Source of the DNA: Vairimorpha necatrix
Lineage: Eukaryota
NCBI GenBank assembly: GCA_036630325.1
Contig: CP142729.1
Coordinates: forward strand, 744,001 to 808,000
Length of the DNA: 64,000 bases
Direction of reading: 5' to 3'
The translations under genes were made by a program, and so were the position numbers. Shown here in pieces: positions 1-64,000 of this stretch (the stretch's first letter is position 1; each line of letters begins with the position of its first letter). The notes under the pieces are model-generated. The model saw nothing but the letters and a program-made list of their open reading frames with translations, did no database searches and was not told the DNA's origin.

Positions 1-37
1 TTGAAAAAAAATAAGAAAACGATTTAAAAATGTTTTT

Positions 38-985
38 TTAATTCAGTAGTTTAGATAAAAGATCAACAAAACCCTTATAGAAGTCTCCCATATCATCTTC
101 TCGAAGCATAAATTTCCTATACATAAATTCATCGAGCCATGTATCTATCTCCGACCGTTTTACTCCATGTTCTTTGGTCATTTCAGACTTAAGTTGAGAC
201 CATACGTTCTCAATATTATTTGTATGAATACCATCAGGAGATAAAAAACCTATAGAATGATTAACAACTTGATGACTTAGACATAAATTTTCTGCCACCC
301 CAGGATAACTAGGATGACCATCGCTATGTAAAACCGAACCTACACAAATTCTTCCCTCTAGAGCAGCAGTAAGGCACTCAATGGTTCTTTTCTCTACCCT
401 CGTAATGTAGAAGTTTGAAGGATTTTGAGCATCTATTATGCCCAAAATCCAAACGGTGTCCCTTATAAAGTCGTCCGAAGAGGTAGGAGATCTTATTTTA
501 CCCCTTCTGCATATAACAGACTCATCTACTTGAACGACTTGCCCGGGTCCTCCGATTATAATTCTATTCTTTAGCAAATCTTTATAGATCTTTCTGAGGC
601 TGCTTTTTACGGCAGAGATTGTAGCTGTTGAAACGCCCAATCTTGCCATCAACTGAAAGTAAGAATATCTGCATAATATTCCAAATACAAGGTCACAGAA
701 TGTATGAAGAGGAACCTTGCAGCCTTTATTCACAGCCAACCGCGCACTGCATTTGTAGTTCGAACAGCGATATGCTACTCTTGTAACGATTTCTTCCTTG
801 ACAGGACCCAATCTCATGTTACATCCACATTTGGAACATGATTTTTGCTCCTTCAGCACTTCTAAGTCAATTAAAGCTTCTAAACAAGTGTCAACGTTAT
901 AAAAAAGCCTTTGTATATTCACAAGTTTAATTTTTGTGCTTTTCTTTAGTAACGTGCCGGAGTTTTCTAAATCGATGTTGTCCAT
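38..985 (-). CDS. Merlin / IS1595-family DDE transposase (likely start ATG at 985)
   Basis: N-terminal CxxC..C..C zinc ribbon; GGPGQVVQVDES, LHSDGHPSY, VNHS-GFLSPDGIHTNNIENVWSQLK motifs; ATG 985 preceded by microsporidian CCC-type motif (TACCCCTAAAATG); probable TIR begins GGTGCATC at about 1047. Confidence 0.92.
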   Translation of the reverse strand: MDNIDLENSGTLLKKSTKIKLVNIQRLFYNVDTCLEALIDLEVLKEQKSCSKCGCNMRLGPVKEEIVTRVAYRCSNYKCSARLAVNKGCKVPLHTFCDLVFGILCRYSYFQLMARLGVSTATISAVKSSLRKIYKDLLKNRIIIGGPGQVVQVDESVICRRGKIRSPTSSDDFIRDTVWILGIIDAQNPSNFYITRVEKRTIECLTAALEGRICVGSVLHSDGHPSYPGVAENLCLSHQVVNHSIGFLSPDGIHTNNIENVWSQLKSEMTKEHGVKRSEIDTWLDEFMYRKFMLREDDMGDFYKGFVDLLSKLLN

Positions 986-1339
986 TTTAGGGGTAAAAAA
1001 ATATTTTTTAAAAAAACAAAATCCCGGCACGTTACTAAAGATGCACCCCTTAATTAATCTCACGCACGTCGTTTCCCCTTTAAATCTCGCCAAAAATAAA
1101 CTAGACAGCTCCTCAAATCCACACATAAATGGAACTGTCTCAACTCATAGTTTTGCTTCCCTCTTAGGCAGTTTAAAAACACAAATAAAAGTTGACTCCT
1201 CTATTTATATACCCCTGCATAACATCTTAAAGTCTTCAAAAAAGTATCTAAATCATCTTCTGTTTTCTCATTAAACGTTATCCCAAACAATTTTTCATTC
1301 GTTGTCGCCAAATTATTGTCAGTAAACATTTATTATAAC

Positions 1340-2200
1340 ATGAGGGGTACAAATAATAAGGAATAAATATTACAGAAAGGTACATACCACATTGTGGAAT
1401 TTTTTTAAATCATATATACAAATGAAATAAAATTATCTCTATTCTATATCTTTTCTATTTGGGTTAGAATTATTTAGAGATCTCCAATTACCTTCTGTGG
1501 TATTGGTATGTAATCCTGCATCTGGCTCTAAAATGTAATGTGTGTGTAATCATATGATGCTGTACAAATATTGTATTTGCGAAATGATCCGCTCTATATC
1601 ATCGCTATATATTATGCTGCTTCTACCTACAAATTTTGGTAGAAGTATAGTAAATGTTCTTTTACCTCTTTTCTTAATATAGCCTAGCATAATTTTACGT
1701 TAAATAATACGTTCAATAATTCGAAAATACCAAAATCTTTTTACAAACTTCCCGGGGTGTTATATTCTTCCCCATCTTAGTCTGATCAATTGCCAATATA
1801 ATATTTTCGCCTCCAACGTTTCTTATAATAGATAAATACTTATCATAAATATTCGTTTCTTTTGCCCATTTAGCACGTTATTATACTAACGCTAGTACGA
1901 CCTAAAATTTGAGAAATAGACTTAGCGGATAACCTAGAATTCACATATTTAGCATTTGCAATTTTTTAACGTGATTTAGCTAGAATCGCGAATGTTTGTT
2001 TCATTCCAAATTGACATTGTGTTTTTACATGAGCTTCATGAAAACGATATAAGACTTCTTCGTTTCATTTTTGCCATACATACGCTAAATTTTTTATTCG
2101 TTTCTCAATTACAAGATAATTACATTGAATTTTCATTCTTCTCTTGATCAAATTCTTTCCTTCATTTTTGAAATAAAGGGGCAAAAAATAACAAACCCCC
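1340..2200 (-). pseudogene. Decayed Merlin transposase relic
   Basis: Minus-strand translation near 1490-1545 gives HYILEPDAGLHTNTTEGNW, matching the Merlin H..F.DP..G.HTN.IE..W motif; many stops; ends approximate. Confidence 0.6.
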
Positions 2201-2275
2201 CCCCCTATATCGATTTTTTGTAGCTAATGTTTACTTTAGACGAAAATTTTTATATATTTTAAACCTCATCTATGC

Positions 2276-2546
2276 TGTCAAGGAACAGTTCTCCAGTGGT
2301 CCTAAGATTACCCTGGAGACTAAAAAATTATATTCTAAGTATTCTCTTCCTTTCCCAATAATGTTTTTGGAGGGAAAATAATGTAGATTTTCCCTCCGAC
2401 AAACATAAAAGAAATTCATGCCCAGAAGGGTATGAAGGATAATAAAAAAATATGGTTTAAAACATTCTTCTCGGTCCGTTGGGAAACCAACAGACCACAT
2501 ATGCAACGGAAAAAAGAAAAAAGCTATATAAAACAATTTCCTAACA
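2276..2546 (+). repeat. Dispersed ~250-bp LTR-like repeat starting TGTCAAGG (copies at 3340-3567 and 13135-13386 on the opposite strand)
   Basis: Shared blocks TGTCAAGG-AACAG-TT-TCCAGTGGTCC, GAGGGAAAAT and GAAGGG-ATGAAG in three places; no TSD found. Confidence 0.6.
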
Positions 2547-2832
2547 AGTATATTTTAAATTTTTATATTCTAAAAGGGGAAATCATAAACTGTGTTTTTT
2601 AAAACACTCTTTGTGTGACAAATCATCAAAATTTGTCTTAAACATAGGATTGGCATCGATGATAATATTTTTAACCGTTTTAAAGCAACAGATAGCTCTA
2701 TTTTTGCATTTATAGATTTTTTATGTTTTTACAGTTTTTTTGTGGGGGAAAAAAAATAAAAAACAATTTTGACCATATTTTACAACTATAATCGCAAATT
2801 CAAAAATTGATGAAAATTTTCCTAGCTTTAAG

Positions 2833-3151
2833 TGACTAGGCCCAGAGAGCTAACTCTGAGACAATATAGCATAATTATTTTAAAATAATTTAAATTAATT
2901 TTTAGATGGCTCCGTTGGCCATGGGCAAGGAAATTTCGATTATCCCTGGCGTAATCGCTCTTCTTTGGTATAGTACCTCAAGATTAATCGTTATAGTGTT
3001 TTAGTGTTTCTTTTATCCTCTGAAATTGTGGGGTGGGGTAAAATTTAAATAAATAATTAATTTTTGGAATAGACCGGTCGAATGGCCTATTTTCCAAAAA
3101 GGGGAAATTAATAAAATAAAAATGATTTTCTTGTATAATTACAATACCATA
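2833..3151 (-). mobile_element. Solo LTR, family B
   Basis: Homologous to 29787-30090 and 51943-52245 (AATAGAC..GTCGAATGG.CTATTTTCC); 5-bp TSD TTAAG on both sides. Confidence 0.85.
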
Positions 3152-3949
3152 TTAAGCATCGTATGCACGTCCTTCTTCTTGAATCATTTAGCTTATATTT
3201 TGGAGGTACATTGTAATAATTAGTCATAAATATATACTTTGAAGACTACAACTAGACGAATAATGGGGTACAATTTAAAAAAAGTTTTATATATGTCCGA
3301 ATATACGCCATTTGAAATCGTTAACTCTTCCAATATATTGACTTCTGTTTTATATGTGGCTGTTGGTTTCTCACCAGGCCGAGAAGAACGTTTTAAGCCT
3401 GTCTATTTATCATCCTTAATACCCTTCTGGTTTGAATTTTTTATGTTTGTATAAAGGGAAAATATTACGTTTCCCCTCTAAAAACATCATTGAAAGAGAA
3501 TACTTATAGAAAAATATTCTCTGGTCTCGGTAGAAAAATATAAACACTGGAATTCTGTGCCTTGACGATGTATTATATAAGACCAACATGACGTAATATC
3601 TTATACATCAAACCGAAACCTTAGCTTTTTGTTGATTTATTTACATATAAACAAACAATAAAATAATGAGAGAATACCCATATCTTTAGGAATGGAATAA
3701 AAAAGAATAATCCTTAAGTTTGAAAATTTTTTATAGCGAATTTTACTTCAGAAGGAGGTGTAATCATTTTTCATTAAGAACATTAACGAATGATAAAATA
3801 AATAATTAAATAAATCCGATGACAAATATAGTAAACTATTAATTATATCCATTGTTTTGGTTATACCAATCGACTTTGTTTATTAGTTTTAAAACATCAC
3901 TAATAAATATACTCTTTTTGCATGCCAACTCGTTGATATGAAATCTCGG

Positions 3950-4503
3950 CGCTTCTTAAGTTCAAAGTCACAGGGATTAAAAAAATAAAAAAAAAACAAG
4001 AAACATTTATTCTAACAAGAGTATTTCGGTAAAAGTTTCTGCATATGTATCAGAATTCTTCTCTTTTAAAATTTAGATCTAAATTAAAACTCGTCTATAA
4101 AATCTTTCATATTTACCTTCATTATTCCTCTTCTTGTTCTCAATTCGGTCTTTAAATGACTCCACAGATTCTCTATTTTGTTAGTATGTTGTCCATTGTC
4201 ATCGGTAAAACCAACACTTCAATTAACGACTTCATGAACAAATTTGAAATCGCGTACAGCAGAACGGTACGAAGCAAAACCATCAATCTTATGTAGTTCC
4301 TTTTACTACATCATCCCTAAATAGATCTAGCATTATAGGGACAGCCCTATTAGGAACTATTTTTAAAAAGCAATTGTTTCTTTCATTTTCTATACCTCCG
4401 ACTAGCCAAGTCGTCCATGGATATCGACTTCTTCTGCCGTAGGATTCGTAATTATACAACCTCTACATATTTCTGTCTCGTCGACTTGAATAGTAATTCC
4501 CGG
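3950..4503 (-). pseudogene. Decayed Merlin transposase, interrupted by the LTR element at 4504; its TIR is probably at 8440-8492
   Basis: Minus translation PGITIQVDETEICRG..ITNPT..VGGIE resembles the intact transposase at 38-985; 8440-8492 matches the TIRs at 22320 and 26273. Confidence 0.7.
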
Positions 4504-5189
4504 TGTGGTATAACGGATAATACCACATGGTTTATAAATAACCAAAGGACACTAAAACGTTGATGCTTCCAGGAATGATCAATTATAGTCAGTTATTATT
4601 GGTCAGCCTTATCACATTTCTTTTCTATTGGTTACTATGTAATAAAAAAGAAAAAATTCCATGAACAACATGGTACAACATCTGAACAATAACAAACACT
4701 CTTCCTTCTACAAATCAGAAAAAACAAAACTCTTTTCATAACAATAAACAATCTTTTCCTTCCAACTATCTAAACTCCGGTTTTCACGGCTTCCCAGACC
4801 GTAGCATCATTGAATGCTTCCTTGCTACAAGCAAGCTCCCCGGTAAACACGCCAATTTGAGCTCAAATGGCTATACGAAAAAAGAGTTCTCATCTGAAAA
4901 TAAACATTCCTCGCTGAATTCACGCGAACCGTAGAAGGAACTGAAACTACCATCAGAGAGCATATACAAAAAATTTATAATATTAAAACCGATCTTTAGC
5001 TCAGAAATCTAAATGATTTGAAACACTTTACAGTTATAACAAGTGGAACGACTCTCAAGCTGGACAAATATTACCATAGCTTAATTTACGATAGCACATA
5101 CAAAGAAAAACTTGAAAAAAATAGCTATATTGCTCTAAGAAAATAGCTTCTTGATATACTTTACCCAAAAACAAATTACAGAATACTTT

Positions 5190-5367
5190 TATGATATCCT
5201 AAATATCATAAAAATAGTTTATAAATATTTCCCTCCAAATTCTTCCAGTTTTCCCTCCAACATTTATTTTAATATTTTATCTGGAGAGGGGTACGGAGTT
5301 ATGGAAAGAAGAAGTAATATTAATAATAAAAATATTTTACATACTTTTCTCATTGGTGGATACCACA
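5190..5367 (+). mobile_element. Solo LTR, family C, nested in gag of family A copy 1
   Basis: TSD ACTTT on both sides; ends GGATACCACA; homologous to 17740-17918 and 20941-21118. Confidence 0.85.
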
Positions 5368-5920
5368 ACTTTCTAATAAAATAGTTTAACTTAAGCAGAC
5401 GGACTATAAAACCATAAATGAATATATGGAGAAAATTTTAAAAGAATTAGAAGGATATATACACGTAAATGAATTGACAAGGAAGGAGGTAGAAAGAAAA
5501 CAAGAAGAAATTTTCTTTAAAGGTCTAGGTACACACACCACAATAAAAATTACAGACCAACGATTTAAATCGCTTCATTCGAAGAAGTAATTAATTTTTT
5601 ATCGGAATTAAAAGAAAATATCTTAGCACAATTAACAGACGCGAAACAATACTGTGCAACTACTATATCTGACTCTAAAGTAAAAAAAAAGTTTTTCAAA
5701 CAAAAAATGTTTTAAGTATCATCAATCAAAATTTCATAACACAAAGGACTGTTCCTTGCACACGAACGATAAAGAACATAAAAGGAATTTATTAATTACT
5801 GAAATAAAAACAAATACATCCGATGGAATTAAAATTTTAGAAAAGCAGCAATCTAAAATAAACAATTTTTCATTGATACCGGCGCAACACACAATTATAT
5901 TCACAGAAATTTTTTAAAAG

Positions 5921-6876
5921 TGTTACCGCCATCATTTGCGGCATCAATAAAGGACTAAAACAAGATATTTCAAACGTTTCATCTCAACCTGAAACATAAT
6001 TGTTTCAGGCTGAGAATAAAACTACATAAAGAAATTATATAAATAAATAATATGTCTCTAGTAAAGAATTTTTTTTCTAAATACCAAGCCTCAGACTACC
6101 CCATATTCGCCTTCAGGTAACACTGGCGACAACTTTGCGAATCCAACGACAATGGAACATTTATTAGAAAAACTTGGAGTTAACATTGGACTTAGAATGA
6201 TATCCTACAATGGCAAATCAAACAACAATGCATGGCCATGGATAAATCAATTCAAATACTTAAAAGGTGGATGGAAGGATCAGAAAATGCTCGCTTATGC
6301 TAAAAAATTTCTTTCTGAATCACAATAAAATTGTTCGAAGCCGTAATCGAAGATAACTGTACTTCTTATGCAGAACTTAAACTTAAATTTCTAAATAAAT
6401 ATGGGAAGAAAGAGCTGAAGCAGAACGCGAATCCAATTAAAATTATCTATAAGAAAGTTTATGAAGGTCCAATGCAAGGAAGCATTGAAGATTTTATACA
6501 CGATCTGATGATTTTGAACAAGAAAACGGAAGGCTCGTATCTAATCAAAAGTTTGGAGGATGACACAGAACATCACATTAACCGCAGTGATTTCGTAACA
6601 TTCAAGACAGAAGAAAATTTGTCAGAGAATACCAAGTCGATCTTAGACGGACGCTCCAATTAGAAGAGCGAAGAGTGTTACCGCCATCACATGCGGCACC
6701 AATAAAGGACTAAAACAAGATATTTCAAACGTTTCATCTCAACCTGAAACATGATTGTTTCAGGCTGAGAATAAAACTATGTAAAGAAATTATATAAATA
6801 AATAATATGTCTCTTAAAAAGAATTTTTTTTCAAATACCAAGCCTCAGACTACCCCATCTTTGCCTTCAGGTAACA
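5921..6876 (+). mobile_element. Mini LTR element (TRIM/TR-GAG-like) nested in the protease of family A copy 1
   Basis: ~200-bp LTRs 5921-6122 and 6676-6876 (TGTTACC...GGTAACA); PBS TGGCGAC; PPT AGAAGAGCGAAGAG; TSD AAAAG; ~550-bp interrupted gag-like interior. Confidence 0.9.
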
Positions 6877-9800
6877 AAAAGAAAAAAAATCTAAAACCTA
6901 TCGAGGCAAAACCAGAAACCATGATATTTTTAAGTGGAACTAAGGAAACGACATCGTCATCTGTTGAAACAAAAGTTTCATTTGACGAAAAAGAATTTTT
7001 TGTAAAATTCTATGTTTTAGAAAGAATACCAGAAGATATAATTTTACGATATGAATTTCTTGTCGTTAACAATGCGATATAAATATAAGCAAAAAATGCT
7101 AGTTTTGGAGAACATTAAAAAAATTCCTTATATCGATGCAGCAAAACGACCGAAGAGTCTCTTGATGAAGTACTAAACGAAACCAAGCGCCTACCCATTG
7201 TTTCAGAAGATAAAAAGTTAACAAATACTCATAAACGCCCACGAAATACACAATTAGAATCACCAAGGTCACATGAACGAATATCAACGGACATATTCGG
7301 ACCGTTCAAATATTATGAACAAAAAGACAATTCAACTCCCGAGGAAAAGACAGGATAAATCCTGAATATATCAGATATATTTTCGAGAAAGAGCAAATTA
7401 TTCTTCTTTAAATCTATAAAAACAAGACAAATAATCGAGTCGATAGATCACTGGACAAAAATAAAAGAACAGCCTAAGCACGTAATATCAGATAACGGCA
7501 GGCAATACACGTCCTCAGCACTAAAGAACTATTTTAAAGAAGCAGGAATAAATCATATATTTATACCTACATATACACCCAAATCTAACGAAATCACCGA
7601 GCAAATAAATCAGACCATCGCCTTTATATTATCCAGTAATAAAAATTAAAGTATATATAAAACAGTTAAAGCAGCCGACAAAACTCCCAACATAAACTAT
7701 AATAGAGGAATTCGCGCGTCGCCATATATGATAGCCAATAAGCTCGACTTATATGACATTGAGAATAGGCCACAAACATACACACCAAAGAAAAATTCTA
7801 TTAAACACATATCACCTCTCATGGAAAAAGATATAGTTTATAAAAGAAATTTGTGCGCCTCTAAACTTGATCGTAAATATGAATCAAAAAAAATAATTGA
7901 AGAAGTTGGATCTAAAGGGAATTGGATACGACTTAAAGGCGATAAGACATGGACGCATATTCGAAATTTGAAGTTCTGAAGGAGGCCAGTATGTGATATA
8001 ATGGATCATACCACATGATTTATAAAAACAAATAAATACTAAAACGCCGATGCTTCTTCGAAACGATCAGTTATGGTCGACTATTATTGGTCAACCAAAT
8101 CTTATTTCTTTCTATTGGGTACTATGTAATAAAAATAGAGAAATTCCATGAACAACATGGTACAACATCCGAACAATAACAAACACTCTTCCTTCTACAA
8201 ATCAAATAAACAACATTCTTTTTATAACAATAAACAACCTTTTCCTTCCAACTATCTAAACTTCGGTTTTCACGGCAATCAACCCCGTAGCATCATTGAA
8301 TGCTTCCTTGCCACAGGCAAGCTCCAAGGTAAACACGCAAAGTGCCTTTTACAGTTTCTCGGCGCTTTCCAAATTTCCATTAATCAACGGATAAATTTCT
8401 TCTTTCATTATTATAAATGAATTATTAAGTCTCTTTTTTTTTATTTTTCCCTTTTTTAAATTTTTCAAAGCGGGTTCAAAACGGTCATGTCCGAAGTGTG
8501 ATACGCGTAAAATATTCCAATGTTCATTCTAAGACATTTTACATGATGTAATAAATAGTTTATAATAAAGAAGCTCATGCTTTCATTCCTTTAGCAACGA
8601 AGTCTTCTATTTTATTAGCTAAATAAAAAAGACGAAGCTGAAATTACTCAAAATTCAATTAAATTAGTTTATTAATTGGGTAATATTGTTTTGTTATATT
8701 TTCCTTTGAATTTTAAAATTCTGTTTTTTTACTTTAATTTGTTTAAAAACCACATGCAACAGTTTTACTCAAGCTCAATAGTGCGCTTATAAACCATTAT
8801 GTTATGATCAGACCTCATCTTAAATGTCATGTTAAAAGTATTTCTGTAAAAGTAAAAAGACCTTCATTCATTTTTTTTATTGCTTTAATTTGTTTATTAT
8901 AAGGAATTTACATATGTTTTCTTGTATTTCGTTTTTCTTTGTATTTTATATAATGGAAACATGTCGCAGAATTCGTGGCATTGATACATGTATCATTAAG
9001 CAATATTGTTTATAAGTTGTATCAAAAAAAAATTCGTTATACTCGGCAATGTTTATCGTCATCTCTCCTCTTAGTACTATGTTTAAATACACACAAGAAT
9101 ATTCGACAAAAAAATGATATATATATATATGTCGATATTTAATTGTTTATTAGATTTTTCATCTCTTCCTTCCATCTTGCTTAGGGGTAAAATATAAAAG
9201 TTTAAAATATTAAAATAATAAAAAACATCAAACGTGTAGCAGCTTTTGGGCACCTACGACAATATATATTGGTGAGCCAAGAAACCCCCAAATAGACCGA
9301 ATTTTATGGTCTCTCTAATGCAAGAGTTAATAAAAAACATAAAATCGAAATTAATAATGAGTTTAATATATTATCATTTAGTTCCTGACTAATGTATTGT
9401 TATTCATTAGAACATGTGTAAGCATTTTGTACTAGGTGTTTATGGAATAAAGAGTTTTTTAATCACTAGATCCCTTCAGTGACTAAAAAATTTATAGAGG
9501 AAAATCATACTAGTACGTCTTTCATACAGTCATCTTTTAAAAATCTCTAATACTAACGGGTTACGATCATCTGCCATAATCTAAGGAAAAAAAAGAATTA
9601 TAGACTGGTACTAACGGACCCGATGATTCCGATTTTTTTTTGAGTTTACCTTTTTGTTAGAAGGCATGTATGTATTGTCTTGTGTTTAAACAACATGCTA
9701 ATCTCCTCATTTCTATTACAAAATATTATGCATTTTATAAAGAAGTACACAATAAAAAATTATCAGAAAAAAAGATTGGAATGATAAGAATCTATCAATA

Positions 9801-11231
9801 ACAAAATTTTACAATTTAATAATATGCCCCATAGGACAGTATATACTAACCGGGGTTATGGTACCATAATGGGCTAGAATTAAAGAAAAATATTTGACCA
9901 TAATGTGTAAAAAATATAATCTGATGAATCTTTTGAAAGAATCAACAGAGCGTCGATATGCTCAAGATTCTTGTCATTGTTTTAACTGTTTCAAAACTAC
10001 TGATTTAAATATAAAAGACAGTCTTTTAATGTAACAATTAAGTCTGTTTTGGCTTCTTACCAGATAATATAAAAGTATTGAAGCTACATAAACTTCTTTT
10101 AATGATGTTTGTTTCATTTTGGGGTCATTAAAACTAAAAAAAATAACAATCTTTATAAAATTAATATTCTTGGCAAAAAAATCGAATGTGATGGATTTTT
10201 TTTAATCTCAAGGAATAAAAACATAAATTTTCAACAACTGTGTGCTAAATATTTAGGTATTAAGTGAGATTGGGACGCCATGTATGGGGTCGTTGTCGGG
10301 ACGTGATTGTCGTGCGATATTTTATGAATAGAAAATATTTCCCGGGAATTTTTTTTTAACGCTAATGACGCCTTTTGTTGGAGAATATTTGAACGATTAC
10401 AAACTTATAATGATTCTAAAACTTTACATTCAAGTTATACACAAGAGAAATATTTTCTAAGAAAACATGAATATTATATATTGGCCCGCAGAACTCGAGT
10501 TTTTTGCTTGCAGTGTTTTGATCTTTTGAAATATAAATAAATTTAGTTGATATTATAATTTTTTTGCGATCGGCTAAAGCATATTAAAACAAGTTTTTCA
10601 TGAAGAGTCCTAGAATCAAAAGTAAATGTAAAAAATCTAGCATCATCTAGATTAAGTATAACACTAGTTTGTATTTGATGATGTTTCAACTGCTAAACAA
10701 ATTTAGATTCAGATCATCCTAGTGACGTATTACAAATTATAATCGAAGAAAAATACAACGAAATGTTCGGATGTGAATGGGTATAAGGTAAACATCGTCT
10801 ACAATTAGATAAGCATTGTCTGTAATGAAATATGCTATCCTGGCGGGCTGCTGTGGTGTTTTGTGAATGGTAAACATAAAACTTTTCAGTGATTTAAGGG
10901 ATGCCCAAAAACAAATTTATAGTGTTCGATGTAATGCTATGCAGATATAATACGAGAAATTCAAGGGGAATACTTACCATCAAAAACTATTTGGTACAAT
11001 TCTTGTTATTGTAAAATATTAACAAAACTTTGGAAAAAATGATTATAACTAGGTTGATATATATGTTTTAACTGCAATTTTTATTGAAAACAAGACTACT
11101 ATTATATGAGAAATGTACATAAAATATGGACCTTAAACAAATTGGCAATTTATATAAATCGAAAAATTTATGAACTATGGGTTTGTAGTGTCGATATAAA
11201 GTATAATAATATGCATTATTAGATATCATAT

Positions 11232-11580
11232 TGTGGTATAATGGATCATACCACATGATTGTTAAAAACCAATAAATACTTAAACGCTGATGCTTATTCG
11301 GAACGATCAGTTATGGTCGACTATTATTGGTCAGCCAAATCTTATTTCTTTTCTATTGGTTACCATGTATATAAATAAAGAAATTCCATGAACAACATGG
11401 TACAACATCAGAACGCAAACAAACACTCTTCCTTCTACAAATCAGATAAACAAAACTCTTTTCATAACAATAAACAATCCTTTCACTCTAACTCTTTTAA
11501 CTCCGGTTTTCACGGCACCCCAAACCGTAGCATCATTGAATGCTTTCATGCTACAGGCAAGCTTCCCGGTAAACACGCCA
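11232..11580 (+). mobile_element. Solo LTR, family A
   Basis: TGTGGTAT...CACGCCA, 349 bp, TSD CATAT. Confidence 0.93.
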
Positions 11581-13397
11581 CATATGAACGATTTAGATAC
11601 GTCAATAAAATTTTGCGGGTTTAGTATGCGTGATATTAAAAATATTTTGTAGTTTAATAATATTTTAAATTTATAAGATTTGTAAAAAAATACATAGGCC
11701 TAATGTTACCCCCCTCCCCTTCCAAAAAACATACAATATATTTCTGCAGATATTCATTAATCCTAATGAATTTATTATATTTTAAACCTCGCTTTCCTCT
11801 ACCCAGAGGCAGATTTTTTTGTATCTGCTCTGATACCTACTGTTATGGCCGATCAAAGTGTCTTCTGTTTTAAAGCATCTATGAAATACCGTGGATTTTA
11901 TCACGAAATTTTTTAGCCATATTAGCAGTATTAGCGACTATAGTACGGACCCTATCTGGTTTAGCCTTACTACAACACATTTTACAATTTTGCCGGCTTG
12001 CTTTACTAGTTTAATTTTTATAACTGAAGGTCTTCCACCACTATAGTTAGTTTGTGTACTGAATCTCCGTTTTTTCCAGCCTGCAATATTATCATCGCAA
12101 AAGATCTTCAATTCAGTATATATTAATTGTTTTTGTGTCAAATACAAATAATATCATCACATTTCATTTTTATTCGTTTAAATCATAAAATTATCTTTAA
12201 AAATTATTCTGTTACCGTTATTGCTATTTTATGCTCAGTTATGTCACATAAGTTCCCAGTATCTTCAAAAGATAAAAAGCTTTGTCCATATTTTTAAGGT
12301 AAGGCAACCCCCCTGTATCACTCAAACTTTTGCATACACTAAAATTTATTTTTATAATGAAATTTTTAATTTTTTATTATGCATTACCATATTCTGAATT
12401 TTTTTTATTATGTTCAATATTGAATGTTATCAATTTTTTTTGAATTTAGAACTTATTTCCCGAATGCATTCCACCACCTAAAATATTAAAATAAGGTGTT
12501 GTCATTATGTAATGTTTCCGTTAATTTGTGCAATATACCCATCCAAACAATTGAACATTATTAAGGCGTGCTTATTTTTTACAACACTTGGAAATAGGTG
12601 CAAAATACTTTTTACCCTGATAATGTCTTTATTATTGCTTTTATCTATTTCCAATATTATTTCATCTTTTTAAATGAGCCTAAGAAATTCATAGCCGTAT
12701 CTCTAAGTTTGAGATCTCTTTAGTATCAATGTTTTGGAGGTCTAGTCAATCGGCTTCCCTTATATTTTATTCTATTGTAAGTTGTAACATACATTTGTTT
12801 GATCCCACCGATGCTTCAGCTGGGCAATATAAAACAATAATATTATTTTTAAAATATATATATTTTAATGAAAGATTTACTCTACTATCTAATATGGTTT
12901 TTTTAGATTTTAAATTTTTATTTTCATAAAATTACTTGCTTGTTATTTTATATACAATAACTGACAAAAAATTTATCGTTTTATTATATTTGATTTTGAC
13001 AAATGATTTTTAAACAGTTTACAGTCATTTTATTTGTTCCATTTTACCCAATAAAATACGAAACAATATATAACAGACAAAAAAAAAATATTTAAAAGAA
13101 ATAAGTTAGTTTTAAAATTTTAAATTTAAATTTGTTAACATTTTATTAAATTCTTTATGTGTGCTGTTGTATGTCCAACAGTCCTCGAAGAATCTTTACT
13201 ATTAAATGGTTTATTAAATTTCTTCATGCCCTTCTAGGGATGATTTTCTTTTATGTTTATGGGCGGGAAAATGTGGTACATTTTCCCTCTAAAAACATAA
13301 TTACAATAAAAGAAAAAATCTCTATATGCTAGTATTCTCTGGCCTCCGGGGTAGGCGTAGGACCACTGGAAAACTGTCCCTTGACACTTTATTTAAA

Positions 13398-16300
13398 TGT
13401 TGTGGATTGAATATCCAAAGATATGCTTTATAAATAAATACATTTTACTTGGATATGTTAAATATGGTGAAGATTATGGAAAATGAAGACATCATAAAGT
13501 TTTTAGCAGCTTACCCTACAAATCTTGGTCAAAGACATTAAAGCTAAAATGGAGCGTTTAGAAAGAAAACCAATTTTAAGTCCTTGTCTGATGAAGACAA
13601 AATTGAAAAAATTCTTGACAGGGCAGATTATGGAACTTTCGCGGCACGATGCAAAACGAAAAACAAAAAAAATCAAGAAAATAGTATTTAGTGACTGGAA
13701 AGATCTTATGTTTACAAAATTTGAAAACAAAATATTAAAAAGAGAATTTTTCAAAGAGCACCAAAATAAGGATGAAAAATGTTTTGAATTTTTCAGAAGA
13801 ATGAAAAAATTAGGCGATACGATAATTGAAGATCAGGAATTGATCTTTATGATCAGTTTCCTTGGCTTACGTAAGATGCGCGAATAAATTGGAAAAGCAA
13901 CCGTAAGCTTTTCGGTTAGTAAGCTTGATTTGTATAAAATAGTAAAGAGGCTAGAGGAAATAAGAAATTCAGCCTTATATGGAAAGAATTCAAAAAAATC
14001 TTTGAAAGAAGGAAAATTCAAAAAAAGAGTGAATAATATTGAAAATGTTGACGAAGTAATAAAAGATAATTCCGTATATATCAAAAATAATAAATTTAGA
14101 ACTATTTTGTTACTACTCTAGAGTTAAGTTTCATTACACTTAAAATTTTAAAAAAAGTAAAAGAGAGGATAAATAAACTAAAGGAGCCAATCAGTCTATA
14201 TACCTGCTTATTAGAAGAATTTAAAATAAATGATATGTATTGTTAGATTTCAACTACAAACGAAATTTGTACAGAGAAAAATTTTATATATTGTTTAAAA
14301 ACAGACGCAACAGTCATCATAGGAAGAAATTGGATGTCTCAGAGACAATAAAAGGTTGAAAAATCAGATATTGGTAACTATAAGGAAGAAATTAAAATGC
14401 TGTGGGCATAAAAACCAGAAGGTATAAAGGATTTCGAATGTAAAATTATGACTGAAAAAGGAAAAAAGGTTCTCGTAAGTACATATAGAATTTCACAAGC
14501 TTGGGAAAGAAAGTAAAAGTGGAAATAGAAAGGTTGTTAATAAACAACTATATTAGAGCATCTAAATCGACGTGGTTGAATAACGTGAGACCATGGAGAA
14601 AAAAGATGGAAGCGTCAGATTAACTATTAATTTAATTAAACTTAATAACATAGTGGAACTAGATAGTTATACGTTACCTAGAATAGAAGAATTGATTTAT
14701 TGCTTAGGTAAAAGCAAATACTTTTCTAAAATCGATCTTAAAGAAGCTTTTTTCAGGCAAACCTACGTGAAGCTTACAGAGAAAAAACAGCATTTAGAAT
14801 TAAAAATGAAACATACGAATATTTAGGAATGCCAATGAGTTGTAAGAATTCGCCGACAATGTTTCAAACAGTTATCGATAAAGTTTTAAACGAAGAAATT
14901 GGTAAGACATGCTTGGCATATGTCGATGATGTTTTGATTTTTACAGAAACTATCGAAGAACATAACAAAGCTTTAGCCAAAGTATGCTATTTGCTTAAAA
15001 AACAGGATTTTCTGCAAATAAAGATAAAATATCAATTCTAAAAGAAGAAGTTTAATTTTTAGGTCATAAAATTTCACAACATAAATTAAGACCAATAATA
15101 GATAAAACTATGGGAATAAGTAAATACAAAACACCAAAGAATGCGGACGATGTAAAGAAACTTTTAGGAGTTGTTAATTACTATAGAAAAAATATCAGGA
15201 ATTGTGCTGACATCTGTAATCCGCTGGTAATATTGTTCAAGAAAAATCACTATTTTGTGTGGGGAGAAAGCCAAGAATTGGCATTCATGAACTAAAAAAA
15301 TATTGAATATAGAATTATGTATATACCAACCGAACTTATCATCTAATTTTATTTTAACGACAGATGCGTCAAACACTGGACTAGGTGCAATACTTAGTCA
15401 AATTCGTAATATAATAGAAAGGCCAATAGCATTTGCATCAAGACAACTGAGAGATGCTGAATAAATTCTACTAATACCTAGAAAGAAATACTTGCTTCGT
15501 CTCGAGCTATGGAACACTTTAAGTATTAGTTATTTGGTAGGAAATTTACGATTTTTACAGATCACAAGCGCTACAAACCCTCGACCAATAAGGAGAAATT
15601 AAATAATCACGAATCATTAGATGGATAGAAAGTATCCAGATGTATGACTGTGAGATTAAATATAAAAAACCAATTGAATTGGCACACGTTTATGGGTTAT
15701 CACGTCAATACAAAGTGATAAATAATATCAATAGAACTAGTAATGAAGAGATCATAGTAAAAGCTCATGAAAAATTGGTTCATAGAGAAGCCAAAGCCAC
15801 TTACGAGTACTTATGTGAAAGTGAGCCAGATAAAAACATTAGCTTAGTAAAGCAAAAGAAATTATTTAAGAATGTCTAAAGTGCAAAGAATATAACCTTG
15901 TAAGAATAACAGGATATAGACACATTGAAGCTTTTGAACCTGGAGCAAAAGTGGCTTTCGACATTATAGATATAATAGAAAGATCTTACATTTTTACAGC
16001 AATAGATTTCTTTCGAGATACGCTGTAGAAAAAGTATTTAAAAATTAACAAGCAGAAATTTATTAATATTCTTGGAAATAGTTAATAAGAATTTTAATAT
16101 TGAGACATTTAGTTTCGATGCAGCTAAAGAAAATAGTAGCTACTATATAAGAAATTGGATGATAGAAACAAGATTACTTAACACATAACTTCTCCATACC
16201 ATCATTGCTCAAACGGTAGAATAAAACATTTTAATAGAACGATGGACGAAGGCGTAAACAAACAAGAGAAACGATAATATTATCACAACTAGTTGAAAAT

Positions 16301-16751
16301 GTACTTGTTAGTTACAACAAGATTCGCCATTCAGCTAAAAACTTAACACCTAAAGAGGCTTTGAATCTGGAAAACCTAAAACTATTAAAAAATGGACATT
16401 TTGAAAATAGAATTGAGAAGTTCAAGGAAATGTCTAAACAAACTAAATATCTAAAATTATATCTACGTGATTTTGTTTTAATAGTTGATCACATACATAA
16501 ATATAAAGGACTGCCAAAATTTTTAGCTATGGGCGAAGTTGTAGGTATACTAGCTAACGACACATATCTGATTAATAATAAGGTAAAGTCAGTAAAAGAC
16601 ACATAACTCAGTTACGTAAAATTAAAAAAGAGTGGTTTCATCTTTTGAGAGGGGAAGAAGGTACAAATAACTAGTCGCGGGGATGTTGTGGATTAAATAT
16701 CCAAAGATATATTTTATAAATAAATACCCCTTAACTTGGATATGTTTTACA
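13398..16751 (+). mobile_element. Decayed Ty3/Gypsy retrotransposon with ~66-68-bp LTRs
   Basis: LTRs at about 13398-13464 and 16684-16751; PBS-like TGGTGAAG; RT (YFSKIDLKEAF, YVDDVLIF), RNaseH (LTTDASNTGLGA) and integrase fragments in Gypsy order; flanks TTAAA/ATAAA. Confidence 0.88.
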
Positions 16752-17739
16752 ATAAAAATAAAACCTTTTCTTTTTTATATAAATTCTACCATCGTGCATA
16801 ACAAGTTTCCAATGTAACAGATAGTTTTATAAAGTAAACAAAAATAGATCCACAATATTAAGCATACATGAATATATTGGTGAATATTCACTATATACAA
16901 ATTATTATTCATCAATTTTATTGTTATTAAATTCAACGCGCAATGTTTGAACAATTATGTCTTGTGTTAAATATTTGCAATTTTTTAATTTGATAATAAA
17001 ATCTTGCATTATAATATTTAATAGACAAAATTCTGGAAAATAACAAATAAATGCATAATGTTGCTTTGTTTAACTCAATGATTGGAAACATGTATTTACT
17101 TTTAAAGTAGTTTTTTATATAAAAACAATTGATACAAAATCGCTTTGGTTTGGATATTTCTTTGGGTATTTTTTTATCCGGATAATTGTAGTTTTGCTTT
17201 CCTTTCTAACTTTCTAATTCTTATTATTATGTACTTTGAAGCAAAAAATGATGTTTTTATTCTTATTGAGATCAAAAGATTATATGTACGTGTTTATTTT
17301 TTCAACAATAAATATTATCTATTCTTTCAGAAATTTTATAATCATCATGCCATTCTCTAGATATGACGTCTTGTATAATTGTATCAGATTTATAAAATGA
17401 CCAAATTTATTCGATAATGCCTTAGTTATCTTAGATTAAATTATTTAATATGCTGTAAGTTATCAAGAATTGTTATTTACAACCTTTTTTTAAATAACAT
17501 ATTACACGTGTTTACATGCCATTTTGAACATCTATATTGTGTGTCTATAGTTGTTAATCTAGAAAATAAATTTGTATTCTTGTCCTCATACTCAATATTG
17601 TGGTTTTTATTTCGTAATTTAAATGACTTATTTATTTGAACCCCGTTTCAAATGAATTATACATGCAGTTTTTGTTGTTAAAATGTTTTTAATCAAATAA
17701 CACATGTTAGTTTGGAATTTTAATTTGCAAAAATATATA

Positions 17740-17918
17740 TATGATATACAATAAATCATAAAATATATTCTAAAAGCTTTCCATCCGCATTTATCCAAAT
17801 TTTCTCCAACATTGGTTTGAATATCTCACCCAAAGAGGGGTACGGAGTAGTGGAAAGAAAAAATAAAATTGCTAAAAAAAAAATATTTTAAATGTTCTCC
17901 TTAGTGGTGTATACCACA
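17740..17918 (+). mobile_element. Solo LTR, family C
   Basis: Homologous to 5190-5367; flanks ATATA/ATATG. Confidence 0.75.
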
Positions 17919-19309
17919 ATATGTACATTAATAATGTAACGCTAGTTTTTACCCCGATCGTGTATGACATATTTATAGTTGTAATTTGACGACTACGTAC
18001 AATTTCTAAATAGTTTATTATTCACGTTAGTACACTAGCCTTAAATTAGTTTAAAGCTTTAGTAACGTTGTTTGAAACTTAAAGTTTTAAGGGTTGTTTG
18101 TTTTCAGAAAAAATATGCTTTCTACATAATTTTTTTGTTATTTATTACATTATGTATTTATTACATGCTTATTATATTTATTATTATGATCAATTATGTG
18201 ACTCATGTTTTAAATAAGACGACGAGGCCTCTAATTATAATCTGGTAATGATGTATATGAGAAGCATAAGAAATGATATAACGTAATGTTAATTTCCCCA
18301 TCTACGTTCTTGGAGGCATCACAATAGGTGCAAATAACTACATAAAAAATATTTTATTACTTTCAATTTTATTTGAAAAAAAAAGAAACATAATGAAGCC
18401 TTAATTTTTGATGATAAACACCATGTTTCTGTTCAACATTTATTAAAAATACTTAATGTACCGAAGAATTATTTTTAAATGTATTAAAATATAATTTCTA
18501 TTCTAGTGTATAAAATATGAAGTAAACCAATAAGCAATTAAAAATCAGAACAAGAACAAATTAAATTGTAAATCTAACGATTTGTCCAGTAATAATGTTA
18601 TCTTTTAAGAACATACATTGAATACCAATAAGGTTACTATGGAAAACAGAAAATACTCACGGAAGTACTTTTATATTTAAGTAGTTATATTTTCATATAA
18701 AAGGTATGACTATTTCAATCTTACAAATATGAACGAATATCATACTATGAAAAGTACAAAGAAAATATAAAATATTTTACAAAAAAATTTCTTCTATCAT
18801 TAAAAACCATCAGTCCAAATTTTCTAGCAAAATAATTTTTGATCTTAATAGTTGTTTGATCGTTTTATATATTTTTTTGATGTTCATTTGTTTTTTATCA
18901 TCATTTAATTAAAAGGATAGAATTAAAAATACAATACTATAAAAAATATGTACATTCCTTCCTTTTCTATATCAAAGATTATATTTGTTTCGGTTACAAT
19001 TATAAACATAATTAGTGCATATGTTCTATTAAGTTATACATTTCTACCAATTTATATTTCTGTGGCTATTTCATTGATTGTTTTCGCGTGTTAAATTCCA
19101 ATTTTTATAATTATTTATCAACATTTTGATAGAAAACTAGTATTTTGGGCATTTATTTGTAGAGTCTTAAGTATCTTATATAGATGTTTAATACTAATAT
19201 TAATATTTTTCAATTTTTTTACCAATATTGTTGGTGGTTTTCGTAATAATATTGTATTTAAAATTGTATTGACCATTAATATTTTTTTGCTAGGGATTTT
19301 TCATTTTAG

Positions 19310-20650
19310 ATGTTACGATACCATCAGATTTGAATTACTTGAGAAATCAAGAAAAATTAGGGGCGTTTAAAACAAAATTTTCTCTTATGTAAATAAACAC
19401 GAAATTTCAATACATATCCATGAAATTGATTATAATGTGAAATCTGAAAAAATTACATTTCTGACAATAATATAAATAAACATTGGCGAAACATATGAAC
19501 GTTAGTATACATGTGTTTTAACAATGTAATAAATAATAATTGTACTAAATAAAATAGTAGTAATTAATTGTAACATTTACAAAAATAAATGAAAATGGAA
19601 ATTTCATGGCGTAAAGATGCTTATTTAGGGGTTTAAATGGAGACAAATGGACCTTTTGTATCATAACATATTTAATAATGTCAGTGGATTTCTGCGTATA
19701 AACTTTTATTTGGAATAAAAATTATTTATTGTTGAATAAGTGTTTTAGAACGGAAAAACAGACAGAAAGTCTCTCGAATAAACAAATGATGTTATAAATT
19801 TACAAACATCGTTTAATCTTACGTTAAAAAGTTACTTACTACATCACTAGGCTTGTATTAAATAGCATTAATAATCGAACAAAAAGAATAAAATAGTTTA
19901 AATCTATATTGTGTGCAAAGTTAGCCAATGTTCCTTAGCTGATTTATAAAACAAATTTATTTACTGATTGTTTTGCTCCAAGGTCTATATGTCGAAATAG
20001 ATTGAAAAACCAACATTTAATTTTCATTTTTTATAAAAAATGAAGAGAAAAGTATAAGTTTTATTATCATTTTCCGCAATTACAAAGATGTTCGATTCTG
20101 ATACTAATCATTTAAACTATATTCACATTACTTTTTTTTAGAGGGGTTCAACGATTTTACAGTATTTTATTGTCATTTACGCTTTCTTGTGACAACATAT
20201 AAAAACAAAAATCCAAATGTTGGAATTTTTATCGCAGACATATGCTTGCAACACAAAGTATAAAAATGTACATTTTATAAATGTTTTATTTTTCTGCAAC
20301 ATGTATATTTCTGAAATTCCTTAAAATGTTTTTTTTCCTTCGAATAATGCTTTACTTAAATAATAACACTTGTTTTTGTTAGCATTAATTGAGATAATAT
20401 AGGCATTTGCTTCAAAAGAATTGGTTATTATAAATATTCGGAGCTATATAAATATGTTAAAAACGCATATGACTTTAACATCATTTGAAGGGCTAAATAT
20501 AACATTTCAAATGCTCAATCTGGAACAAGAAATATATTTAAATGAATTTATGGTAAAAGGAATTAAAGAGATTTTAAATTGTCTACTGTACTGTATTAAT
20601 CAATATTATAACCAGAAAGATTAGAGTATTTTATATGACATCTATGTAGT
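19310..20650 (+). pseudogene. Probable decayed leucine-rich-repeat gene
   Basis: Frame-broken pieces TIPSDLNYLRNQEKL and NLKKLH/ISDNNI fit the LRR consensus; extent uncertain. Confidence 0.4.
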
Positions 20651-20940
20651 TTACATAAAATAGGCTTAGTCATTGCGTAAAATAGTGATTAAGATGAAAT
20701 TAGTAGATGGAGTAAAACTTGAAACTATTCGACGTTATAACTTATTAAAATATTTGGGGTAAGATTTATTACAATGATGCAAAAATACTTTATGGAGGCA
20801 TACTTTTTTAAAAAATTACAAAATAATATGTATTTTATTTTCATAATGACCAAGATAATGAGGATGTCTTTGCTAAATAGATATCGGGAAAATTGTGAGA
20901 TCAATTGACAATAATAAAACAAAAAAATTCCTTAATTTAT

Positions 20941-21118
20941 AATGATATACTAAATATCATAAAAATATTTCTATAATCTTTCCCTCCAAATTCGCCAAGT
21001 TTTCCCTCCAACATTTATTTAAGTATTTTACCCAGAGAGGAGTACGGAGGAATGGAAAGAAGATAAAATTAATAATAAAAACTTTCTACTTACTTTCCTC
21101 AGTTGTGAATGCTCCATA
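20941..21118 (+). mobile_element. Degenerate solo LTR, family C, followed by a (TA)n/TACA microsatellite (about 21116-21152)
   Basis: Shares TTTCCCTCCAAATT...GAGAGG.GTACGGAG..ATGGAAAGAAGA with 5190-5367. Confidence 0.7.
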
Positions 21119-22476
21119 TATACATATATATACATATATATATATATATATAAACTGCCAACAGGTGGGGAAAAAATATGTTTTTTTCAAACTAGCTAAA
21201 AGCGTATTCTAAAGACAATTGCTAATAGTAATATATAAATTAGAAAAGGTTGGAATTCTGTTTACATTATGATTTGTGAGATAGTCAATTGTTTATCTCT
21301 GCACACCACACTTATAAAAATATCTAAAACTTAATAAATTGGCATTTCATAGCCAATATAAAGTGGGATTATTTTAAATCGCAAACATTCAACTCCGTGT
21401 ATATTTTTTATGACTAATACTGCTAAGACGTTTCATTATCATTAATTTATGAACATAATGCTCTTTTACTATTAAATTAATTTATATATAAAAGCACAAA
21501 ACAGTTTTTAAGATATAATCCACAGACAATGACATAATGTTAAGATGATACATTTAATGCTAATAAATTATGTTTGAATCTTGTTTTGTTTTATACAATA
21601 ACAACTATTTTGTAATTGCTTCAATATCAAAGTCAACGAAGAACTTACATATAAAAAGACCGTTGATATGACACTCGTTGCTTTTCCATAGATTTATATT
21701 TTGTAATTAATTAATGCAAATAAATAATCTAAGTTTACAAAGGCGTAACATAGTGGCTATAAATTTTCTTAAAAAAGTATATTATAGATATAATTAATAA
21801 AAAGTTTTCATAAGTTTTGTTTGGGGCTATGATGATTGACATACAAAACAAATACTACAAATTTTAGAGGTTGTAGCTAAATTATGATTTATTGAACTAG
21901 TATATGATAAAATAGAAGCCATAAAAACTTATTACTAAAAAATTTTAAAAGGGATAGACAATTATATTTTATGTAAACTGAACGATATTTTGTGAAAAAC
22001 TCAAAACCAATATGATTATTTGGAATTGATAAAATACTTACTAAATACACTATATATTTAAATATCAACATCTTCTATAAAAAAATAAATGATTATATAT
22101 ATTGTTACATTATAAAGACTAAAACAAAAACTAATATTTAACATAGATTAACACAAAAAAACAGAATTAGTATGCGCTTTCATATAATGATGAATTACAC
22201 AAGCGGGATGTTCCTATTTATTCTAGTTTCTTGACATCAATATAAGAAATTATACTTTTTTTTGTATAGTATTTCTATTTAGTTCAAACATATATAAATA
22301 GACACAAACCTTCATTCTTGGTACATGACCGTTTTGAAGCCTTTTGAAAAATGAACCCGCTTTGAAAATTTAAAAAGGGAAAAATAAAAAAAATTAAATA
22401 AAGACTTGGCATTTTATTTAAGATGATAAAAGATGATGATTTAAAAGTCGATTAAATGGTATTTGATAATTCAGAG

Positions 22477-25400
22477 TGTTGAGATTTAAAAAATTATATT
22501 TTATACCCTTAATTTTAGAATAAATATGTTTATGATGGAGAATATAAAAAACGAAATAAACAAAGACAATATAATAGTAGAAATTAGAAGAGCAGAGGCT
22601 CTGAGTAGTTGGGCAAAAATGACCAATGAGGAGAAGTTAGATTTTTTTATAAGCAGACTTAACTCTCATATTTTAGATTGGCATTGTAGGACTTTTAAAG
22701 ATAAAAAGGAAAGCTGCTTTAACGTTTGAAATCTGGAAAAAAGAAGTGGAACAAGAATTTGAGAATAAAACATTGCTTTTTGACATTTACAATATGAAGC
22801 AAAAGGAAGAACAAAAGATGTTGATTTTATCAAAGATGTAGTTTCTAAATGTAATGAAAATGAAATTTCCAATTTTGACAGAAGAAAAATTATTAGATCA
22901 GGAGTAGATAAAAAGTTAAAAATGATTAAAATTTTTCTTACGACCCAATATGAGATCAACAAAGAATTTTACGAAATATTAAATGAGATGGAGAACGAAG
23001 CATTATTGAATATCAAGTTGGCTGGTTTAAGACTTACTAAACAGAACAACCAAATACATGCTTTAGATGCAGAAAGCCAGGACATTTAGCTAAGGATTGT
23101 AGGGTGAATCGAAATAATAAACAGGCTAATGATGATCGAAGGAATATTAATGAGATTGAAAAGGATAGTCAGGAAGTAGATCAAAGCTTTATTACGAATA
23201 AAAATAATTTTATTTATGTTGGGACTAAAAAAGTCCCCGTGGTTTTTGATTCGGGTGGGGCCTACAACTTTATCTCTCTTCAAGCTGTCTATGATTTAAA
23301 ATTGAAACTCAATAAGAATATGAATGTTTTGAAATTTTTCACATGTCTTGAAGAAGAATTTCTAGTTGAAAACCATGTTATTGTGGAATACAAATATGGT
23401 AATAGAATATTTAAAAGCAGAATGTATGTTTTACCTAAAGTTAAAAATTTTAAAATGTTAATAGGAAAAAATGATATTTGTAAAGTTTTTCGACAACCGA
23501 GCAATAGAATTTGTAGGATCAATACAAAACCAGGAGAGAAGGTAATAGAACACGTTTATAGTTTACCAAAGAAATTAGAGGAAGGAATACAAAACTCAAT
23601 AAATGAGTTATTAAAAAACGGGTATATAAGAAATCAAATTCAACATGGCTAAATAACCTTAGGCCAGTGATCAAACCGGATGGATTCATAAGAGTTACTA
23701 CGAATTTGATAGCGCTCAACAGATTGGTAGATCTAGATAATTATTCCCTCCCCAATATTGAAAGACTTATATTCAGTCCTAGAGACATGAAATATTTTTC
23801 AAAAATTGATTTAAAAGATGGTTTTTTTCAAATTAAATTGGCTGAAAAAGACAAACACAAAACTGCTTTCAGATTTAATCATTTATTATACGAATGGAAC
23901 GTAATGCCCATGAAGTTTAAAAATGCACCAGCCGTTTTTTAAAGGTTTATGGACAACGTCCTTGAAGAAGAAATAGGGAAAAATTGCTTTGTCTATGTTG
24001 ATGACATCCTTATTTTTGGTAGAAATGAAGAAGAACATGATACAAGCTATACAAAGGTTATTAACAAGCTACAAAAATATGAGCTACGAATTAACGAGTT
24101 AAAGACTATACATAAAAAGGAGAACATAGAATTTTTAAGCCATGTTATTGAATATAACAAGATAAAGCCGAAATTTTCGGCTGAACAAGGAATTGAAAAT
24201 ATAGAAAGAACAAATAATAGAAAATCTTGTGAGGAATTTTTAGGATTGATTAATTACTATCGTAAATTTATTCCACAATGTTTAATCATTGCCGGGCCAT
24301 TGTATGATTTACTTAAAAAGGATGTTGTATTTAAGTGGGAAGATGAAGAAGAAAAAGCTTTTAAGAAATTAAAAAGTATATTGAGATCACGCGTGGTTCT
24401 ATCCCAACCCGATTACAAAAAACCTTATATTTTGGAAACAGATGCATGCCAGTCAGGAATAGGAGCTATCCTCTTACAGGATCATGGAAGTGGTCCAGTA
24501 CCAATTGCTTATGCTTCAAGAAGATTGTTACCTGCTGAGATAAACTATGGAATCAGCGAAAAGGAATGTTTAGCGATGTTATGGGGGATGGAACATTTCA
24601 GATATTTCCTCTATGGAAATGAATTTACTGCAGTCACTGATCATAAGGCCCTAGAAGCACTTAATAGGGGAGAGATAAAATCTTTGCGGATCCAACGATG
24701 GTTAGACAAACTTAGTGAATATAATTATTGTGTTGTATATAGAAAAAGAACAAACATTCCACATGTGGATTGCTTATCCAGATCACCAAGACAAGAAATA
24801 TTAGAGATTAAAAATCTAGAATTAGAAATGACTGAGGAAGACAAAAGAAAAATTATCCGTGATAAACACCTAGAACTTGTCCATAGAGGTTATAAAGCAG
24901 TTCAAAATGAACTTAAAAAGAAATACGATTGGAAAGATATGGAAAAATTGACTAAAAACGAGTTAAAGAGGTGTATTCGGTGTAAAATGTATAATCCTAA
25001 AAGAGGGGAAAAAAATTTATTTGTAAAGTCACATGCAATTGGTGAGAAAGTAGCAATAGATATTATTGGTCCAATCAACAACCAATATATCGTGTCTGGG
25101 ATTGATTACTTTAGTCGATTCGGATTTGGAAAGGTACTAAGTTCCAGGGAGAGTAAGAAAATTGTAAAATTTTTAGATATGATAAATCAAAAAATTAAGA
25201 TACATAAACTAATTTTAGATCAATCGAAAGAAAACCTAAGTAAAGAAGTAAGATGTTAGCAGCAAGTAATAATGTCGAATTACATTATACCTCACCATTT
25301 CACTACCAGTCCAATGGAAGAGTGGAAAGATTTAATAGGACAATACAAGAAGGAATATACAAACAAGAGAAAAAAGAAAATCTTAAAATTAAACTTTTAA

Positions 25401-25807
25401 AGGTTTTAGATGTATATAACAATATATATCATAGTAAGTTAGGTATGTCTTCGAATGATGCTTTAAACCCGACCAATTTCCAAAAGGTGAAAGAAAAACA
25501 ATATGAGGAGATACTAAAATTCAATGAAAGAAATATAAACCGAGAAACCGAACCACAATTTTTAGAGGGGGATAGCGTTATTATAAAAACGGAAACAGGT
25601 GTCAAAAAGGGAGAACCCAAATTTAAGGTTAGAGGTTTAATTTATAAAGTTTTAGAAAACAACACATATCTGGTGAGGACAGGAAACAAAACTATTAAGC
25701 GACATTCTTCTCAGCTGAAATTGATAATAGACGAATGTTTTTAAGAGGGGGATGTTGAGATTTAAAAATTATATTTTATACCCTTAATTTTAGAATAAAT
25801 ATGTTTA
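22477..25807 (+). mobile_element. Near-complete Ty3/Gypsy retrotransposon with 55-56-bp LTRs
   Basis: LTRs 22477-22532 and 25753-25807; TSD CAGAG; PPT AAGAGGGGGA; gag, protease (VFDSGGAYNFIS), RT, RNaseH, integrase. Confidence 0.93.
23104..25744 (+). pseudogene. Gypsy pol (PR-RT-RH-IN), split by a few frameshifts and stops
   Basis: FSKIDLKDGFFQI, YVDDILIF, LETDACQSGIGA, HHCC (HLELVH..CIRC), IDIIGP, SNGRVERFNRTI. Confidence 0.92.
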
Positions 25808-28800
25808 CAGAGGAACAATAAAGGGTACTTATTGTGTTATCCTGGTTTATTCCATGTCTAGGCCGCATATTTTCTTGGAAATAACCCCAAAACTCTCAAT
25901 TTGTATGGTACTGTGACTCGGGATCGTTAAAGTTTACGAAATTGATGACGTGATTTAAACTTAAAATTTCCATCCCAGTGATTTTTTTAATGCGGCATCA
26001 TATGCTACCATTGATAATGATCACAATAGAAATGGTGATACATATTGTATCCTCATGAAGAATAGCCGCATTTCTACTCGAAACAGGACAAGTAGGACAC
26101 ACTCATGTTATGCATTGACCAATTTTTTTTAAAATAGACTTTTATTTTTCATGTTCAAAAACGCCCTATTTTTAACTAATTTGTGCTTACCTTTTGTGTA
26201 ATTTTTTAAGGACTCCTTTCAAATTTTTATAGCGGGTTCATTTTTTCAAAACGGGGTTCAAACGGGCTGTACCTCGTTCTTTTATATATTAAACTTTGAT
26301 ACAACATTAGGTCTTTTATGCCTCTATCTTGCATCCAACTTCCGCAGAGTTCCCGAATCATTTTGGCAAACAAAATGTTACGATTCCATGACATAAAAAT
26401 ACTAGCAATTTATACTTATGATTCGTTTTACATATTTTATAATTTGGTTCAAGTATTTATCTTCAACGTAAAGTTACGCTGTATGTACAATGTTGTTGTT
26501 TCTACTTATAATATAACAATTTAATCTTTTTTTGATAAAATATAACAAATTAAACAATTTCTCAAGTATATCTTCTCTCTTGCTTATTTCCGCCGCTCTT
26601 TTGGCATTTTTATACATGTTCCTGATAGTTTTGTACAACAAGTTTTGTCTAAATTGACCATTTTTTTTGTTATTGCGTATATGTGTATTTTGTTTCGAGG
26701 AAATATATAAAGAGTACTATACTATACGCCATTTTTTTTTTTGTCTTTTTAAAAGTATAGTAAAATTACCATAAATTAAATCTTGTATAATACAACTATA
26801 TGGGTGGTATTTGTCTTTTCTTTTATAATGCCAAACTAAGCTATAATAAATTAACAATAATATTTATATATCATTTGGGTTTGGGGTCTCTTTGAGGAAT
26901 TATAAATCTATCGCGATATAGTGCGCCCTATAAGAGGTTAAAAATGTTTTGAAAAAACGAGCTCTGTTCTCCCCGCGAACCAAAATTTAAAAAAGTCAAA
27001 AGTAGTTTATTTTTCGATTTTTTTGGAAACATAATAATAAATGTAAAAATATGATATATGCTAATTTTTTCGGCATAGAATAGAGTATTTCATTTTATAT
27101 CATTTTTTGATTCAATGGGCCGAGCCACCGTGTATAACTTTTAATTTTACGCAGTCAATGCCAAGATGATTGACGATTGTAAACAAAATCATAGCAGGTT
27201 TTCCAAGAAGAGGAATACAACATAGTAAAGAATTTAAAACAATTTACCTAACATTTTTTCTTAAAAAATCATCAGCTAGATGTATAAATTTAATCAAATT
27301 ACAATAAAAGCAAACATTCCTTTTAAGTCTATAAAAATGCAGCTCCTTCAATATGTAGTAGCCAAATGCGAATTTAGACATGTTAATTAAATGTAAATAA
27401 AAACAAGAGGCTATTATATGAGCTTGAGCGTCGTAAATTTGGACAAAACACTCGCTCTACTAAGATATAGTGATAGTTATATTTTTAAATAATTTTTAAT
27501 GACAATATGTAGTATGAGACATAATAGTGAATTAAAAATAGATGGTTATTTTTTATTAAAAAAGTGTTCGATTTATGAATGTAAATTATATGGTAATTAA
27601 ATTCTAGTTTAAAAGATTTTTTCCTATTCTCATTATTTCTAATTTTTTGCTTCCTATTATTAGGTGTCATCATAGGTTTATGCTAATGTACAATATGATA
27701 ATTATTGTACATTGAAATTCGTTAAATTTGAAGTTTGATCTATATTTTACCAAACTATAATCGCCGGGCATTAATAATACTTTAGTTATAGAATCTATGC
27801 TCGAAAACAGTAATTATAATATCATAATCTATCTTATCAAATTAATTTATTTACGAATTTACAAGTTCTTTAAATTGTTTTGTAACTGTCAATATATGAT
27901 TCGAGTCTTCTTTTACATTATATGCAAGTGTTTGAATATTTAAGTAGCCAATCAAATCATTCATTTTTAATGTATTATAACATGTGCTCAAGTTTTTATA
28001 CAAATAGCAAACAAACCATTATAATTCTATAAATATGTAAAAGAAATATAGATGAATTGACGCATGGATCTAATCTATAATTTTTATATGACATCAAATA
28101 GCCTTATCATAGTAACCGATGAGTGCTTTTTACAAAAAGGGAGATTTAGATACTTATATTAACCAAAAACTATATAATCTAATTGCAAAACAGCACGTAA
28201 TAAGGTCATGTGCGCATTTATTTTATGTTTATGATAGGATTGTCTAAACTAGGGGGTTAACTATTATAAATGTGCCTACCTTAACTATATGTTGAACATT
28301 ATTTATTCTGTACAACATTATTTATAACCCTTTCACTTGATGTATCGAATACATTAGAAGTATATATGGAAGATTGAATTTTTTTTACCTCAAGGTCATT
28401 CGACTTATCAAGTAAATCATAAACTATCTAATTGTTAAGTATCTTTTTTGACGAAATATTATTATTTTTAAAATTTTTTGACTTATATTTTATAGTATTC
28501 TACAGTTAAACTTTCTTAACATAAAAGTCTATTCTAGTTTGACTATTTTTTTCCAGCATCCTATTTAAGATTACGTATTAAAAATGACCCTGATTATGTT
28601 AACTATGTTTATTTTTTGATCGAGTTATTTTGTATTTGATATCAACCTCTTATCATTAGATAGGGCTAACGATTATTTCATACTTATACATTAAGAATAG
28701 TTCATTTACAACTAGCAATATTTCCTAAACTTTCTGTTTCGATTTTTAAGCAATTTTTGATGTTATCACGATTTTACTACGCAATTTATATTCTTTTCTC

Positions 28801-29786
28801 AATTACAACATAAAGTCTAAGTAATCTGTTTATATCATTTAACACAAGTATCTCTATCGATAAATGTTAATTTGTTCCAAATATGTCTTATCATGTAAAA
28901 TTGCTTTTATTAAATATTTTGTGTTAAATTTACCTTCTTTATAGTTTTATTGCGTTTCTTCTCTATTATAACTTAAGTACGCACGGCTGTTTATTGGCGT
29001 CATATGCATAAAATATCATGTTAATGGTTCAAACAATAATAAAGAATATGCAAACAATACAGAATTAACAAAGCCTATAACAAAAAGTAGCTTCAATTGT
29101 TTGAAATCAATATAATAGATATAAATTTTAGCAAAATATGACATTTGCATATATTTTAATAATTTGTATTAGCAAAGGATTTTTAGAATATACATTGTAT
29201 GTATGTTTAGTTGTTACTTCATGCTACTTTTAGATTAGTTTCTTAGACACTAAGATTTAAGATAGTAACTTTTACTCTCATAAAATTTTAAAGCACTAAT
29301 ACATAAATATCATAGAATTTATGTACTAATCTTTAATACGCCCCATACAATAAATATCTTGAAGGAAAAGCTAAATGAAGGCGTATATAAACAAGTTTTC
29401 CTACAGCTACGATTTCGTATACAATTGTTTACTGTTTTCATTTACTTCGAATCAAATATTGGAGATGTATTTTTCATTTCTAGAAATGCTACTTTATAAC
29501 AACTCTACTTTTCAGTTCTAAAACATTTATTTTGGTCCAAACTTGTAACAAAGCATAATATGCTTTTAATAAAATCCAAATTTGTCTGGCGCAATGAAGC
29601 TTAATAAAAGCTAGGCATATTTTAGATGGTTAAGTTAAAAAAATTAAAGATATTTAATTTGTTTCACGAGTTATCATAAAGTAATCGTGCAATAAGCAGG
29701 GGGCGTGAAATGTTTAATAATCATCTTTATAGATATTTATGCCAGGGACATCAAATTGATTGTTGAAGCAGATTCTGAGTGTTTCA

Positions 29787-30090
29787 TGACGTAGCCCAGA
29801 GGAGCTACCTCTGGATAAGTATAATTCAATATAGTTAATGATTTTATTAATATTAGATAACCCTCGTTGGGCATCTATAATGGGATACTGATCCCTGGCT
29901 TGGTGGCCCTTCCTTGGTCTATTTTTCCAAGGGCACTGATCGCTTGTTAGTTTCATAATCTGGTGTGGGGGTCAGGGCAAAAAAGAAATAAATATTCGAT
30001 TTTTGGAATAGACTGGTCGAATGGTCTATTTTCCAAAAGGAAAAATTGATAAAATATAAATTAATGATTTGTAGTATTTATAACTTCATA
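29787..30090 (-). mobile_element. Solo LTR, family B
   Basis: Homologous to 51943-52245; TSD TTTCA. Confidence 0.88.
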
Positions 30091-30364
30091 TTTCACATCA
30101 TTCTACTTCATTGGTCCATTTTCTTATTAACAACTGTTAGAGATATTTTATGGTATAGTAGACAAGGCAAATTGAATATAATAAAACAAACAGACTATTC
30201 TTTGTTTTGTATATGCAACTTAAAATAATATAATCTATGCTTAAACAAAACCTTTTTTCAATATTATTTTTCGTTTTATAATGATAGCCTTGAAAAAATT
30301 GGGGCTTCTTTGAAAAAAGATTATTCAGTGAAGACATAACATTACTGCAACCTAGATTACCAAT

Positions 30365-33300
30365 ATATAAAATTTATTTGGGTATATATTCGGCTTATTA
30401 ATTACTTTTCACAAGATACGCTTACATCTCATCTAGCAGATCTAGGACTTCCTTCTGAGATTCACTCATTGGGCTCTCGAAGACCCCTTCCTGATCTGTA
30501 TCAAGCCCATGTCTGGCTGACATAGTTAGGCTTTCTATAGTCATTTTAAGGACTCTTGACTATATATATGCTATCGTTCTGGGTTCTAATCTGAGCACTT
30601 TAATATGCGTACGGTGAAAATTAGTTACTATCCCATCCCACGTCATCACATAAGGAATAATTTTCGGCTTGTATTTGTAAAGAGAAGCCACATGATTTGC
30701 GAGCAAGTCGTATTTATGCTTCTTTTCTGTTTCTTTTGCATGGAGGTTGTTAAAACTTGTGATTCCAACTTCTACAACGATCACTTCTTTCCTCAACTTG
30801 TCTACAATTAGTATATCAGGCTCGTTATACTTTATTTCAATACTTGAATGTATCCTACTGTCGGCTCGTATCTCAACATACTCATTAGCTATACATTCCT
30901 GGACTGAATGATTTCTAATTCTTTTGGCATGGGATAGACCATACGTCCTACACAACTGCAGGTGGATGCATCGCAGTGCCTCATTGTGCCGCCTCATGTA
31001 ATAATGTGAAAGCATACGATCACATTGGGTGGCCATATGATCTACTGTCTTTGCATATTCATGGCAGTGTGGGCATTTTATCCGTTTCTCTAAGAAAATA
31101 TTTCGGTCCTGTAATGCAAATAAATTGCGATTCTCTCTCGGGCTCATATTTCCTTTTGTGAGCCATGTGGCAGCCTGTTTTATATCAATAAGTGGATCGT
31201 CTCTTGGTCTAAATAGCTTTGAATGGTTTGTTTTTATTTTTATATCGCTATAAAGAGATTCGGTTTGTGCCTCTATTAATATTTTAGCTGTTACGTTTTC
31301 CTTAAGTTTATATTTCTCTTTTATATATCCTTCTATAATGGATAGATATGTGTAGCCAGTTTTCGCGGAGTGGAAAATCGCTTTGCGTCTTAGAACAGAT
31401 TCTTTCGTGCTTTCAAATTCTTTGGCTAGTTGTAAAAGCATTCTTTCACTTTATGTTCTACGCATTGGAGCCCTAATCCAAGTTCGGCTCTGGAGAGATA
31501 TAATCTTTCTTTAGTTGCAGGTTGTTGATGGACGTGATATTTAATCAATAATTTTCCGATGTTGTCGTCTATGATCTTGTATTCTTCTGGTTCAGCATCT
31601 ATTATTCCTATATAGTATTTTATTGGGCTTATTCCATGTTCATTGATTGCTTTAAACAAATGTTTCGCATTCAGCTTAGTCTTACATAACTTTTCGATTC
31701 TTAATAAGATGGCCTTCAATATTTTTTCCTTTGTTTCCTTCATTATCTTACCTTCGTGGCTTTCTGTAATGCCCAGATATTTATACCCCTCATGCCCCTC
31801 TAGCAACTTGCCTTCATCTTTACACCTTATACTATTTGTAGCCGATTTTTCCGCGTTGATTTCTAGACCTACAGTATTAAAGAATTTTCTTGTCTCATCT
31901 ATCATCTCTTTCAATACTTCCTCATTTTCCGCAAGTATTTTTAGATCGTCAATAAACAACAAATGGTTAGTTACAAATGCTTGTTCTCCCAGCGGGATGC
32001 TTAACTTGGGGTATATACTATTCAATTTACGACTTAACGGGTCTATACACAGCACAAACAATAACGGGGACAAACTATCTCCTTGTAATATTCCTCTTCT
32101 GGCCTTCTTTTCCATGATCTTCTCATTTCCTTCAAATATTTCTAGATTCCTCTTGCTGGGCAGTATTTCTATTGTCTTACATATCCACTCTGGTAGTCCC
32201 AGAGCTTTAATGCATTATATTAAATAGTCATGTCTTACTGAGTCGTACGCCTTCTTAACATTTATCCAGGCCGTTTTGATTTTATAATTAAATTCTCTAT
32301 TCAGCATGTTATTTGTCATTGCCTGTTCTTTAGCTCCCCGGACTTTCCTCTTTGTTCCCATCTGGTTATCTGCTAAAAGAGAGTTTATTTTCCACTAGTT
32401 CCTGGAGTACGTATGTAATACATTTTGTTGTAAGTTTGTACAAGTTAGACATACATGTAATGTGTCTAAAGTCTTTTCCTTCCACTGGTTGCCCTTTAGG
32501 TATCAGATAAGTAATTCCTCTGTAAAACCATTCTTCTTCCGTATAACTCTCCGGGCATATTTTCTTAATTACTTTGTAAAGAGATCCATGTAGGCAAGAC
32601 ATTTTCTTTATAAAGAAATTATAGACTCTATCTGGACCTGCTGCTTTCCAGTTGGGCAGCCATCCTATTATATTTTTAAACTCTTCTTCTGTCGGGAAAG
32701 CATTGATGCTGGGCTGTTCTATTTTGTATTTCCATAGGTATTCTTCTTCATTCTCCAGTGTTTCTTGTTTTGCATTTTCCCACATTTTCGACCAGAAATC
32801 TTCGATCTCTTTTTTCCCAACTTTATGATTATTCTTCTCCTCTGCATTTAGGTCTCGGTAGTATCTTCCACGGTAAAGTTCAAATTTTGTATTTTCATTT
32901 CTATATGCTTTTCTCTTCTCGTAAACTTCTATCTTCTTCTTGTATACCAAGATCCTCTCCTTAAGGTATAATTCCATTTTAATAACATCATTTGCTTTTG
33001 AAAGTATTAAGTTTCTTTCCCTCATGCATTTTCTTAGGGCTTTTTTCTCTTCCTCAGTTATCTTATCTTTCTCAAACTTACATTTATCAAAAAGCGTTTT
33101 CTTTTGTTCCATTGCGTTTATTTTATCTTCAATACTTTCTTTCCAAACACTTTTCTTGATTTCTTTACATGTTATCTCTTGATACACCCATTGTTGTTTA
33201 GATAATTTTGACAATATCATTCATATTATTGACTTTATTCTTTAGTAAAAAATTTCCAGCCACTAAATTTAAAGATTCTATAATTTCATAATTAGCTTTT

Positions 33301-33851
33301 AAAGAAGATATCTTTCTTGTTTTTTGTACAGAGCAAACGTCTGCATCTTTAATTTTAGTCCACATCTCTTTAAATCTTTTATCTATTTCATTTTGTCGCT
33401 CTACATCTTTTATGGTGCATACTCTTGCAATCTCGTCCAAAGTCTTTCTTCTTTTAGTTGTATTCTCCTCTTTAAACTCTCTTACTCTTGTAAGCGTCCC
33501 TGCTTCATTTTCAAGTGCTTTTTGCGCCATTTTCTTTATTCTAACAATAGATATTTTTTCCTTAAATTTTGCACAATAGAACTCTAGTACTTTGTTCCAT
33601 CCTCCCTTTGGCATCTGATTCCATCTACTTATAATGGCTTGAAAAGACTTCCTAGGCCAATCATACTTGGCACCCTCAACTTCTCTGAGAACGGCCATTA
33701 GAGAATCCAACTTGTTAGACCTCTTGGGTCCTCCTGGTTCTGTACTTAATGATACTGAGTTTATATCGTATGTTTTTTGGTTGTTTGGTGCTGCTGGTGT
33801 TGTTTCAGCTATTTTTAGTTCAGCTCCTTCTTCTTCATTTTTACCCTTCAT
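30365..33851 (-). mobile_element. R4/Dong/NeSL-like non-LTR retrotransposon (RT + CCHC + restriction-like endonuclease), ORF frameshifted
   Basis: WKAAGPD, GILQGDSLSPLLF, HLLFIDDLK, CPHC..TVDHMATQC, YMRRHNE, EPDILIVDK..VVEVGI..KKHKY. Confidence 0.9.
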
Positions 33852-33990
33852 ATAAAAGTATTTTAAACAATTATTTTAAATTCAAGAAACTTCCTGTGAT
33901 ACAGGACAATAATAATCAAAAATATATTGCAGGGAGGAGCACCATCATTGCTATTTACAAACAGGCCGCCTCCCTGGTGGTAACACCTCA
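33852..33990 (+). repeat. 3' part of an LTR related to 49105-49408
   Basis: GCAGGGAG.AGCA...TGCTATTTACA...GGCC..CTCCCTGGTGG.AACACC.CA shared with 49345-49408. Confidence 0.7.
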
Positions 33991-33991
33991 A

Positions 33992-34291
33992 AAGCATTCT
34001 AAGAGGTTACGGTTATTGGAGCCGTTGATTCTCAAGGTAGAGTTTTGTTTAGTATTAATAGTTTTATTTAAGGCGTCGTTGCTCTGTTGTGAAGGATAAG
34101 TGAGCTTGTGAGATTTCCTGTTCATCATATTCATATCATTTTTTCTTTTTTATATTTGTTAGTACCTATTAAGAATATATCGTTTTATGATAGACCAATA
34201 GACGTCGTGTTTCAAGATGTGTAAGAAACATTGTTGGCGTGTTGTTGCTCTATTGGTTACTTATGATCCATGTGATAGATATTATACCACA
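33992..34291 (-). repeat. Truncated LTR related to family A
   Basis: Starts TGTGGTATAAT..ATCACA, contains GTAACCAATAG, encodes NRNLLECF at its broken end. Confidence 0.6.
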
Positions 34292-34621
34292 ACAGTAAAT
34301 ATACCTCTGTATCCCACTTCAAATTTAATGCTGTAGATAGTATTATAAGATTATAAAAATCCTTTTCTAAACAACCATCTAAAATTTTTATCAACTCGCA
34401 TGGGTTTAAAACTACTTATGACATTCTATCTGTTGTTGTCTCTTTTTTTAACAACCTCATGCTATTTGCATATATTTTTCATGTATTTACCTCTTAAAAG
34501 ACCTTGAACTTCAAATAATGTTTGTATGTGTTGGAACAAAATATGGGTTTATTTTAATATAATTATTTAAAAGTTTTGATGTCAAATATATCAACTAGAT
34601 TATATATTTGCAATTGAAATA

Positions 34622-35885
34622 TGTTGAAGGAGTTAACAAGCATAAGGGAGGTATCTATTAAATATTATAAAGACACCAACATCCCCCTCAAAAGCATCTT
34701 ATCGGTTAACTTCCTTCACTTTGCAAGATTCCTCTTTCCTTTTATTTTTCCTATTCATTTTCTTGTTCAAGTTATTATTTACTGTGATCCTTTTTGTCTT
34801 TATGTTTAGAAATCCCCTTTCTTCAGCCAGTTTTCTACTAATTAAGTTTAAGTTACTTCTCGTATCTACCGCTGCATTTATTTTATCTCCCGCAATATAT
34901 ACTTCCATTGTCTTGACTTCTCCTAGTGGTGTTTGTAGATTTTAAATTATAGATTTTTCCGAATATATTTCCCGTTCTTCTTTCGAAGGCTGTTTGTTGA
35001 TTCTTTTCTGCATAATGTTCTACTTTGGGATTATAATTTTTTGAGTTGTTTTTTTTTCAATAGATATTCTCTTCTCCTTAAAAATTCTAACTTGTTTAAG
35101 TAATTTTCGTATAGAGACTGGTTAGAAAAGTAGTCTCTAAATGTTATGAATCCTTCTATATTTAGAAATGTCCTAGAAATTATTTGTTTGGCGTATTCTT
35201 CATCCATGCCCGAATCATAAGCAATAGTTATGATTCTTACTAACCTGTGGTATCCACCACAATTATTTCCCTAAATTTTTCTTCCTTTTTCCTTTTTTAG
35301 AAAAAGTGAATTTTAAGAAAACATTTTCTATAGATAAAAAATATGAAAAGAAGGGCACACAAAAAGATGAAAAGATATAATAGCTCAGACAGACAACAAA
35401 CAAACATGACTCCACAGCGAGATCATAAAAATAAACACTTAAGAAAAACAAAACCATTTATTTGTTCATTCATAAAACAAAAGCTTCGTTTCGGACACCT
35501 TACCCGAGGTTACGACATAACCATTCCCCCACCGGTTCATTTAATCTTTGTCTGGCTTCTAATAGTTTAAATAGTGTTATTTTCTCTGTCATATTTTTTA
35601 GTCGCCCCTTAATTTGTCTCCATGTAACATTTGTAAATTTTTCCTTGTTTTGTACAAAAAGAATTTGAGCCTCCCTGTCAAGGATCATGAGGAAAATTAA
35701 AATCTTCTACTTGTCTCGAACAATATTATGGGCTGTAAACTGTAGCTCCAAATATTCCAAGTCTGCTTTGGCCTTAGCAAGTCTGAATGTTAATCCTTCC
35801 ATTTTTAGAGTCGTACCGGGTGCCATGTTGAAGGAGTTTACATTCATAAGGGGTTTATTTATTAAATATTATAAACACACCAACA
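34622..35885 (-). mobile_element. Mini LTR element (gag-protease relic only) with 60-bp LTRs, nested in the 3' LTR of the Gypsy element
   Basis: LTRs 34622-34681 and 35826-35885 (TGTTG...CAACA); PBS TGGCACCC; PPT GAGGGGGA; VDTRSNLNLIS protease relic; flanks AAATA/ACATA. Confidence 0.85.
35246..35517 (+). mobile_element. Solo LTR, family D, nested in the mini element
   Basis: TGTGGTATCCACCACA...TACGACA; TSD TAACC. Confidence 0.85.
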
Positions 35886-38800
35886 ACATATATTCCTACA
35901 CTACTCCCCTTTAAAAGTTTTACATTATTTCGATTCGCCGTAATCGTTCTTCCGTCGTCAAGTAAAACATTATACGATTAAACCCTTTATACAAGACTGT
36001 TCCTTTATCTTGCCATTTTGGTTCCAGTTTCCCTCCTTGGGGCAAAATTAGTTTGTACATACCCTGCCACCTATCTTTATTTCTTCCGATTTAGGCGCAC
36101 CCGTTTTCTCATGTGTTGCATACTTCACTCTGTATCGTTCTAAATTCTCCTTCGCTCTAGTCCTAAAATCTGTTCTATCCATTCTTATTTTAATTTTTTC
36201 CTGCATAAACATATGACAAAGAACTAATCCTTTGTGCAATTCTATGAACGCAAAGCCTATGGCGCGGCGATGGGGCTGCACATAGGCTTTATTTACTTTT
36301 TTTTTGCACATTTGCCCAATCAAACTTGCCAAATTCCGTATCTTCCTTAGTTTAATTCCTATCGTTCTGTTAAATTTTTTCATTAATCCTGTTGTGGTCG
36401 GGATGTACGGTAATCGGATTTTCCAGGTAAACTGTTCTCTTTCGCATAATCCTCGCAGATTCGATTTTTAAACTGTCGTCCGTTATCTGTTAAAATTGCC
36501 TTCAAAATTCCATATTTCTTTATGATGTATCTGTCCACTATATACATTATTGAATTCATGTCTTTTGTATGGATCGGGATTATCTCCCCAGGTTTTAGGA
36601 AATGTTCTATTGTTGTCAGAAGATACCTGTACCCGTCCTCACTCTACTTAAATGGTCCTACTATGTCAATTTCCAAATCTCTCCAATGTTGTTTGCCACC
36701 AACGGTGCAAAATCTTTAAATTGTTTTTGTTCTCTTTTCTGTTGACAGATTTCGCAGTTTTCTACAAACTGATCTATATCTTTGTTAATTTCCTTCCATT
36801 CATATTTAGTCTCATGTTATATTTCATATTTTGCTTTAAGCCATGACCCAACATATCGTGGTAAAATCTGACCAATTCTATCCCCCCCTTTCCCTTTTTA
36901 TAACTTTCCTTTCTTCAGCGGGGCTTACCGTTTCAATGTTCTTCATTTCTATTTTGAAGTCTCTACTTAGATGGTCTACATAGTTCGAGGGTCCAGCAAT
37001 ATACTCAATTGTAAAATCATATTCCTGAAGAAGAAGCGACCATCTCGCTAACCTTGCCTTAATATTCCTTGACTTTAAAAGATACTTTAAAGCTTGATAG
37101 TTCGTGTGGAATGGGATTTCCCCTAACATTAGATATTCTCTGAAGTGTTGAAATGCTTTGACTACTGCCAAAAGCTCCTGTTCTATTGTAGAATAATTTT
37201 TTTTCGCTTTCATGCATAAAAAACTTAAATATACTACCATTTTTTCCTTTTCTTCTATTACCTGGGATAGCATGGCTCCAATTCCTTCATTTGACGCGCC
37301 CATCATCAAAATGAATTCACCTCTCGTATTTGGGATTGTCAGAAACGTCGCTTTATTGACAGCTGCCTTCAACGCTTCTATGGCTTCGATAAATTGCCTG
37401 TTTTCTGGTTCCTTTTTCCAAAATTTGATTTCCTCTTTCTTTTCAACTTAATAATTCTATACAATGGGCTTACTATCTTATGACTGTCTTTTATAAATTT
37501 CGAACAGTAATTATGTAGCCCCAACAATGATTTTAATTTCTTTTTGTTTCTTAGTATCGGCAATTCCTTACAACTCTTTATTCTTTCAGTGTCAATCCCC
37601 AATCCTTTTTTTGAGATTATATGCCCTAAGATTTTCAGTTCTTTCTTTTTAAATTCACGCTTTTTCTCATTCAGCTTTACTCTTGCATTTACTAACTTCT
37701 CCATAACCAGCTTAACATGCGCTTGATGTTCCTCGAACGTTCTACGATAGACCAGGATATCATCCATATAAACTACCACGAATTTGTATAAAAAATCTCT
37801 CAGTATGTTATTCATTGCTCTCTGAAATGTGACTAGTCTGTTTACTAGACCGAAAGGCATCTTTACAAATTGAAAAGATCCTTTTCTGCATGCAAAGGCC
37901 GTCTTCCCAATATTCTTTGGTGCCATATTGATCTGGTGATATCCCGATTCGGCATCCATTTTAGTAAAATAACTTGCACCCTCTAGTGCATCAAAAAACT
38001 CATCCACTCATGGCATGGGGTATGCATTCCGAATCGTAATATCATTAAGACGCCTGTAATCTATACACAATCTGTAACCTCCATCTTTTTTTGTTACTAC
38101 GACGCTGGACTTCGCCAAGCACTCTCACTTGGCTGTATCGCTCCCAGCTCAAGGTATTCTTTTATTATTTTAGATGCCTCTTTTTCTTTCGTTCCGCCTA
38201 ATTTATATAGCTGAGCCATGTCTGGTTCGCTATCTCCTGTGTTAATCCTATGATATCCAATTGCGTTTCTTTTAAGGATTTGTCCTGATTCCATGTTAAC
38301 CTTTCCATTTCCAAATCTTAGGTCAACTTCATACTTGTCCAATAATATACATCCTACTATACACGGCATGGTGATGTCTCGTGTTACAATAAATTTGTCT
38401 TCAAAAACGTATCCTTCTATCTTTATTTTCAGCATCGTTTTTCCTATGATTCTTATCTGACCCGTTGGCCGCGCGTAATTATAGATTCTCTCTAGTCAAT
38501 CTCGTTTTGTCTTTGAGTGTTCCGGCCTGAGCAAATTAACTTCTGCACCTGTATCTATTAATACCTTAAACGGCCGTTTAACGTCCTCAAGTGTAGCCAA
38601 CTTAACAGTGGATCGGGGACTTCTGCTATTTAATAACCTATAATTAAAAATGAATATATTTAAGTCCTCTTCTTCCACATCTATCTCATCATTCCCTTGT
38701 GGTATACTAACCTCTCTGACTTGTTTCTGCACCTTAGAGCTTTTCTTTAAACTGTTGAAACGACATTGAAAGACCACATGTCCTGGCTCGCTACAGATCA

Positions 38801-41390
38801 AACATCTAATTTTTGGATAGCTTGATTTTTTTATTATTAACTTTGTTTCTTATTGCTTCGACTGTAACTTCTGGGCAGTATGGAGATGCTATCTGGTTTC
38901 GCTCAGTCTGTCTCGTATCCTTAATATTCTTTAAAGAATCATAGATGTATTTCCACGTAAGGCCTTCTTTGTAGTTAATAAGCACGATGTTAGCAAGATT
39001 ATTCGGCAGACCATTCAATGTAAACGCTACCAGGACTTGTTCTGGAACATTTCCTTTCCTCGCCATGGCCCCCATTCTGTCGAGATAATTCAGGATAGAT
39101 CCACCTGTATTCTTCAATGCTGCTAGTTTACCCCAACTGATCTTCAATATCATACTACTAACAAATCTCTTTCTAAACAAATCTATTAGTTCACCCAAGT
39201 CTAGCCCTCTGGTTGGGCCATTATCCAATTTTTTGCCTCCTTCCTACGAGACATCTTGAATGTAAGTAACAGCTTACCCTCGCTGTGTTCATTCAACCTG
39301 CCCACTTCCATCAAGTCCTCTATTAACTGCCTGGGTCGTCTTTCTCTTCATTTCTGAAGATGAAAGAAATATTTTTGTCGCTTGTCGCTAAATTGTTGGA
39401 ACAAAACATGGGTTTATTTTAAAAATTATTTAAAAATCTTGGTGTCAAATATATCAACTCGATTATATATTTGACAAAGACATATAGTCCTACAGTATGT
39501 GTTTAGATTCAAGATCTGTATTATAGCTATAATGCCATTTTATCTAGTCGTGTTCATTTTTGGATAAAGAGTTACGTGGGTTTTTAGAATGCATTATATA
39601 ATTGTAACTTTACACCATAAATTTTGTTTTATTGAATTATTTTTCGCATAATTAGCAATAATAAAGGCCTCTTTTCGGAGCTATATCGTGAAACACATTA
39701 TATTTTTTAATAAGTGATCGATTTGAGCATTTTTTATTTGATCAAAAAATAAAGTTGCTATTTTATTTGGGGTATTTAGTAAATTACTTTTTTTATGAAG
39801 AGATATTGTAATGTCTTTTTTTGTCTGTGCTTAGTTTCTATATATTAGCTATGTTTTTAAATTGCATTGATTTAATTTGACCAGAACGACGATAGATATA
39901 ACTTAAGCATAATACTAAAAAAAAATTTCAAAAATAAATTTTGGTTTATTGCATTTTATTGTTATATCGAATATACTTAATATAAATATGTAAAAACCAC
40001 ACAATAATAGAAAATCTTCAATTTACTAATATATTTTTGATGTGATATTTTTTTCAAGCCATATTATAAAATAGTATGTTAATTCTTTTTTAGATATTCT
40101 CCCTAAAATTCTAAAAATGAAATCTCATAATTTATTTTTTTAATAAATGCTATTTCCAATATAAAAAATAATTTTCAAAACGATATTTATAACATAAAAT
40201 TTGTTGAATATAAGACATAAACAAATCTATGGTAAGTGTGTTCTTAAAAACTTTTCGTCGATTACTGTTTTCAATAAATTGACACATTCACTAAACTAAA
40301 CAGCTTTGAACAGAGGGTGCACTTTAATAAATTACATTTGAAAATAATGATACAAAACTTCATAATAATAGACGTGTGGAAAATGTGATGATTTTTTTTT
40401 GTTATTGTTAAGATTATGAACATTTTATTGCAAAAAAAAGCAACTTCATAAGAACATAATTTTTGTATACTTATTTTTTTAAAGACATAGACTGTGCTTG
40501 ATAGTTGTCCAGTTGTAACAATTTTTTTTACCTCAAGGCTTTGAACCCGACAGCATCTTTCTTTTTTTTTTTTTTACAAAGTCTTGATTTATCTATCGGT
40601 TAATGGTGCTATATTGTTTTTGTTGTTTCATGAGACATATTGACGCCAATTTTTTAGTCATAAATTTTCGTACAATTGTAAGGGCTATACTCTTTTTGTC
40701 AGCAAAGTCATTTTTCGGTGTGCTAAAACAATTTAAGGTTTTTATCGGAGACATTATGTAGGTGCATTACATCTGAATACACATATTAAAGAGCGCTATC
40801 ATGCTATTAAAGTACTAAATTTTGGCGTGGGTGGTTTAGTTCACCAAGGTAATTATACGTACATCATATTTATATGAAGGGGTTGATGGGCCCTTGTTTG
40901 TTAGTAGACTGTTGGTTATGCTAGGCTATTTAAAATCTAATTATGGATTTGGAACATAACATCATATATGTCTCTTATATGGTATGTTTCCCCCTATAAC
41001 GAGATGATTTACGATTGAGAAAAAGAGTTTACATTGTTTTGCATAAATATTAACTATATTTTAATTCGATCAATTATAAAAAAATGAAATAAGATGCAAG
41101 AATATTTTTTAGTATGATAATTTTTATATCTGGATTTTTAATAAACAAGTGAAATGGAAATAAATATGATTAATTTATATAGTAGGCCTTAGTAATGACT
41201 TGTACAATGAAAAGTTTTATTAAACTCGTAATATTGCATGCACGAATACAAGATACAAAGGGATCTTATATATATATATATTAGTTAAAAATATATTAAA
41301 AAACTAAATCATATAGTATGGGCGATATTTAAATTATAAATATAAGTTGTTTCCTATATACAAAGAACTTTTTATTCTAATTTAAGACAT

Positions 41391-41688
41391 TGAGACATAA
41401 CAACGACCATAAAATATTTGTTTTCATTTTATCAATTTTCCTTTTTTTAAATAAACCGATCGATCGATCTATTTCAAAAATTATTTATTTATTCTTTTTC
41501 GGCCCTTATCCAACAATATCATGAGAAGACAAGATGATAAATCTATTTGTAACATACGAACAAGGAAGGGCTACCAAGCCAAGAACCAGGCTCTCAAGCG
41601 TGAAGACCAATGTGCATATAAAATCACAAAAAAAATATAAAATCAGTCGAACTTTTTTATCCAGAAGTTGCTCCTATATATTACGTCA
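41391..41688 (+). repeat. Degenerate solo LTR related to family B
   Basis: Shares ATGAGA..ACAAGA, GGAAGGGC..AGCCA.G.ACCAG and TCCAGA.GT.GCTCCT...CGTCA with 51943-52245; no TSD. Confidence 0.55.
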
Positions 41689-42094
41689 CTTCTGTTTACA
41701 CATTGATCTTTCCTCCTCATTTGTGTTTTTTTTGTGTTGGTTTTACATGTCTGCCGGTATTTGTAATATGCTAGTCAACAAACATTTCCCCAATAAAAAC
41801 CAAATTAACGTTTAATATGTATATTTGTTATGAATGGCCCTGTGACGTTGAGACTTATTTATTTTTAGAATAAGTTTTCAGTTTTTTAATGTTAATATAT
41901 TTATTTTAATTTTATACCTATTGGTCTCTTTGCCGCTATTCTTTCACATGTTTTCTCCGATATCATCGTAACTTTAAAAAAAAAACTTATTTATTTATTT
42001 AACTTTTTATTTAGAATAAGTTTAGTAACTTTACTATAAATAAAGCCTATTTATAAAAATATTTCTGAAGTATAATTTTATTTAATTAAGATTA

Positions 42095-42427
42095 TGTGTT
42101 CTAATATTTAATACCACATGTTTTATGGAGACCAATAAATAATGAAACTCTGATCTAATCTCATACGCGTCAAGCAGCTCTCTCAGTTAGTGGACAATTC
42201 TGTAACACCAACTTCTATTGGTTGCCCACAAATATAAATAACATAATTCATCGCCAAACACGATGCCTAAAAGTAATGACAGCCGCATCCAGCTCATGTC
42301 TATGACGTCTCTAACATTAATCATTATTCATCTACATTTACACTTACCCTGTGAATTCACGGGTTACATAACCGTAGCATTATTGAATGTTTTCGTGCCA
42401 CTGGCACAATCTCGAGTAAATACGCCA
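42095..42427 (+). mobile_element. Solo LTR, divergent relative of family A
   Basis: TGTG...TACGCCA; TSD GATTA; encodes NRSIIECFRATG. Confidence 0.85.
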
Positions 42428-43299
42428 GATTAAAACATCATTGTTTTTATTTGACAGAAAACAATATGACATCCTTTATTTTTATGTAGTCAATAGTACA
42501 ACAAAATGAAACTAACAACAAATGGTTTTTATTTTTCTGATATTATTTTTTATTATTCGCCGCTTTCTTTAGATAATTTTTTATCGATTTTATTTTTTTC
42601 TTGACCATATTCTCTGCCACGCAAACATAATCGTAAGTCGGATGATTAACTTATTCAATATTAATACTAATCAATAAAATACATTTAAACTAAGGTTAAA
42701 AACCATAACAGCCCCGTCTACGAAAAACCATTAGAAATGAAATAGTTAAAAGCGTCTTTTAATTTCTATTTTATTTATGGTTTGGATTTTTATGTTTATA
42801 CATTAAAAGATATAATTCAAATTAGAAATATAAATTAATGTATAAATAAAAAACATACTTAAACTTTTGTTTTTTACAACACCCATTTCAGGAACATTGT
42901 AATGTTTTGTATCTCAGAAAGAACACATTTCAAATACTTGAAATATTTGAATTATACAACAAAGTCTCTACAATCCTAGACTTATAAAAAATTAGATGAA
43001 TATAAAAGAAATACATATATCTAACACCGACTTATATATAAAAACACATAAATACAATACGTAGTCCGATGTTCTTGCTAAATAAATCAAAACATGCTGT
43101 GTAACAAAACCTAAATACTAGAAAAAGAACGCACAAGACAATTAGAAATAACCAAACTTCGATATGTCAATATACATGATTTGTTCTCAAAAACAAAATA
43201 AATACTTTTTAAAGGTATAGTAAAAAAAAACATTTATTTAGATCAATAAAAAATCTTGCCAACTATTTTATGAAAGGAAAGCAAATTCCTAAATATATA

Positions 43300-43634
43300 T
43301 GGCGTGTTTGCCGGAGAGCTTGCCAGTAGCAAGAAAGCATTCAATAATGCTGCAGTTTGAAGTTCCGTGAAAACTGGAGTTTAGATAGATGGAAGAAATA
43401 TATTGTTTATTGTAAAATAGAGTTTGAATTATCTAAATTATAGAAGGAATAATGTTTTTAAGTGTTCGAGTGATGTACAGTGTTGTTCATGGAATTTCTT
43501 TATTTTTATAACATAGTAACCAATAGAAGGAAATTAGATTGGCCTGGCTATGACTGATCGTTCCGAAGAAGCATCAGCGCTTTAGTTTTCTATTAGTTGT
43601 TTATAAATCATGTAATATGATCCATTATACCACA
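43300..43634 (-). mobile_element. Solo LTR, family A
   Basis: Homologous to 11232-11580; TSD ATATA. Confidence 0.9.
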
Positions 43635-45339
43635 ATATAAATGAAAATAAAAAAAGCTTTTTCTGTATTAAGAGTGTTCTGTATGATTGAAACTTTACTA
43701 TAAATTAAAGGTATCTTTTATAGCTTTAAACATTATTATTAGCCTTTCTTTGATAATTTAAAATGGTTTTTCGTTTCTTTAGAGTTCATAGCTTTTTTCG
43801 AAAAAATTCATTTATATTTTTTTTATTTAACTACTTACTAAACAAATTTGCTACACGCCTATGTCTTATGTTTATAAATATATTAAAGAAAATATTTTCT
43901 TTGATAGCGTATAGTCATTTAATTATCAGGTATTTGACAAGTTGTGTTTATGACATCTTCCTTTGCGTCGCTAGTATTAAATTACACGAACTTATGAAAT
44001 AATTTCTCTATAATAGGAGCAATTGACATATTGCATCATGTAGGTTTTATAAAAACCGTTTGTATTCATTACTTTGTTTTTTTCATTACAGTACAAACGA
44101 GATTGGGATTTAAAATATATTAATAAGCAATAATAAAAAATAATTTTCAACTTTTAATAAAACTTAAGACAATGATATATTCAATTTTGTATTTCAATCG
44201 TTTCAAATTATTTGAAAACAACACAGAAACTTAATTTTTTACATAAACAGATATTTTATTACATAGATATTTGAATCTTTTAATGCATATTTCTAAAGTT
44301 GTTTATATGTTTTTGTTAAAATTTGACGAAATGAACATTTGTCTCAAAACCATTATTCAAACTTCTACTATATTTTTTTACAAATTTTAAGATTTGTATG
44401 AAATTTAATACCAGCATGTTGTTTATACCGCAAGCAAAAAAATCATCGATATTGTCTAAAATTCACATTATGTCACAATATAGATTCCTCGGGTAGTTTC
44501 TAAATTGTTAATATGTAAATTTTAAGGGTATTATATACAATACAAACACATCAAAGTTACTATTATTTATAAAACACGACATATTATAATATACTATTGT
44601 TTTACAATTATAACATCTTATAATATTTTTATTTTTTCGATATTTGAAACAACATGGAGTTTTGTTTTCTAAAAGATTTTTTACAACCACGTCGTTAAAG
44701 TATATTATAATCTACATCGAAAGTTCATGTCGAAGCCATAAACACATACAAAATGCTTTTTTGGACATATGTCTATAAGTTTCTATTCCCTATTAAAAAG
44801 ATCGAAAGAAAGAAGATATTACAATTTAAACTACAAGTCAAAAATCAGGTACCATAAGCCACAAATTGTATTGGGGGAGGGGTTGTGCGCAAGGATGTAA
44901 ATATACTAGTTGTTAATCTACAATATAATTTTTTATATTCGTTAATGCAAAGAGTAAATACTCTTACTCTAAAAAGTCAATAATTTATGCATAAAAATTT
45001 CAAGACACATATATATATTAATAAAGTCAAAATTCTCATTGATTTAAATGTTTAAATGTTTATTACTTATTTTTCTGTTAAAATATAAAATTTCAATAAA
45101 AAAAATAACGTTCTCACATTATGTTGATACAAAATTTCTTTCCCTTTTAATTCAATATTGAGAATAGCCGTCAATTTCTTAGACTTCGATGCTCTAAAAA
45201 CTATTAAAGAGTATTTAAAATATAAAAATAGATCAACAAAAAAACAATATATTGTAAATTTTGGGAAAACATAACTCATAGCATGAAGTAAACAGTCTAA
45301 TTGGATGTTTACATAAAACCTTGGTAATTACAATTATTA

Positions 45340-45925
45340 TCACACTTACATAAGTAAAGTTATAAATTTATCGTGTCCAGGAACGTGTAGCTAATGAGTA
45401 TGTTGAGATAAGAGTTGACACTAGGATACATTCAAATATAAAATGAAGCAAACAAGTCTGTTATACTAATTGTGGACAGGTTGAGGAAAGAAGTAATCGT
45501 TGTTAAAAATGGAATCACAAGCTTTAACACTTTCATGCAGTAGAGACAGAAAGAAACATAAATACGGCTTGTTTGCAAATCATTTGACTTTTCTCTATAA
45601 ATAATAGCCGAAAATTATCCCTTATGTAATTACTTGGAATGGAATAGTAATTAATTTCCGCCGCTTGCATATCAAAGAGCTCCGATTAGAACCAAGAATG
45701 GAAGCATATATACAGACAAGAGTCCTTAAGATGACTTTAGAAAGCCCAACTATGTCAATTAGACATGGGCTTGATACTGAACAGTAAGAGGTATTCGAAG
45801 ACCCAATATGTGGATTTCAGGAGGAACTCCAAGAAATGTCGGAAGAAATTGTAGGTATAGCTTGTGAAAAGTAATTAGTTTCAAAGATATTATATTGTAC
45901 CCAATTTAAGTAATTTTATTTAAAA
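45340..45925 (+). mobile_element. 5'-truncated, decayed copy of the R4/Dong-like element (endonuclease domain + 3' UTR)
   Basis: VQERVANEYVEIRVD..., PKIIPYVITWNGIV and CTTGTGAAAAGTAATTA match 30400-30900 (-). Confidence 0.85.
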
Positions 45926-47353
45926 ATTTCTTGTGAATATAACAAATCTTGTAGAATTACTATTAACGAAGTAAGGTTTAAGAAGCCATCATACTATTAT
46001 TAGAAATGGAAATAATTATGGAAACATAGTAATTAAAGCATAGTATAGTAAATACTTTATAAAATGGGCGATTTTTGAATTATTAATATTCATGTAAATA
46101 TTAAAATATACATATTATATGGTATATTTAAACGAACTATGAATAATTAGAACCCAACAAATTTTATATAACATGCGAAATGGCTTAGTGGGATACCTTT
46201 TACTCAATACAATTTAAGCTATTTATATTTTATATATTAAAATCGTGGCTGCTTTGGGAAAGGGATATATTAGTAGCCCTTAAGGATGTATCCATCTTAG
46301 TTTTTGGCGCTAAAGTAGTTTTTTGTTTTGTCGTCGATCAGGATTTTTTCTTTTCTAATTAGTCATAATCAATAAATTGTGAGATTATCAAGACATCAAA
46401 TAAGTGGGCAAGATTTATTATATACCAAAAAAAATCATAATTCTTAAATTATTCAATCATAATAATGATTCCTAAAATTGTATGTAAATATTGTATATCA
46501 CAGTGTGTTATATTGAATTATAAATAGTATCGGTGTTATAATAAGTATATGTAAACTGAAACCAGCTACATCTTTAAAATAAAGTATAAGAACGTAAATA
46601 TACTATGCATCCTAGGCCATCATGTGGTTTAACTGGAATGTATACGTCAAATTCGTCATAGCCATTATTTTTGGGCCTTTTATTTCATATATTTCTTTTT
46701 TATCAATTCGAAAGAAACTAAGTTTATCTATAATCACACTACAAAAATAATTACAATGGTATATCTATAATACAGCCTTAGTTTTAAGAAAAGTAAAATA
46801 AAATCAATTTATTTACTTTATACTCATCCATAAAAATCAGTTTTCTTCATTCCTTTATATCTAAATTATATGAATTTTTTTGAACATGCTTCCTACGGGG
46901 AAGTATAATAAAACAGCCATATGGTAAGATAAGGTTTTAAAAATACATTAAATACGTTTTTACAGTGTGTATCCTCCGATTTACTAAGTTAGTTGTTCCT
47001 CAATTCTTATATACATTTGATTTGCAGTTTTTTATAAACATGCATTTTTGCTATTTCTGTAACCAAATGCTGTGTTAATAGTGCTAGAAATAGATAATCC
47101 CATAATGCAAATCCCAGAAATACTGGAGTGTAATTTCAGAGTACAACAAACAAATTAAAATTCAGAACTGTAAAATAAGTTATAAGAGCCCAAGTAATCG
47201 AAATAATCATATAAATAAGGTAACTTTAAAGAATAAATTTTATTTTATGTTTGTAATTATCTGCTCTTACAATTTTTGAAAAAAATAAATATTTTCCGAT
47301 TGGATTGTGCCCTATTAGTATTACGTTAAACGATATAGGTTATTTTTGGTTGA

Positions 47354-48973
47354 TTATTCTCGATTTTTTTTCTTTATATATGCGTCAAGTGTGCTTTTAC
47401 GCTTGGTCTCTTCAGTATGCTGAGCATTTATACAACTGTTAACATGGCTCTCAAATAAAAAATTATTTAAATGTAAGGATGCTTTTTTGCAGACTGGACA
47501 AATTTTCTTCTCATATACAGATCCGAGGAACTTAGACAGTCCGTTGCTATCATCATTTGAAAAACCACTACAAGTTATGCCCAAGAGTCTAATAGGATTA
47601 AGAATATTTTTATTAGTTGTTAAAAGCTTACTGTCCATTAATAAATCGTAACCAACATTAAAAATTTCAATATCTTCATTGATCTTCTTGTTTAATTTAA
47701 TCTGTTTAGTTTTACTACTAAAATTAGACGTTTTATAATTTAGTGTTATTATATTACATTTTATATTTTTCATTTTGAGTTTATCACTTAACGAAGTGCA
47801 ACAACGCCATAGAATTGTACAGATTTCAGAATGATCAATAGTGGATCTAAATGTCACATTTTTACCGACAGATTGTCTTGACTTATTTGTTCTATCACTA
47901 AAATCAAATATAGAAAGACCATATGATAAATAAAACAAATTTTTAAATGATTTATAAGGCATAGTTAGATATAGAAAATGTAGGTTATCTCTAAGTTCCC
48001 TTATAGTTCTAATTTTATAAGACTTTGCAAGAAATTCTTTAGTGGCAGAACCGATACCATTAATTTTATCAGTTTCTAAATCCAAAATATGACCATCAAA
48101 ATCTTTATCAATTACAAAAGATCCATTGGGCTTATTTATTCCACATGCATATTTACTCAATCCCCTTGTCACAGAAATTCCCCCCGATATTGTAAGACCA
48201 GTACGTAAAAATACTAAATGCCTAATATTGTCTATTAATTTTTTTATGTTTATAAAATTAAACTTCGTAGATGTCATTGGCACATAAACAGAACGGTCAT
48301 GAGAGTATTCTTTGATTTGAATTTTGTTTTTATCTTCTTTGTTTAATAATGAAATATTAAACCCTATCATGTTCATTTTAGATACCGAATTTTTAAATTT
48401 CAATACATCAAATGTCAAACATGCCTCATCAATTCCATAAATTTCAATTTTTTCATCAAAAATTGACAATACACTCATAACTTGTTCACTGAAAAAATTA
48501 TATTTTTGAAAATCACATTTAACTATCTTAAGAGTTGGACATAATTGTTTTGCCATGTATCCTGGCATACCAGCCCTTATACCATATTTTCTTGCTACAT
48601 AATTACAAGTAGCGAGCATGTTCATATTACCAACGCCTAAAGGTATTGTCTTATATTCGGGATTTTCCAATGATTCCACACTAGCGTAAAATGAATCAAG
48701 ATCTACATGACAAAATATGATCATGGGGTCTGCATCAAACAAAGCTGGATATTTTGAGCCCATCTCTTTTTTGAGTAACTTAACATGTTGAAGTGCTGAT
48801 TCTATTTTGGAAGGTGTAATGGAATCAAGTTTTTGTAAAATATCATAAGATTTATTTCGTATTTTATACAACTTCGTCTCTTTATTTTCACTAAATTCAT
48901 CGTCTAGCGTTGCTAATGATATCTTTTTAATTTTGTCCTTTTCTAGTAAATCTTCTTCGTCAGATTCATTCAT
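47354..48973 (-). CDS. polK: Y-family translesion DNA polymerase kappa (DinB family), 539 aa
   Basis: HVDLDSFYASVE, ATCNYVARKYGIRAGMP, GIDEACL, NKPNG, INGIG, little-finger QSVGKNVTF, C-terminal UBZ (CPVC...HVNSC) and PIP-like TLDAYI. Confidence 0.93.
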   Translation of the reverse strand: MNESDEEDLLEKDKIKKISLATLDDEFSENKETKLYKIRNKSYDILQKLDSITPSKIESALQHVKLLKKEMGSKYPALFDADPMIIFCHVDLDSFYASVESLENPEYKTIPLGVGNMNMLATCNYVARKYGIRAGMPGYMAKQLCPTLKIVKCDFQKYNFFSEQVMSVLSIFDEKIEIYGIDEACLTFDVLKFKNSVSKMNMIGFNISLLNKEDKNKIQIKEYSHDRSVYVPMTSTKFNFINIKKLIDNIRHLVFLRTGLTISGGISVTRGLSKYACGINKPNGSFVIDKDFDGHILDLETDKINGIGSATKEFLAKSYKIRTIRELRDNLHFLYLTMPYKSFKNLFYLSYGLSIFDFSDRTNKSRQSVGKNVTFRSTIDHSEICTILWRCCTSLSDKLKMKNIKCNIITLNYKTSNFSSKTKQIKLNKKINEDIEIFNVGYDLLMDSKLLTTNKNILNPIRLLGITCSGFSNDDSNGLSKFLGSVYEKKICPVCKKASLHLNNFLFESHVNSCINAQHTEETKRKSTLDAYIKKKNRE

Positions 48974-49104
48974 ATTAAAGGATGAAAACTTGAAAATATA
49001 TGGAAACCCCCTTTATTTAACAAATTTACAAATTTTTTAATCACAAAATAATTTAAGTTATAACAGATTAAATTTATACGTCAAACATGTGATCGAATTA
49101 TATT

Positions 49105-49408
49105 TGTGGTCTTATTTACCACATTACTTATTTTTATTTTATATTCCCTCCAAACGAATATTCTAGAAAATATTTTACTATAAATATTTTCTCTTTATTT
49201 TACCCCACAAAAAAAGATGAACAATCAAGAGAATATGAATAACTACGGGAGGACACAAAGATACCTACCCCCTCACAAGAGGACAGCTAATTACCCACAT
49301 GGGAATAGCATTAATAAAAACCATTTTACTAAAACTAATTTAGGTGCAGGGAGAAGCATTCTTGAATGCTATTTACATTATGGCCATCTCCCTGGTGGAA
49401 ACACCACA
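49105..49408 (+). mobile_element. Solo LTR, family E, 131 bp upstream of the pol kappa start
   Basis: TGTGGT..ACCACA 5' hairpin, ends ACCACA, TSD ATATT, internal ORF ending GRSILECYLHYGHLPGGNTT. Confidence 0.88.
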
Positions 49409-49592
49409 ATATTATCAAATTGATTCAAATTTTACTTTTTAATTGAATTTTATATGCATTCTTTTAGCCCCTTTTTTCTATCAAATCATGTCTCTACACA
49501 TCGACAGATTTAATTGGACCGGAAACACTCACAAAAGGAAAAAAAATCGAATCTGTGATATTATTAAAAAAAATAAAATTGTTTATTGAAAA

Positions 49593-52500
49593 TGGCGTGT
49601 TTTACGGATAGCTTGCCTGTGGCAAGGAAGCATTCAATGATGCTACGGTTTGGGGTGCCGTGAAGACCGGAGTTAAAAGAGTTAAAGGGAAAGGATTGTT
49701 TATTGTTATGAAAAGAGTTTTGTTTATCTGATTTGTAGAAGGAAGAGTGTTGGTTTGCGTTCTGATGTTGTACCATGTTGTTCATGGAATTTCTCTATTT
49801 ATGTCACATAGTAACCAATAGAAAGAAATAAGATTTGGCTGACCAATAATAGTCGACCATAGCTAATCGTTCCGAAGAAGCATCAGCGTTTTAGTATTTA
49901 TTGGTTTTTAGAAATCATGTGGTATGATCCATTATACCACATACTGCCACCTTCGACTAGCACTTTAGGTTTCGGACGTGCGTCCAAGATTCTTCATTCT
50001 TTAGGCGAACCCAATTCCCTTTACTTCCAACTTCTTCTATGCTTTGTTTATGTCCATACTTACGATCGAGCTTTCCTGCCTTTAGATTTCGCTTATATAC
50101 TATATCTCCCACTTTAAACTTTGGGGTGTATGATAAATTCTTTGTATTTATTCTAAAGTTTTGAAGCTTATTTTCGATATCGAAGAAATCCTTTTTGTGC
50201 GTTAAGAGATAAGTGAAGTTCAATACCTCGATTATAATTGTTATTTAAAGTGTTCTCTGCTTCTTTGACGGTGTCGTAAATATTTCTATATTTATTAATA
50301 GATATGATAAAAGTAATGGTTTGATTGATTCTCTCTGATATACCATTGGATCTTGGTGTATATGTTGGTATAAGAATATGGTTTATATCCATGTCCGTAA
50401 GGTAATTAGTGAAGTCGGTTGAGGTGTATTGCCGTCCGTTATCTGAGATCAAATGCTTTGGTTTTGCTCTACTAGAAATCCAATATTCTACGGCGTCTAT
50501 AAGTTCTTGTGTCTTAATTGCTTGTAAAAAACTAAGTGTGTTTCCCTTGAATATATATCTGTTATTGTTAAGATATATCCTGTCCTCTTTTCGGAATTAG
50601 GAATGGGTGTATAATATTAGAAAGGCCCAAAATATCCGTTGAGATTCGTTCGTATAGCTTGCCGGAGTTCATTCTTATTTCTTGTTGATTCTTGTTATTA
50701 ATAATCTTATAGTTTCAGCAGATGTTACATTTGTGGACTGTTTTTGTTATGTTCTTCAGAGCATCTTTAACGTAAATATAATTTTTTATATTGTTATAGA
50801 GCGTTGAACCCCCTCGGTGTCCTGATATTTTGTGTATAGTCTTAAGCAACGAACTTGATCTTGTCATATTTAACTATTAGTTTACCTTTGTCATTTATTT
50901 GTAACGCGTCGTTGTTTGACGCGCAAGCTCTTCTTACAGCATTATCATACTTTACTTTTAGCGATGTTGCCTGAGATATGAGGCATCGCGATAGGGAGTC
51001 CGCAGCAATATTATCTGCCCCCTTAATATGAAAAATTTTGTTAATAATGGTTAGACAAGTATTTTCTGCTAATACTTCATCTAGCATCTCTTCTGATGAT
51101 TTTTCGAGCCAATGAATGGAATTATCGTTCCTTTGTCCACAATAATAATTTTCTTTTTAATGTTTAACAACTGCGAGTTTGCCGCGAGGAATTCATAACC
51201 TACAATTATATCCTCTGGAATTTTGTGTAATACATAAAACTTTATCAAGAATGTTCTACCACTGATATCTAATCTTGATTCGACTATCTTATTAGTTGTT
51301 TCTTTTGTACCATTGCCGAATACCATAGTAAGGGGGTTTGCTTCAAATATTGGCAGTTTTAATATATTGACAATGTTCTCATGTATATAATTGCATGTAG
51401 CCCCTGTGTCCACGAATAACTGTAACATAGTGTCATTAATTTTCCCATTGATTTTAATGCCTTCATGACTATCAGTCTTTTGTTCCAATATAATAAGATT
51501 TTTATTATCATTAGATGGGGTGTTCTTATGAAGCGAACAATCTTTGGTGTTATAGAATTTGGAGTTATGATACTTGCACCATTTCTTGCTTGTGAAGTTA
51601 TTTGTAGTTTTGGTAAATCCTATGTCTTTTACAGCACGTTGACTTGTCTCTGTTGACTGTGCTAAAATATTTTCTTCAAGGTCTACTAGAAACTGTATAA
51701 TTTCTTCAAATAATGCCGATTTAAGGTTTTGGTCGGCTATTTTAATTGTTGTGTATTTGTCCAATACTCTAAAGAATATTTCATCTTGTTTTCGCTCCAA
51801 TTCTTTCCGAGAAAGTTCGTAAATATGAGTGTATCCTTCTAATTCTTTAGTAGTTTCATCCATGTATTCATTTATGGTAAAGTAATTGCACTGTTTAATA
51901 TAATCAAGTTTTTGAGAGATTATTCGGTGTTGTGTTTTGGGGTGTGGTATTATAAATACCACAAATTATTTATTTTTATTTTATCAATTTTCCCTTTTTG
52001 GAAAATAGACCATTCGACCGGTCTATTCCAAAAATCAAATATTTATTTCCTTTTTGCCCTGACCCCTACAAAATTATGAGACAAGATAAACATCAATACC
52101 ATTGGAATCCACGACCAAGGAAGGGCCTCAGAGCCAGGGACCAGTATCCCATTACGGATGCCCAACGAGGCTTTAATCAAATAAATAAAACGTATAATTT
52201 AATAGAACTATATTTGTCCAGAGGTAGCTCCTCTGGATTGCGTCATGGGGTATAGTATATTAAGAAGTTCTTTTCTTAATGCTTTATAACTTTTATTTGT
52301 TAATTTTGATTTATAAGTGAAATCATAGATTAGACTATGGTATATTTGACCGGCTTGTGTGTCATTCCACTTATTATACTCAGAAGTAGTTTCGAACTCT
52401 TTGAGACCTGCAGTTGTTAGGTCGGTTTTAATATTAAATATTTTGAGTATATGTTCGATGGTGGGTACGTCTGTTCCTTCAACTATTCTTTTAAATTCCG

Positions 52501-52912
52501 CGGAATGATGTTTGTTATCAGCTGTAACTGGTTTTTTACCTTTAATGCCATTTGAGCTCAAATTGGCGTGTTTACCGGGAAGCTTGCCTGTGGCAAGGAA
52601 GCATTCAATGATGCTACGGTTTGAGGTGCCAAGAAGACCGGAGTTAAAAGAGTTAAAGGGAAAGGATTGTTTATCGTTATGAAAAGAGTTTTGTTTATCT
52701 GTTTTGTAGAAGGAAGAGTGTTGGTTTGCGTTCTGATGTTGTACCATGTTGTTCATGGAATTTCTCTATTTACATTACATAGTAACCAATAGAAAGAAAT
52801 AAGATTTGGCTGACCAATAATAGTCGACCATAGCTGTTCGTTCCGAAGAAGCATCGGCGTTTTAGTATTTATTGGTTTTTGGAAATCATGTGGTATGATC
52901 CATTATACCACA
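49593..52912 (-). mobile_element. LTR retrotransposon, family A copy 2 (gag-PR-IN, no RT/RNaseH core)
   Basis: 349-bp LTRs 52564-52912 and 49593-49941; TSD GAAAA; LFVDTGATCNYI; HIKGADNIAADSLSR; ISDNGRQYT; SNGISERINQTI. Confidence 0.93.
51943..52245 (+). mobile_element. Solo LTR, family B, nested antisense in gag of family A copy 2
   Basis: TGTGGTAT..ATACCACA...CGTCA; TSD TGGGG. Confidence 0.92.
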
Positions 52913-52917
52913 GAAAA

Positions 52918-53698
52918 AAATACAATATCAACAAAACGAAGAAAAGCCACCAAAATCTCACCAATAAAGATAAATCATCAATAATTGCGTTTACACGCCA
53001 GCATACCTCTTCGGCCTCGCTTGTAGGAGAAAAGTTTGTTCCCATAGGACACATCCTTAGTCATAATATGACTAGAGACCCACTTTCACGGGTCTAATGA
53101 AAAACGAAAACGCCTGGCTCAATACACCATTTAAGAACACGACTCGGTTCAGCGGAACAGTACAGCATCAGTATCATGCCCGACCTCTCCCAGGTCAAAT
53201 ATAATTAAATATAAGTCTTTTTGTTAATAATATAACACTTCTTTCTTCTAATTCTAGATTTTCATTTTTTTTAATTAAGCTATATTAAAAAAAATAAAAA
53301 TAAAATTGTTTATTGTAAAAAAAGACAAAATCAGCAAAACGAAGAAAAGCCTCCAAGCCACCAAAAACTCCACTAATAAAGAAAAAATCATCAATAATTG
53401 CGTTTACACGCCAGCATACCTTAACGGCCTCGCTTGTAGGAGAAAAGTTTGTTCCCATAGGACACATCCTTAGTCATAATATGACTAGAGACCCACTTTC
53501 ACGGGTCTAATGAAAAACGAAAACGCCTGGCTCAATACACCATTTAAGAACACGACTCAGTTCAGCGGAACAATACAGCATCAGTATCATGCCCGACCTC
53601 TCCCAGGTCAAATATAATTAAATATAAGTCTTTTTGTTAATAATATAACACTTCTTTCTTCTAATTCTAGATTTTCATTTTTTTTTAATTAAGCTATA
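52918..53698 (-). repeat. Tandemly duplicated ~410-bp 3' UTR of the LINE (copy B 53285-53698; copy A 52918-53284 plus 49562-49592); partial third copy 55869-55984
   Basis: Near-identical direct repeats; AATAAA near the 3' end on the - strand; copy A is split by the family A LTR element. Confidence 0.92.
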
Positions 53699-55537
53699 TT
53701 AATTATTTTGTTTCGTTATCTCCTTCAGTTTGTTATTAATCATAATTCTTCTAGAGACAACCATTCTATCTAAGAACTCTATAGTGCAACAAAGTTCTTT
53801 TATCTTATCTGGGTTATTTTTTAGTCCGATTTTATTACCAAGGAGTTGCTTGGTTTTATCTCGGATATTTGTTTTTGAACAAGTCAGTAGAGGCAGTTTA
53901 TTTTCAAAAGATGATCTAATGTCAGTTAAACAGACGCACTCCAGAAGAAAGTGTTCTAAATTTTCTTGTGGTCCATCACACAAAAAGCATTCGTTTCTAT
54001 AACTCATTGGTATTCTTTTTGAATATGCTATTGCTGAGGACCACTTTACTAAATTACATCTCAATCTAGTATATGTTCTAATTTTTCTATTGTTTATTTT
54101 GTTCATGACATATTTTATTTGTGAATTTCTTATGTCATATTGGTTTGCTATTGATGCAGCTAAAGAAGTATTTAGAGTTCTTCGACTTCTTAGTACATCA
54201 ATTATTTTTGAAGTGATAAATTTACTATCACTTGATTCGTATTCGAAGCCGACAAATCGTTTTAACCATCTTTGTGTTCTTGAACACCAGGTAGTTTTTC
54301 TTTCTTTCGGATTTATTGCAATTATATCCGATATGATTGTCTTATTGTGTTTCCACTTGTTGTATGCTCTAAATCTACTTAAAGCTGCTTGTATATGAAT
54401 TCGTTCGATACTGAACTCGTCCATTACTCTATCTAGTGGAACTAATACTCTTTTGAATATCATTCTGATAGATTTTCTTAAGATCCTGTTAATCTTACCT
54501 GCTCTTGTACTTGACATTCCCCACAGTTCACTACCATACATTAGTGTGGGTACTAGTACACATTTGATTAAGATCGCCTTGAAGTAAAGGTTGATGCTAT
54601 TATTCATCAACTTGGGCATCAAGGCGTCTAAGGCTTTCTTGCCACGCATTGCTGCGTCTTTGACCAAATGTTCTTCTAGCGTGTTTCTTTTAATTAAGAC
54701 ACCTAGATATCTGTATTCAGTGACTTCTTCAATCACACCAAAGTCTGTACTGAGAGAATACAAACTTCGGAATTCTTGTATGTTAGAATGAGCATTCCAT
54801 TCTAATACTCCGCTTTTTGTGCAGTTAATCTTCATTCTGTTATTAACTGCCCACTTTGAAATTCTATTGATCTTATTATTAAGATCATCAATGTTGTTTC
54901 CGAAGACAACAATATCATCTGCGAACATCAGTCCCGGAACTCTCGTATTTGATCTTGGGATCAAAACTCCTTCTATGCCGTCAAAAATATCATTGATGAA
55001 TATATTGAACAGCATTGGAGAACAAGGGCACCCTTGTCTCACTCCTTTTCTGTAGCTATAACCACTTGACGTGTCACCACCAATTTTCACACGCATGGTG
55101 GTATATTTATAAATATCCTTTATTGTATTGATTAAATACAATGGGATATTAAGTTTTGTAAGCTTTTCAAATAATAAGTCATGACTTACATTATCATAAG
55201 CTTTTTCAAAGTCAATGAAACACATTATTGTGTTCAAGCCTCTGAATTCTCTTCTTCTCACTATTTCTAGTAAAGATGTAATCTGATTCATACACTCTTC
55301 ACCTGCTCGGAATCCTGCTTGGTATCTAGAGAGTATATCTTGTTCTTCGACAAATTGAGTTAACCTGTCATTTATTATCTTGAGATAGATCTTACTAATT
55401 GTGTTAATTAAGGAGATTCCCCTATAATTATTTAGATCTGTCTCATCTCCTTTTTTGTGGAGGCAAATCATGTTTGCCATGCTCCAGTATTCAGGAGGAC
55501 TATTTCCACAAATATATTTATTAAATTCATGTAGCAT
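53699..55537 (-). CDS. Non-LTR (LINE-type) reverse transcriptase with C-terminal CCHC finger; reading frame extends upstream to about 55960 across one frameshift
   Basis: NKAAGPDEIP upstream in frame; NYRGISL, QAGFR, FIDFEKAYDNV, GVRQGCPCSPMLFNIFI, FADDIV, YRYLGV, CFLC..ENLEHFLLEC; no APE or RLE domain seen. Confidence 0.93.
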   Translation of the reverse strand: MLHEFNKYICGNSPPEYWSMANMICLHKKGDETDLNNYRGISLINTISKIYLKIINDRLTQFVEEQDILSRYQAGFRAGEECMNQITSLLEIVRRREFRGLNTIMCFIDFEKAYDNVSHDLLFEKLTKLNIPLYLINTIKDIYKYTTMRVKIGGDTSSGYSYRKGVRQGCPCSPMLFNIFINDIFDGIEGVLIPRSNTRVPGLMFADDIVVFGNNIDDLNNKINRISKWAVNNRMKINCTKSGVLEWNAHSNIQEFRSLYSLSTDFGVIEEVTEYRYLGVLIKRNTLEEHLVKDAAMRGKKALDALMPKLMNNSINLYFKAILIKCVLVPTLMYGSELWGMSSTRAGKINRILRKSIRMIFKRVLVPLDRVMDEFSIERIHIQAALSRFRAYNKWKHNKTIISDIIAINPKERKTTWCSRTQRWLKRFVGFEYESSDSKFITSKIIDVLRSRRTLNTSLAASIANQYDIRNSQIKYVMNKINNRKIRTYTRLRCNLVKWSSAIAYSKRIPMSYRNECFLCDGPQENLEHFLLECVCLTDIRSSFENKLPLLTCSKTNIRDKTKQLLGNKIGLKNNPDKIKELCCTIEFLDRMVVSRRIMINNKLKEITKQNN

Positions 55538-55986
55538 GAATTTAAAGAATTTATCTTCTACTGCTCTAGTCAGTAAGTGTTTGTATAGCTCGGTTGGAAT
55601 CTCATCAGGACCGGCTGCTTTGTTATTTCCACATTTCTTCAGTGCGGATAGAAATTCTTCATCTGTTCTGTTATCTCTGGGGGAAGATCAACAAGATCTA
55701 CTTTATCATAGACATTGACATCTATATCATTCTCTGACGCCAAATCAGCGTAAAATTTATTCGCTATTTCTAGCTTCTTTGCTCGGCAAGTCTGAAGAAT
55801 CTTATTGTGGTCAATTAGAGCCACTTGATCCAAACGAATGGAGACACTTCTATTTTTCAGCCTCCTAGTTTCATGAGTCTGATGAAAAACGAAAGCGCCT
55901 GGCTCATTACACCATTTAAGAACACGACTCAGTTCAGCGGAACAATACAGCATCAGTATCATGCCCAACCTCTCCCAGGTCAAAAT

Positions 55987-56055
55987 AGAAATTTGCACCT
56001 AGTTAAAAAACATCGGTCCCGCCCTCCGCGACGTGGACGCTCTCTTGTGGAGGGT
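55987..56055 (-). ncRNA. HDV-like (nested double pseudoknot) self-cleaving ribozyme, predicted
   Basis: Minus strand: P1 ACCCUCC/GGAGGGC, P2 AGAGA/UUUCU, P3 GCG/CGC, L3 UCCACGU, P1.1 CC/GG, P4 ACC..GUU/AAC..GGU, J4/2 GCAAA; folded by eye. Confidence 0.82.
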
Positions 56056-56104
56056 TTCGGTCCCACCCTCCACGACGTATACGCTCTCTTATTTGTATAC
56101 AACA

Positions 56105-56348
56105 CCTACTATACATACAAAAAAAGCAGTAACCTCAAAATGTCGGCATACACCTTCATTCTTACAGTTCTGCTTAAAAGAGTAGTATTCTCCTAAATGT
56201 ATCTTTGAGCTACGCTTCAGGCTTAAGAGGCTTTCAGCCTTAATCGAAACGACGTAGCTAAGCAACATAACTTAATAGTTAATCGCACTACCAGTGGTCA
56301 TCACTTAGAGTTCCTCTCGTACTATCAAAGTTCACTCAAAAATACTTA

Positions 56349-56390
<42 letters not shown>

Positions 56391-56825
56391 TCTCACGTTC
56401 CTCATTACCGGGTGAACAATCCAACACTTCGTAACATATACACTACGATGATCAGAAGAGACGACATCGAAGAATCAAAAAGCAGAGTCGCTATGATCGC
56501 TTGCCTGCTACAAGCCAGTTATCCCTGTGGTAACTTTTCAATCACCCAATACATAATGAATGTAATTGGGATCGCTAGGCCAAGGTTTCCCTACTAAATA
56601 CAGTCATATGCATAAAGTAAAGCAGATTTATTCCCTTATAATAAACTGATGGTTACCATCCATCATTCATCTACCTTAGGACAGCTGTGTTACTTTTTAA
56701 CAGCTGTACCGCCCCAGCCAAACTCCCCATATATTCTAATAAATAAATATTCAAACATACTAGTGGTTTCACAATACTTCTCCCACCTCTCTACAATATA
56801 CCGAATATTTATTAAAACATACTGA

Positions 56826-56857
<32 letters not shown>

Positions 56858-56956
56858 GATAAATAACAAGCCCGTTCCCTTGTCTCGTGGTTTCACAAAA
56901 TTGTAAGTAGGGACAGTAGGAATCTCGTTGCTCCATTCATGCGCGTCACCAATTAA

Positions 56957-57009
<53 letters not shown>

Positions 57010-58603
57010 ATTCGCTTACACAACTTTAACAATAAATGCACTGGGCAGAATTCACTTCTTGTAAATACAAAAAGCTATGTTTTTAATAAACAGTCAGATT
57101 CCTTACATAGTAAAAGTTCTAGCATGCTAGAGCCAATCTTTATCCCAAAGTTACAGATCTAATTTGCCGAATTCCCTTACTTACTTTAATTTAAAATATT
57201 TGTTATGATACAAAGACACCTGATGCGGTATAGGTACGGTTAAAATTATTTTATTTTTATCAAGTATATATAATTAACTATTTCTTATCATGACAATCCA
57301 TAGTTAAAATTAAATTTAATTCATTTATCTTAAATTTATTGAAATATACTGTCATTATCAAGTTACCTTATAATAATTTAATAAAGAATTATTAATCTTT
57401 TTTGTTTTTATAAATAACACCGATTCACTTCAATAATAATTGAAAACCCTAGTCTATATCTATACAAATATATTGTTACTGCCTCCAAGATCGGCTCATT
57501 TGTTTCTTCTATATATACTCACATATATACTTCAATACAAACAAATTGCACAGCTACCTAAATATTTATTAGAAACATCTCATAAAAGTAGTAATCTTCT
57601 TCCATTTTATACAATAATACATTCGGTAGGTACGTTGTAACACGTTTCTTAGCGGATTTCTACTTCCATAACAACCGCCCTACTGTCTCAATGTATTCAT
57701 CATATTTATGGTATAATATCTACTATTTAGAATATTTAATGTTTCATAAGGTTCATCCCTTTTTGCACATCATTCTTACAATCATGTGCCCACTAGTTAT
57801 ACAATAGATTCATTATATAAATTTAATTTATATAATTCCATAGAATTAAAGATTTCTCATAGTTAAAAAACTATAACAGTGTCCTACATCTATGTCCTAT
57901 ATAATAATAACTGCTGTCCTGAGAGACATTTCGCTGTGAACCAGCTACCACACAGTTCGATTGGTCTTTCGCCACTATACACATCTTAAATCATCGATTT
58001 GCACGTCAGAATGATTATGGTCTTCCAATAAACTGTTGCTTATCTTCAACCAGAACATGTATAGTTCACTGTGTTTCGGGTCTTATAATTATAACTAATC
58101 AAGTTAATAAAGATTAAAAAATTTAATTTTTATCTTGCTATAATTATAATCTCCTTGGTCCGTGTTTCAAGACGGGTCCTTAAAAATAAGGCTAAACTCC
58201 ACACATTTTCACAAGTTCCTTCGCAGTACTTATTTTCTATCGGTATACCATTATATTTAACCTTAGATATTTCATTCTACCTTTATTCAAACTGCACTAC
58301 CAAGCAGCTCTACTCAAGTACATTATTCTATTCTATTAATAACGAATATAATATTCTCTATAAATATAATTAATAGAATAAACCATTTACAACTCCAATT
58401 AAGGATTACAATGGAGGGTTATTTCTTGTTCACTCGCTGCTACTAAAGAAATCCTAGTTAGTTTCTTTTCCTCCTTTTAATGATATGCTTAAGTTCAAAG
58501 GGTTATCAATACATTATAAATATATTAATTAGGTAAATAATATACTTTCGTATTCTATTACGACCTTCATCGTTATGGTATCCTATTGATCCCATGTGTG
58601 GAT
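56105..58603 (-). rRNA. Large-subunit rRNA (microsporidian, 5.8S fused); 3' end approximate
   Basis: GAACTTAAGCATATCA, GACCCGTCTTGAAACACGGACCAAGGAG, GGGAGTAACTATGACTCTCTTAAGGTAGCC, sarcin-ricin AGTACGAGAGGAAC on the - strand. Confidence 0.97.
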
Positions 58604-58639
58604 AAATTTAATAATTAAAATTAATTTAAATTTAACTTA
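58604..58639 (-). other. Very short AT-rich ITS
   Basis: About 36 nt between the SSU 3' end and the 5.8S-like start of the LSU. Confidence 0.8.
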
Positions 58640-59886
58640 ATATGATCCTGCTAATGGTTCTCCAACAGCAACCATGTTACGACTTATATCAGATCTAATA
58701 CATATTATTCAAGTAGTTTTCACTAATTTCACAACACATATCATCTTAGATAGCGACGGGCGGTGTGTACAAAGAACAGGGACACATTCAATTCTACTTA
58801 TTTAATAAAATTTACTAGCAATTCCAAGTTCAAATATCTCTTACAAAATATTATCCCATAAAGATTATATATCTATTGTATTGCGCGTGCAGCCCAAAAT
58901 GTCTGAGGGCATAACGGACCTGTTTTAATCCTTTCCTTCCTACACTGATTGTGTCTGTCTATTAATAAAAGGGTCTCACGTCTTGTTGAAATTAATCAAA
59001 ACTTCACAGCATCCATTGAAAACGGCCATGCACCACTATTATCATTCTCAGATTGAAAATCTTCTCTGAATAATAAAATATTGGTAAGTTACCTCGCGTT
59101 GAGTCAAATTAAGCCGCACAATCCACTCCTTGTGGTATTCTTCCGTCAATTTCTTTAATTTTCAATCTTGCGATCATACTATCCCCAGAGCCAAAAAACT
59201 CAAATTTCTATCATCTAATACAATTAATATCATATCACATCGTCGGCATAGTTTACTGCTGGAACTACAATGGTATCTAATCATCTTCGCTCCTCCAGCT
59301 TACGTCCTTGTTCAAAAAATACATACAAGTGTACAGCTTTCGCTTCTGTTCGTCCAGTCAGGGTCGTCACATTTCATCTCTCTCCCAACTATACAGTACA
59401 CCTCATATTGCTTCTTAAATATAAACTACGGACTTTTTAACTGCATCAATCATCATACACACTCTTGGAACAAGTATTACCGCGGCTGCTGGCACTTGAT
59501 TTGCCCTCCAATTAATCACCTCATATACTTTTACAATATGAAACAATAGAATATTACTTCCCATAACTGCCTCAGATAAAATCCATAGGTCAAGTTTCGC
59601 CCCTGCTGCAATCCTTAGACTTAGTAGCCGTCTCTCAGGCTCCTTCTCCGGAATATTACAAAGTAATACCGTTACCCGTCATTGCCTTGTTAAGCCATTA
59701 CCTTAACAACTAGCTGATAGGTCTCACTCTTACTGTATATGTCTTATGCTACACTTTAACGCAGTTATACTAATTTAATACATTAAATAAAGTGAGTATT
59801 ACTGAGCAGTCCATTTTTCCATATCAAAAACATGCATGGGTTAATCTTAGGGAATAGCGTCTACGTCAGGCAGAATCAACCTGGTG
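58640..59886 (-). rRNA. Small-subunit rRNA, about 1247 nt, Vairimorpha-type
   Basis: CACCAGGTTGATTCTGCCTGACG start, GTGCCAGCAGCCGCGGTAA, GTACACACCGCCCGTC, AAGTCGTAACATGG...GCAGGATCATA. Confidence 0.98.
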
Positions 59887-62800
59887 TTGTGTATTAAAAA
59901 TCAATATATTTGATTTTAATCAGTATTTATGAAAATATTAGAAATAAATATATTTCTTAATACAAATTCTTATAATATAAAATATGAAAACTATAATTGT
60001 TTAAAAATACTTAATAAATGATATAATATCAGATTGGATGAAATAAAATTTTACAAGGGTAAAAAATTATTTTAATAAATCAGCAAATGATTGATTAATC
60101 ACTGATTCACTGATCAAAATTGTGATCTGAGATTAGCAACATTTATAATTGTGTAAAAATTGTATAAAAAAACATGGATTCTAAATGATTCTTTATAAAG
60201 AGTTGAATCTACATGATACTACAGTATTATACATGAACAAACTTATATATTTATTTTAAAAATGATTATTCTAGTAATTTAATGATCTATTATCTAATTC
60301 TCAGATATAAAATTATTTTGTCTAATACACATTTGTTTTGTTCATTTGTTGACCCAAACAAAAAAAAAAAAAACTTGACATTTTTAAGATGTGAGATGAC
60401 ACTTTGACTTTGATACTCACATAAAAATATATTATATCTTTTCCATGGTGAGTTTGTGATGTATAATACAAATAAATGCATCATGTATAATTGTATATTA
60501 ATTTATGTAGTATAAAGTACATATGCTCTTAAAATATATTTTTATTTCTTCACTTACTGATAGCTTCATTGGCCTTGTTCCTATTTGATTACATGCACTT
60601 CTTTTATTTTTAATGTATGTTTTAACAAGAATACTTATTGTTTGTATTTTACATTATAAATATATTCCTAAAGTTTTTTTATTGACTTTTGCCGGTCAAT
60701 GATAAGATGTTTGACAGATTTATTTTATGTGATATGTCTTTATGACATGACAGTAGCCCTACAAAAATATATAATTATACATGTTTATTTTGTTAGCTTT
60801 TGATAAATACAAACAAAATCATTAAATTTTCTTAAATATAAACATTGAGCCACAAAATTAATATATAAAACGATGAAACACATAAAAAAATGATAAAGCA
60901 ACATACCATCATGACCAGGCCCTTTATTTGGCCGCGACAGAAAAAATAATATATTTTTTGAGAGGTAATTTTTTAAACATTTACATATAATTTTACTTAA
61001 AGAGGTGTTGTAAATGTATATAACCAACGTGGGAAATCGATGTAGCTGTTACAAGAATAGTAAATTTTTTAAAGTAATATCTCATCCCTTCTTTATAAAT
61101 GTTTTTAATGATTTATGCAGGCAAACAAATCTCTACTTGTAAAAATATGTTTCGTCAATATTTGATCGGATACTATAGCAAGAAATTATAAAAAAACATA
61201 TATTCCTAAAATATTGAGTTGCTCATTGATATATATCTTTTAAAACTATTTAAAAACTTAAGAATAACATTAAATTATTTTAACTCTCGTGGATCTATTT
61301 AATTTGACTGTAATTAACAATATTTACAAGTAACCCCTTTTAGTGAAAACTTCAATTTTAATTTATAAGATTATGTTTCTGAATTTGTAAAACGTCTTTG
61401 TGTCTCTCAGGATATATTGTCTCCAACAAAAAATTAGAAAATATTAACAAAATGCATTTTAATATCTAAAAAAAGAAAACAATAATTTTTAAGAAATAGG
61501 CACTTGATTTAATAAAGAAATTTTTTTTATCAAAAACAGTCGTATAAATATAAAATAAATAGATTACGATTATAAATTAAAAATATGAAAATAATTTTTG
61601 AATTAGATTAGTGAAATAAAAAAATATACAATTGTGAATTGTCTCATGGCTTTATTTTTTTTGCAAAGTGATCCAAAAAACTCTAGAATCGAGCTTAAAT
61701 GGCTTATTCCTTTGCATATTTTGATATCTAATTTTTTGTCTGGATTCCAAATTCATTTTGTGTAACTTTGTCCGTATTTGTCTCAGTACAGTCTTCTAGC
61801 TTTAGCTAAATTGCATATATACTGTGGCTGTCTGAACAATAACATATTATGTATTATACAGTTCATACGTTTTCTATAAGCTTTATTTATTTTTGCTATA
61901 AACAATGACAACTAAATATGGTCTCAATATTTAAAGAAATCATTGTATCGTTAATCTTTTTGTCGCAATGTATGAGATACAGAACTTACAACTGAGTTTT
62001 GATTTCTAATAAAACACTAGTAGAATCTGATTCTATTTTCATTTAGATTAAAACCAATCCAAAATGTTTTTAGGTCTTTATTATCGTAAAAAATCTAATA
62101 CTTCATTTTAAACTATAATTAATTTCATTTATGCGAAATTATTATACGCCATATAAAATGTGTAAACTTCGTGCTCTTCTTAATTTATACGTCAATATGT
62201 TACATTATAGTAGAATTTGAATTATGGATTTTTATATTATAAATTATAAATTTTTTCTAGATTATTTATTTACCGGCAATAATTATATTATGGATATTTA
62301 GCTTTGAAGTAACATATCAATACATTGAAATACGAAGAAGTGAGAAACAATAACAGAATGTACATAGTTGTTTGTCTAAACACCCTATCGGTTTCGGGCA
62401 TTTAATAGGATGCTTAAACTTCCTATTTGAGTTCAGATTTATGTGGTTCGAGTTAAAAATCTTTCAGAAATAAAAATTACTGCAATATCTTTTTTATCTA
62501 AATTTTTTTTTAGACATAAAGAGCCGATTCGATTATTTTTAAAAAAATATTTGTTTTAGAAACAGGATCAATTTACATTGTATTGTCCAGACAAACATAA
62601 ACACCTTATGTTGGACTTCCAATATCTATTTACATATAACATTTATGCATTTTCTCATATTATAAAGTTTTTCTTGAATAAAGTAGTCATTATTCATCAT
62701 ATAAAATCAATAATCGTGTAAGACACTCCCGTTACTAGTATTTTAATTCCCTTTGTACAACTCGACTTTCATCATCTATAATAAGACCTTTGCATCCTTT

Positions 62801-64000
62801 TAAAAAATTTGAAATATCCTGGATAAATTTTCAATTTGTTACTTTCATATTTTTTTTATATAAGTATTATTGTTTTAATTTTTGATTATTGTTTTTTCTT
62901 AATATTTTAAAAGTACACTAGCGTATGCATTCTTTTTTTTTTATAATGCTATAAACTTGATTCGTTTATCAGTTTTTTTTATATGGACTTCTACCTATGT
63001 TGGGTGAATTTAAAAAGGAAAGATCATGGATTCTAAAAAAGTTGAAATAACATCTAAGCAAAACTTAAATAGAAAATTAAATCATACCAACCTAATAACA
63101 ATAATAAGGTATCTTCTAAATGTTTTAGGTTCAATTGTTTTATACTAATTATACACATTTTTATGAGTAATATGTTTTCGTTTTTTTTGTGGAAATGTTA
63201 AAAAAATTCTAAAAAATGTCTTTATGATATATTGGATTTAAGTTTTACAAAAACATAATTCGAATAAAGATGTAATTAATATAATACATGCTCTTCGAAA
63301 AATCAGTTTGAGAATCTCAACTAGATTAAATCTTAATGACACAATAAGTATGAAGTTATAAAATTGGTGTGTTTTAAAACACGAAAAAAATAAAAACCAT
63401 TTAACATTATTGGTGTAATATAGTAGAAGTAGATATATAAAAAATATAATGCCATCATTGACTTTATAGCCACAAAAATGGGTTTGTATAAAAATAGAAA
63501 GTTTAATCAGAGTTTGTTAATCTGACATAGATGTGACTTATAGTAATAATGATCTGAAGGTGAAATGAATCCAAATGTATTATATCCCAATTTGTAAGTA
63601 CAAAAAACTATACATTAATGCCGATGCTTTTAAGTCTCATGATATGATGTATACCCCGGTCCCTACGAAATATATCATAAAATATATCATAGAACTCATT
63701 CAAAACGAATTAAAACATAAAATTTAAATTTAATTGATATATTACCGTACATAACGAATTGTCAATTACAAAATACAATTTGATGATTTAATATAAATAT
63801 ATCATTTCTAAATCTTTCTAAACTCATTAAATTTTACGTCTAGTAATACGTAGACCTTTTACAACAAAAAAATGATTTTATAAGTATATAAGCCAAGAAA
63901 AAAAAATATGATTAAGATAAATTTTAGTAAAAATATGCTAAACGAAGTTTTTATGTAGATTAGTATTATTATATTTGTTCGAGCAAATATCAATTAGAAA

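Follow-up and report, generated by a model that had tools for sequence, protein, structure and literature searches.

Does a GC-rich stretch of 69 nt just behind the LSU rRNA gene of the microsporidian Vairimorpha necatrix encode a self-cleaving ribozyme of the HDV type, and what would such a ribozyme serve at this place? In eukaryotes, modules of this kind typically serve non-LTR retroelements in the processing of their 5′ ends, with R2 at the 28S/R2 junction being one example (PMC3774820). A previous reading of the V. necatrix locus, made from the letters alone (hereafter the sequence-only reading), had proposed that an HDV-like ribozyme heads a retroelement lying beyond the rRNA and releases it from read-through transcripts. 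We followed up this proposal computationally in a window of 64,000 nt, the whole stretch of DNA analysed here (assembly GCA_036630325.1, contig CP142729.1, positions 744,001–808,000). All coordinates are window positions, and all features named below lie on the minus strand unless stated otherwise.

Genomic setting

One rDNA unit is visible in the window. Rfam places both of its large genes on the minus strand, the SSU rRNA at 58640..59886 (RF02542, the microsporidian model, 1053 bits) and the LSU rRNA at 56120..58525 (RF02543, the eukaryotic model, 1351 bits), with the 3′ end of the latter being approximate. The LSU match stretched as far as 55997, through the GC-rich motif, and its last 250 model positions were of low posterior probability. 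Judging from the sequence, the last LSU helix closes at 56129–56124, which gives an estimated 3′ end near 56124. The motif would thus start roughly 65 nt beyond the LSU, and the distance of about 50 nt given in the sequence-only reading has to be revised. Its placement on the rRNA-sense strand just beyond the LSU was borne out, as was its description as a GC island: the GC fraction is locally 0.53–0.70, compared with 0.2–0.4 in the surrounding DNA. The window at large is gene-poor and contains abundant transposable-element debris, namely pieces of gypsy-type pol and protease, an IS1595-like DDE transposase and two LINE remnants.

Architecture of the candidate ribozyme

The candidate occupies 55987..56055 (69 nt) and is documented by its sequence, by a descriptor with shuffles, by pair lists and by an Rfam match to CPEB3 at 15.7 bits. 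The motif is present from 56055 to 55987 exactly as the sequence-only reading had spelled it. The claim that every HDV element occurs in order also held, because P1, P2, P3, P1.1 and P4 can be drawn in HDV order from both the pair lists and the descriptor. P1 pairs 56055–56049 with 56027–56021, opening with A.C at the cut end and continuing with six Watson–Crick pairs. P2 (56045–56041 with 55991–55987) has five pairs, one of which is G.U, and P3 (56040–56038 with 56030–56028) has three G-C pairs, between which lies L3 (56037–56031; U-C-C-A-C-G-U). P1.1 joins C56036/C56035 to G56019/G56020. P4 (56017–56015 with 55999–55997) closes a 15-nt loop and is followed by J4/2 (55996–55992; G-C-A-A-A), in which C55995 is the candidate catalytic C. 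P2 is rich in A-U and G-U pairs, and P4 has just 3 bp.

According to PMC13635239, members of the HDV family stack their five helices coaxially in two sets, form a P1.1 of two pairs, place a U.G reverse wobble in L3 (G25.U20) and use a C in J4/2 for catalysis. The candidate has the corresponding order P1-P2-P3-L3-P3′-P1′-P1.1-P4-J4/2-P2′, a nested double pseudoknot in which all pairs are standard except the first pair of P1. L3 provides the U and G positions of the reverse wobble, and two of its nucleotides can form P1.1 with the dinucleotide behind P1′. C55995, which lies in J4/2 and is followed by purines of the sort that in the family dock on P3, is by its position the putative equivalent of C75 and may have a catalytic role. 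The minimum free energy (MFE) fold of the isolated 69-mer, calculated with RNAfold, consists of P1 (6 bp), P3 and P4.

In HDV-type ribozymes, the cleavage site is reported to be fixed by the P1 helix, in which about 7 nt pair with the ~7 nt that directly follow L3/P3 (PMC3774820), and the predicted cut of the candidate falls between 56056 and 56055. The nucleotide before this cut is A; for the genomic HDV ribozyme, the reported order at this position is U > C > A > G (PMC1874588). The cleavage end of P1 does not have the G.U wobble of the family: A56055 stands opposite C56021 in the pair list, which agrees with the A-C first pair already pointed out in the sequence-only reading. A protonated A.C pair can mimic wobble geometry. 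In a decayed copy of the motif that lies upstream (see below), the position corresponding to the nucleotide of the cut-site pair is U.

Chance controls and covariance models

The descriptor specified a P1 of 7 with at most 1 mispair, a J1/2 of 0–8, a P2 of at least 4, a P3 of 3, an L3 of the form U-C-C-N-N-G-N, a Watson–Crick P1.1, a P4 of at least 3 bp and C-N-A/G-A before P2′. It was composed after the candidate had been seen, and the resulting numbers are generous to the candidate. On both strands of the 64-kb window, a single locus matches it, and this locus is the candidate. Of 400 dinucleotide-shuffled versions of the complete window, 2 matched, as did 1 of 20,000 shuffled versions of the 171 nt around the candidate. 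Because P1 could come free from a duplicated hairpin, we also kept both P1 strands fixed and shuffled the rest, after which none of 200,000 sequences matched. A motif pattern that tolerated up to 3 mismatches again had a single match in the whole window, the candidate itself. A looser descriptor gave 40 window matches and was discarded as non-specific; one match near the second LINE was inspected and dismissed.

When 55850–56200 was compared with Rfam at a permissive threshold, the best match was CPEB3_ribozyme, an HDV-like family, at 15.7 bits and in the register of the fold drawn in the sequence-only reading. The E value is 0.16 (351 bases × 2 strands × 4227 families), or about 4e-5 for the CPEB3 family alone on that stretch. 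The P3/L3/P3′ block of the candidate is one position off the CPEB3 model consensus. The other HDV-type Rfam families gave nothing on 55850–56200 at E values up to 10, and pseudoknots are not scorable by these models. The CPEB3 score of 15.7 is well below the gathering score of that family, 35, and is thus sub-threshold. Taken together, these data lead us to accept the HDV-like motif as real and to regard a chance look-alike as very unlikely.

An upstream partial copy and a competing hairpin

Immediately upstream of the predicted cut lies a partial copy of the motif, X1 (56057..56090, 34 nt), which runs from the 5′ strand of P2 through the 5′ strand of P4. It is a direct repeat of 56013–56046 at a spacing of 44, with 30 of 34 positions identical (88%). 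At each of the four differing positions, the downstream copy has C where X1 has A or U, and two of these positions are the L3 cytosines for P1.1. Tandem Repeats Finder reported nothing for this two-copy repeat, and its 12-nt core has no other exact occurrence in the window. In the 10 nt that follow X1, in turn, six cytosines are preserved where the stretch behind the downstream copy has U or A. Among positions with C in either 44-nt unit, the parts needed for the ribozyme (56056–56047 plus 56046–56013) keep 15 of 15, compared with 5 of 15 elsewhere (Fisher p = 0.0002, on the assumption that the two 10-nt tails are homologous; the 34 nt alone give 4 of 4, p = 0.06). This pattern fits purifying selection, in an AT-biased setting, on exactly the combination that would form the ribozyme. 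We gave no weight to a seemingly "compensatory" hairpin of the second unit, because a U-run pairs with any purine run.

The homology between X1 and the core breaks off at 56057, just 1 nt before the predicted cut. Such an end fits what would be expected if an RNA starting at the cut site had been reverse-transcribed and joined to an older copy, and is a single coincidence of perhaps 5–10%.

X1 also affects the predicted folding of the candidate. Its purine arm pairs with the P1 substrate strand in a hairpin at 56047..56073 (arms 56073–56065 and 56055–56047, 9 bp without a mismatch, 9-nt loop), thereby sequestering the 5′ strand of P1. RNAfold gives this hairpin −16.0 kcal/mol, compared with −12.2 kcal/mol for P1 plus P3, and every MFE fold that includes upstream context uses the 9-bp hairpin instead of P1. 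According to this modelling, the hairpin would form in an LSU read-through transcript before P1′ is made, and the partial copy, if the ribozyme works, probably attenuates cutting in read-through RNA.

The retroelement array behind the motif

Retroelement-array DNA begins 2–3 nt after P2′ (55987), in the same orientation as the rRNA. Its first part is a segment of 123 nt (55862..55984) that lies between the motif and the LINE and is itself non-LINE. The LINE copy follows at 53699..55860 and covers residues 506–1223 of the family open reading frame (ORF), including the reverse transcriptase (RT) and a C-terminal Cys/His motif, with the stop codon at 53701–53699. Its ORF 55687..53699 carries RVT_1 (E 2.9e-39), which supports the earlier claim of a LINE-type RT downstream on the same strand, except that the copy is truncated and starts at residue 506. 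The closest relatives, at 78% identity, belong to one cluster, in which there are proteins named from Vairimorpha ceranae as well as two members of 1223 residues, one of which (P0132) has an AP-type endonuclease at 156–362 and an RT at 640–892. A tblastn search of the window with the 1223-residue protein aligned residues 506–572 to 55860–55663 and residues 570–1223 to 55666–53705, and residues 1–505 had no match in the window. The copy is frameshifted near 55666. In BLASTP, the frame upstream of the frameshift aligns with a second relative (P0005) only from residue 122 of that relative onward, and we found no longer proteins that match the N-terminal linker of P0005.

The local LINE copy thus has no endonuclease; about 1.5 kb of coding sequence is missing from it, together with any 5′ UTR that belongs to the family. 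Lacking the endonuclease and being frameshifted, it is not autonomous, and an intact endonuclease–RT ORF is absent downstream of the candidate. The claim that the element releases itself must therefore be withdrawn for this copy. That the motif heads a retroelement survives in a weaker form: an RT-bearing LINE does lie downstream on the same strand, but the 123-nt segment intervenes and the LINE is defective.

After the stop codon, the LINE ends in a 3′ tail (53678..53698) that consists of a short unique stretch and A9. Two tandem units of about 0.4 kb are found behind the stop codon. Unit A (53317..53702) comprises 65 nt of AT-rich DNA, a copy of the 123-nt segment, a body of about 200 nt and a LINE-type tail; the LINE 3′ tail closes this unit at about 53265–53288. 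Unit B (52914..53288) is a tandem copy (94% in a BLAST comparison of 53317–53702 with 52914–53288) and is truncated at 52913, before its own end, by an interspersed, LTR-like repeat, which has five other copies in the window and is probably an LTR. Units A and B are without an ORF. In them, the 123-nt segment recurs at 53612–53492 and 53199–53079, with 93–95% identity to the copy next to the motif, and a three-way alignment shows that the homology starts and stops sharply at both ends. Neither unit has the ribozyme upstream of the segment, where the 65 nt of AT-rich DNA is found instead, so that the motif precedes one of the three copies of the segment in the window.

In the copy next to the motif, an ATG at 55962 opens a frame that is continuous with the LINE linker (ORF 55998..55639). 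The 33-residue peptide of the segment has no similarity to the full-length LINE protein, and we detected no Rfam family, tRNA, 5S rRNA or other known RNA in the segment or in units A and B. Because the LINE copy and unit A share the 5′ segment and the 3′ end and differ inside, we read them as putative derivatives of a single family that arose by internal deletion and now lie head to tail in the orientation of the rRNA.

Searches for homologues

A motif pattern tolerant of the differences of both local copies had no match in the metagenome, prokaryote genome or viral contigs, and the 123-nt segment, used as an anchor, had none in the viral contigs. The full-length LINE family protein matched nothing in the genome and viral contigs. 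Alignment of the RT to metagenome contigs left 80 loci, all at 35% identity or less, which makes them useless for DNA comparison. The descriptor had no match in these 80 unrelated LINE loci (418,190 bases), which shows that elements headed by a ribozyme are not the rule in the wider RT clade (0 of 80 distant LINE relatives with the motif). As a proxy for homologous DNA, we used the plus-strand ORF 55819–56193, which spans the LSU end, both copies of the motif and the 123-nt segment; it had no homologue, and a match to a repetitive protein of 1408 residues was rejected as spurious. The contigs searched thus contained neither homologues of the motif nor close DNA relatives of the LINE, and hence gave no covariation evidence.

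Readings of the locus

We consider it most likely that the 69-nt stretch is a true HDV-type module, active now or until recently, from whose sequence we infer catalysis. The reading that we favour, with a probability of about 45%, is that this module carries out 5′ processing and serves, or formerly served, the now-defective non-LTR array behind the rDNA. A transcript would read out of the rDNA, or start nearby, and fold the module; C55995 would then act as the general acid in a cut between 56056 and 56055. The cut would release a retroelement RNA with the ribozyme as its 5′ terminus, in the manner of R2, RTE and L1Tc elements, and the defective copies in the window would at best be mobilised in trans. 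Both this co-transcription and the element's ownership of the ribozyme are proposals that the favoured reading makes. It is favoured because the core features of the HDV fold are complete, in order and spaced right, beyond what the shuffles produce and in the register of CPEB3. It also draws on the start of retroelement DNA 2–3 nt after P2′, on the 5′ segment and 3′ tail that the LINE and unit A have in common, on the end of X1 homology 1 nt from the cut and on the retention of the needed cytosines. An array made of a LINE copy without its first 505 codons and two 0.4-kb units, all with the 123-nt 5′ segment, is what internal deletion within a single family would be expected to produce.

Several observations count against this reading. 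The LINE copy is defective, the first P1 pair is A.C, P2 and P4 are weak, the upstream hairpin beats P1 plus P3, the Rfam score is below threshold and no homologue was found. The post hoc composition of the descriptor and the absence of the motif from the 80 distant LINE relatives also count here. Moreover, units A and B do not have the ribozyme, and the real 5′ end of the family may therefore be 55984, with the ribozyme being flanking DNA.

Several of these weaknesses are also the grounds for an account without any ribozyme, which we judge unlikely, though more probable than the other alternatives. The GC-rich 34-nt copies would then be spacer sub-repeats, for example, sites for a Pol I termination protein or hairpin units, and the HDV-like pairing would be a by-product of their duplication. 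In rDNA, the stretch directly behind the LSU usually contains repeated terminator elements, and here a direct repeat at a spacing of 44 lies in just that place. Tandem duplication of a hairpin unit is by itself enough to create P1, and the best local pairing is indeed the intra-unit hairpin rather than P1; the A.C cut-site pair, the frail P2 and P4, the low Rfam score and the want of comparative support all suit this account as well. Against this account, with P1 granted free, the remaining features (P3 abutting P1′, U-CC-G, GG, P4, C-N-A-A and P2) appeared in 0 of 200,000 shuffles. Furthermore, the L3 cytosines are kept only downstream and the tail cytosines only upstream, which together make up exactly the ribozyme set, and the repeat core of 12 nt is found nowhere else in the window without mismatches. 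The same retention of all needed cytosines under strong AT bias, while the paralogous copy decays, weighs on the rather improbable view that the module is a genuine but orphaned HDV-type relic, that is, the 5′ end left by a different retroelement insertion that has since disappeared, or a product of template switching, in either case without function today or connection to the LINE. This view draws on the wealth of transposable-element remains in the region (LINE, gypsy-type and DDE transposase fragments and an LTR-type repeat), on the sharp homology breaks on both sides of the 123-nt segment and on the upstream partial copy as a sign of past rearrangement. It has to treat as coincidence that no more than 3 nt separate the end of the module from the beginning of the retroelement array.

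A ribozyme encoded by the host is the remaining alternative, and we give it a low probability. Lying in the 3′ spacer, it would cut Pol I read-through transcripts about 65 nt past the LSU, for trimming of the 3′ end and/or as an entry site for termination, and the retroelements would have landed downstream of it. A ribozyme of the HDV type lies wholly downstream of its cut, which suits 3′-end formation, and the motif shares its strand with the rRNA and lies near the end of the LSU. In addition, three 5′ ends start at the same nucleotide of the 123-nt segment (55984, 53612 and 53199), and only the first has the ribozyme upstream. This last point is softened by the fact that units A and B may be one duplicated copy, which would leave only two independent 5′ ends. 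The upstream hairpin would hinder exactly such co-transcriptional use, a single rDNA unit is visible, no relatives turned up in the contigs searched, and we know of no such use of an HDV-like ribozyme in a host 3′ spacer. A slightly slimmer chance still attaches to the version in which a ribozyme of the rDNA unit works in rRNA 3′-end formation and/or termination and the non-LTR elements behind it use the host cut to obtain a defined 5′ end. In comparison with these alternatives, we retain the 5′-processing module as the favoured reading and regard the locus as a good candidate in an unusual place, with the defective partner and the masking hairpin tempering any claim of present activity.

Comparison with known systems

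Should the module prove active, Microsporidia would have their first described ribozyme of the HDV-like kind, as far as a non-exhaustive literature search goes, in which we found no report of an HDV-like or self-cleaving ribozyme in this group (Nosema, Vairimorpha). An active module would also mean that a ribozyme-processed retroelement sits behind, rather than inside, the large rRNA gene and so borrows Pol I transcription without inactivating the rDNA unit. If it is instead encoded by the host, it would bear on rRNA 3′-end formation in highly reduced eukaryotes. The decaying paralogue that masks the substrate strand offers a natural experiment on how flanking sequence attenuates self-cleavage.

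Among known ribozymes, the mammalian CPEB3 ribozyme (RF00622) is the best Rfam match, in the same register and with a nearly identical P3/L3/P3′ consensus. In contrast to the candidate, CPEB3 is intronic and mammalian and has a G-rich P1 5′ strand, whereas that of the candidate is C-rich and opens with A.C. We take the likeness to be one at the level of the HDV fold and do not claim membership of the CPEB3 family on the basis of the sequence (15.7 < 35). A second parallel comes from the L1Tc/NARTc elements of trypanosomatids, in which the Pr77 ribozyme is reported to lie in the first ~77 nt and to be common to an AP-endonuclease LINE and its short non-autonomous derivatives (PMC3185411, PMC3383444 and PMC4035085). 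The V. necatrix array similarly combines a LINE with short units that have common 5′ and 3′ ends, but the two short units here have the 123-nt 5′ segment and no ribozyme.

R2 elements are described as having partial duplications at the 5′ junction, ribozymes at rRNA/element junctions and, commonly, defective and truncated copies (PMC3774820 and PMC4370867). R2 resides inside 28S at a fixed site, whereas the candidate, seen here in a single copy, lies beyond the LSU 3′ end and leaves the rRNA uninterrupted. R2 also encodes a restriction-like endonuclease, unlike the full-length members of the local LINE family, which are of the AP type, and unlike the local copy, which has none. As in R2, however, an HDV-type fold is found on the rRNA-sense strand at the boundary between an rRNA unit and a non-LTR element, with a partial duplication at its 5′ junction and defective copies behind it.

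Annotation and base changes around the ribozyme candidate

The Rfam LSU model extended across the spacer and the HDV-like ribozyme candidate (55987-56055, minus strand) as far as 55997 (stretch 55997-56120, minus), fitting the helices of the candidate, at low posterior probability, as the last LSU helices. Because this alignment runs over the motif, automated annotation would probably conceal it within the rRNA feature.

The two 44-nt units that carry copies of the ribozyme core (56003-56090, minus) differ at 12 positions, each of which affects C, A or U when read in the rRNA sense; in 10 of them, a C in one unit corresponds to U or A in the other. None of the 15 G positions differs between the two copies of the 34-nt core (56057-56090 versus 56013-56046). 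The loss of C is strand-asymmetric, and the pattern fits non-template-strand deamination, as expected in a heavily transcribed region.

Retroelement sequences downstream

An open frame (55962-55639, minus) begins at an ATG at 55962, within the 123-nt segment that separates the ribozyme candidate from the defective LINE copy (53699-55860, minus), and stays open through 45 codons of non-LINE sequence before joining the LINE linker without a change of reading frame. In the tandem short retroelement units A (53317-53702) and B (52914-53288), in which this segment recurs, the equivalent frame ends after 27 codons, at a TAG in place of the CAG found here. The frame could be a chance occurrence or a remnant of the true start codon of the LINE family. 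The bodies of units A and B also contain a near-perfect 12+12-nt palindrome (53467-53491 and 53054-53078, plus), which Rfam picks up only as a low-scoring resemblance to mir-44 (16 bits, E 1.4).

An interspersed repeat of about 350 nt is present in six copies in the window, at 75-95% identity (52560-52912, 49589-49941, 11232-11580, 7992-8341, 4504-4907 and 43300-43634). One pair of copies, in direct orientation and spaced by 2971 nt, brackets a gag/aspartyl-protease ORF (51081-51863). These features probably represent an LTR retrotransposon, the insertion of which truncated unit B at 52913.

Other elements in the window

A second LINE remnant (30560-33851, minus), broken into several ORFs, is unrelated to the first, with about 26% identity in the RT, and the region upstream of it contains no convincing HDV-like motif. 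Other transposon pieces comprise an IS1595/ISXO2-like DDE transposase ORF (38-1126, minus) and a gypsy-type RT-RNaseH-integrase fragment (23949-25744, plus). An intact 539-residue Y-family DNA polymerase ORF with IMS and IMS_C domains (47354-48973, minus) is apparently among the few ordinary host genes in this transposable-element-rich window.
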